Positions 1 to 64,000 of a DNA stretch of 64,000 bases are shown in pieces; position 1 is the first letter of the stretch; the number at the start of each line of letters is the position of its first letter. Source of the DNA: Schmidtea polychroa (Eukaryota). A program made the translations under genes and the position numbers. Under the pieces are notes generated by a model that saw only the letters and a program-made list of their open reading frames with translations, had not been told where the DNA came from and ran no database searches. The stretch is taken from contig CM097885.1 in assembly GCA_044892525.1 (NCBI GenBank), forward strand, positions 24,182,001 through 24,246,000. The letters are read 5' to 3'.

Positions 1-1470
1 AGTGTTCTTTAAATCTAATTAACTTAGTCATAATTTTCTTTAATTATTACTGCGAATTCTTATCATCTTTCAAAATTTCTTACTTAATTTAAAATTGCAT
101 CCTTTAATTTACCAAAAATAGCATTTAATTACTTTTTTTTAAATATATCTCTTATTATTATTTCATAAAAAATCTATTTAAATTTATCATTTAAAATTAT
201 TTCAAAATATTTTGCATCTCAAATTGTCAATTCTCATCGTTGATAGTAAATTGTTGACAATAAAATATTACTGTAATTTTAAAATTTTTACTTTAATTTA
301 CTTAATTTAAAAGTATTACTATAATTTAAAAATTTTAATTTTAATTAAATTCTAGACCATTGATTACTCAAGTATAAAATTTTAAACCTTAATTTACCTA
401 TTTATCATTAATTTACTTTAATTTAACCCTTTATTTAATTAATTTAGCCCTTGTTTACCAAATATAGAAGTTTTAAATATAGACCATTGATTACTTTAAT
501 TTAAAAATGTATCCCTTAATTTACATAATTTCCATCTAAAATTTATTCATAAAAATATTTATATAAAATTGTCATAGAAAAATATTTTATAAGTTTTCAT
601 TTTAAAAATTCATTTCTCATCAGATGATAGTTATTCAAAATATCTGACAATAAATTATTAATTTAATTTAAAATTTTACATTAATTTACTTTACTTTAAA
701 ATTTTGAACTTAATTACTTTAATTTAAAACTTAACCTTAATTCACCAATTTAATTTAATTTACTTAATTTTAAAATTTGGTCCTTAAATTACTAATTTGA
801 ACCCTTAATTTACTTAAGTTTAAAAATTTAGAACTTAATTCAAAATTTTCGACCATAATTTAACTATTTATCATTAATTTACTTTAGTTAATTTTAGATC
901 CTTGATTAATTCAATTTAAAAATTTAGACCCTTTATTTAATTTAATTGAAAATTTTAGACTTTAATTTGCTTATTTATGCTTAGTTTATTTAAGTTTAAA
1001 AATATTGACTTTTTTTAATTTACTTTAATTTAAAATTTAATCATTAATTTACCTAATTGAAAATTTTACACCGTAATTTTCATGTAAAAATGTCATTGAA
1101 AAAATTTATATTGTTAGATAATTTTACATATATTGTTAGATAATTTTAAATATATTTCTAGATAATTTTAAATATATTTTAGAATAACTCAGTAATTGGT
1201 CTCAATAAGAATTAATTCTCAATGAGAATTAAGAAAAAGGAAATAAAAGAAAGAAAGAAATGTATTTTCGGGAAGAAGATTGCAAAGTTCCAGGAGATTG
1301 ACAAAGACTATCTTATAGTCGAAAATGTTTTTTCATTAAATACATTATTTACAGCTAAAGGTTTAAATTATCACTTTATTGTTTTAAATAATATTTTGAA
1401 AATAATAATAATAACAGTAATAATAATAGTAATAAGATCTTTGTTCTATTGGAGTCCTGTTTTATGAGTC
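1..1470. repeat. Copy A (partial) of the ~3-kb duplicated segment; degenerate AT-rich satellite
   Basis: Base 1 aligns with 7851 and 20120 (agtgttctttaaatctaatt...). Homology to copy B continues, with indels, to ~1470 / ~9250. Internal sub-repeats such as ttaatttacttaattt and attctcatc. Confidence 0.9.
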
Positions 1471-1560
1471 ATTGTCTTTGTTCTAAAAAAGATGAGTCAT
1501 CGATGAGTCATTGTCTTTGGTAAAGTGTCTATATGTCTTTCTTTAAAAATGATGAGTCAT
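1464..1560. promoter_or_regulatory. Cluster of four perfect AP-1/TRE-type sites (ATGAGTCAT)
   Basis: ATGAGTCAT at 1464-1472, 1492-1500, 1503-1511 and 1552-1560. The homologous region has two more at 9345-9353 and 9404-9412. Function is not demonstrated. Confidence 0.4.
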
Positions 1561-1802
1561 TGACTTTGTTTTGGCGCGTTTAACTAGTACTTTATATTGT
1601 TTTAGAAGTATTGTCCCTTTTTTTTGCATTCCTGTGGATGCTGCTGTGTGAGTTGTATGACTTAAATTGACAATAAATTGATTTGAACTGCTATATTCCA
1701 AATTATCAGTCGACAAACCTGCACCGCTTCACCATCCGCAGTGCTTGTGTAGAAATATATTTGCCATTTCAGGAGACCAATCGAAATCAAGGAAAGAATA
1801 GG

Positions 1803-1905
<103 letters not shown>

Positions 1906-2327
1906 TTGTGGTTTTTTAAAACTTAAATATATTTTACAAACACATTTTAAACGTTAATGTTGACTTATTTAACAAAGACATAATAAAACTAAAATTATTA
2001 AATTAAAGATGCAATAATTAAACCAAAATACATGACATACAGAATACATTAGATATTTGATGGATAAATCTTCTAGAAAATTATAATTATTCATTGATGT
2101 AGTAATCAACAAAAAAACAAAATAGAGAAAAATTCAATAATTAAAATAAAACAAGAGTGCAAATAAAATTATATATTGGATTTTTTGGACCGACTTTTAT
2201 TTTAGATTTTTAAGGAAGGTGGAGGAAATTGCTACCACAGTTGTGATTTCTAGTCACTATTCTAGTCTGCGGTACAGAAATCACCTGATTTGTATGATGT
2301 TCGGTGGTTTATGGATGTCCCAGGTAA

Positions 2328-2510
2328 TTTAAACCCTTTTGCTTTAACTGTTTCCTTACTGCCTAAAAGACTATAACATTTCGGGCGTAAGAAAACCCAT
2401 TCAGAATATCCTAATCCATTTCACTCATCTTTAAACTTCCCGATGACTGAGTCAAGGTTCCTATTATACAAGGGGTGTGTTGGATCATAGTTCGATGTAA
2501 CCAATAAATT
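2328..2510 (-). mobile_element. Polinton/Maverick-type family B DNA polymerase fragment (C-terminal, decayed)
   Basis: Manual translation NLDSVIGKFKDE*NGLGYSEWVFLRPKCYSLLGSKETVKAKGFK carries the GKFKDE / LRPKxY / KAKG motifs of protein-primed PolB. Contains an in-frame stop. Confidence 0.8.
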
Positions 2511-3685
2511 ATCTGAGATCGTCTGAGGTAATAATATTGATAATTTAAGATTTTTTTTTTCGAGAAATGCTAAATATTTTACTCAATTACCTTTTGCTAA
2601 ATATTATTTTAAATGACTAAAAATGACAAAGTTAACCAATAAATTAGTCGCTCAAAATAGGAATATTAACGAAATATATTACATAAATGGAAATATTTCT
2701 CACTAAATTACCTAAGAATTTCTAACTAATATATATGTGCCTTAATTAATATACCGTTGCGACCAATACCTTTACGACAAATACCGATAGGGGGACAAAA
2801 TATCTTTGCGGATAAATATATATATATATATATATATATAAAAGAACTTACAATATGCTATGATCTTTATTGATTAATTTGTTATATATATCAAGAGACT
2901 GATATTCATAAATTAACTAAAATTACTCAAATATATTATATTACCTAAATGTTTTTACTTAATGATACATTAAATGATCTTGTTTTTTTAATATACCTAT
3001 GAGTCAATTTCTAAAATAATCATGTTATTTTATCATGCATTATTTGAATATAAATTTGCTGAATGTGAAATGAACAAGTTTCTTGTTAAATTTCGTAAGA
3101 ATTTAATAATTAATGATATTTTGCAGAAAGGTATATAAAATCTCTATGAATGTTTTCGTCAAAATAAATTAGTTCCTAAAAAACTCACAAAGAATTGCCC
3201 TATAAATTTTATTCGAAACTACCCCCAATTAAATGTTTTGTTGTTTTATTATTTTCACAAGTTTATTATTATTATTTTTTTAAATCGGCATTAATTGAGA
3301 AGGAGATTTCGATTTCCACTTGTCTCATTGGAAAACCTTATAAAATAGGACTACACTAGAACAAAGATGTTATTATGATTAATATTATTAATATTATTGT
3401 TATTATTACTATTATTATTATTATTTTCAAGATATTATTTATCAAAATAATATTATCAATATTAATATTATTATTATTATTATTACTATTATTATTATAA
3501 AGTGATGATTTCTTGGTAGGAGCATTTATTATTTAAAACAATCATTTAAGCGTTTTGGTGCAAATAATGTATTTAATGAAAAAGATTTTCGACTTGTAGT
3601 CCTTGTCAAACTCTTGGAATTTTCTTACCGAAAATACATTTCTATCTCTCTTTTATTTTCTTTTTCCTAATTCTCATTGAGACCA

Positions 3686-3852
<167 letters not shown>

Positions 3853-4310
3853 TATACCGAATTTTATGTCTGGTACAAATATTGTGGATTAAATTTATTT
3901 TAAAAATTGAGACATCCGAACTCAGATATAAGAGAAGTAAAAATTAAAAAAATATAAAACAAAAATAAAATAATATTCAGAGTAAATATAAAAGTCAAAT
4001 TAAAAATCTAAATTTATTATAATTTATAACAATTAAAATTTTGGTAAAATAGTTTTGACATTTTTGTGCAGAATCTAAGTAGAAATTATATGAATTAAAA
4101 TATAACAATATAAACTTTCAATTATTTATCGTTAAAACAAATTAAATAAAATTAAATCTGTGGCTGTTTTTTATGGGAAGTAATGAAGAAGTAATTAAAA
4201 TTTTGTATTCTTAGTATAAATAAATAAAATAACAGGAAACAAATAAAATAATAATCAATGTAAATATAAAAGTCAAATTATAAATCTAAATTTATTACAT
4301 TTTATAAATA

Positions 4311-5216
4311 TTAATATTTTGGTAAAATAATTTTGACATTTTTGTGCAGAATCTTAGAAAAGGAGGCGATATTCGATTTTGACAATCCAATTGAATCTGC
4401 TAGCAATTTTGCGTCTACGTCGACATTTTTTAAGTCACAGACCAATTGAATGCAACATACCGCAATCAAAACGCTTCCTTTAATGCGAAATTCACTAATT
4501 TCACTTACATTTTTTACTGCTTCTTTTACAAGCTTTTCTATTTTGAAATCCGTCACGTCTAAATAATATAAAAATCTGCCAACGAGTAAATCTGGCTTGA
4601 TTTCACGCGTTGGTCGTTTCAATGCAGTTTGGATAAGTTTTAATAACTTTTTGAATTTCTTTTCATCAACCAGTGGACATTCGTTTAATATTTCTTTCGG
4701 CAGTCTCGGAACTTCATTGTCTACGCAAGCCAAATATAGACATACGCAATTCAAGGTCGCTTTGTTTCGCTTGACACAGGCCTCTGATTTTGTAATTTCA
4801 TGGAGTAGAGATACAGCTCGCGAATAAACATTTCTATCTACTTTTATTCTTTCACACAAATCTGCGATTTGTCGTTTCTGGGACGCCAATGACACTTCTT
4901 TGCTACTCTTAGTTGAAAGGAATTTAAATTTCGAATTTCCATTTTCATCTAGAAATCTGAGGTTAAAACCTGTTTGAACGGCAGTCGATGTTTGTCCATC
5001 TGTTTCTGACGTTTCCACCTCTCCGACTCGACAAGCGTCATGTCCATCCGTTCCATCGGATGCGAATGTTCTCCATTCACTAGAAGGATCAATCGCCCGT
5101 TCAACTACAACCAGACCACAAGCGGAACATATCATATCTCCAGTTCGACAATCAGTTATTAGAACTCTATTTGGATGATATTTACAATGAACCATTTTCA
5201 TATTGTCATTATTCAT
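4311..5216 (-). CDS. GTF2B: Transcription initiation factor IIB-like protein, intronless divergent paralogue (301 aa)
   Basis: Zinc ribbon CKYH...CSAC in the metazoan-type context GDMICSACGLVV; B-reader IDPSSEWRTF; D-x-x-RVG motif (DACRVG); two cyclin-like repeats (CLYLAC...VPR..KEI; RF...L). Uninterrupted full-length ORF from ATG to TAA. Confidence 0.92.
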   Translation of the reverse strand: MNNDNMKMVHCKYHPNRVLITDCRTGDMICSACGLVVVERAIDPSSEWRTFASDGTDGHDACRVGEVETSETDGQTSTAVQTGFNLRFLDENGNSKFKFLSTKSSKEVSLASQKRQIADLCERIKVDRNVYSRAVSLLHEITKSEACVKRNKATLNCVCLYLACVDNEVPRLPKEILNECPLVDEKKFKKLLKLIQTALKRPTREIKPDLLVGRFLYYLDVTDFKIEKLVKEAVKNVSEISEFRIKGSVLIAVCCIQLVCDLKNVDVDAKLLADSIGLSKSNIASFSKILHKNVKIILPKY

Positions 5217-5778
5217 TTTATTTGTTTAATAATTATATAAATTAATTAATTAATTAAGCAAATTATTTATATATTATTATTTATTTAATTCTTCATTGGT
5301 TAAAAGTAATTGTTAATCTAAAAAATGCTAAAATATTTTTATATTTAATGTTTTGTGTAAGGTTTTCCGATGAGACAAATGAAAATCGAAACCTCCCTCT
5401 CAATTAATGCACATCTGTAATCAGCAAATGTAATAATTGTAATAATAAATTCGAAATTATTTCGCTGTTTTTTCAAATATGTAAAACTATTTTCTTCTGA
5501 TTTAAATTTTATTTGAATTTGGACAGTTTCATATTTGTGAAAAATAGGGCTGGAATAGCTGTACTGACCTCATGGAAATGTATTTTCCTTATAATTTCGT
5601 TTATAAAGTTAATTATCATAGGAATCTATGTAATGTATTGACAAAAAAAGATTTTGAAAGTAATTAAATGATAAATTATTATATTTTTACATAAATTTAT
5701 GTAATTAAATTTTCTTTAGTTTGTTTTATTTTTTTATTTATTATTTTAAAATTCTTTAATTAATCTTACTCGAGGAAA

Positions 5779-6195
5779 ATTCTCAGCACATACTATCAAC
5801 ATCTTTGCTGTTATTTTCTCTTTGGTGAATTCTTTATTCTCAAACAACCTGTCAACAAGGTCCTACACTTTTTTAAAATATGTTTCAATCTCTTCGCCTC
5901 TTCTTTTATAATTCAATAAACTTTCCATATCCTTTATTACGTCCCTTTCGTAATCAAATGCCATTCGTAACCTGGCTTGAAATCCTTCTGCTTTTTTAAC
6001 TGTTTTCGCATATTTCTCCAATAGATCCTCGTCGATCATGCATGCGGTGAATCTTTCTTGTTCTTTTTTATTGATGCCTTTAGCATCGAATTAGATCTTG
6101 GATCTTCTGATGAATTTTTCCAAGTCATCACCTTGACAGAACACTTTTGGCAATAATCTTTCGTTAATCGCGTCGGTGTTTACCGCTGCCACCAT
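5779..6195 (-). pseudogene. Gypsy-type gag 5' fragment with PBS (copy B)
   Basis: Same sequence as 18054-18470 but with different stops (ATC-TAA-TTC; GTG-TAG). PBS TGGTGGCAGCGGT at 6182-6194 on the minus strand. Confidence 0.8.
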
Positions 6196-6888
6196 ATCAG
6201 GATTCTCATCCGTTTTTAAATCACTAAATAATTCCATGAATTTTCTTTAATAAAAGATATTTCAATTCGGGTAAAGTATACCTATAAAATAAAAATTTAA
6301 TAAAAAAATATTATAATTTAAATGATATATTTTAATAAATGTTTACGCAAAAATTTGCAAATCATTATTATTTATTACAATGAATATTTACAAATTTTAT
6401 TTTACAAATTTTATTTACTAAAAAATAAAAATTTACTAAATTAAAAATATTAACATTTACTTAAATAAAAAATTATATTAAATTTCCTTTAAATTATAAA
6501 AAGGAATCAATACTTACATTGTAAATTTTTATTTCGATTTATTGACATAATTTTTCTCTTTATTCGTATTACCTAAATTATCAATTAATTAAATCAATAA
6601 ATTAAAAATTATGTTTACTTTTTCTTTTCAAATTTCCTTTAATCTTCGATTTCAAATTGTCTTCATTAATATTATGTAACTAAATAAATTATTTAATTAA
6701 TCAATAAATTAAAATTTACCAAATTTCTGAATTTTTTTCTCGGACATTCATAACGTTTTCTATTAGAGAATTCATTTTTAAAGTTAAATATTTGTAAAAT
6801 GTGACTAATGATAGATTATTGTTTATAGACTGAAGATAATAAACAGGAACAAATTCTAACCAATCAAAATCAAGGAAAGGTAGGAAAA

Positions 6889-6946
<58 letters not shown>

Positions 6947-9143
6947 CGTTGCGGTATTTAAATTTAAATTTATTTTAAAAATCCATTTTGACGCTAAAGT
7001 CGATTTATATAACAAAGACATAATATACTCATTATTTCCTACAAATATTTCACCCATCAAATACCTACCTAGAGATGATATATATTGATTGATCATAATA
7101 GCAAACTAAATCACAAATTTCAGTATATCTTACAATAATTTTCAAGTAAATTTGAAGTCCTTGATAAAGTTAACTGGTTTCTTAGCTTATGTATTTTTAA
7201 AAGTTCATCAATGTGTAAATGAAAATATTCTTAGAAAAGTATTGAAAAGATTATTGAGTCAAGTGCAATACAAAGTCATCTAAAATTAAACCTATTACTT
7301 GATTATTAACTTAACAGTCATTAAAAAAATTAATTTTTTTTTTAAAATTTAGAAAATTATCAAGAAATTCAATTAATATCACCATTAAAACTTTAAATAT
7401 TTAATCAATCAACATGAAATTCTTAGAAAATATACAAAAAACTACTTAGTCAAATTCAATTACATTACAAAGTCATATCCTATCACTTGATAATTAACCT
7501 AACTGTCAATAAAAATAATTTTTATTTAAAATTAAAAATCAATCAATAAAAATGCATCCAATTATCAAGAAATTAATTAAATTTATCTTAGAACTAACTT
7601 TAAATTTTTAAATATTCATTCAATCCACATGAAATTCACGAAAATGATAAAAATTCTCAAAAACCATCAACTCTAAAAAAAATTACTAATGAATAGACAC
7701 CAAAATTTATCTAAATAATCTTTCAAATTAATTCATTAAAATTGAAGACAACACGTTGGAATTTGTCATTACATTCAATTAAAATTAACTAAATCAAGAT
7801 ATGAACTTTGATAAAAAATATTATTGTAAAATGGTTAGAATTAACACTGTAGTGTTCTTTAAATCTAATTAATTTAGTCATAATTTTCTTTAATTATTAC
7901 TACTAATTCTCATCATCTTTCAAAATTTATTACTTAATTTAAAATTGCATCCTTTAATTTTCTTAATTTTAAATTTTAGCATTCAATTTACCAAAAATTG
8001 CATTTAATTACTTTTTTTAAATATATCTCTTATTATTATTTCATAAAAATTCTATTTAAATTTATCATTGAAAATTATTTCAAAAAGATTTGCATCTGAA
8101 ATTGTCAATTCTCATCGTTGATAGTTTTTCAAAATATCTGACAATAAATTATTACTGTAATTTTAAAATTTTTACTTTAATTTACTTAATTTAAAAGTAT
8201 TACTATAATTTAAAAATTTTAATTTTAATTTAATTCTAGACCATTGATTACTCAAGTATAAAATTTTAAACCTTAATTTACCTATTTATCATTAATTTAC
8301 TTTAATTTAACCCTTGTTTAAAATATTGACCATTGATTACTTTAATTTAAAAATGTATCCCTTAATTTACATTATTTCCATCTAAAATTTATTCATAAAA
8401 ATATTTATATAAAATTGTCATAGAAAAATATTTTATAAAAGTTTTCATTTTAAATTTTCATTTCTCATCAGATGATAGTTATTCAAAATATCTGACAATA
8501 AATTATTAATTTAATTTAAAATTTTACATTAATTTACTTTAATTTAAAATTTTGAACTAAATTACTTTAATTTAAAACTTAACCTTAATTCACCTATTAA
8601 ATTTAATTTACTTAATTTTAAAATTTGGTCCTTAAATTACTAATTTGAACCCTTAATTTACTTAAGTTTAAAAATTTGGAACTTAATTTAAAATTTTCGA
8701 CCATAATTAACCTATTTATCATTAATTTACTTTAGTTTAATTTTTGATCCTTGATTAATTCAATATAAAAATTTAGACCCTTAATTTAATTTAATTGAAA
8801 ATATTAGACCTTAATTTGCTTATCTATCCTTACTTTATTTAAGTTAAAAAAATAGACTTTTTTAAATTTACTTTAATTTAAAATTTAGCCATTAATTTCC
8901 AAATTGAAAATTTTAGACCATAATTTTCATGTAAAAATGTCATTGAAAGGAAATAAAAGAAAGAAAGAAATGTATTTTCGGGAAGAAGTTTGCAAAGTTC
9001 CAGGAGATCTGCAAAGACTATCTTATAGTCGAAAATGTTTTTTCATTAAATACATTATTTGCAGCTAAAGGTTTAAATTATCACTTTATTGTTTTAAATA
9101 ATATTTTGAAAATAATAATAATAATAGTAATGATAACAATAAT

Positions 9144-9206
<63 letters not shown>

Positions 9207-9250
9207 TGTAATAAGTTCTTTGTTCTAGTGGAGTCCTGTTTTATGAGTCT
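5779..9250. repeat. Copy B of the duplicated segment (gag 5' part, PBS, LTR end, AT-rich satellite)
   Basis: 5779-8718 is near-identical to 18054-21053. 7851-~9250 matches 1-~1470. Confidence 0.92.
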
Positions 9251-10069
9251 TTGTTCTAAAAAAATAGATGATGAATCGTTTGACGAGTCTTTGTTCTAAA
9301 AATAAATGATGCATTGTCTTTGTTCTAAAAAGGATAAGTCATCGATGAGTCATACAGAAAGGGGGATGTGAAAAAAAAATAAAACAGTACCCACATTTAA
9401 ACGATGAGTCATCGATAAGTCATTGTCTTTGGTAAAGTGTCAGCATTGGCATCGACATGGAGTTCCAATATTCATTATTATATTTAATATTACTGTTTAT
9501 ATTTCACATTTGTCTGTTATTGAATGAATGTAGAAAGCCTCCTTCTCTATATAGATGACTTGTTAATGAATTCCTAATTAGAAAGTTTACTCATGTCAAG
9601 AGGCTATAATTACTTTGTGAAATAGGCAAAGATTTTTTCTTCATGTTACCATATTCATGTTAACATGTTATCAACAACTGATTAATGACAAATTGCAAAT
9701 TATTGACTATTTTCAATTAATATAATATTATTACTTTTCATTAATAAATGTTTTAAGGCAGTACGAATATTAGTAATCAATTAAAAGTTGAGCAGATCTT
9801 TTGTGAATAAAAATTAGAATTCTATAGTCTTTCGTTGTTATTTTAAAATATTTGAATTATTTTCAATTTCACGTGGTGTTTTAAAGTGTTTGAGTTGATA
9901 ATTATTCATTTTTGACGAAAATCAATATTTTTGTTAAATTTAGACTTAGACAGAAAATGTTTTTCTACTGATTGTAATTAAATATATTTTTGAATTTAAT
10001 ACATATAAAGGGTTAATTTATTTAAAAAGCATTTGATAAAATACAATGAAGAATATTTAGTTGATTGTA

Positions 10070-10392
10070 AATACCTGGTTGTAAGTCTTTAGTATCTGGT
10101 TGTTTGAGAGTTACTTAGTATTTGGTATCTGGTACCTAGTTAGTTGGTTGTTGTTGATTGTTAGAAAATAATCTTTGAAACTAATCTGTTAGTAGCTAGT
10201 TGTTTGTTGGTTGTTAATACATGGTAGCAGCTATCTGGTTGTAAGTTCTTAGTTGTAAGTATTTGGTACTTATTTGTTAGTACCTAGTTAAAAATCCTTA
10301 GCAGCTGATAGTTGGTATTTATTATCTGAATGTAAATAATACCTAGATAGTACATATTTGTTAGTATTTTGGTTGTAGGTATCTGGTTGAAT
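10070..10392. repeat. Degenerate short-period minisatellite (tatctgg/tacctag/tagttgg-like units)
   Basis: Repeated gtatctggttg / tacctagt / tagttggt motifs. Confidence 0.6.
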
Positions 10393-10577
10393 TTTAGATT
10401 TTGACAAGAATTTAAGAAATATTCTTCTTCCTGAATTAAGAAAAGCTTATTATAAGCAAATATATGATGATGAATAAATTTTGTATCTTTATCACTGTCT
10501 TGTTAATTTTTATTTATTATTATAGTTATTTTTTATGTGTTGTTAATAAAGTCTTTAGTTGTTAAGTATTTGGTTGA

Positions 10578-10610
<33 letters not shown>

Positions 10611-11388
10611 ATTATTACTTGCGAAATTTGCATCTAAATTTTCTTTAAAAATTATTTCATAAAAACTTTCATTAAAGATTTTAATTTCACAATAGCTGCC
10701 TATCATTCAAACCTTTTGATTATAAAATTAAAATTATTACTTTAATTAACTTATTTAAAAATTTACTTTAATTTAAAATTTTTATTTATTTTACTTAATT
10801 TAAAAATATTACTTAAATTTTTAAAATCTTTGAACAATGATTACGTTTTTTTAAAAATAAAAGCCCATAATTTAATTTGATCAATTTTTAGACTCTTAAT
10901 TTACTTAAAATTAAATTATTCTCATCATCTTTCAAACTTTATTACTAGTTTTTAAAATTTAGCCCTTCATTTACTTATTTACCAAATATAACCCTTATTT
11001 ACTAATATTTTTAGTAGAAAAAATTAATTGAAATCGATCTTTGAAATTAATTTAATAAAAATTTGTATTAAATTTTGCCTTTGAAAATTATTTCATAAAA
11101 CTTTCTATTTAAAATTATCTTACAAAATTATTTCATAAAAAATTTCATTTCTCAACAGCTTGCAATTATTCAAACTTTGTCATAATAAATTTAAAATTCT
11201 TTCTTTTATTTACTTTCAATATATAAGAAGTTATATTATACAAAGAAATTCAATAGACTGACTGTATTATGGAAACACACAAACTTACCTGCGCTTTAAA
11301 TTTTAATGTTTTAATGAATAAAATCTTTTATATAGAAGGTGAGAAAGTGGTAGAAAAATAAAATTAACACACAAATACAGCACATATA

Positions 11389-12281
11389 CACCAAACACCA
11401 CTGAGATACGTTCTCTATAGTGGTGGTTGGCGTGTAAATTCACTCACCAATTTATTTACCAATTGTAATTGGTTGTAATTGTAAATCATCTTTGTCAATT
11501 TATCATGTCTCATTTATATATTTTGGAAATTTATTTTAGCCATTTTACAAATGGCTTTCAAGTAATTTTTTTTATTTAAAGTAAATTTTAAGACTTGAAT
11601 TCTGATCCATATGAGATATGAGATCATTATTCAAGTTCTTAAATATTACTTTTAATCAACAGTATAATTATATATTATTTTAATTAATTTTCAGGGTTTC
11701 TAGGAATTTTATGATATTTACCTCTATTTATTTTAGAATTATTTCGAAAAAATGTGAGTCCGATATATTTTTAATTATAGTTAATGAAATAAATAAATCA
11801 ATCACCTAAAATATTTATTTTTTTAAAACATTTTGGGGAAAATCGATGATTAAAATAATTTTTGTAATTTTTTTTCTGAACTCAATATGAGGAGCTTCTT
11901 TCAGGAAATCAAATCGGGATTGAAATGTTATTGAACCAAATTCATCTGCTCTTAATATTTTCATTAAAAATATAATTTTAAAAATTTTCAACGATCTTTT
12001 TTTTCTAAAAATTGTCAAAAATAAAGTTTATTATAGAAACGTATCTCATCGTTACATTTATACGAATCAAAAATTTGTATGTGCTTTTTAGTATGTGTTG
12101 CGTTTGTGTGCAGTTTTTAATTTTCCTTCCACTTTTCAGTTTTCTATAATATAAGATGTATCTCACTGAGCTATAAATTAGAACATCAACGTGAAATCAA
12201 AGTAAGTATGATGTTTCTATAATGTAAGATTATTGATTTTTTTGTTATATTATAGGAAACGGTTCTCAGTGGTGTTTGGTG
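11389..12281. mobile_element. Putative MITE-like element with inverted termini and TA flanks
   Basis: CACCAAACACCACTGAGA at 11389 and its exact reverse complement ending at 12281, each flanked by TA. Weaker inverted homology extends over 11240-11420 versus 12030-12250. No coding capacity seen. Confidence 0.45.
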
Positions 12282-13479
12282 TAAACCAAAGCGCAATTGA
12301 TAATGACTAAATGGACATTAAATAAAATCCAGTCAATTGCGCTTTTTATTAATTTTAATATTAACAGAAATTTTAAATGATTAATCATGTGTATTTAATT
12401 GACTTATTTTCTTTTTTATTTAATATAAATATTTTAAAATATAAATTAGGAAAGCCAATGAATGCCGTTTATAGGTTATTGTAATGAAAATTTGAAATTA
12501 ATATTTTGGGGAATTAGATAAATTTTTATAACTTGAGAATACAATTTAATATTTAACGAGTTTGTGAAGCTTTAAATTAAAGTTTGTGTAAAGCATGTTT
12601 AAACATTTCCGTATTTTAAAATACAATTTTTCATATAACTTGTTGAAAGTTGTAATTGTTAATTTTTTTAAAGACACCTGAAATCAGAAAAAAATTTTTA
12701 TTAAATTTGTATTGAAATAAACTTTGTAAAAAAATATTTTTAATGAACAATCTTCGTTTAAGTCAAAGAATTTTAAAATGATAATTTATTTAAAATATAT
12801 ATCAATAAAATTAAATATTATTTAAAATAAATAATAATTTTTAAATTGTAAAATTTAATTATTTTTATTTTAATAGTCATTTAAAATTATTTATTTTGCT
12901 TATGCTATAAATTATTAAATACATATTAAATATTAAGTTTAAAGCGTTTAAAAAATAATTTATTAGTAATTTAGATATAATTGGTGTTGTATTATAAATA
13001 AGAAAAAGTGAATTTAGTATAAAAATATATTTTAAAAAAACAAAATTTGTCATATTCTGATATTTGCGACCAAATATTTTATAAGAATAAAATTTTTTTT
13101 ACAATTTATTTTTAAACTTTATAAATTTTATATATTTTTTTGGAAAATATTGTAAATTTGAATATCATTTAAGTTAATAATTAATTTGTTTAAATTTATC
13201 TAAATTATATAATATATAAACTAATCCAAAAACCAAATAAATGTTTTGATTCAGAAAAGATTTCGAGTTCAGTTCTGAATGTTTTACATTGAATGACAAA
13301 TAGAATATAACAGAAAATACCAGAAATGGAAGGAAAATATTTTTGTAACAGAGTTTAATGAAATTCTATTCGGGTTATGATGTAAAATAACCATTGATGT
13401 TTGAAATAACGAATATTTACCAGGAAGGTCATTGTGGAGTAATTGAGATATTAATTAAAGAAAAATGTGCGAAAACATA

Positions 13480-13988
13480 GTAGATCCTTTAAAACATCTG
13501 TTTCGCAATCGAATGCCAATCGCAACCTAGCCTGGAATCCTTCGGCGTTTTTCAGTGTTTTGGCGTACACTTCCAGGAGATCCTCATCAATCATGCAAGA
13601 TGTTAATCTTTCATGATCTTTCTTCTGCGTGATTCCCTTGGCGTCGAAATAAATTTCGCATCTTTTAATGAACTTTTCCAAGTCGTCACCTTGGCAGAAT
13701 ACCTTTGGTAGCAATCTTTCGGTGATTGCGTCAGTGTTTACCGCTGCCACCATATTAGGATGTTCATCCTGTAAAACATTAAAATCAGTGTTTGTTTCCA
13801 TAAATTTTATTTCAGTAAATATCAGTATCAAATTATATCTTCTTTAAACTTTCTTATTTAAACAAATTTTCTACGAAGATATTTTTAATTAAAATATCTT
13901 TTTATTATTTTTTTAAAAATTAATCTAAAATTTTATTTTTAAAATTTTATATTTAAAAATTTCTTCATCATAAAACTTCCTCATAATA
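13480..13988 (-). mobile_element. Gypsy LTR retrotransposon 5' remnant: LTR (13753-13988), tRNA-Leu-type PBS (13740-13752), gag 5' part
   Basis: ORF MVAAVNTDAITERLLPKVFCQGDDLEKF... is homologous to the zinc-knuckle-bearing ORF at 17769-18470. PBS TGGTGGCAGCGGT. The LTR boundaries agree with the solo copy at 37136-37358. Confidence 0.75.
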
Positions 13989-14010
13989 TATCTTATGATT
14001 ATTAAGTCTT

Positions 14011-14460
14011 TCATTCAGACGACAATGTCAGGTTCCAGCACTTTTTTTGATTGTTTCCATTGGCTACGATTTTGATTGAAATATTTTTTCTTTCTTTTTT
14101 TGGTTGACAATGTTGGAGATGTATGTTCACCGAAGATTTCCCACCAGGATCTAGATGTTCTTTAACTCTTTGGTGCAAGGTCCTGAGTGTACTTACAATG
14201 TATATTTCCTTGCATAAATTGCACGTGATGCAATAAACATAGTTTTTTTCTAAAGCACACATCTTTCGGTGTCTGGCAGTTTTCCATTGTGCAATTGTTT
14301 TCTTTATTTGTGTTGTTTGCCAGAGTTTTACTCAATGTCCAAGATTTATGTGCTATCTGAATCGAACGACCGATGCGTTTAAGTTCTTTAAAGATCTCGA
14401 AATCCAGTAAGTCACTGATGAATGGGATATTAAGATAGAAATATTCCTTCTTCTTTTTCT
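14011..14460 (-). mobile_element. Penelope-like element C-terminus: linker and GIY-YIG endonuclease (frameshifted)
   Basis: LNIPFISD...; Cys-rich linker CTMENC...VC; then NYVYCITCNLCKEIYIVST.RTLHQRVKEH...SSVNIH, matching the PLE GIY-YIG pattern VYxIxCxxCxxxYIGxTxRxLxxRxxEH. Confidence 0.88.
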
Positions 14461-15592
14461 TCTCCAATTGATCCTCGTCAATCATGCATGCAGAGAATCT
14501 TTTCTGTTCATTTTATTTCTTTTTTATACCTTTATCATCGAAATAAATCTCGCATCTTCTAATGAACTTCTCCGAGTCATCAATTTAACAAACGACCTTT
14601 GGCAACAATCTTTTGGTGATCTTATCGGTGTAAACTGCTGACACTATATAACAAGGGTGGGCACGCATGGGTTCAATAAGAGCCATTTTCCGAAAATTTA
14701 TTTTTTACAGAGCCACCATAGTAAAGTACATATTTTTTTTATTTCATTAATTTGATTAAAGAGACTTAAACGCTATTAAAAAAAACAAAATAATTATTTC
14801 AAACATTAAGTAACAAACATAAAAATCCATTAATAAAAAGTAATAAAATTTCTTGAATTAACGAAGACTTTTGGTCAAATCTTTGAAATTTGGTGTATAC
14901 TTTGTTAAAGCTGTTCGCAGCAATTCTGTAAGATGCTGATTGGTCAACTGTGAACGATATTTCGACTTTACGAACTTCATTGTGGAGTACAAAGATTCAC
15001 AACAATATGTTGTACCAAAAATTGATATTTTCGTTTTTTGATGTTTTCTGATGTCATTATAATAATAAATTTAAATAACTATATGGCTGAAATTTAAACA
15101 AAATAATAAAAAGACATTAATTTAATTTTAATTAGTTTAAAATTTTAAAATGCTTCATAAAAAAATCTTCTTACCAAATTTTTCAAAAAACACGAATAGA
15201 AAACTATACTAAAATATACAAACGACCGCAATCTTGTACAAACAAAATAATAACCAATCAAAATTCACTAAATTTATTTTTGATGCTTCTCTCTCGTTGT
15301 TATAACAAAGCGCCGCCTACTACAAAATAATTTTAAAAAGCAGTAAAATGTGAAAAACAATGTTTCGTTAATTTTTGACATTTATGAAAATACAATTGCA
15401 ACAAAAAATTTTTTCTCAAAACATTTAGTGAAAAATTTCAAAATAAAAAATCGAATTCGATTATCAAGAATTCAATTATCAATGAGCAGCAGTTTACTCA
15501 ACGAAGAGCCGCATTTGCCCACCGTTGCTATATAAGGATTCTCATTCGTTAAAACATTAATATTGGTTTGCAAATTATTAGATAACTCCATA
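14461..15592 (-). mobile_element. Diverged gag 5' fragment, PBS and LTR end, interrupted by a hAT element
   Basis: 14461-14643 is homologous to the gag 5' region. The sequence resumes as ggattctcattcgttaaaacatt (LTR 3' end) after the hAT insertion. Confidence 0.7.
14652..15527 (-). mobile_element. Non-autonomous hAT (Charlie/SPIN-type) deletion derivative, 876 bp
   Basis: TIR CAAGGGTGGGCA / TGCCCACCGTTG (11/12). Perfect 8-bp TSD CTATATAA at 14644-14651 and 15528-15535. Internal dimerisation-domain remnant IFGTTYCCESLYSTMKFVKSKYRSQLTNQHL on the minus strand at ~14860-15030. Confidence 0.92.
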
Positions 15593-16189
15593 GCTAAATA
15601 GCTTCTTTATAAAGAAATCATATATTTGGTCACCATTTTCGAATTTCCTAGAACATCTTGTAAATTATCGTTTTTAATCAGATTCAAAAGATAAGGTCAC
15701 AATTCCAAGTATTTATTAATATTTCCTTGTTTAATTCATGTCCAAATATTTTATCAACTAACTCTTCTATAATCGTGAAATAATTTTTGGGCTCCTTGTA
15801 TTTATGTATTTTTTACTACAATATATTTCGACAGAATCACTGTGATCTTCAGGAAGAATTGAAATTCAAAACCAACATCTGAACATCTTCTAAGCAAGAA
15901 CAGAAATAGACTAAATTCATAATTTTTATCACATATATCCAATTTAATCATTGATAGTTATTCTTTCATTAACATTCTACATCTCTTCATCAATTCCAAA
16001 GAGCTTCTATTGAGTAATAGAAAAAAAACAAAGTGTCACTTTCAAATTTATTATAACAATCACTATTTAATGGCATTGATTTAGATATAACGAAAAGCAC
16101 TAAATCTAATATATATATTTTACTACAATATATTTCAACAAAATCACTGTGGTCTTCAGGTAGAATTAAAATTCAAACTAAATCAATCG

Positions 16190-17280
16190 AAATTGCTCTT
16201 TCTCTTAATTTCTTTTTTAAACATTGAATAGCCTCTTTTGGTTCGATAGATGTGTATAGTGATAAGACATCAATACTGAATGGGTATTTGAATTCTCTAT
16301 GAGAAGTTTTGTTATTATTTAATCTTGTCATGAGGCAGTCGCTGCTTTAAAGATGGTGTGGTCCAATAAAGGTTTCAAGATCTTTGCAAGGAGCCAACTT
16401 GTTTTAGTTGTTGGTCCATTTTTGTTGAACACTATAGGCCTATTTTTGATAGCAGAATCCTCTTTGTGAGTTTTAATTAGGTGGTAGAAGTTTGGAAGAT
16501 CAGAATTTTTTGTGACGAAGCTGTTGGTTATTCTGTTGCTGAGCTTCATTTCCAAAGCTATGGCTTTCCATACTTTGTTGATCTTCATTTCGATATTGTT
16601 TGGTGACATGCGGCTGACTTTCTTGTATGTTTCGATATTGCCGAGGTGTTCGTAACCAGCTTCACAGTACCGATTCTTCTCTATAATGCAAAATTCTCCC
16701 CCTTGTCACTTGGTAAGTAAACGTATGGTTTCTTTTCGAGGGATTTTAATATTGCTTGTTCATCTTTCGATAGGTTTGAGAGTTATGGTTTTCTTTTTTC
16801 CTTCTCAACTATCTCCATAATTTTGTGACAGACCTTTGAGAGTGTTGAATCTAATTCTGCATCAGGATTTAGTTGATAGAGTTTATCTGCGTTTATGTAT
16901 ACTGGGAGCTTTTCTTCGCTATTTTCATTTTCATGAGGTATTGTATTGTTCCATTTGATCTGGTACGCAATGCGACAAAAAGTTGTTTTGAAATTGAGGA
17001 TGGCTGCTTCATCTATTTTTCTGTTTATACTGAACTTTGGTCCTAGTGAAAGTTATCTTTTTGCACCTTCGGATAGACAATTTGTGAGGTCGGTTACCGA
17101 TTATTTGTTCAATGTAATGCTGTCGTTTCCATCCAGTGTTTTTTTTTTGATTCTTTTGTCTAATCACAGGGAATAATGTGCTTCTGCTGTCATGAAAGTT
17201 TGTCTTTGTACCTATTAAATCAATTCTTTTGGGTGGTTTTTCAAATAAGGTTTCTTGATTTCGTTGATTCGAGCTAAAAA
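16190..17280 (-). mobile_element. Penelope-like element N-terminal region and RT 5' half (decayed)
   Basis: LPSDKG(G)-type motif, LPNFYHLIKTHK...RPIV...GPT, and YPFSIDVLSLYTSI are typical PLE RT motifs. Broken by stops and frameshifts; the catalytic xDD region is absent. Confidence 0.85.
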
Positions 17281-17366
17281 TTTGCTAAGCTAATTATAGA
17301 AACTTTATAAAAAAATAATATAATATAAAAATAATATAATAGTATAATATCCAAATGTGGATGTTT

Positions 17367-17768
17367 TTATACATAATTTTCGGTTAATTGTCTATTATTG
17401 TAATAAGTAAAAACATTAATTATTAAACCTGAATTTTTGGCTTCAAATTTCCTAATATCTTTTAGTTTCATTGGTAAATCTGACGAATCGTATGCAAGGT
17501 CAGATAAATTATTACTTGATGTCCTATTTCTGGAATAACTACAAATCTCATCATATTTTAAAATAGCTAAAATGCTATATAGAAAACATGAATCATCAGT
17601 GTTTTTTATATTAATTAAACAATATTTATTTTTCAAATAAGTTGGTGTTTCAATAAAACTCCTACCACTTAACCTACTTATTTTAGTTATAGTGAAATGG
17701 ATTTCTGTTATATTTTTTATAATCCAACTACTTCCTAACTCTGTAATACTAGTGATTTTTTCGTTTAA
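17367..17768 (-). mobile_element. Polinton/Maverick PolB N-terminal fragment, fused in frame to gag
   Basis: GSSW...SFIETP.YLKNK.CLINIKNTDDSCFLYSILA...LPMKLKDIRKFEAKN...INVF matches the conserved N-terminal block of Polinton/adintovirus PolB. Confidence 0.8.
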
Positions 17769-18470
17769 TGTCCAGCACTCTATCTTACTTCTTACTGGAC
17801 ATTCTATTTTCGTGTGGCCTATTTTGTGGCATAGCCAGCACTCTGGTTCTTCTCGTCGCCTGACTTCTTCTCTTTCATCTTTCTGCTTGTACTGTCCTCT
17901 TCTCTGTGGATCCTCATAGACCACTCTTGCATAACTTTTCAAAGCGTTGATATGATTTCTCTGCCTGTCCACTTTATCCATCAGAATTCATGTTTCATTT
18001 ATCTCCTGTGTGCTTTTTATCTTCCGCAATATTACTTCTTTCTCAACTTCTTTATTCTCAACACATACTATCAACATCTTTGCTGTTATTTTCTCTTTGG
18101 TGAATTCTTTATTCTCAAACAACCTGTCAACAAGGTCCTCCACTTTTTAAAAATATGTTTCAATCTCTTCGCCTCTTCTTTTATAATTCAATAAACTTTC
18201 CATATCCTTTATTACGTCTCTTTCGTAATCAAATGCCATTTGTAACCTGGCTTGAAATCCTTCTGCTTTTTTAACTGTTTTCGCATATTTCTCCAATAGA
18301 TCCTCGTCGATCATGCATGCGGTGAATCTTTCTTGTTCTTTTTTATTGATGCCTTTAGCATCGAAATAGATCTCGGATCTTCTGATGAATTTTTCCAAGT
18401 CATCACCTTGACAGAACACTTTTGGCAATAATCTTTCGGTAATCGCGTCGGTGTTTACCGCTGCCACCAT
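17769..18470 (-). pseudogene. Gypsy-type gag with CCHC zinc knuckle (copy C), two in-frame stops
   Basis: One reading frame from ATG 18470 through TAA (18147-18149) and TGA (~17989) to CWLCHKIGHTKIEC and the start of a second knuckle (ECWT). PBS at 18457-18469. Confidence 0.85.
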
Positions 18471-19163
18471 ATTAGGATTCTCATCCGTTTTTAAATCACT
18501 AAATAATTCCATAAATTTTCTTTAATAAAAGATATTTCAATTCGGGTAAAGTATACCTATAAAATAAAAATTTAATAAAAAAATATTATAATTTAAATGA
18601 TATATTTTAATAAATGTTTACGCAAAAATTTGCAAATCATTATTATTTATTACAATGAATATTTACAAAATTTATTTTACAAATTTTATTTACTAAAAAC
18701 TAAAAGTTTACTAAATTAAAAATATTAACATATACTAAAATAAAAAATTATATTAAATTTCCTTTAAATTATAAAAAGGAATCAATACTTACATTGTAAA
18801 TATTCATTTCGATTTATTGACATCAATTTTCTCTTTATTCGTCTTACCTAAATTATTAATTAATTAAATCAATAAATTAAAAATTATGTTTACTTTTTCT
18901 TTTCAAATTTCCTTTAATCTTCGATTTCAAATTGTCTTCATTAATATTATGTAACTAAATAAATTATTTAATTAATCAATAAATTAAAATTTACCAAATT
19001 TCTGAATTTTTTTCTCGGACATTCATAACGTTTTCTATTAAAGAATTCATTTTTAAAGTAACATATTTGTAAAATGTGACTAATGATAGATTATTGTTTA
19101 TAGACTGAAGATAATAAACAGGAACAAATTCTTACCAATCAAAATCAAAAAAAGTTAGGAAAA

Positions 19164-19209
<46 letters not shown>

Positions 19210-21053
19210 CGTTGCGGTATTTTAAAATTAAAATTTATTTTAAAAATCCATTTTGACGCTAAAGTCGATTTATATAACAAAGACATAATAAACTCATTAT
19301 TTCCTACAAATATTTCAACCATCAAATACCTACCTAGAGATGATATATATTGATTGATCATAATAGCAAACTAAATCACAAATTTCAGTATATCTTACAA
19401 TAATTTTCAAGTAAATTTGAAGTCTTTGATAAAGTTAACTGGTTTCTTAGCTTATGTGTTTTTAAAAGTTCATCAATGTGTAAATGAAAATATTCTTAGA
19501 AAAGTATTGAAAAGATTATTGAGTCAAATGCAATACAAAGTCATCTAAACTTTAACCTATTACTTGATTATTAACCTAACAGTCATTAAAAAAAATTAAT
19601 TTTTTTTTTAAATTTAGCAAATTATCAAGAAATTCAATTAAAATCTCACCATTAAAACTTTAAATTTTTTATCAATCAACATGAAATTCTTAGAAAATAT
19701 ACAAAAAACTACTTAGTCAAATTCAATTACATTACAAAGTCATATCCTATCACTTGATAATTAACCTAACTGTCATTAAAAATAATTTTTATTTAAAATT
19801 AAAAATCAATCAATAAAAATTCATCCAATTTTCAAGAAAATAATTAAATTTATCTTAGAACTAACTTTAAATTTTTAAATATTCATTCAATCCACATGAA
19901 ATTCACGAAAATGATAAAAGTTTTGCTCAAAAACCATCAACTCTAAAAAAAATAATAATGAATAGACTCCAAAATATATCTAAAAAATCTTTCAAATTAA
20001 TTCATTAAAATTGAAAACAACACGCTGGAATTTGTCATTACATTCAATTAAAATTAACTAAATCAAGATATGAACTTTGATAAAAAATATTATTGTAAAA
20101 TGGTTAGAATTAACACTGTAGTGTTCTTTAAATCTAATTAACTTAGTCATAATTTTCTTTAATTATTACTACTAATTCTCATCATCTTTCAAAATTTATT
20201 ACTTAATTTAAAATTGCATCCTTTAATTTTCTTAATTTTAAATTTTAGCATTTAATTTACCAAAAATAGCATTTAATTACTTTTTTTAAATTTATGTCTT
20301 ATTATTATTTCATAAAAAATCTATTTAAATTTATCATTGAAAATTATTTCAAAAAGATTTGCATCTGAAATTGTCAATTCTCATCGTTGATAGTTTTTCA
20401 AAATATCTGACAATAAATTATTACTGTAATTTTAAAATTTTTACTTTAATTTACTTAATTTAAAAGTATTACTATAATTTAAAAATTTTAATTTTAATTA
20501 AATTCTAGACCATTGATTACTCAAGTATAAAATTTTAAACCTTAATTTACCTATTTATCATTAATTTACTTTAATTTAACCCTTTATTTACTTAATTTAG
20601 CCCTTGTTTACCAAATATAGAAGTTTAAAATATAGACCATTGATTACTTTAATTTAAAAATGTATCCCTTAATTTACATAATTTCCATCTAAAATTAATT
20701 CATTAAAATATTTATATAAAATTGTCATAGAAAAATATTTTATAAAAGTTTTCATTTTAAATTTTCATTTCTCATCAGATGATAGTTATTCAGAATATCT
20801 GACAATAAATTATTAATTTAATTTAAAATTTTACATTAATTTACTTCAATTTAAAATTTTGAACCTAATTACTTAATTTAGAATTTGAGACCTTAATTAC
20901 TTTATTTTAAAACTTAACCTTAATTCACCTATTTAATTTAATTTACTTAATTTTAAAATTTTTTCCTTAAATTAATAATTTGAACCCTTAATTTACTTAA
21001 GTTTAAAAATTTAGAACTTAATTTAAAATTTTGGACCATAATTTACCTATTTA
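18054..21053. repeat. Copy C of the duplicated segment
   Basis: Near-identical to 5779-8718. Ends at a TA where a Tc1-like terminus (CAGGGTTTC) begins. Confidence 0.92.
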
Positions 21054-21440
21054 CAGGGTTTCTCAAAAATTTTAATCCGTTTGTCAAATGTCTTAATCCA
21101 TTTTTCAAAAGTCGTCATCATTTTTTCAAAAGTCTTAATCCATTTTTTCAAAAAAAAGTTTTATTTAAAAAAAATATTAAATGAAGTAAATAATATTTGA
21201 GCGATTATATAATTAAATAAACATAAAAACCCGGGAATTCAAAAATTATCATTTAAAAAGGTTCTCTTCTGGCTGCTTTTCTTATGAAACTTTTCATATG
21301 TTGAACATACTGCAAACAATCTTCGGGCGTAATATCCAAGTGGGCACTGGCTATAGCCCGCAATAACTCATCTGCTTGATTGCATTCCATCGATTTAACA
21401 ATATATTTCCATTTTGAAAACACCTCTTCAATTAAGTTAA
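21054..21440 (-). mobile_element. Tc1/IS630-type transposon 3' end remnant
   Basis: TA-CAGGGTTTC terminus with ~21-bp sub-repeats, similar to the terminus at 45545. Minus-strand NLIEEVFSKWKYIVK...ITPEDCLQYVQHM...ARREPF* is the region following the LNPIE motif. Confidence 0.75.
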
Positions 21441-21700
21441 CAAAGAATCGATAATATCCAACCGGTATTCTGATTGGTTAGATGTTATCGATGCTTTGTA
21501 TATCTTTTCAAATGATCGAGAGGTAATTATTATTTTTGTAAAATTTTTATGATTTAAATTTTTTATAATTAAATTTTTTATTAATATTTTAACTTTTTAT
21601 GAAACAAATTTTATGAAAACAATTTATGAAATTTTGTTATGAAATCAATTTATGAAACAAATTTATGAATATTTTATGAAGAAATGGGTATGTTATTATT

Positions 21701-21790
<90 letters not shown>

Positions 21791-21879
21791 ATTATTATTA
21801 TTATTCTGTAGCGACATGTAGCGATGAATGATCGCGGGGGGTATAAGATGAGTCATGGAGCACACTTGTCTCTACTTAA

Positions 21880-22215
21880 GAACCTTGATTCTGTCATTGG
21901 AAAGTTCAAAGACGAGAATAAAGGTCTTAAATATAAGGAATGGGTTTTTCTTAGACCTAAAAGTTATAGCTTGTTGGGTTTTGAGGAAACAAAAGAAGGC
22001 TAAAGGTGTAACATTGAAAGGTAGTGACATAAATCATCAGTCAAACCTGGATTGTTACAATAAAAATCAAATTTTTTCGATTCCTCAAACAAAAATAACA
22101 ATCAAAAACCATCAAATTTATACAATAAAAAATACTAAAATAGCACTTAAAAATGCAGATGACAAAATGGTTTGGGTGGGGAAAATGCTAGTTTTGTATA
22201 TGGGTATGTAAGATT
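21880..22215 (+). mobile_element. Polinton/Maverick PolB C-terminal fragment (frameshifted)
   Basis: LDSVIGKFKDE..EWVFLRPKSYSLL in one frame, then KKAKGV...NHQIYTIKNTKIAL..ADDK. Homologous to 2328-2510. Confidence 0.8.
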
Positions 22216-22390
22216 AAATCAATTAAATGATGGAGAAATTGATGGAGAAATGGATGGAGAAGTTGACTTTGATGATGTCATTTTCTCTGATGAAGATTGA
22301 CTTTATTAAATAAAAAATGTGTTTAGTTATGTGTCTAGTCATTTTTATGTGTTTAGTGAATTTTTATGTGTTGTATAGTATTTGGTTGAA

Positions 22391-22429
<39 letters not shown>

Positions 22430-23094
22430 TTTTTATTATTCCATTAAAATATTTATTAAAAATTAATCTAAAAAAAATTTCATTGAAAATTAAATTAAAA
22501 AATTAATCTATAAAAGATTTCATTAAAAATTACTTAAAAAATTATTTCATAAAAATTTCCACTAAAAATTATCTTAAAAAATTAATATATAAAATATTTC
22601 ATTAAAATTTGACTTAAAAATTTATTCCATAAAACATTTCATTAAAAAATTTAATTCTCAAACACCGAGTATTATTATAACTTTTGTTTAAAAAATTTTA
22701 AAATCTTACTTTAATTACTAATTACATTACTTTAATTATTTAAAAAATTATTACTTTAATTTACTTATTTAACTTTAATTTAAAATTTTGAACCAGTGAT
22801 GTTCAATAATTAATGTTTATTAATTATATTTGTTTTAACAATACAAAGGACACGTTGGATTAGAAATTTAAATATACTTCATTTATTAATTGTTATTTAT
22901 TATTATGAGTTGTGAAGAAATTGTAACTGAACCTTAATTTACTTTAATTTTAAATTTTAGACCATAATTTATTTATTTGAGCCCATTGATTACTTTAATC
23001 GAAAAATTTGAACCTTAATTCAAAAATCCGAACATTAATTTATTTTAATTTAATTTTTTAGAACCTTAATTTACTTTAATCGAAAAATCTGACT

Positions 23095-24942
23095 ACTACT
23101 TCACGATGTCAAAATGATTTTTCCAGAATTCTTGGAGGGTAAGATTTGTTCCTTTAGGTACCTCAAAGCATCGCTGAAATCGCTTTGGTGTTAAACAGCC
23201 ATGCACAAACTTTTCAACGCTGTAGGCCACATTAGCAAATTAATAATTGAATGTGGGCGACAGGACAATTACAAAAACTAAAACTTTAGAACAAGTTATT
23301 ATTATTACTATACCAGAAGGCTTTGATAAATTTAAATTCTGTTTATGCACGCTAGATAGTAATGCCTCTAATAAATTCGATCTTTTTGTTTGACCTTTCA
23401 TTGGATAAAGTTCGACAAGCTCTTCAAAAATTTCATAATCTGATGTTATACAACGGGCATATATACATAATTGAGCAACTGAAGTAACATTGGTAGATTC
23501 ATCAACGGCTAACGAAAATTTGATACAATTTTTGAATATGTTTGAAAATTTAGTCACAATATCAGCTGAAATATAAAAAAATATTGTATTGTCATTCGGT
23601 TTAAACTTAGTGCTTCAAATTTCGAGGTGCATTTTGTACAGCCTTTTTTTCGATGCCACGATAAAGCATTTTTTTACAAAATCACCATCAGTATACGGTC
23701 CTGACAATTTAGCTATTAAATGAGAAATATCAAAGCTTACTTCAACTGCTTGCTCTGTGGACTCATTGCACTTTTTAAAAATATTTTGTTGTGCTTGTAG
23801 TGATTGGACCATTGAAGTAATTTGTTGTTTTCTTAAAACACCAGAATACTTTTCATCAAAATCAAAATGTTTAATTTGAAAATGTCTTTTTAAGTTATAA
23901 TCTTTTTCCACAGCAATTGTTGCTTTACAAATTAAACATATAATGTTACCTTAATGCTCGAAAAAACAAATCTTTTCTGTCCATTGCTCTTGGAATACTC
24001 GTCTTTCATCTTCTAACTTCTGTTTCTTAAGTTGTTTTGATACCGACATATTTTTTATGACTAAATTAAACAAAAAACTGAATAAAACTATGCAAAGTAC
24101 AAATTCAAACTGAAGAGTAAAAATAATTTCTTAAGTTAAAATTTTTATCACACCATTTGAAAAAGGTTGGGTTTGCATGTCATACTGAGATTCATTTTTT
24201 AAGTAATAACATAAAATATATCAAGCAATTAGAATTCATTTTTTATATATGCGGACATAAAAAAATCTCAACCAGTAATTGAGAGTACTTTTTTAGTGTC
24301 GTATCATTTCATATCGGATTATTTTCTTATGCATTTCAATGTAATTTCACAATTAGTATACAACAATTTTTTTATTTAAATATACAAATTATAAATAAAT
24401 TAGGGCCGCAGCAAATATAAAATCGGGCCGCGGGTTTTTTGCATGACTGGTGTAAAATTTTTAAAGTTCGAAATAACTTGCTGATCGATGGACTGAAGTA
24501 GCAAAGTGTTATTGGAAGGAAGGAGCTTCACCTTAATGAACTCAAATTCCTCCTGTAAGTCAACCTCGAAACTTGGAGAATGAACAGGGACATTATCCAT
24601 AATTAGCAAAACTTTTTAAAAGGTATTTTTTCACTGTAGAACCGAAGACCTCATTGATCCACTCAACGAACAAGTTACGATTGACCCAAGCTTTGCTGTT
24701 GGACCTCCACATAACGTCTAACTGACTCTTCTGTACCTATACTTCGTACGTATGCTGAGTAAATATGTAAAGCACACCGGCAGCAACCGATTGAAACCGA
24801 ACGTGACGTCTGGTAGACAAGCGTATACATGTTACCGTATTACAAAACTTAGCTCGCTTATCAAGTTACAATTTATTTTAAAAATTTTCTCGTCTTGGAA
24901 AATTCTCTTAAACAAAGTTACTCGCAATCCAAGGTTTTACTG
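23095..24942 (-). mobile_element. Tigger/pogo (DDE_1) transposon remnant, split by a hAT insertion
   Basis: VMWRSNSKAWV..., IMDNVPVH...LLPSNNTLLLQSIDQQVISNFK (24450-24740), continuing as FQRCFEV..GTNLTLQEFWK (23100-23190). Pogo-type terminus CAGTAAAACC with TA at 24942-24944. Confidence 0.8.
23196..24449 (-). mobile_element. hAT (Charlie/SPIN, GTF2IRD2-like) internally deleted element, 1254 bp
   Basis: TIRs CAGCCATGCA / CAGTCATGCA; TSD GTGTTAAA / GTGTAAAA (7/8). Decayed transposase KDYNLKRHF...DGDFVKKC...FSLAVDESTNVTSVAQL. Confidence 0.88.
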
Positions 24943-25924
24943 TAAATTGATCATTTATATCTACGGTCTGTCTACATAAAATGCATTTCTGAGTCTTTCG
25001 GATTCTAGAAGTATTCCCAACTCATCTTGACGAATAAATTCATTTGCATGTGTAATTTTATTCTTTTAAAAATACATTTAATCCAATCTAAAGATGCGGA
25101 AATTTATAAAAAGCTAAAAATAATAATGCCAATAATTTTAATAAATATTATTATTACAGGGTTATACATAAACTAAGTTTTTCCCTGGCGCCCACAGCGC
25201 AATATTTTTCCTTTTTATTGCATGCGTTTGAATCAGTTTGTTCGAAAACCAAAATAAATCTATACATTGCACTATTGGAAATTGCATCACATGTCATAAT
25301 CTAAGAGAAAGATATTGGTTTGCGTCAAAACGCACGTATGACGCGACGCATTAATATTTTTAAACTTTTTGAACTTAATTTATATTTGTCTTTAAATTCC
25401 ATCCATACATTGCACTATTGAAAATTGCTTCCCAGGAGTCCGCTTCTCATCGTAAAATTTGATCCCCAAAAGCAACTTCCCAGATTTTAGATTCAACAAA
25501 ATACACCCAAATTATAAGGATATTTGTATTAAAATTTTTAACGGCATACAAAATATATGTAGAAATATTTTCAAGTCAACTTTCCCTGAAAATGATTCTT
25601 TGGCCTGTCTATGTTTGGTAGCATTCGGCCCGAAAATTATTGAGAAATGAGAAAGTTGATAGTGTTAAAAAGCTATTGGTTTTGACTGTTCAATGTGGTC
25701 TCATATACCTATATGGTTATGGGGTCAATATAGAATGCAATAATATAATATAATAAAAATTGATTATTATTATTTATTTATTCTTTTGATTTACTTATAA
25801 CAATAAGTAAATTAAATGAATAAAATATAACTGAAAAATAAATTGAGCGTTCCAGAATCACAAATAAATAAATAAATAAATAATTTTGGGTATATATAAT
25901 ATATATTATATATAATATATGTGA

Positions 25925-26165
25925 TTAGCCTATTAGAAGAAAAGAGAATGAAATATAAGTTTACACCTCCTTTATCACTTCAATTAAATCCTATTGAGGA
26001 ATATTTTGGTTTTTTCAAATCTCAACTTTTAGCTTTTATGAATAATACCTTAGATTATACAAAAACATTCAGATATATTTAAAATTATGAAATGTGTAAT
26101 TTTGAGAGTTGATTTAGAAGTATGAAATGATTAATTGAAAAATACTTAGCAAGAAAAGAATCTAT
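25925..26165 (+). mobile_element. Tc1/IS630-type transposase C-terminal remnant
   Basis: YKFTPPLSLQLNPIEEYFGFFK resembles the conserved PPYSPxLNPIE motif. Confidence 0.6.
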
Positions 26166-26610
26166 TTGATAATTAATTAAAAGTAATCAAGTATAGTTTT
26201 ATAAATTGTAATTATTAAATGCTAAAATTGAACATCTTAAACTTATTTTTTTGAAAAAAATGTGTTGATCAATGAGTTTTTTAAATATATATATATATAT
26301 ATATATAATTTGAATCTTTTTCTAAGATTTTAATTGTATTTATGAATAATTTTATTTGTATTTAACAATAATTTTATTTATATTTATGCATAACCTTCTA
26401 ATAACTTTTTCGTATGATTTCGTTTACTTGTAATGAAATTTAAGCAATTCAAACAACTATTTCTATTACATTTCTCGGGGTTACATATTTAAATTCAAAA
26501 AATATCATGAGGTGTGAAAAATGATATATGAAAGTGCAAAACTTTATAAATCACAAAAAATTTATAATGTTGATTTTTCTTAAATTGTCATTCCCTACTC
26601 ATAATTATTA

Positions 26611-26685
26611 TCGGTGTGGCACAGAGAGTGAACCCCATGTTGATCGGATGGCATGACAGGTCCTTACCATAACAACCATACATCA
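26611..26685 (-). other. Decayed tRNA-derived sequence (possible SINE head)
   Basis: Minus strand shows an A-box-like TGGTTGTTATGGTAAG and a B-box-like GGGTTCACTCTC. It does not fold into a convincing cloverleaf. Confidence 0.3.
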
Positions 26686-26764
26686 TAACATTCAAAATAA
26701 ATTGAAAATTAAAATAAAATAAAGATTACTGGAAAACTTTATATTATATTCATATCCTGTACCA

Positions 26765-27709
26765 TTAATGGCCATCAATATTTATATCAGTATTTGTACC
26801 TGCTACGGAATTATTAAAATGACCTTTAGATCGAATACAAGGCATGATCATATACAGTAAAACCAATCTCCGAGATTTCATGGTAACTAAACATATAATT
26901 GGGTTTAAACAAATGCTCAACAGCTGTAACATTATTGCCACCTCTTGAAGAGGTCCATAATAGACATATTCAACAATTCCAAAAGCACTAAAAAAATAAT
27001 ATGACGGTTCTAATGGAAACAATACAATAAATTGAAGAGTAATAATTGTCGCAATAAACGTTAATAATTTCTTTGCCTTTTTGTCTTCAGAATTCTTTTT
27101 GGTCAAATCGGACTTTTTTGAAATTTCAATTGTAATTTTTGAATAAATCGTAATGAACATAATTGTGGGTCCGATATAAAAGAATAAATACCAGAAAATT
27201 GCGTAAACTAATTTATGAACACGATAATAATTCTGGGAAAATAAGGGGTCACTTGTGCAAGTGCCATTGAACTTTTTATCAAATGCGGTAGGCACCACAA
27301 GCACAACGCTGATGATCACGATCAGGATTTGACTGCTCCAAATCAAATGTCGCTGCTTCCTAGCATAGACACTCGCCTTCAGCACTGCTACGTAACGATC
27401 TATTGCTATCCAAACGAGGGTTTGAACGCTTGCCATCATTGTTATCCAATAGAACACTTGACTCGTCCAAAAATAGCAGACGAAAATATCGAAAATTTGA
27501 AAATTCGAACCTCTATATAACGGTAAATACCGACTAGCCAGATAAAGAACTGATGCCATGAAATCATAAACCGATTGGGTACTCAACAAAATACTCGTAA
27601 TTTTTGATTTCAGTGGACTCTTCCAAAGAGTCAAGGTGAAAAATAAATTTCCAACCAATCCGAAAATTACGAATATTATTTGAAAAATATTAGTTAAGGA
27701 AAAATCCAT
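26765..27709 (-). CDS. Rhodopsin-like (class A) 7TM GPCR, intronless CDS, orphan
   Basis: GLVGN in TM1, IAIDRYVAV (DRY), ECL2 Cys, and CLNPII in TM7, with seven hydrophobic segments. The ORF track starts at a TTG (27751); the first ATG is at 27709 (MDFSLT). Confidence 0.93.
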   Translation of the reverse strand: MDFSLTNIFQIIFVIFGLVGNLFFTLTLWKSPLKSKITSILLSTQSVYDFMASVLYLASRYLPLYRGSNFQIFDIFVCYFWTSQVFYWITMMASVQTLVWIAIDRYVAVLKASVYARKQRHLIWSSQILIVIISVVLVVPTAFDKKFNGTCTSDPLFSQNYYRVHKLVYAIFWYLFFYIGPTIMFITIYSKITIEISKKSDLTKKNSEDKKAKKLLTFIATIITLQFIVLFPLEPSYYFFSAFGIVEYVYYGPLQEVAIMLQLLSICLNPIICLVTMKSRRLVLLYMIMPCIRSKGHFNNSVAGTNTDINIDGH

Positions 27710-28087
27710 TTTAATATAAAAGATTTTAAATTTCCCATTTATATATTTCAAGGCGCTGTAATATTATTGGCTAATTTTAAGGTGTAACTAATTGATTTAT
27801 TATTTTATTTATTTATTTCACTTAAATATTACAAAAATAATATTATGATCATGCGAAGATTTACAAGGATGCACTTGTAAACAGTTTCTGTGTATCGACT
27901 TATTTTTGAATCCGCAGAGGTTAGTATAATTTTTCATACGTCTTGATTACAAGTTTACAGATTTTCTGTGAGCAAGCTAATGAGCAAGTGATGTGATTTC
28001 CCGTGTACCAGGGATAACATACAATAAAGTTGAATCAGCAATATTGTATACTTACCTGGCGCGAAGATAAATCTTCGCGTCTCCTGC

Positions 28088-28129
28088 ATAGTACTGATGA
28101 GAGCCAAAAGCTCGAAACTAGTCTGCTAT
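28088..28129 (+). ncRNA. Minimal type I hammerhead ribozyme (Penelope-associated type)
   Basis: Stem I ATAGTA/TGCTAT; core CTGATGA; stem II GAGC-caaaa-GCTC; GAAA; short palindromic stem III (ACTAGT); GTC cleavage triplet, cleavage after 28123. Confidence 0.88.
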
Positions 28130-28181
28130 TGGGATTTGCACTGGGTATCACAAAGCTTGTAATGTTTATATTATTATTATT

Positions 28182-28255
<74 letters not shown>

Positions 28256-28329
28256 TAAAAGTAATAATACATTTTTTTTATTTATAGTTTTTATTACAAA
28301 TTTAAATTATTATTGTATTGTCATCAGAG

Positions 28330-28881
28330 CTTCATACACTAAAGTGAAAGATTCGTACAAAAATTCACTCTTTTTTCAAAAGAAAATAGTATTTTGGAGA
28401 TACTAAAGCATTTATCGACTCATCACCAAGAAAACTTCCAATTTTATTGCAAAACTTTCCTGATACAGAAAACTCTTAGTAAGGCATTGAAAAGCAATTC
28501 TAAGTTGTTTGTTCTTTTCCCGGTTGCTTTGAAGAGATTACATTCTTTTCTAAAAGTATGAACATTAACGACTTCTTGTGAAATTTGCACAGATTCTTTT
28601 TCAATAGCCATGTTGACTTCATCATTAACCACAATCATCAGCAACCAATGTGTACCAAAAGCATATTGAAGAAATACTGTCGTTTGAATAAGAAATCTGA
28701 TCCCGGTCGAGAACACACATATAAACGATATTTCCAAGAACATTATTTTACGATATTTATGTTCAAAATGTGCTTCTTGGTCATTATTTGAATCTGTTGT
28801 ACTTATCTACTCCCCGAGTTCAAGTCCTAATGAGGTGATTTTTTTAATTTTAATTTTTATTTTTTTTAATTTACATCCCTA
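28330..28881 (-). mobile_element. Internally deleted hAT remnant related to the element at 62343-64000
   Basis: FKATGKRTNNLELLFNALL...ALV..KYYF resembles the C-terminus of ORF 62558-63937. TAGGGATGTAA-like terminus at 28881. Confidence 0.6.
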
Positions 28882-29298
28882 AAGTGATACCGTCCCGAAA
28901 AGAATTAAAAGAAATTTTTGATAAAGAAGAATAAGCAGTTGAGTTTGCCCATCAAAACGCTTTTATTTTGCCAATAACTGCTTGTCTCAAAGATGGTTTA
29001 TCTTTTACCTTGAAAAATATTTTATTAGAAATACAAATTTCACATATAACCCCAGGTTCGTATTTTTTCATATTTTCTAAAATATCAGTTGTCCAGCAAC
29101 CACGTGCGCGACTGCATCGTTTTTGAAACTTCGTTCTTCGGACTTTTCGTGTTTTTCAAACTGATTTTTTGTATAAGAGAGTGTGTGTGTACTTTTGACT
29201 ATTTTATTTTTCTGTTTCTGTTTGTGTACATTTTGAACTATTTTATTTGTCTGAGTGCATTTTTTGTTATTTCAAAAAAACATTTATTGATATATAAA

Positions 29299-29880
29299 AT
29301 GGATTGATCGAGCGAGTATGAAACTGATATTGAAAATTCAACATCTTCTGCATCTTCGGAAAGCGAGATCAATGAGCCATTTGCACCACTTGCACCACCT
29401 GAACACCAAAGCCAGGATTAATATGAACTAAGCGAAAGTTTTCCATCAGAACCTCCACTTGCTAGATCATCCAACACATTTGCACGGAGACGAACCGTTA
29501 TGCACATCAACAGGCACAATTAAGACCGTCGACTTCACGTAGGACGTCTCCGAAGAGCTGGATCGACGTAGCAGGACCAGAGCTGCGGAGAATGCCTGAT
29601 CTAGATTTGAATTGGTCGAAGAGGCCATTATTATTTTCGCCATATTTTGGAAAAACCATGCGATTCAAAAAGAAATAAAAAACTTTGCACATCTCTGATA
29701 ATTCCACGTATGATCCGCAAACTCACCCCAATCCAAAATTAAATAAATTTGGACAATACACGAAAAACCTCAAGAGAGGTTTTCCTACGTGTACTCTCTT
29801 GAATGAGTTGTAACCATAGATGAAAGCCTCCTTTTGTAAAAAGGGAGATTGGGGTGGAAACAATGCATACTGTAAAGTTC
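29299..29880 (+). mobile_element. piggyBac (PGBD4-like) transposase remnant
   Basis: Acidic N-terminus, then LHISDNSTYDPQTHPNPKLNK and VTIDESLLL*KGRLGWKQ, the first catalytic Asp motif of piggyBac. Many lesions; termini not resolved. Confidence 0.8.
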
Positions 29881-29940
29881 TGAATATAATACCCGGGTAC
29901 TCAAATTGGTTATTTATACCCAGGTAGACTATTGGAACGT

Positions 29941-30010
<70 letters not shown>

Positions 30011-30296
30011 AGACGCAATTAAATTCAAGTCTTCTTCATGCATTTATTTTTATAACAACTTCAAAATTGTGACGTTTACTAGTGTATTTAAACACCGAGG
30101 CTTGATACTTATTAATATTAATGTAATTACTGGTCATACATTTAATTGATTTAATTTAATATAATTTAATATAATATGATCTAATTTAATATAGAATTTA
30201 ACTATAAAAATTTAACAGAAATAATTATTTCTACTAACTGATCTCACTTCTACCATTTAACCATAATAATCTTATATAGAGATTTACTAACTCCTT

Positions 30297-30340
<44 letters not shown>

Positions 30341-32333
30341 GGGAATGTATTATCTAAAATTAAAATAAAACCAATTAATATATAATTAACAAAAGAAAAC
30401 AACTATATTATAAATTAAAAAAACAATAAGATTATTCATTAATAATAACAAAAACTGTATACATTAATTCATCTGTATATAATAATAGAAAAACTAGATA
30501 ATAGAAAAACTAAGAACATAGTCCGATACAAATTTATTAATTATTTTTTAAAGTGTTATTTATTACTGATCTGAACCAATTTTAACACGTTGTATGCGGG
30601 ACACGTACTAGTATGTTTATTTACGATTGGTACTTGAGCGCTATATACATTTATATTTAAATTTTCATATTTACGATATTATTATAAATGTTCCCACCAA
30701 AATAAGAAACGTTGGTTAAAAATATAAATAATTTTCGATTTATTGAGATTTTACTGAAAACTAAATTTGCGCAAAAAAACCCCGCTACAGCAGAACTCCG
30801 CCAAAAAATGTACCCGCATACAATGTGTTAATAGCTCCTCTGTATCAACTTCACTGGAAGTCTCGCTGACATTTTCATCATGATAATCAGGGGAAGAACT
30901 CAGACTATCAGTTGCATGTTCATCAACAGTTTCTAGATCCGTTTCATTAGCTTCATCATCCCCGACCAGCTCGTAAGTTGTATCAAAGTGATTATTCCAG
31001 TATAAAAGCAAAGTTGAAATTCAAAATAATCGGTATTTTGCCTCAGTTAGGGTAAGAAGAAACGAGAATAGGCGAACGGTAAAAACGAATTAAGGAGATT
31101 AGGGAAAAAGAAAATATAGAATAGGAGATACGAAAAAGGGAAAATGAATCAAATCAAATAGCAAAGGAAACGTTTGTCGAAAGAAGCTGAAGAAATAAAA
31201 AGGTGAATATTATCTTTTGTCAAAGCATCAACACCGAGCGGATAATCGGTCAAACTTGTAAAACTTTGGTGTTTGATTGTCGATAGAAATATATTTTTGT
31301 GATTCAAATATACGTTGGGTAATTTATTGTTTTGATTAAAAGGACACGAGGAGTCAAAGGCTTCCCGACTTAAATAACATAAAACCCAACAATATGAACA
31401 TTATAATTATTATAGTTAGCTGTTTTGAATTTGCGTGTTGGTGGTGCCAAATATATGAACCAGATATATGCGGATTAAGCCCAAATTTATAAATTCCAAT
31501 TCTGAATTATAAAGATTCAGGTTCAGGTATATTCTGGATTGTACACTCATCTAAAGTTGATGATAATTTGTTGGATTGTTTTGATTTGATTTTTTCCTTA
31601 AATACATTTTCAATTTTTGTAGCAAAATTTAAAATCAGTGTCATTACAGTATTTAAGGATTTGGAAGACACATAACTTGAACATTTCTTGATTCCCGAGT
31701 AAAGATGGATCTAGTAATTTGCTTTATAAACAAACCATCTAGAGCAGGTAATCTTGATACAGTTTCTTCTAAGGTTGATTTTCGTACTAACCTCAACATA
31801 TTAGACTAAAGACAGATTATTTTTGAAGATGCGGCTTTTGGTTGAGGTTATGCTGGCTCTTTAAATGATTTAACAAAGCTGATGCATACCACAATTTTTT
31901 AAAAATTTGCTTTTTCATTTTGAATTTTTGTGATATGTTTCCAAGCGAAACTCTTTTGATGATTCTTTTAACAGTAATAAATTAAGATTTCTAATGAAAA
32001 TGAAAGTTTTAATTTTCAATATTAAATTACTTTGAATTCTTTACAAATACGTGCACACGAAATATTATTATTTCGTATTTCTTTTCTTTTTAGAGTTGCA
32101 TTTGCAATAATTTTACAATTGTAACAGATAGTAGTAACCGATAACGGTAATAAGGCCCGGATTTGGGAACTCAATCGGGTCATGTATCACCACCAAAATT
32201 AAAAAAATAGTTCTTTTTCGAAATTTAAAGCAAATTGCTTTGGACGATAAAGAATAAATTATAAATTATTCAAATAATTAAAAATATATTTATTTTAAGT
32301 TTCCATTGATGGATAAGATTTATTATTGTGTTT

Positions 32334-32377
<44 letters not shown>

Positions 32378-33469
32378 CGGATACCCGTAAGTGTGGTTTT
32401 TGACTAACGTTTAATTAATCGGATAGTACTATCTTCTCTCTCAATTATTCTATTCTATATGACGCTAACTCGGCGCACTGACATTAGTCATTTTTGTGCT
32501 GCGCTCACTATTAATTAGATATAGATTAAAATATTTATTTATTTATAATCAAATATCAGTTGTTTATTGTAATTGCAGTTCTCTATCCTTCTAATCGTTT
32601 TTATTATTAGTATCGTATTTTGTGACTATACAATACTGCCAGTACTATACAGTTATATATTTTAAAAAACAGTATTTTATTCAAATAGTATTGCATAAAC
32701 ATAACGGAAAATTTTTAATTTTGATTTTAAAATACTTAAGTCCATATAAAAATTACTAGACTTTTTTTTTAATTTTTTTTTAAAACTTTATAATTTTCGA
32801 AAAAGGAATATCAAGAAAAATCTAAGCTACAATAAAGAAATAATAAAATAAAAATTAAAAATATTTTTAAATGTTATATCCTACTGATTTTATTCAAAAT
32901 TATGTTTATTTTACAAAAAAAATACTACATTTACTACTACTCATTACATAATAAATCCCAATAAAAATTATAAATTTGAGAATTAGCAGTTTGTCTTTTT
33001 GTGTAAAAACCGGTTTGCAAACCCTAGGAAAATGGTTGACTTTCTTTGTACAATTTGAAATTATTTTACCTAGATTTTGTCTTGTTCCTGAAACTGAATG
33101 TTAAGTTACTTAATTTTTTTTGTTATATAGACTTGAAAAGCAAACTCGCGCCACCAAGTAAAGTTTTTAAGTTCTGAATAGTTTTCATGGCGTTTTTTGA
33201 AGAAAAGCAACTATTCGTGTAGAAATTTATTCAAACGACGTAAAATTACTTAACTTGGCCCTTACTTAACTACGGTACTTCTCATTTATCAGAGCTTTGT
33301 ATACGTGTCTTTAGAGAGAATGAGTCCGTACTTGAATTATTATTTCCCCAAGTTTTATAATTTTGTCGAATTTAATAAATTTGCCAAATAGTGTTTGTTA
33401 GTGAAATGAAATAAAACGTGGAAATGCTTCATCTTTTTGACATAAAGTAACGAAAAGCAGGAGCATCGT

Positions 33470-33880
33470 CCACAATTTTTTCAATAGGTACATTCTCAGA
33501 TATACATTCTGTCTAGGATCAAATATCTTCACCTGTAGTGTGACCTTTCATTGAAATACATTTTAGAAGCTCTTCTCTTAGAATAAAGTCACTGAATATT
33601 ATCCTTACAAATATTACTAATTTAGATGTGTCAATTAGATCTATAGATTCATCAAGTTGAAGGAAAAAATGGTTACACCTACAAAAATTATTTCCCAACT
33701 GCAAAGAAATATCAAAAGACCTATTCTCAACTCGCCTCATTACCGTAATGGCAGAAAGCTGTGTAGATTTAATTGCATATAATATAACCCGTTTTGTTTT
33801 TAAAGCCATCAAATAACACTTCTACTGCTTCTAAAAAAGGTTTCTTTTATAATTTCACCGTCTTCATAAGGATTTTTCTT
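33470..33880 (-). mobile_element. hAT (GTF2IRD2-like) transposase remnant
   Basis: QLSAITVMRRVE...LQLDESIDLIDTSKLVIFVR...EELL...TTGEDI. Confidence 0.8.
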
Positions 33881-34316
33881 TTTTTATCTTATTTTTGATG
33901 CGCGATAGGACGCAATAGTTTCTAGGTTGTGAATTTTGTCAAAGTATTTTGCTGAAGGCTTATTTAATTTTTCAACTGCTTTACCTTTTTATTCTCACAG
34001 ACGCTGGGTTTTATTAACTTTTCAAATAAATGATTATGGAAATCTTTATAATAAAATTTTTAATTGAAAAAATAATTGAGAGAAATTTTTTAAAAATTTA
34101 TAAAACAATAAACTATTTAATCTGAAACTTTCCACTCATTCACAGGCCCAATTAAAAAAAAAGATTAGAAATTTGAATAATAAATATTCATTTTTAAACT
34201 AATTCATTTCATTAAGATCAAGTACTTTTAAAACAATAATTTCCTAGCTGCTTCCCATCACTAATTAATTAATAGATTTGCAACTGAAAACAAGTATATA
34301 TTTCTTGCGTTGATTA

Positions 34317-34728
<412 letters not shown>

Positions 34729-35099
34729 AAAAAGTGAATTAGTAATGTCAGTTTTTAATTTTTCAATCAGAAAAAACATTATTCAATTTAATGTTTATTA
34801 AAATAATTTTACAAGTAAATTATATAAATGCATTTAGTAATATTTGATTTATAGATTGCAGTGCTTTTGATACGGTTCATTAATTAATTACTTATTTATT
34901 ATTCTAATGTGTGAATATTTTCCAAAAATACTTTCTCATCATTACAGTTAACTAAGAGTTTTTTATTCAGTATTTAATTGAATAATGAAAACAAACAAAT
35001 TGTTTAAAGAAAACTTTAAGTATGTTTTTGAAAAGCATTGGTTTTGAATTGGATAGGAGTGAGCGCACTGGCTCAGATGTGTATGACTCACCAGTAGAG

Positions 35100-35206
35100 C
35101 TGATTGGACGTGAGTCAGGCTACAAGATGATGTGACATCCTATTGCTTATGACTCGTGGTCTTTGTTCTACAGCATGTTAAACACGTCATGTCAAAGTCA
35201 AATATT
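35100..35206. repeat. Dispersed ~105-bp repeat, second copy at ~39331-39436
   Basis: ctgattgg...caggctacaagatga...aaacacgtcat.tcaaagtcaaatat is present at both sites in direct orientation. Confidence 0.75.
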
Positions 35207-35764
35207 TTCAAGAAGCTTGTGAGCTCAAATTGATATCACTTTAATGAAAATAGCTATGATCATTAATATATATTCATACGACAGATCATGAATCGGGTTA
35301 CAAATTGAAATGTTGAATGTTTCTGTGGACTTATTGGTTGAGATTGAACAATGGCACAAATGTCACACAATTGTCAAAAGTGCTATTAAAAATATCTTTA
35401 GTGATTTGGATTCTGAAAATTATTATAAGACTTTTATCTTATAAAATATCTTTTCATGGGATGTTTTGTTTGGCCGCAAATTGGCTTTGAAAACATTTTA
35501 CTTTACTATGTAAATTTATTGAAAATATAATTTTTTTAAAATTGGGTCCATTACCACCCCCCTCCTACCCTCTCCCTATAGATTGAGAACTGGATTCAGA
35601 AAACTATTCTAAGACTTCTGTCACAGAAAATAATTTTTCATAGAATGCTTTGTTTACCTGTAATGGCCTTGAAAATATTTTCCTTTGTTACATGTCGTAA
35701 TGTCATTGTAATGTCATTAATATCAAAGTTGTAGAGAATGTCTATAATATACTTAGTATATAGA

Positions 35765-36254
35765 ATCTTTTTATATAATAGTAGATAGACTTATAATTGA
35801 AATGCGTAAGCGACTTGGAGCATATCAAATGTTATATGAAAGATTTAATTTTTTGGTGGACAAAAGTTTAACAAATAATGAAATAGTTTCGAAAGCAAAC
35901 CAGTTAGTGCAAATATATTCTTCAGATGTTGAAGATGCATTTATTGACGAGTTTTTATTATTTTCACGAATGTATGGGAATAAAAAATCAGTGAAGGAAA
36001 TGATAATTGCACAAATAAATGATAAACTAGCTACCAGTTTTCCAAATGTAAATATTGTGTTAAGAATTTATTTATCGATATTTGGAACGAATGCGGAAGG
36101 GGAGCGGAGCTTTTCAAAGCTTAAAAGAATAAAAAATTGCCTCCGATTAACTATGGGACAGGAACGATTATCATTTCTTACGCTTTTATCAATTGAAAGT
36201 GATTTAATGCTAGAAATTAGTTCGCCAATAAAAAATGTCGGAAGGTTAGTTTAG
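35765..36254 (+). mobile_element. hAT (ZMYM1/Tip100-like) transposase C-terminal fragment
   Basis: FPNVNIVLRIYLSI..TNAEGERSFSKLKRIKNCLRLTMGQERL..L.LLSIE is a hAT dimerisation domain. Confidence 0.85.
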
Positions 36255-37135
36255 GTAATAATTAAATAAATTGTTTACTAAATTAATGATTTTTTTTGGT
36301 TTTTTGAATTATTTTGGATTAAGTGAAGTTTTTCTTTTCATGCTTTGGTTGAATATTTATTATATAAATTTTTCGTAAATAATAGTTAACTCCAGCAATT
36401 AACTCATCCAAAATCTTGATATTGTTCGAAATTTCTGTTTAGGTGCACATTTAACCACCTTCAAAGCAAAGTTCCATAAGTTGAGCTTCATTTTCTTCTT
36501 TACATTTTCTACGGTCTCCCATATAAATTATTGCTCAGCAATTTGTAATATTAATTTATGATCCAAATATTTATTCATTACCCCCGAAATTCAGTGTTTA
36601 TATTCATATGTTTCTTGAAATGAGAATAATTATAATCGTGTCCCATTTAAATATTTATATCAAAGTAATTTCTAGTTTTCACATTTGCACTAAAAGCTAG
36701 GTTATTGATATTATCTAAGAATTAATAAAAACAAATAATATATTTAAATAATATTTATTTTCCACTTTGAAAATTACGGTTGATATTTCTTATTAATAAA
36801 ATTCAATACTACGGAAATGATGCGGAAAAATAATTCAGTGGGGACAGTCATTGATTAATTAAAACAAATGCAATATATTTCAATGTAAATTAATGATAAA
36901 TCATACAAAATTCGCATTATTATCATTAAATGTTCTTTGGGATATTATAGCATTAATTATAGAATTAACAATTATCGGCGGCAAGGAGAATTCTCCTTGG
37001 GAGGGGGAGGTTACAACCTAATTGTTCTTTACAGGAATTATTATGTATATTACTTTTCATTCGTTAATAAATTTTATTTTTATAAAATAATAAAATTATT
37101 TTTTTCAATATATTATATTTGTTAATAAAGGTAAT

Positions 37136-37358
37136 TATTAAGATTCTCATCCGTTAAAACATTAATATATATGTGCAAATTACTAGATAATTCCATAAAT
37201 TTTATTTAATATATTATACACTCAAAATTTGTCTTTTCTTTTGTTTCTTATTAAACAAATTTCAATCTTTCTTTAAAATATTTTTCGAAAAAAATATTTT
37301 TAAAATTTAACAAAATTTCTAATAAAAACTTTTAAAATCTTTCATCTTCCTCATAGTA
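37136..37358 (-). mobile_element. Solo LTR of the tRNA-Leu-primed Gypsy family
   Basis: Both ends match the LTR at 13753-13988 (tatta.gat.tcatcc ... cttcctcata.ta). No PBS follows. Flanks GTAAT / ATAAT fit a 5-bp TSD with one mismatch. Confidence 0.65.
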
Positions 37359-39459
37359 ATAATTTTATTTTGCATCACCGTAATTCCTTGAATTTATTTT
37401 CTGATATTTGAAAGGAAGGTGATTAAACTGAAATTTTAGAAAAAAACGCTTTAATTAGTCAACTAAAATGCAAAAATTATTTTTGTAAGATTTTGGGAGC
37501 TCATTCTCTTTTGCCCATCAATTTTTACTGCCTTTTAATATTTCATCAAAATTATAATTTTACAAAAAATATTCAAATAAAGACGTTTTGATAAATTTAT
37601 ATAAAAATGAAATGTCTAGAAAGAAATAAAAAAGAATATAAATAAAACAATTAATTTATTTAAAAATTAAAAGAATAGAAAAGGGAAATACAGTCTATAA
37701 TTCCCATTTACTCAATGGATTAGTCTCATTATAAAAGCTCTAATATCAATGTATTATTTTCATAAATCTCACGTCAAATTATTATGATATCAATAGATTT
37801 TAATATATCTTTTGGTGGCCATTGACAATAAATAACCATTTAGAATGTCTTTTAATTAACCGGTTTTGATCGAAGTAATTTAGATAATTGTTTTGAAATA
37901 AATAAACATCTAATATCGGTTCCGGAGGACTGCTATTCAAATTAATTTAATTTATTTTAAATTTTCTTTATCTTGATTTCTTTGCGAACTTTAAATAAAA
38001 AATTTATTTTATGGTTTACACGAAATTTTGATAATGTCTTTTCAAATATTTGTTGAATATTTTGTGTTTATTTAAGTTAAAAGACAAAAAAATAAAATAT
38101 TGTTTTATATTTTATAATTACTTTTATGAGACTAGAGTTAATTTAATTTAAAAGAATAAGAAAGTAAAAACAAAAGAAATTAAAGAGACTTTTGATTAGA
38201 GTTTACGTGAGGAAGTCTTTCTAATGAATTTTTGAATCGGCTTGTATAATTCGGCATCTTGTTTTGTTAATTAATGTCGTATCTTATGTACTTGTGTAAA
38301 GTGTCAATTTTTTTTGATTTTTATTAAGTTTTAATTAATTTTGCACTTTTATTGATTTTACCAATATTTGTTATGCCTTCTTTTTTTATATATTGGATTT
38401 TGTACTAACCCCAACAACATTGTTATAAAATATAATTCAGTATTGAAATACAACAAATATTTATGACATCTGTTGATTTTCCTTGATTAATTTATTCGGT
38501 TTCTTGAACTTCAGCAATTACTTCTGATGATATGACTTCTAAAACAACTTCAGTGATTTCTTTAGACATGTTTGATTTGAGTCTTGAACACTGGAAAGTA
38601 AAATAAAGTGTATTGATAAAATTTTAATAATTAAATATTTTATAAATAATAATAAATTTTGTATTATAATTACGATATTGTGACAGGTAAATATATCTAA
38701 AGAATATTTTTTCCTATTTAATTATAATTATCTAAATAAATAAATCCACAAAACTGCTGCTTATTATTTGTAACAATTAAAAAATAAATTATCTGAAAAA
38801 TATTTCTTTGCATTATCTGGATTGTTTTTATTTTACGACAATGCAAGTGAATATTTTTTACAGGATATTGATTAATTTTTTAATTATTCTAATACTTTTT
38901 AAAGAAAATATTATATAATAATATTTCATTAGCCGTTGAAAAACATTTAATAATTATTTCCATGTATTTAAACAATATATTCTTATTAAGAATATGATAA
39001 TTAAATAATTTTATAGGAATTCTCTTTTTAAAAATAAAATAGGACTTACCATAGAAATTACAGCAGAAGTTTTGAATGAAATCAAGATATACTAGTAAAA
39101 AAATCAAAATAATTATTATTTAAATAGATTTGAAGGACAAAACACATTAATTAATCTTTGCCTCTATTATATCACAATCAATTTCACAATTGATGTTACT
39201 CATTCTCTGATAGCTTCAAACCTGCCAGATAAAATTTTAAAAAATACTTATAAATACTTATGTCACCGCAGTGGCTAAAATTGGTATGTCTCATCGGAAA
39301 AGCAATAAGTCATCACAATGACTCATTAATCTGATTGGTCGTTAGCCAGGCTACAAGATGATACGTCATACTTTTTCTTATGACTCATAGCCTTTATTCT
39401 ACAGCTTGTCAAACACGTCATATCAAAGTCAAATATGGATTTCATGGATTTTCATGGAT

Positions 39460-39860
39460 TCAGATTTTGAAACTGAAGAATGCAATAATGACGATGCCAG
39501 CGAAGGAGATGACTATGAGGATGGCTTACTAATGGAATATACAGGGACGAGAACGAGATATTGACTTAAACCATAATCAGCTCGGTCCGCTTATACAAAA
39601 AGTTAGGAAAATTGTGAAAACATTTAAACGTTCACCAACACGAAATCAGGTACTACAAGATTATGCACGTGTTGAATTCGGTAAGGAATATTGCTTAATC
39701 CTAGATTCAAAAACTAGATGGAATAGCTTAATGCTCGAACGTTTTTACAAATTAAAATCAAGCATAAAAATTCATCTATAGATTTAAATTTAAATTCAAA
39801 TTTTACTGATGCTGATTTTGAAACAGTTTCCTTAACAGTTTCCACGCTATTGCCAGTAAT
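39460..39860 (+). mobile_element. hAT transposase internal fragment
   Basis: LIQKVRKIVKTFKRSPTRNQVLQDY...LILDSKTRWNSL, same subgroup as 62558-63937. Confidence 0.8.
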
Positions 39861-40382
39861 TTAAAACTTTTAATATACTGAAAAATATGATAAGAGTTTT
39901 TGGAATTTAGTAAAAATCGTGCTAAATGTTTTATAAAGTAATTTCAAGTGAAGAAATAAATAAAATGAGTAATAAGTTTAAAAAAATAATTTTTGATATT
40001 CATAGATTATTTGCGAGTCATTCCTGGTCAAATGAAGCGGAAAATTCAAAGCGCGGAATTCATTTAATTCATTCGTCAACGATATTCTTTTCCCGTAACT
40101 GAATATGGAAATTTCTTATACTAATAATTAATATTCGAAATAGCTATTAAAATTTTTAGGAAAATTTAATAATTATATATTTTGCATTATATTTTGCAAA
40201 AGAAATTAAGTTTAATTTTAGTTTAATTTTAAAATTTCTCTTTTATTTCGAAAATGGATCAATGTTTAAAATTAAATTTCAAAACTGTCTTTTTTAAATA
40301 TAATAAGGCTGAAAATTTATGAAAACTAGATAAAAAACATTTAATTGAAACAAATTTAAATGAAATTTAAAAAACTTGTCAA

Positions 40383-40603
<221 letters not shown>

Positions 40604-41399
40604 GAAGTAATGAAATAATCAAATAAATTAATAGAAATAGAAAGAAAAATTAGAATTGAACTATATTTGTTAAAAGTATATTCTCAATAATATATTCGTA
40701 CGTTTGTTATAGTTTGTGTGCTATCTTGAGTAGATTAATAAGTTTTTATTAATGATTATGTAGTAGAAAAATACTTAAGAGCCCAGCCGAGTCTCCTATA
40801 AAAAACTGTCTCGGGAGAGCTGGGGTGAATGTATGTAGTGCGGCTACAATATAAATAATAATAAACAATATAAATAATAATTCACAAAATAATAAAACTA
40901 AAAACCTTTAATTGCCGGACAAAGAAAAGTTAGAAATGTTCTAGGCTTGGATAGGTCACGATATAGTAACTCAAATCTTCGTTGAATAATGTCTTTGCAG
41001 TATTGTTTTAGTGATTGAATCTCGCTTGATTATTTTTCGATGTTCTTTTATTATTTTCTAGGCTTTTTTCTGTTACTTTTTCTTTTCTGTTACTTTTTCT
41101 TTTCTGTTACTTTTTCTTTTCTGCAACAATCGATGTTTTCAGATTTTCGCTTAATATAGTCTTATTATTTTCTAGGTTCAGTTTCAAATACTTATTCTTT
41201 TTTCGTGATAAATAATATTTTCTATTTACTAATATCCAATTTTTTTTTATTGATTTTTTATTTTTTTGATCAATTTTTATATATCGATAATTCACTATGG
41301 TAAATTATCGCTATATAGTTTTTTATCTTCTTTTACACACAAGGTGCGCCAACCGAACCAAACAACAAAAAATATAATTTAACAATACATTACAATATT

Positions 41400-43010
41400 T
41401 ATAATTAAATGAAGGAGAGATGTGAAAATTCGGTCAGGGATAGAATCGATAGTGTAAAGAAATAAAAAGAGAACAAAGGTGGGAGAAAGTGTATAATTAT
41501 AGGTGAAAAGAACAGAAATGTGAATTGTGAAAAATCGATAAAGGATTCAAATATTTGAATTGAAATCTGGAAAATGGGTCATAGGTGGAACAAGTAGCGA
41601 TGAATAACACGGTGATAGTGGAATTTTCAGAAAGTGCCAGGAAAAGTGTGAAAAGGTGCATAATAATTTAAAAACAAGAAAACTAAATAGATTAATTAAT
41701 TAATTAATTAGCGAGTAGAAAGAAATCTCGAGTTGGGTAAACAAAAACAGAAGGAAATTTTGGGACCCATTATCTGTCGCCATGATTAATGGGCAAAGAA
41801 CAAGAACAGATAATGTGTATAGAAAATGTTGGGGTTCAACAAGAGAGGTACAAAAATAAAGTGAAAAATCAATAAAAACACTAAATTCACAATAATAATT
41901 TAAAGTACAATATATTAATTTAAAAAAATCAAAAATTAAAAATAATATTTTCCGGAGGAAACTGGTATGGGTGGATGCCGAATAATGAGACCAGTTCAAC
42001 TACAATAAAATAAAATCAATGAGGGTCCCTATAAGGAATAAATTACAAAAAGCAAAAATTAATTAAAAATTAATTAACTAATGGATAACCCGAGCTTGGT
42101 AACCTGAGACAATGGAAAACCCGACCGATTTGAGAAAACCTGAATTATCAATCAAATTAGGAAAGGAAATTAAATTAGCCTACTAAAATTAAATTGGAGC
42201 GAGCCGTCAAAGGAGACGGGCAAATTCCTCGAAGCGAATTAGAGCTAAAGAGGAAACCCGGGGGAAGTTGGATCCAGACTAATTTGACAAAGTAAAATCA
42301 ATTACAAAATGGGTAAAAAGCGAACGGCAAGAAAAATTGCCAGTTGGTCGAAGAAAAAGAAAACAAGAAGTTTATCGAGAGTGACAAAGAAAACTTTGAA
42401 GTTAGTATCAATTGAATAATTTAAATCGAACGTACCAGAAAGGCACATCTCCCGTTGGAAGATTTATCCCTGTGTAAGATTTGTAGTTGTATTGAAAAGT
42501 GCAGACCAAAAAGGTTTTGTATCAAGTGTGGTTGAATTAATAAAAAGTATAACCAAAAGTGTAACTGTATTAGTCTCAAATAAAGATTTTTTGTGTTGGG
42601 TTGTTTATTTAATTTCGAAAAAGACACAATGGAGTCAGACAGTAGTAATTATTAATTACCGTAGTAATTATTACTATTGTTTAAACCATTCTGGGTGACC
42701 GCCGAGGCAGAGATGTGGAGCTTAATGTTAGGAGAAAGATTTGCCGGCGATAATCATTTGTCATCCAGATTTGGAAGAGTATTAAAGGAATGAAAAAATC
42801 AGAACAAACGCGCATTAACCCCAGATAGGGATTTTAAGAAGAAATGTGAGACTAGGTGAAGGTATTCAAAGCGGAGTGAAACTTATTGGAAGAATCAAAG
42901 ATATTAACGAGGTCATTATTATAAATATTTTAACAAAGTATCATCACCGAGCGGAGGATCAGTCAAACTCGTAAAACTTTGGTCATTGATTATTTTGTGT
43001 AGAGATTCAA
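41400..43010 (-). mobile_element. Probable decayed non-LTR retrotransposon (L2/CR1-like); related fragment at ~31030-31320
   Basis: Weak motifs only: KPFWS, QLPPGFL and HRVIH near the 3' end. 42944-42990 is repeated at 31231-31278. No RT core is recognisable. Confidence 0.4.
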
Positions 43011-43069
43011 TATACGTTCAATATATGTTCAATATACGTCCAATATATGTCATGAGTGCTGAGGTATAT

Positions 43070-43830
43070 GACCTACCCGGAACACCATATAAATTTAGAG
43101 GTTCAAAACCATTATATGCAATGCCCTTAGCACGGAATTGCTGAAAATAATCTACTAGGAGGAATACGTAAGTAAAGGTATTGTCACATATTGTCACGCA
43201 AATTTATACAGTTTTGCTGAGTCCAAATTAGTGGTGCCTTAGCGTATTCATCTTCAATAACATCAGACCAAATAGGAGGCAACTCATAAGTTGTCTCAAG
43301 AACATCCAAAAAAGTTGCAAAATTATAAGTAAAAACACCTTTAAAATTTATTATTTACCAATCAAAAACAGATGAAGTTAAATGAAGGTCTGAAAGAGTT
43401 TTCAAAGCTTTGGCTAAAGAACAATTAACAAATTGCATACTATCAATAAATCGAATAGCGAATTTGTTAATATTACTTAATCATCGAAAAAATATTTTCA
43501 GTTGTTATAGAGATGATATACAATTCCCAATATGGAAAGCCATTGAAACCATGTTTTAAAATATGGTGTAAGTCATAACCTCTTAAATTGTGAAAGACGA
43601 CAGGTTCTGCGAGCTATATTACACTTTTTGCATGCTGCACCAAGATACATACCAGTAAAATGACCATATCTCAAACTGGATTTTATTAAACTTTTTACAT
43701 AGATAACAGTTCATACAAGAGTAAAATTGGCGTTCCTCAATGAAAGACTTAGCTCCCAACAATTTTTTACCTTCAAGATCATAATATGATAAGACAATTG
43801 TGACAGCAATTTCCTCTATTTATTAGGAAA
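43070..43830 (-). mobile_element. Polinton/Maverick PolB exonuclease-region fragment (decayed)
   Basis: VFHNLRGYDLHHI, IRFIDSMQFVNCSLAK, KGVFTY and EPLNLYGVPG motifs. Confidence 0.8.
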
Positions 43831-45544
43831 TTGCAGGATATAATCAATTATTCTAAAATGAAAATACGATTTTGAATTACTAAAATCGTATTAATATCTG
43901 AATTAAGTCACAAGAACGAAAATTTATAGGTACTTTAATTTCAATCAAATCATCTACAGAAAACTGTATTCCAATAAGAGGATCGTTGAATGATTGTTCA
44001 TAATCCAAATCTCCAACCGAAACTTTATTTCCAAATCCCAATCAATTTTCATTTACAATAAAAATAAAAAGTACCAATTCCTCGCGTCTGTGTGCGCATA
44101 CTAATACGAACACAAGTCTGACAATAACGCGCACACAGACGCGATTAAAAACGCCAAAATCGGCCGAAACAATATCTTTAGGTAAAACCTATTCAATATA
44201 CGCTAAATTACGAAAGGTGAGCAATAGTTTTAGAATAATTTGGATAATATAAATTTTAATTTTTGGGTAAAGTGTAAAGGTTTGATTTTAACAACATAAA
44301 GCCACATGTTGTGTGAAAGCACTGTCTAATCGGAAACCATTAAGATAATGTGGACATCAATGACATTTTATTTTGGTATTACAGTCTGGTTTTGATGACA
44401 GTTCATTAATCGTTGAATACTGGTTACTGTGGTGTAATGATACATATCCTTATTTTCTAACAACAATAAATAAATCGGATTACAGCCAGTGACTTTTGAT
44501 CTATGAATAAAAACAATTTTCAGGAACATCATCATCACTATCTACTATCACAGTATGAATATGAAAAAGGATATTTATAGCCAAATTAACTGTACGCAAG
44601 CTGTCCTGCTAACCACTTCTGGGATTTTACTTTCGAATTCGGAACTCTTTTCTTTAACTTTGCCACTCCACCGAAACTTGCTTCGAAAACTTTAATTTAA
44701 AATTAGGTAATGAGGGATTAGCACCCATTGTTTATGATTGATTTCTTATAACTCGACCTAATGATGATAATGCCAATGGTATTAATGCACCAATTAATCC
44801 ACGTTGTTGTTAATATATAATTTTTCTCATTTGTTTACAATTTTTATTAATTATTAACGATAGCAAATGTTTCTTGTGTTTATTTAATAAATGCGTTTTG
44901 GATTTACTGTTTTTTATCTTACCATTACTTTGAGTATAGTATAAAGTGATGATTTCTTGGTAGCTGCATTTATTATTTAAAACAATAAAGTGATAATTTA
45001 AGCTTTTGGCTGTAAATAATGTATTTAATTAAAAGATTTTCATAGATTGACAAGGACTATTTATAGTCGAAAATCTTTTCATTAAATACATTTTTCGCAT
45101 CAAAATACTTAGATTATCACTTTGAGTATAATATCGAGTAAATCATCGACAACCAAATTAGGAAATGAATGCAAAATCGTCATTCTTTTCATGCTCAGTG
45201 CGTTTAACAAAACGTGAAACTGTGATGATTTTTAACAGTTTTGACATGTTTCGTTTTCTTATTCTTCTTATTATTAGGTTTAAGATTTTTTGAAATAAGA
45301 TTCATTACAGGAATATATTCAGTTATACTTTTTTTAGATGGAGTATAACTAGTTTTTGGTGAAAAATGGATTTTAATATTCTTTTTAATATTTTTTCTAA
45401 GGTTTTCAACCCATTCATTTAAAAATATTTATTACTCAAACATGTTTTCAACTTTGTTTATAAACCATGGAACCTTCTTTATTGAAAATATCAGTTTTTA
45501 CCCGTAAATCATCAAGACATTGTTGCGTAAAATTAAGAAATATA

Positions 45545-46406
45545 CAGGGTTTCCAAAAAAGTTTCATCCTTTTCCAGAAAAGTTTCATCCTTTTCCAAAA
45601 ATGTTTCATCCTTTTCCAAAAAAGTTTCATCCTTTTTTAAAAACGTTTCATCGACAAATATTAAAATAAATTAAAAAGGAAGTACACGATTAAGGTAATT
45701 ATTTAAAAATCTTCATCAGCAAAAGATATTTGGGTAAAATCACACGCGTATTGAAAACGTTTTGCTTTATTCTCAGTCGTATTTCGTGCCATAGGAACCA
45801 ATGTAACTCTCTTAAAGCTATAATGGAAAGCTTCAATTGCGTTGGATATTGTACTTTTTGATAACGAAACGTTGAATTTTTCTAGTATTTTGGATTTCAA
45901 GGTGTTTAAAGTTATTGAAACTTCCTCGTTGATTTCGTTTTTTATAAAATCAACCTGCTCCGGCGTTATTTTCTTCTTTTTCCCGCATTTTTTGATTGCG
46001 GATTTTATTCTTCCAGTTTCTTTATATATTTTAATGACAGCTGTAACCGTTTTAACATTCAATTCCAACTCTTCGGCAATTTTAACACTCGGTTTTAAGG
46101 CATTGTATTTTCCGCATATAAGTTCTCTGAGATGGTCAGTGAGTCTTGTTCTTGGTGCCATTGGGGCTTAAATATGCTTTATTATATCCTCAAAAATGGC
46201 GGGAAATTTAAAGAATTCATAAAATAACATTGATTTTATCTTTGGTTTTTCATTAATATTAATATTTCTACATTTGAGGTTGAAATTTTGTGGAAAAATA
46301 TGAAACTTTTTTGGGAAAGGATGAAACTTTTTTGAAAAAGGATGAAACTTTTCTGGAAAAGGATGAAACTTTTTTGGAAAAGGATGAAACTTTTTTGGAA
46401 ACCCTA
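45545..46406 (-). mobile_element. Tc1/IS630-type internally deleted transposon, with TIRs built from 21-bp tandem units
   Basis: CAGGGTTTCCAAAAAAG... at 45545 and the inverted copy ending at 46406 (terminal base mismatched), with TA on both sides. ORF 45703-46161 encodes only the HTH N-terminus (IAEELELNVKTV...SLSKSTIS...YSFKRV); no DDE domain. Confidence 0.88.
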
Positions 46407-46439
46407 TATATTCGTGTGACAATTTTGTAGCATCTTGAA

Positions 46440-46850
46440 ATGCACTGATTAGAAAATTACGATTATACGGATATGCTTGTCATTCAAAATAATCAATAAA
46501 ATTTGCATCTCTAAAATTCGTGAAAACAGCTAAATATTGAATATTCAAATAACGTGTTGATTTTGGTAAATAAATTATTAAAATTCTTTTCTTTATTAGC
46601 TTCTTGATACAAATCATCGATAATGATGACATCACCGTTTTTTAATCGACTTGACCTGTTTTTATTAAATCCATTTACTATTTTCATATATTTCAACTTA
46701 CAAAATTATCTTGAGTCAATCCATGTTTTTCCTCTGCATTCCGGTGTCAATAAATCTTGTTGAATTTTGTTTTGAATAATTGAACCTTTAATAACTTCCA
46801 AACAAAAAATGTTTTTCCACTACCGCATGGGCCAACAATTTGTTTTACCG
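46440..46850 (-). mobile_element. Polinton-type (A32-like) packaging ATPase fragment
   Basis: Walker A IVGPCGSGKTFFV (~46800-46840) and Walker B IIIDDL followed by NLFTK. Frameshifted. Confidence 0.7.
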
Positions 46851-48261
46851 CATCATTTCTTAATTCTATCATTAAGCTTTATAAATGTAGTTTTTAGTTT
46901 GTATTTTACAATTTTATGAACTCAAACTAAAATTTTATATAAAGAATAAAATTTCATAGATCATTTATTAATGTTATCGAATATAAATTATTGAGGTAAT
47001 TTCGATATGTCAAAAATGACGATCCCCAGCAAATTGTCGATAGAAGTGGAAAAACCCAATAATATTTTTCGAATCAGGTAAATACAGAAAAATGGTCTGT
47101 AAAAAGCCATTGGATAATTATAATTTACAATATCGAATAAATAATATTAAAATTCAATCAATTACTGTTACTATGGATATTGGATATATTATCAATATAT
47201 ACAACATGTCAAGAAAATATCATTGTATGTTTGAACCAGAATTATTTCCTCTCTGACACTTTTAAAATTAACGTGTTAACGTGTCTACTAGTGGTAAAAA
47301 AGTTGTACTAAAATTTCGGAATTTTGAGTACAAAGATGTTACTAACATTCAAAAATAAATATTGGTGAACCTCTGATTAGTTGTTACTGGATTGGTTACC
47401 TGTTATTTGAAAAATAATGTTTATTCATTTCATATCAGTTTTAAAAATGTACAAGATTCTTAGCTCTATTTAATTAATTAATGAGATTTATCATTATGGT
47501 AAATTATTAATTACATTTCTATAATAATTTATTTTGAGATGAGTATTCTGCAATTATAATCGAGCGGTTGAAGTTTAATTACCCAAAATTGAAAGTTGTT
47601 CTGAAAGATAAAGCCATGCAATCGATTCCGGAATTGGAATACAGCGAAACCAGGATTTGGATGTTCGAGCTTATTCATCAATTCATATGTTATATTAAAA
47701 TCTATTAAAATCAAGAATGAGCATAATTAAGTGCAGTTGATGTGCTGACAGATATCAGCTTTATTTTGAATGGGCTTAGTGAAATCTCTTCGAAGATTTC
47801 ATTTTTCAAACATTTTATCAAAATAAATTTTAATGTTTTTATTGTTTCTTGTTTTTATTATATGAAGCGCTAATAATAATAATATTGATTGAGTTAAAAA
47901 GACGACTAATAAAATTACGCTTTTATTTAATAAATTTGAAATAACTTAAATTGTGAATTATTTAAACAAAATTCATGTCGTTGATAAATCAGATTTTTTA
48001 ATAATATTAAAACATTATTAACATAATAATAAAAAGAATATTAATAATCACATAAATATAGAAGGGATTTACAAATAAAATAGAAATACATCATGCGTGC
48101 AAATTAAATAAAGAAAAATTACTTAAATTTGATTAAATATTCAATATCTTTGTTAGGTATAAAAACTCGATACCATCTTATGTAAGTCATAATTCACAAT
48201 CACAAGAAACTTGAGAGATACGAAAAAAAAAGTCTGCAAGGTTTATATGAGCAAAATCATT

Positions 48262-49843
48262 TTACTTCCTGATCCATGATGCATCTTCGACGATTTTTCC
48301 TGATATTTCTAACGCAACTCCTAATGCCAGATTGCTCGCATCGCACCAGACAATCGTAGATCCATCCTTGTTTACGTGCCACTCACCAGTCACAGGATCG
48401 CTCTCTTTCACACGATACATCATTTCGTTAACCATTTTTAACGCGATTTTTCCAATCGTATCATTCCAGCACTGTGACGTTTTATATAGCTACTTGCTAC
48501 TCTTAACCATCCAGCAATGGCATAGTGCCCAACGAGTTGACCGCAGAGGGAAAATAACTCCCTTCTTGACATAGTTGTAAACGCACTGTGTGGCAAAATG
48601 TGTCCACGATGCCACGTACGACCGTTAATACTTGTTTGAAGCTGGAGACTTAGCACTCTTGCATCATCAAACTCCTCCGGTGGCTTTGTAATTAGCCCGT
48701 ATGCTGCTAAATGGCTTATTACTTCATTGACGTTTATTCTTGACTGGTTGACAATAATGTCATCAATATAACTATCCGTTGCTTTCCTTATATCTTCTCT
48801 TAAACTCAGTACCTTCTGTAATATTGTTGACATTATTTTCGGAGCCACATTTAAACCAAAACCGAGTCTCGTTAGAAAGTATCCGTTCCCTTTGTAACTA
48901 ATCCTTTGGTGCTCCCATAGGTCTTCATCAACATGTATCTGAAGATAAGCATTTTTAAGATCAATTAAAATAACCTGTTCGCCCATCATTCGCCTTCGCC
49001 TTAATGATTCGCCACATACATCGCTTTGTCCAGCATGGCTACTAACATATTTATTTAGTTCTCGAAAATACATCACTGGACGAACTTTTCCTTTGTTTGT
49101 TTGCTCTACTGCAAATAACGGAATTTTTCCATACACGACGTCTTGCGTTGGAATTAGCCATCCTTCTTGAATCCACCGTTCAACCTCCGTGTCAAACTTG
49201 TGCTGCAGCCCTGGATCGATTTTATAATTTGAAATTCTATTCAATAGTACAGCTGGTTCTGCTTTCCATTTCCATTTCACGGTCCACTTGCCGTCACTGA
49301 ATGCTGCCGAAAAATCACCATCTTCAATTCCCAAATTCTCATTTAACTGATTCTAAGCCACGCACAATACGTTTTCAATACCTGGAAAAGATACACCGGT
49401 CTTGTCAATGTTAAGACCTCCCAGCATCCCTATTACGTCCTAAAATCATTTCAACATTAAGTGGTAGTTTCAGCAACGAAACACAATTAACACTCAATAA
49501 ACTACCACCAACAATCAGCTGAACTTTCACATGATACACCCATTCCGTATAAATAGTTTCTTCGCAATTCTGGCTGACACAACTGATTTGGAACATCCCG
49601 AGTCGATCAATGCTTTCACGGACTCCCCATTGATTATGTCTGAAATAAACTGCAGCGCCATTATATTCGTGCTAGAGTAGACGCTGGCGCACGCGCTACT
49701 CCTTTGCAATTTCCCGACTCTGAATTCCCGGTACACTCTTTGCAATGTGACTCTTTTCTGCACATAGTCAACACTTCTTTCCTTGTTTCTTGAAACAACG
49801 TTTTTCTAGATGGCCATTCTTTCCGCAATACGAGCATTTCTTC
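48262..49843 (-). mobile_element. Gypsy LTR retrotransposon internal remnant (gag knuckle, protease, RT, start of RNase H)
   Basis: KCSYCGKNGHLEKRC; ALIDSGCS; IDLKNAYLQI...RLGFGLNVAP...YIDDI; VWCDASNLALG. Gypsy domain order; frameshifted; no LTRs found. Confidence 0.92.
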
Positions 49844-51252
49844 TAGTGATTCATGAATTAATAAAGATTCTCGAGTTATTGAAGAAATTTTCTCAGATGT
49901 TGAAACTGTGAATGTCCCTAAACATTAAGAAAATACAAAACATGAATATAATGGTTTTTGGATTGTACTGATCGTATTGTAGAAAATATAATGAAAGCAA
50001 CATGTGTGGATGAAAATTATGCATGTATTATTCAATAACAACAAAGAAATTTAAACATTTATTATAATTTGTGATAAAGTATATTAAAAAACTACAGAAA
50101 CACTAATCCAGAGGATAGTTTAAAAATGTTTTTAAATATACGAATATTTTGATCCGAATTCTTTCTTTGTGACGTCACTGTCACCAGAGTAAACCATCCA
50201 CAATTGGCATCTACCCGTGAAGCAATTTTCGAATAAATAATCTGAATAGAAATATTAATAATTTTAAAATTAAAATAATATAACTCAGCAGACCATTGAA
50301 AATAGTTTTCATAGTCTAAGCCTGATTTCATTAAGATATTGTTCATGTTTACGAACCCGATGATTGTTCGAGTCCAATTATTTTGATCATTTAACAATAG
50401 ATCAAATATTGATTTGAAGAATATTCTCTTTTGCTCCAATGTCTCCAAATTTAAGATTAATTGATATTCCTTAGAATGTGACTTCTATTAGCTTCTTTGT
50501 GTGACTGACCAAGTATTGGAGGCAACTGAGGGTTTCATTGTTCGGATTATGACTGAGCAGCTCATTTAATAAATTAATATAAATTTTGTTTGAGACATTT
50601 TATGATAAAGTTTTGAAATATTTGATTATTTATAACACATTTACCCAACAAAATCTGAATAAATAGTCTTATGATTAAAAAGAACATTTGCAATACATTT
50701 GCATGACAAATAAAGACATGTACAATGCAAATGCGAAATTAAAAATTATATAATAAATACAATTTGTTATTTAAGAATATACCGGCATGCATGGTTATAT
50801 AAATTTGACCATCCATAAACCTTTCAAAATGACCCTTACGATACCCATGCAATACCTTGGATCAATACAATAAACATTTATTTGTAAATATCTTGAGTGA
50901 AACCCTTCGAAATGAGCTATTGATCACCCAAATACAATGTCAGAAACTTTCAATAATGAACTTTGAGTTAGCGGTCACTTACTTTTAAAATAAATTTTAA
51001 CTACATAATTTGTCACAAAAAATTTATATTCCTAAAGTTGTTGAACTATCTTTTAATTATTGCTGATTACACACATACACATAACCAGTTTTCTACCCCA
51101 TACATAATTTTCTTCTTTGACCGAATATTTATTGAAACTATATATAATGTGTATATATGATCTACTTATTTAATATATGTATATACTGTACTGGAGCAGA
51201 CACAATGACGATGTGTGTATGTTACCTACATATTTAAAAAAACTATATAGTG

Positions 51253-52566
51253 CAGGGGTGGGCAAACTACGGCCCGCAGGCCGCATGCGGCCCGTATGCA
51301 TGTACATGTGGCGATCCTATGCGAAATTAATTTTTTTGTTTGGAGCTTAGACTTGCAGTTTTGCCTATATTTTTGAAATGTATTTCTTATTGCTTTGATT
51401 CGAATTTATGGATATTAAATCGATTTTATGGCTCCAGAATATTATTAATTACTGGTCATTACTAGTTAACATTGAAACTGCTTTTCCGCTCAACCAGAAG
51501 AGGATTTTATTTACAATTTACATTTTGAAAGGCTTTGTAAAAATTGTAATTTTAAAGCGAATAGACTTTGAATTACCCATGAGTGTTGCTAAAAAAAGAA
51601 AGATTGAAGATGAATGTCGTGTTTTTAATGTCGAATGGACTGCTAAATACTGCTTCACGAGCGTTGGGAGCAAATCAGTCTGCTTGCTGTGCCGTGAGTG
51701 TGTGAGCGTCTTTAAAGAGTACAACTTGAAAAGACACTACGAAACAAGACATTTGGATTTCGGGCGCAATTTAACAAACGTAGAGAGAAAAAAGAAATGC
51801 CAGGAGTTAGTTAATAATTTAAAGAAGCAGCAAACTGTTCTCACCAAACATTCTGTAATACAAGATATTGCAACCGAGACCAGTTTGATGCTGTCCCATA
51901 AGATTGTAAAACGTAACAAGCCCTTTTCTGACGGCGAGTTCATTAAGGAATGCTTGTCAGATGCAGCAAGCATTATGTGTCCAGAACAGAAAACAAAATT
52001 TGACAGCATTTCTTTATCAAGGAGAACCGTAGTCAGGCGTGTTGAAAAGATAAGTGACAATTTGATGCACCAACTTCGAGATGCAAGTAAAGACTTTTTG
52101 TGGTATTCTCTTGCATTGGACGAAAGTACCGATGTACAGGACACAGCTCAAATGTTGGTATTTATACGGGGAATAAACACTCGTTTCGAGCTTACTGAAG
52201 AATTACTTAGTGTTGAGCCGCTCAAAGACACAACCACAGGCCAGGATTTATTCAACTCTGTTTCTTTGTCTTCATAATTATTATGATGTGTAACAATAAA
52301 ATTTTGTTGGAATAATTATGAATAGTAAAATCTTATTCCCAAATTAGCAATTCGTTTAGTTCCTATTTGAAAATGTAATGTGCATTTGTAATAGAGTGGG
52401 AATGTGAAATAAGCTGACAAATACATGACAATTCTCATCAATTCATATTTTCATAAGTTGTAAAAATTGTAACTAAAGTAAAGTAGTAGACAAAATATAT
52501 ATGCGGCCCCCGATAACAATCAAGTTTTCTATGTGGCTCTTTATAGAAAAAGTTTGCCCACCCCTG
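51253..52566 (+). mobile_element. hAT (Charlie/SPIN, GTF2IRD2-like) internally deleted element, 1314 bp
   Basis: Perfect 16-bp TIR CAGGGGTGGGCAAACT / AGTTTGCCCACCCCTG. Perfect 8-bp TSD ATATAGTG at 51245-51252 and 52567-52574. The transposase 5' part (probable ATG 51579; BED-type CLLC..HYETRH; SLALDESTD) is truncated at ~52260. Confidence 0.95.
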
Positions 52567-53150
52567 ATATAGTGTGTATATATATATATATATATGATCT
52601 ACATAAATACTTTGAAAATTTTCATGAAAATCATTGAAATTGAGTTGACATACATAAAACTACACATACAAACAGATACACACACAGCCAAACAACCAAT
52701 AGAACATATTTACTCATATATCTGTTTGTAGTAGGTGGATTTGAGCCCTTTACTCCACCATTAGTTACCGCGAACTGGTTAGCAACCACCTCAATTTTTC
52801 AAGGTCAAGTCGCGATTATTGATTTTTAAAATTTTTTATTGATTTTTAAGTTCAAAGTTTTCAAATATTGACGAACTTTCACAAGTTCGAACTGTATACA
52901 AGGTCAAGTCGCGATTATTGATTTTAAAATTTTTTTATTGATTTTTAAGTTAAAATTTTTCAAATATTGATTTTAATGTGCAATTATTGATTAAAAAGTG
53001 AATTTTTACTTTTTTGTTTTATCTCACTGTAGCGCGGGAGTTACATACATAAAACTACACATACAAACAGATATACACACAACCATACAATCAATAGAAC
53101 AATAGAACATATTTACTCGTATATATTTACACACATCCCGCACAGAATCA

Positions 53151-54299
53151 TCACAAATCGATCAGCCAGCTGCCCGGTGGCATCAACGTATACAATTTTG
53201 TTTTACCTCCCCTCGACTGAATCCAGTGAAATAGGTTATCCGGTTCCCTATTGATCGTCACAACGAGGAACCGCTCTCCATTGACATTATTATATGACTT
53301 GCTGCTGACTCCCAGTTTGCGGCACTCCTTGTGGATCACCGCGCGCTCCTTGTTATCGAACTGCCGATCGAATATCAAATCGTCATCCTAGAAAACCCCA
53401 TCAACCACCAATCGCAACCCAACTACAATTCGTATCCACCTGTGCTGATATCCATTCCTTGAGAACTTTCCTCACATTGTTACAAAAGCTTTTCATGTCA
53501 GTCGAGGAGCCCAGATCAAAGCCCAGCCCCTTGCGCTTATTGCCCATCTCCTGAATGATTGGCTCTTTGATCCCGTCACCTGCCTTGCCCAGACCTCGCT
53601 CCTCGTCCCAGCCCATCTTCATCATCAATTTCCCACCGATATTTGAATTGGAATTGATTTTGGTTGGATCATTCAGCTGACAGAAAGTTCACAAAGAATT
53701 AAATAAGAAAATCGAAATTTACATTTTTCTCATACATTTCCGATTTATCGATATTGACAGACTCGGTATTGTTATCATTGATATACAGCGTGTTCCTCAT
53801 CACTGTCCATTTAGTCTTTTGCAAATGACGCAGCACAAACTGCGATAGCTGAAATCTCGTTGTCGCGTTATCCATGAAAAAATCTGTGCTTGCTAAAGAC
53901 TTTCCATTAACCAATAAATGTAGTTTGTTATCAATTTCAGAAAAGGTCATATTCAGTTTGAAGAACTGGAATGATTCTAGCAGAATTCCAGCAGGGCTGG
54001 TCACCTGTAAATTGAATATTTATACATTTATTTAATCATTAGTTATATTGAATATTTATACAATTATATAATCATTAATTATATTGAATATTTATACATT
54101 TATTTAATCATTAATTATATTGAATTTGTATATTTTTAATTATCAATATATATTTGTAATGATTGATTAGTGAATTAATTATGATAAATTGCTCGAAATT
54201 TTAATATTTCTATAACATCTGTTAACACAAAACAACATATTATTAATAATCAATAAATAATAAAATATTAATAATAATAATAATAAATAAATAATAATA

Positions 54300-54356
<57 letters not shown>

Positions 54357-54761
54357 TAATAATAATAAATAATAATAATAATTAATAATAATAATTATTA
54401 TAATAAAAATAATAATATTAATAATAATAATAAATAATAATTAATAATAATAATAATAATAATAAATAATAATACTAATAATAATAAATAAAATTATAAA
54501 TAATAATAAAATAAATAATGATAATAAAATATTAATAATAAATAAATAATAAAATATTAATAATAATTATAATAATTCCAATTTCACCACTCATTTTTTT
54601 TCCATTTTATTTATTAAAAAGAGCTTGAAGACTATCAGTAAATATATCGATGTTTGTGAATATCAAAAACATCGATATATTACTAATTTATAGTCTTCAA
54701 GATCTCTTTTAACAAATATAATAATAATAATAATAAATAATAATAATAAATAATAATAATA

Positions 54762-54818
<57 letters not shown>

Positions 54819-57800
54819 TCGCAATTTATAAAAATATTAATCTCATTAACAATAATAAATAGAAATCAATAATAATTTATGAAAATATAGAATAAAAATA
54901 TCATTAATATTATATGAAAACTTACCATTCTATTATTTCGTAGATAAAAGTTTTTCATAACTGGCAAATCATAAAATTCTGATCCTTTTGGAGGATCACT
55001 GTCGTGATCAGAATCGAGTTCAGGTGGACAACCAAGAGAAGCCGCTGTGAAATATTTCGTCACATCGATTCCTCCTATTAGATTCAGATGTAGATTTTTC
55101 AGTGTTTGAATTTTGGCTAATTTCTTATTAATGTGACGAGTTTTCCCGAGAAGGATAATTTTATCAAGAATTATTTCACAACAAATCTCATTGTCGATGT
55201 CTTTTTCGAATTTAAATTCTATATCTTGATTGGTTTTCTGAGCAACATTTAAAATGACTTTCTTTGCTGTCAACATTGACACTTCGACAATTTTCATTTG
55301 AATGTAAGCTTCTCGGAATTTCTCGACACAATCTCGATAAATGTCTGATTTAATTGCGTCGTTGTAACTGAAAGTGTTTAAGGTGGCGTAAAGTTCTATG
55401 GGAAATATGTGAACAAGGATAATAATTAAGAATATATGTAATATATGTAACTCATTGATTCATTGACTCACTGTGTAATAGGGTGGAGTGAAAATGACCG
55501 AAAAAAAATTTTTTGACTTAGTAGACTTTGGATAGTTATAAAAACTTGCTATGAGGTCAAATGAAGTACTCTGTAAAGAAAAACAATAATTTAAATAATG
55601 TCTTGAGGTTCCACAACCAACTTTAAAATGTAACCATTGATAAGAAAACGATAATGTATTTGCTATCCGGTGTTTTTTTCATTACAAGGAATTGGCAACT
55701 TTTTGCTTCCACTAATACGTTATCGTTACTTACTGTTAACTAAAAGATCATTATTAGTTCACTTTTCTACGCATTCACACGCTGCACTTCCTGTTTCTAG
55801 AGTCAATTCAGACGGATTATTGCATACATATTGCATAACATTGTATTTTTTTTGAATCGCTGTATGTAGTATTGTTAGTGATAAATAATTACTCCACTAC
55901 GATACTTCATTATAAGAGGTAATATTATAACATATTATTGAAGTCATTGATGGCATTTAAATAATATGGATTTAAAATGCCTCTGGTTTTCCTTTTTAGA
56001 GTTGCAATGGCTGTAACCAGAAAGAAAGTGTCTTGTGTCATCTTTGGTGGTCCATCCGAGATGCCCGACAATCAACTACCGACTTATGCAGATGTTATGA
56101 AATTCTACAACCTGACAAAGCAGAGACTGAAATGCGAATTGAACAATAAAGATCCTTCACATCGCAACGTGGCAGAAACAGTGTCAATGAAAGTAGAACA
56201 AATATGGGACAAAGCTTCCATACCACATGTAAGCCACCGCCGTGTTCATGAAATGTTGAACGTGTACCACAAGACGTTCATGAAATTGCTGAAGCCGTAT
56301 AAATCTAGGAAGGACTCAGAACCATACAGAGAGAAAATATCGCAGTTTAAAGATGAATCGATTAAACTCTTTGACATTTGCTCCTGCAAGTGCTCTTGTA
56401 TGTCTCAGTGTCACTGTGAGAAGTCAAGAAAGATACCCACAATTGAACGTGACTTTCTAGAAGATCAGCGGGGTTCACGCAGTATGATCATAGCTGGAGT
56501 TGATGAGGTTGAATCCAGTAGATTACAAAAGCGGTATATCCGTAAAGAGTCGACACAGAGGCAGATGTGTACCAAATCTGCCATTGATGACATCGGTGAT
56601 AAACAGTCGGATGTCTGTGACGAGATTTCTGGAATGGAAGAGGAAATGGATACCGGCGATGATGACTCTGATGACGATGGTATAAGCCAAATTAAACAAC
56701 AGCGAAAATTGAATGACAAGCAGATGAGAGTTAAGCTACCGTCGTTGGCTTTAGCGTGTGATCGACATGGCGTATCCGACAGGGCGGCAGCAGGAATCGC
56801 CAGTGCTGTTCTTCAAGATGTTGGAATAATCCACGAACATGATGTTTCTAAAGTGATTGACAGAAGTAAAGTGCGTCGAGAACGTTGTAATAAGCGTGGC
56901 GCATTATGTGCCGAAGTCAGTAACACAATCACTGGGTTATATTTTGACGGCAGAAAAGACAATACAATGACCCAAATTAAAGAATGCGATGGTAAATTTC
57001 ATCGGAAAATAATAACTGAAGAACATATATCGATTATAGCCGAACCAGGAGCTACATATTTCGGTCACATTACACCAACTGCAGGGTCAAGCAAAGTTAT
57101 CACGGCTGAGTTGATTGCATATTTGAATAAAAGAAATGTTGACACGAGTGGCATAAAAGCAATAGGTTGTGATGGGACAGCCACTAATACGGGCATTCGA
57201 GGAGGCATCATTCGATTACTTGAAGTGACGTTACACAGACCGCTACAGTGGTTCGTATGTCAGTTGTATGCAAACGAATTACCGTTAAGACATTTGTTTC
57301 AGTATCTTGATGGACCTACCAATGGTCCAAAAGGATTTTCTGGTCCCATTGGAAAGTCATTGTTGAATTGTGAGAAGCTTCCCATCGTTGACTACATGCC
57401 GATAAACTGTGTTCTACCGTCAAGTGCAAATTCCGACGATTTAAGTACAGATCAGAAATACCTGTTCGATTTGTGTACTGCTGTAAGTGTTGGTATTTGT
57501 CCTGTCGACCATTCACTTCGCAATCCTGGTCTTATCAACCATTCGAGATGGTTAACCACGGCTAATCGCATACTACGTCTGTATGTTGCCACAAGAAGCC
57601 CGTCGGATGAACTAAAGACGCTTGCTACCTTCATCGTAACAGTTTATGCACCTGCATGGTTTGAAATAAAGAATACCCCTTCGTGTAAAGACGGCGCTCG
57701 ACATGTCCACAGTACGATACTGAAATCACGCTACCTCACAGACGAGCTGAAGAAAGTTGTTGACCCGGTAATTCAACGCAACGCATTCTTTAGTCATCCA

Positions 57801-60444
57801 GAAAATCTGTTGCTTGCGATGCTTACCGATGAAAGATCAGATATACGCGAGTTAGCTCTGCCACGCATACTGAAATCCAGAAAGCAGAAACGTACGACTT
57901 CAGTTAGATCTTTCTGCGTGCCAGTAATCAACTTTTAAGGTACTAGCTACATAGACATGATCGATTGGCAGAAAACTCCGATCACAGAGCCTCCAATCGT
58001 AGTGGACATTGACGAAGATACTTTGTTAACCATGATCCGGGAAGAAGAAACGCCAAGACTGGATTTCGCCCGCTATCCTTGTCACACCCAGGCAGTAGAG
58101 AGACATATCAAGCTAGTGACAGAAGCATCCGAAATGGTGTGTGGTCCAGAAAAACGTGACGGATTCATTAGAGCACGCTTGGAATCGAGATCGAAAATGC
58201 CAAAACTGGACACCAAAGCCCAACATCATTTGTAGTTATAAAAACATGTTAGACAGTTTGCATGTGGTTTCCCTTCACAGATATGGTTCTTATTACTTGT
58301 AATGTTATGTACAGACTGTTAAAAAGTTAAACCATAACATAAATATGTTACTTATAAAAAAATGTTTTTTTTAAAGATTATTGCTTTTTTATCGAAATAT
58401 GCCTATACTTTAGGTCAATTGTGGAACCTCAAGATATGCTTTAAATTGTCTAATTGTTTGCCACATTACTAATTGCATGTGTTACCAAGTTTTTATAGCT
58501 ATCCAAACAAGATATTAAGAAAAAAAAATTTTCACTCCACCCTACTGTGTAACGCAATTATAGTTTATAAATCGGAAAAAGAAATATTTTTTAGATTTTA
58601 ATTTTTTTCAAAAAAAAATTCTTTTTGTTTATTGTGATCAATTTTTATCATTTGCTCACGTTGGTATCAATTTAGAGAGCCCCAGTATTTTCACTCATCC
58701 AACTGTATGTTGCTTTATCACCAGCAAGAGTTGCAATTATTGTTTCCATATATAACTGTCGGCATGGATTTTAATGGCAGCCTGGTGATAAGGATAATTT
58801 ACTATGAGTATATTTTATCTGTTTGGTATTTTAGTGTTTTGATTAAAAATGGCCCCCATTTAATTATAAAAAATTGATTAATTTTATTATCATTCAATGA
58901 AGTCAGTTTGAAATAATATTGAAATAAATTTCCATATTGTCGATTAAAATTAAGGAATAAATATATAACATTTAATTAAGTTACATAAAATTTTATTTTT
59001 TGAAAAGCTGAAAATATATGACATATCAAAGGCGAACAAAATAATTAAGAATTTTATTTAAGGAATTAATTAATTATGTATTAATTTCTATATAGAAATT
59101 CTGTATTAAATAATCAGTACTAACCTTATTTTTACATTTTTTTTAAATAATTAATTTTTTATTAATATCTTCATCATTCATTAATTTGTTTTTTGTTCCT
59201 TTTAAATGTTACTCAATAAAATTTTGTGATATTCTCAATATGAACCGTCCACAAAACATCAAACATCCGAATCCAAAGAAAAGTTAGGAAATAATTCATG
59301 AATTCGATTCTCAAACTCCTTCCTAATGTCACCAGGTTAATTCCAGTCTCTTAATAGCTTTTCTCATTGATTGTATTAAATAAATTATGCAACAATAAAA
59401 TCTTTTATAATATTCCCATTTCATGTTCATTTGTTGTTCAGCAGAATATTAATATATTTTATAATTAATAATAATTATCAATAAATTAAATCTATAATTT
59501 AATATAATAGATACGAATAATTAAAATTAATATTACATAAGATAAATATACTAAAAACTCCTTTCCGTTCTTTTTTATAAGAATATTTAACGTTAGAATG
59601 AAATTTTGGAACGAATTACATAAAAAGCATATTACTTATACCTCTAACGTTGAGGTATGTTAATGACCGCCATATGCAAGGAATGTTTGTCATTTCAATT
59701 CCAATCGAGAAATCTGAAGATTGGTTGTGTTATGTGTCTTTAAGCAGTTATATATTATTCAGCTAATTAATGTCATATCAAATCATTGTGCTGTCAATGA
59801 TTAACAAAATATAAGTATAGGATAAAACTACTGATTAAATTTTTATAAATTTTTAAGCAATTAATTATTGATGAACGAATATGTTATCAAAATTTACCTA
59901 ATTAATTTATCTACTTCTATTTTTTGACATTCATTCGACTTTGTGATTTCTGGCATCGGCTCTTGAATTGGAATTTCTTGTGGTTCAATTTTACATAATT
60001 GAAAGTTGTTAGATGATTTAATAAAATCTATAAATTTAAAATTCACTCGAGACTGAGCATATGCATATTTAGGAGTTCTATAGTATTCAATTGTAGTTTT
60101 AATATCAGTCTGTTCTATTGCTAGAGAAAATGTGAAAATATTTGAAATATTATTTGAAAATGTAATTACCATTAACTTTGTCTATTGAAAAGTTACCTTT
60201 AACTAATGGAAAAGCTTCGTCAAAATCATAAATCTAGAATATGTGATAAAGAATATTGTAATTAGATAAAATATTATACAATCTTCATTATTTCTTGGGA
60301 ATAAAGTACACCAAATATCTTATAATTGGCATAGCAATTTGAAATAGCAATAATATTTTTAAAATTATTAGCGAACTTAAAATTATTTGTGAAATGGTCT
60401 TTATATTTTCCATGTCCAGGTAATTCATTTTCTTTACAGTTCAT
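53151..60444 (-). CDS. NKRF: NKRF-like protein (XTBD, central putative dsRBD-like region, G-patch, R3H), 7 exons, ~540 aa
   Basis: Hand-built model: 60444-60280, 60233-60197, 60120-59898, 55367-54926, 54004-53723, 53676-53440, 53387-53151. All introns are GT-AG with compatible phases; total 1623 nt with no internal stop. Exons 1-2 give IIAISNCYANYKIFGVLYSQEIMKIIYDF (XTBD-like); exon 6 gives NIGGKLMMKMGW...GLGK.GDGIKEPI...KGLG (G-patch); exon 7 gives ERAVIHKECRKLGVSSKSY (R3H). The 3' four exons are more secure than the 5' three. Confidence 0.82.
54010..54820. repeat. Intronic repeats: ~37-bp tandem units (54010-54130) and (AAT)n arrays (54255-54555, 54720-54817)
   Basis: Direct inspection; inside NKRF-like intron 4. 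Confidence 0.85.
55479..58544 (+). mobile_element. Full-length hAT-superfamily (hATm-type) DNA transposon, 3066 bp
   Basis: Perfect 17-bp TIR TAGGGTGGAGTGAAAAT / ATTTTCACTCCACCCTA. Perfect 8-bp TSD CTGTGTAA at 55471-55478 and 58545-58552. Further subterminal inverted blocks, e.g. tcttgaggttccacaa / ttgtggaacctcaaga. Confidence 0.93.
56007..58235 (+). pseudogene. hATm-type transposase with one premature stop
   Basis: YFDGRKD, GCDGTATNTG, CQLYANE (CxxH position reads Y), SRWLT and PCHTQAVER motifs. ORFs 55977-57938 and 57957-58235 are in the same frame, separated by a single TAA. A probable 5'UTR intron at 55919-55999 would make ATG 56007 the start. Confidence 0.85.
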
Positions 60445-60759
60445 AATAAAATTTAAATTTTGATAATTTTCAACAACATTATTTAAACAATATTTAATTA
60501 AATCAATGAAAAGTACTAAATAAGGAAACCAAATGATACAATGAGTATGAATTAATGAATTATTAAAATATTTGCAATAAATTCGTTCAATTAATGTTAA
60601 TTGTAGATGTTATTGATTTAATTACAAATTCTTCAAAAATATTATTTTCTAACAATTATCAAAGTTTTTAAATATTTTAAAAGTTATTTGAATTTCATCC
60701 CCTTTTTTAATTTGACTACGCTTAAGTTGTAAAAACGAAATTCTCATGATATCTTTTCT

Positions 60760-61040
60760 GTGTTCCTAAGTTGTATAAATGTTAATTTAATCAAATTTCA
60801 TGAATGGCTTTCAATTCGATATAAGGTCACAATGGAAAAAAAATTAATTTTCATTTTTGGATTTGTTAATATAAAAAACTGCTTAAGGTTGGAAATATAT
60901 AGAAGGCAAACAGATACGGGTTTGTGTACATCTTCCATTAGCTTCTGTGACCTCAAGTACAATAGAAATATAATAAAAGATTCGATATATAGATGATGGG
61001 CACTGTTTTCAATTTTTGAAAAGCTGTAAAAAGTTTATCT
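60760..61040 (+). mobile_element. Penelope-like RT C-terminal (thumb) remnant
   Basis: VTMEK...LEIYRRQTDTGLC...SFCDLKY.RNII...IYR resembles the PLE pattern YRKxTxTxxY...K...I. Confidence 0.6.
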
Positions 61041-62342
61041 AATCTCATCTTTTCTAGAGAAACGGGTTTTCACACACACATACATAATGGTTTTGTAAAC
61101 ATGTAAGAGAATAGACTTTGATACACTTTATACTGTGACAAAGCATGTGAAACAATTATTTAATATTTATCCACTATACATTTTGTTGATTACATTTTGT
61201 AGTCGCATCCACTCAATGAGTTAATTTGAATTTTGACGTTAATTTGACATTTATGTATGAATATCTGCAATTCCGCTCATTTCGCTCAACACTATAATGA
61301 TGATTTGATGCCTAACCGTTATTATTAATAAATTTTGAATTTTTATATTTTGTCTATAATTTATAATTAAATAGAAATTTCAGACAGTAAAAATTATATT
61401 TTCATATAATTGCATATAAAAGCTATATAAACGTACTTAATCAAAAAAGAAACAATGTAGAGTATTACAAGTCACAATAAACAACAAGGCGAAAACAACT
61501 GTAAGAATAACGCAATTAGATATTTTGAAAACGACTAAAACAATCAGATGATGATTGACTTACCAAACTCTAAATCACTATAGCAAATGATGTCGGCAAA
61601 TCTCAGTAAAAGAGCCGTAAAGAGTCATAGATTGACGAGTGATGTATGCAGTTGCAATAATTAAAAGTATATTTATTCAAAAGATGAAATTTCAAAGAAT
61701 AGTAATCTCGATGTTCATGTTCATAAAAATTATAAATTCCTCGAATCAAGTTTGACTTTGAATCTTGATTCAAAGTCAAACCATTAAACAGGATTTTCTT
61801 GGGTACCTCCCAACCAATTCGAATAATATATTTTTTTATTTTTAAAATTCTCAGTACATTTTAAAAAATATTTTTTTTAAATTATTATATTTCTATGTAG
61901 TGGGTATAATGGGAATCCTGGGCAACCCCACCCGTTACCTCTAAAGTAAGAAAATAAGAAAATAAGAAAATAAGAAAAGCAGTGAACGGGTCGTGTAGAT
62001 GCTTTAATAATGTAAGGAAAAATAGAAATAAAAATCAAACAAAAAATGAGATGGACAAAACAACAATGAATAACAATAATAATAAAAATAGCAATCGAGA
62101 AAGATAAAATTTAATATTTAAAAGTAATCAAGCACATAGAAATTAAATTACAAAAAAAAATAAAACATAATAAGCAAAGTAGAATTCATAAATAAATAAA
62201 TAATTGATAAGATCTAAAGGCGAAAATAAGGAAAAAACAAACGAAACAAGACAACATTTAATAATCAGAAAAATAGCACAAAAACTAAAATTAAAAAACG
62301 TAAAATCGAAATAATTAAAATTGGAATATAAATCCTACCAAT

Positions 62343-64000
62343 TAAAGATGTCAATTATCCGGACTTTCTGGTATCCGGATATCAAATAGCTTAAACATGA
62401 AATATCCGGATATGCGGATACTATTCGGATATTTGCCAATTCTGAAATTTAGAAAAAAAAATCAAAATATTTTAGTTTTTAAGTTCATTTTATTTAATTC
62501 AAGAAAAAGAAAGTATATAATAATATAGTTTTATTATTTTTAATCATTATTAATTTATTATTCATTATTGAAATAATATTTCAAGAATACCAAAGCGTTC
62601 AACAATGGAAACTGAAGTCTACTTCTTAATTTTGTTGAAAATGTACCAGCCACCGAGAAAACTCTCTCACTGCTAGTGGAGGTTGGTTGAATCGTATTAA
62701 GAGCATTCAAAAGTTTTTCTAAGTTGTGAGTTAGTTTTCCATTGCCTTCAAGAAGTTTTAATTCTTTTTGTAAAGAGTCAAAATTATTTTTTTGAAATTT
62801 TGTTGGATTTTCACTGCTCATGGAAGCTATAGATTTTTTCAATTCCATAACCAATGTAATCGGTTCGCAAATTTCATCCTCAAATCCGGACGAAGACACA
62901 TGATTTTCATCTTCTGGAATTGCATACAATCGACTCATTGTATCTTTTGCATAGGCATAGATTGCTGGTTTCGAAGCATATGTAATATCATCAAAATTAT
63001 CATCTCGGGAGATTGATGAATTTTGTAGAAATTTCATCAAAGATACTACTTCTTTATTTCTTCGTTTTAAAATTTCTGTTTTTAATGACGTCAACATTTC
63101 ATTGCTCAAATCTGAATCAATATCGTTTAATTTTTTAAACATAAATTTAACAACACCTTCGCTAGATAAAAGTGTTGCTTGTTCGTTACTCAACTCTTTT
63201 ACACCTAATTCAAGTGGTTTTAAGATATTTAACATATTTTCTAGGATTACGAAATTTTGTTCATTGTAATATTCTTTTTCCGTTCCTAATAAGTCAATCA
63301 ATGATTGTTTAATACATTTTTTTAACTTTAGGAGTCGCTCAATCATAGGGACCAATGAGTTCCACCTGGTTTTGCAATCCAACAGTAAATGTAATTCTTT
63401 TTTTTCTTGTTCCATAACATATTTTTGAAGAACATTTTTTCGAACAGCAGAAAATTTAAAAAATTTTATAAGCCTCCGTGATTCAGATATAACAACATTA
63501 ATGTCAGGTCTCATAAGTATATTATTAACACCAGTATTATCAAATCCTAAATTCATATTTTCGTGTTCAATATCACTATTTTCATAATCATAATCAGAAT
63601 CGTTTTCAGACTGCTCATCAAATTTGCTATTATTTTCATCATCAGATGTCGTAACCGTTCCTGTTTTTTTATAAAAAACACCAATCACGGCCAAATGAAT
63701 GGCGTGATTGTAGCACAATTGACTGATTGCAGAAATATTTCGTCCATACTTCTGCATAAGAGCAGCACCATCATGCGTGGAGGCAACAATATCTGAAAAC
63801 TGAATACCGAATTCTAAAAGTTTATCTTTCACTATTTTTTTAGTTTTTTCAGCGTCACAAGATCCATCGATTTTTGCCAATCCTAATTTATAACAGATAC
63901 TCTTGCTATGTAGTGTAACATTCATATAACGCTTCATATTTATGTCCGTCCATTCATCGACTGTAATACTGAATTTTTGTTCATTGTTTTTTTTTGTATT
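62343..64000 (-). mobile_element. hAT transposon, 3' part (runs off the window)
   Basis: Terminus-like TAAAGATGTCAAT at 62343, followed by clustered ATCCGGA(T) subterminal repeats (62357-62432). The second end and TSD lie outside the window. Confidence 0.75.
62558..64000 (-). CDS. hAT transposase, 5'-partial, uninterrupted within the window
   Basis: The frame is open upstream of the listed Met (FSITVDEWTDINMKRY). Motifs THDGAALM, CYNHAIHL (CxxH), DCKTRWNS and PTSTSSERVFSVAG give the complete D-D-E triad. Confidence 0.9.
   Translation of the reverse strand, partial: NTKKNNEQKFSITVDEWTDINMKRYMNVTLHSKSICYKLGLAKIDGSCDAEKTKKIVKDKLLEFGIQFSDIVASTHDGAALMQKYGRNISAISQLCYNHAIHLAVIGVFYKKTGTVTTSDDENNSKFDEQSENDSDYDYENSDIEHENMNLGFDNTGVNNILMRPDINVVISESRRLIKFFKFSAVRKNVLQKYVMEQEKKELHLLLDCKTRWNSLVPMIERLLKLKKCIKQSLIDLLGTEKEYYNEQNFVILENMLNILKPLELGVKELSNEQATLLSSEGVVKFMFKKLNDIDSDLSNEMLTSLKTEILKRRNKEVVSLMKFLQNSSISRDDNFDDITYASKPAIYAYAKDTMSRLYAIPEDENHVSSSGFEDEICEPITLVMELKKSIASMSSENPTKFQKNNFDSLQKELKLLEGNGKLTHNLEKLLNALNTIQPTSTSSERVFSVAGTFSTKLRSRLQFPLLNALVFLKYYFNNE

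Follow-up and report, generated by a model that had tools for sequence, protein, structure and literature searches.

To our knowledge, TFIIB and the two large subunits of RNA polymerase II (Pol II) are treated in animals as an invariant, single-copy core. Diverged paralogues of general factors have been described, among them TBPL1/TRF2, TBPL2, ALF, the Drosophila tTAFs, tPAF and Moonshiner, the last a TFIIA paralogue at Drosophila piRNA clusters, and these tissue-specific forms change TBP, TFIIA, TAFs or PAF1. In plants, the large subunits of Pol IV and Pol V are derived from those of Pol II and are far more degenerate, with a degenerate bridge/trigger region and loss of the heptad CTD, and the TFIIB family has expanded (BRP factors). 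TFIIB-family adaptors also serve Pol I and Pol III (TAF1B/Rrn7 and Brf1/Brf2). In TFIIB itself a conserved Arg and Thr touch two glutamates of TBP, and the Arg is missing in TAF1B/Rrn7, according to PMC7221094.

The locus described here, in a 64,000-nucleotide stretch of the Schmidtea polychroa genome (hereafter the window), compares in part with each of these systems. It carries an uninterrupted, intronless frame on the minus strand (P0001; Table 1) that shares with canonical TFIIB (GTF2B/Sua7) the Zn ribbon, the B-reader (EWRxF plus R66) and two cyclin folds and nests in the TFIIB clade, but is only ~28-31% identical to it, occurs in 13 copies and is changed at R169, T176, GRSP and the V283/T284/R286 helix. 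Like the diverged general-factor paralogues it is probably stage-restricted; unlike in those cases, duplication here extends to TFIIB, TFIIF, TFIIE and the two large Pol II subunits. P0001 may serve another form of polymerase, as TAF1B/Rrn7 and Brf1/Brf2 do, yet it branched recently from TFIIB proper and has a TFIIB-type reader, and BRF-type genes exist separately in the genome. With the orthogonal viral TBP-TFIIB pairs (PMC7221094) it has diverged TBP-contact positions in common, but it is host-derived and lies outside any element. The analysis establishes that the TFIIB retrogene is real, selected, host-derived and amplified and that its genome has a multiplied Pol II apparatus; we consider it probable that the 301-aa paralogue initiates transcription for a second, diverged form of the Pol II machinery, likely that of the early embryo (blastomere stage).

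Table 1. Features of the window (positions in the window) and companion loci elsewhere in the genome
Feature	Location	Strand	Details
Intronless TFIIB paralogue P0001, 301 aa	4311..5216	-	Zn ribbon C11-H14/C30-C33, B-reader SEWRTF + R63, linker, two cyclin folds
CCAAT box ~80 nt upstream of ATG, putative promoter element	5295..5299	-	In 5/7 copies with printed upstream sequence; CCAAC in L008, absent in L012
Relic of last intron of CCDC66-like gene, TFIIB antisense inside	3937..5360	+	GT donor at 3937 kept; acceptor AA here, AG in C3 copies
Remnant, 3' end of host penultimate exon	3922..3936	+	
Copy of host last coding exon + 3' UTR	5361..5660	+	92.7% identical to C3 original; accompanies all 7 C1 copies
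Inverted 52-56 bp piece of host last exon	3282..3339	-	Pairs with 5359-5410 as an apparent inverted repeat; seen at the 7 C1 copies only
Partial duplicate (86%) of TFIIB 3' end 4213-4357	3936..4079	-	
Part of recent ~40-kb tandem segmental duplication	1..15029	.	98-99.7% identical to neighbouring unit
RPB1 loci	G000 C1:68.04, C1:206.93-207.05, C2:186.19 Mb		L226-L231
RPB2 loci	C2:112.98-113.00 + 151.54-152.01 Mb		L232-L238
TFIIF-beta copies	G000 C2:150.26-151.34 Mb		L250-L257; 17 copies, 13 in 3-kb tandem array

The initial annotation described the frame as an intact, intronless TFIIB paralogue, and translation, Pfam, PDB and fold comparisons all bear this out. Pfam finds the Zn ribbon (Zn_Ribbon_TF, PF08271, E 1.5e-10) and one TFIIB repeat (PF00382, E 7.9e-9), the second repeat giving no Pfam match. 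The AF2 model (66-sequence alignment, mean pLDDT 81.8) comprises a ribbon, a low-confidence reader and linker, and both cyclin-type helical repeats (pLDDT about 80-95 over residues 105-297), and its top Foldseek matches are TFIIB chains in Pol II pre-initiation complexes; Foldseek also aligns it with 1d3u_B (rmsd 1.8) and 1c9b_A (rmsd 2.8). The top PDB sequence match is mammalian TFIIB at E 6.3e-34, against 9.5e-4 for Brf1, and P0001 nests with the canonical gene; it appears to group with TFIIB and not with BRF.

Alignment to the 316-aa vertebrate TFIIB was used to place the motifs. The CxxH...CxxC ribbon (C11, H14, C30, C33) and the SEWRTF reader (E47, W48, R49, F51) with the equivalent of R66 (R63) are in place, so that the Pol II module is kept as the initial annotation had it, and the replacements it listed, KGR by VKR (R154 kept), CRQE by CVDN and GRSP by IKGS, are right. 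Its remark that NPLL is lost is true of P0001 but is not diagnostic, as the canonical TFIIB of the same genome also lacks NPLL. The Arg/Thr pair that contacts the TBP stirrup, which we take to be R169 and T176, is replaced (R169 by V165, T176 by L172), and position R169 is hydrophobic also in the relatives P0002 and P0039. Beyond the IKGS loop, S281/N282/A284 stand in place of V283/T284/R286, a helix of which V283 and R286 presumably read the BRE; in the canonical paralogue GRSP is present, although positions 283 and 286 are changed as well. The basic, backbone-facing positions 154, 178, 189, 193, 196, 248 and 272 are still K or R. If the stirrup arginine is indeed R169, P0001 resembles TAF1B/Rrn7 in lacking it (PMC7221094).

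The changes are unevenly distributed along the protein. We counted how many of the alignment columns conserved in 90% of 17 canonical TFIIBs are retained. In the ribbon the count is 15/18 for P0001 and 16/18 for the canonical paralogue, and in the reader 10/18 and 11/18; in the first cyclin repeat P0001 drops to 13/39 against 34/39, and in the second to 9/48 against 37/48. The core of P0001 is nonetheless 47-61% identical to that of P0002, which together with the retained basic residues indicates that the TBP/DNA-facing core has been rebuilt rather than decayed, the Pol II-facing ribbon and reader being kept; P0001 would thus be TFIIB-like toward the polymerase and non-canonical in its contact with TBP. 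A protein with an intact Pol II module and without the TBP-contact Arg/Thr pair could also be a decoy or repressor, which binds Pol II through ribbon and reader, makes no TBP bridge and titrates canonical initiation, for example to hold back the adult programme in blastomeres, and a high copy number would suit titration. We regard this as quite unlikely, because the core itself is under selection (21 synonymous versus 25 non-synonymous alleles without the diverged copy L013), keeps its basic residues and its similarity to P0002, and is accompanied by a full set of companion paralogues.

A genome search with the paralogue gave 28 matches, made up of 13 full-length open copies, 4 partial copies and exons of other genes, and a separate search with the ribbon gave 22, namely the 13 intronless TFIIBs, six intron-bearing TFIIBs and three BRF-type loci. 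The intact copies, all 13 of them stop-free, fall into two groups, seven on C1 at 23.85-24.19 Mb (99.7-100% identical) and six on C3 at 38.2-39.1 Mb (89-96%), and the near-identical tandem copies could partly be assembly duplicates. The window gene is hence not the sole TFIIB of the genome, in keeping with its initial reading as a paralogue, and a separate canonical, intron-containing gene was found elsewhere. Five of the six intron-bearing loci could be modelled, the sixth being a 99% inverted twin of one of these; one is canonical (RGRNNEA and GRSP, ~50% identical to other animals' TFIIB) and four are diverged (31-41%). Introns at about aa 32/123/166/259 are common to all five models, which include mini-introns of 41-58 nt, in an AT-rich genome of 781 Mb. 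All four introns of the canonical gene are spliced in contigs of runs X7 and X12, and some of them in X10 and X11, and these runs are therefore RNA. The last of these introns (L051, about 5552) is 3530 nt long, with a GC donor in the model, and its joint is seen in RNA contigs. The BRF1-like gene is duplicated (G000 C1:8.375 and 8.422 Mb; L056, L057), and a BRF2-like locus lies at C2:166.98 Mb (L058).

Full-length relatives of P0001 at 56% (P0002), 42% (P0039) and 36% (P0040) identity show that the lineage is old. Two trees were built, of 39 rows each, with long branches, SH-aLRT/aBayes values on a fixed topology, no viral TFIIB rows in either and no BRF rows in the second. The intronless clade joins the diverged intron-bearing paralogues in both (SH-aLRT 97 in the first, 100 in the second), and in the second the diverged paralogues join the canonical gene and its close relative P0204 (SH-aLRT 100).

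As the intronless paralogue lacks all four introns common to the intron-bearing genes, we infer retroposition. No poly(A) remnant or target-site duplication is visible at the window frame, as the initial annotation had noted, or in any of the seven printed copies, and none is expected because divergence from the intron-bearing paralogues is near saturation. The gene occupies a new site unrelated to that of its parent: it runs antisense within introns of a gene with a CCDC66 domain (PF15236, E 4e-9). This site was traced through loose ends of RNA contigs from X7 (2984 nt, depth 81) and from X10, a run with another species label, which join sequence just 3' of the TFIIB gene to window 5359-5361; the joint fits a GT-AG splice on the opposite strand, and the frame runs across it to a stop. 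Both flanking host exons are intact at one C3 copy only (L011), where 906 of the 1120 nt of the host intron are TFIIB, and a second C3 copy (L008) lies between two earlier candidate exons of the same CCDC66 gene.

The host last exon with its 3' UTR (92-93%) and an inverted 56-bp piece of that exon stand beside all seven C1 copies; the window copy is accordingly a DNA duplicate, which was later multiplied in 7.9-kb and 40-kb tandem units. Window 1-8900 matches a 7.9-kb unit of which C1:23.85-23.87 Mb carries three tandem repeats. The flanks at 3288-3340 and 5358-5410, which the initial annotation had singled out as sequence that copies might share, form a 52-bp inverted pair of 90% identity. 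They are not element termini: a 52-bp inverted repeat as transposon end is ruled out, the pair being the host last exon and the inverted piece of it. The history that best fits these observations begins with duplication of an ancestral flatworm TFIIB into a fast-evolving intron-bearing subfamily, as the tree shows; one member, to judge from the loss of four introns, would have been retroposed antisense into the last CCDC66 intron, and DNA-level duplications, which carried the host exon along, then spread the cassette within C3 and to C1.

Several further genes were seen around these sites. An XPG-like gene (PF00867) lies directly upstream of CCDC66 at C3:38.28-38.30 Mb (L090) and an RRM-type splicing-factor-like gene farther along at C3 38.41 Mb, both known from exon translations only and usable as synteny markers. 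At the edge of the C1 cluster (C1:23.84 Mb), L063 615-2003 (minus strand) holds a 463-aa frame with a weak TAF4 match (E 0.024, below the cut-off).

The initial annotation also considered that the gene might be cargo of a mobile element or virus, and a related version makes it the partner of a Polinton-encoded TBP-like protein. Near-intact Polinton-like elements with PolB, a double jelly-roll capsid and an A32 ATPase do lie 3-5 kb from two of the 13 copies, a different and very abundant Polinton family codes for a TBP-like protein, and viral TBP and TFIIB co-occur (PMC7221094). However, the gene is not found between terminal repeats in most copies: it lies outside the ~940-bp terminal inverted repeats of the nearest Polinton, which end 3.2 kb short of it beside L002, the other C1 copies have the same TFIIB segment but no such element, and the C3 copies share just ~1.1-1.6 kb with ragged ends. 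The tree moreover sets the gene among host TFIIBs, and its original location was an intron of a host gene. The cargo version is thereby largely refuted, and to the mobile-element reading as a whole we attach almost no probability.

Near-intact Polinton-like elements with ~940-bp TIRs sit at breakpoints of the C1 cluster (C1:23871121-23884888, 23897742-23912438 and 24088937-24103234) and may have promoted its rearrangements. In the abundant family (L114, L110, L119 and others) a TBP-like ORF lies next to an A32-type ATPase; 150 of 2998 first-look candidates were scored. A decayed Polinton remnant with TBP-like and ATPase pieces occupies window ~44700-47800 (C1:24226.7-24229.8 kb). The frames near P0001 are short, in line with the broken neighbours described in the initial annotation: the first 25 kb contain six further ORFs of >=100 aa that start with ATG, all of just 107-204 aa. 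Decay is not uniform over the remainder of the window, since transposase-like frames of 653 aa and 459 aa are long; hAT, Tc1-like, RT and other transposase-like ORFs lie at 35802-36254, 45703-46161, 48438-49073, 51408-52277, 55977-57938 and 62558-63937. An intact, intronless 314-aa rhodopsin-family GPCR (PF00001, E 2e-18) at 26765-27709 on the minus strand has no relative at E 1e-10 in a protein search. Elsewhere in the assembly, mitochondrial COX1 contigs use TGA for Trp and AGA for Ser, with ATA at positions that are Ile in other COX1 (the flatworm/echinoderm code), and L243 (G000 C433) carries a COX1 that, unlike the mitochondrial copies, is open in the standard code without TGA and is possibly a contaminant contig.

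The intronless copies are under purifying selection. With each allele counted once, the 13 copies show 35 synonymous versus 54 non-synonymous changes (omega ~0.46, p 4e-4), and without L013 omega is 0.34 (p 2e-5). This synonymous excess differs from the dN/dS near 1 that would have spoken against a functional paralogue. The window copy compared with five of the six C3 copies gives omega 0.25-0.35 (p 6e-5 to 7e-3, the pairs not being independent), and with L013 it gives 0.94. L013 (C3:38243235-38244137) is the most diverged intact copy (89%), with changes in the ribbon and second repeat, and may be relaxed or diversifying.

Expression was sought in the RNA runs. An 876-nt contig of X7 covers 4349-5221 at depth 37, compared with 730-1055 for canonical TFIIB mRNA and 0-9 for unique intron pieces of the canonical gene; the contig is unstranded, and contig depth does not rank genes. 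Its letters match five C3 copies at 17-18 of the 20 listed positions and the window copy at 0/20. The contig is a hint of expression for the TFIIB family (C3 type) and no proof for the window copy, and host pre-mRNA could contribute to the signal, since introns of an expressed host gene contain two of the C3 copies. X11 gave no cover of the ORF and X12 next to none of its words, and as canonical TFIIB depth there is just 28 and 104 they are uninformative on stage; X10 gave a 213-nt piece at depth 2.6 with a 16-nt gap, too weak to use. The mismatch with the window copy, the ride of the copies in TE-rich duplications, the 4 partial copies and the one copy with omega near 1 would all fit a non-functional retrocopy multiplied passively by segmental duplication. 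We hold this to be highly improbable, as all 13 full-length copies are open, the synonymous excess is significant with or without L013, and full-length relatives persist at 36-56% identity.

The genome also contains paralogues of Pol II subunits and of other initiation factors. RPB1 occurs as three types, 70-79% identical, one of them in 4 near-identical copies and each with NADFDGD and 18-27 CTD heptads; RPB2 likewise comes in three types (72-89% identical), of which one accounts for 5 intact copies and 2 shorter frames. The multiplied type is tandemly amplified in both subunits. Catalytic motifs are kept in all types of both subunits, and between types dN is 0.07-0.22 and dS >1 or saturated. 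As in plant Pol IV/V, paralogous largest and second-largest Pol II subunits are present, but here the types are 70-89% identical to each other, the active site, bridge and trigger are 92-98% conserved and the heptads are retained; the amplified RPB2 type is clearly Pol II, and Pol IV/V subunit 2 appears only as a distant PDB match. The CTD of the amplified, tandem RPB1 consists mostly of YSPTSPG heptads (15/19). Its dock-like segment, within borders that we assume, is 71% identical versus 70% overall and shows no extra divergence, which speaks, as do the stirrup glutamates kept by the diverged TBP-like genes, against co-evolution of the interface.

Among 20 TFIIF-beta matches, 17 represent one 264-aa single-frame type at C2 150.3-151.3 Mb, beside the amplified RPB2 cluster (five of the 17 were translated and are 96-98% identical), and two further loci, 37-52% identical in pieces, bring the total to three types. 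TFIIF-alpha has 3 loci (30-48%), TFIIE-alpha 3, RPB3 2, TFIIA-gamma 2 and host TBP 6. The Pol I/III large subunits and TFIIA alpha/beta appear single, which argues against plain whole-genome multiplication. In exon-wise searches, which miss genes, none of 4 candidates for TFIIE-beta passed the Pfam search and RPB9 gave 1 locus only. These duplicated Pol II subunits, TFIIF, TFIIE and TBP support and extend the other branch of the initial annotation, that of a specialised initiation factor.

The same companions bear on a simpler reading, in which P0001 is a dosage or expression-only paralogue that performs ordinary TFIIB function with ordinary TBP and Pol II, is restricted to a single stage or tissue, and owes its divergence to drift under relaxed constraint. 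Its fold is intact by AF2 and Foldseek, its basic positions stay K or R, an omega of 0.3-0.5 is high for a basal factor, and the diverged host TBP-like genes show no matching TBP-side change, both stirrup glutamates being kept in the three that are readable in a single frame. We consider this reading unlikely, though deserving of some weight: the loss is concentrated in the core, the N-terminus being as conserved as that of the canonical gene, the hydrophobic residue at R169 is common to P0001, P0002 and P0039, and the polymerase and TFIIF paralogues are old (dS saturated or >1) and co-amplified.

The stage of action is suggested by embryo expression tables for Schmidtea mediterranea (PMC5293490). 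SMED30033223 (TFIIB, E 2e-22) is early-embryo-enriched there, with RPKM of 0 in yolk, 19.9 at S2, 8.6 at S3, 1.2 at S4 and 0 in both adult types, and SMED30013669 (TFIIB, E 9e-45) has 5.4-7.8 in S2-S4 and about 0 in adults. Transcripts for three TBP-like proteins, a TFIIE-beta-like protein, two RPB2-like proteins, RPB9 and RPB3 are also early-embryo-enriched, as are two SPT5-like and seven FCP1-like transcripts, and partial transcripts may also account for the short RPB2-like E-values in these tables. No row for RPB1 or TFIIF turned up in the single S3 table that was searched for them, six searched SMED ids do not occur in supplementary files 11 and 12, and the main text of PMC5293490 has no match for TFII or TATA. 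Scored against arthropod TFIIBs at similar database size, the types fall into tiers, with E-values of 1e-94 to 1e-98 for the canonical gene, 1e-48 to 1e-52 for two intron-bearing paralogues and 1e-25 to 1e-28 for the intronless type. The tiers agree with the two SMED entries; among the TFIIB types of the genome, only the intronless one falls in the tier of SMED30033223 (1e-25 to 1e-28; others 1e-32 to 1e-98). By E-value tier, an indirect match across species, the intronless type would be the counterpart of SMED30033223.

The embryo stages concerned are piwi-1 positive according to PMC5293490, which would suit a role like that of Moonshiner, that is, promoter-independent initiation in heterochromatic, transposon-rich or piRNA-source regions of germline or stem cells. 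A diverged basal factor with a rebuilt DNA/TBP face invites this comparison, which the initial annotation drew, by analogy only; TE-rich surroundings are the norm in this genome and the ancestral seat of the gene is a gene intron, and we judge such a role very unlikely. We found no description of these TFIIB/Pol II paralogues in the open planarian or metazoan literature searched under the spellings used: the text of PMC12751228 has no match for TFII/TATA/GTF2, PMC11410931 none for six polymerase/duplication terms, and PMC13134418 has no planarian content.

If P0001 is, as we favour, an initiation factor of a second Pol II apparatus, it would still engage a Pol II and assist promoter opening through its conserved B-ribbon and B-reader. 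In the rebuilt cyclin core the basic, backbone-facing residues remain, but the Arg/Thr grip on the TBP stirrup is gone; P0001 would then need a diverged TBP or another mode of TBP binding, and the set of promoters that it selects would differ as a result. The co-amplified RPB1, RPB2 and TFIIF-beta types are its likely partners, and amplification likely raises dosage for a short developmental window.

A wider proposal, which we put forward tentatively and with somewhat more doubt than belief, is that planarians run a dedicated early-embryo Pol II holo-machine with its own RPB1, RPB2, TFIIB, TFIIF, TFIIE, TBP, SPT5 and CTD phosphatases, co-amplified in tandem arrays, so that the transition from blastomere to neoblast would be a swap of the whole basal apparatus and the window TFIIB its promoter adaptor. 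If true, this holo-machine would be to animals what the Pol II-derived polymerases are to plants. A genome in which Pol II comes in three types and TFIIB in at least six, with one set co-amplified, would show that development in an animal can be regulated by exchange of the core machine and not by activators alone. The paralogue would offer a natural altered-specificity TFIIB for the study of how the TBP-TFIIB-Pol II interface evolves, and an RNAi-testable candidate for two questions raised in PMC5293490, the shut-off of the early-embryo programme as neoblasts form and the timing of zygotic activation.
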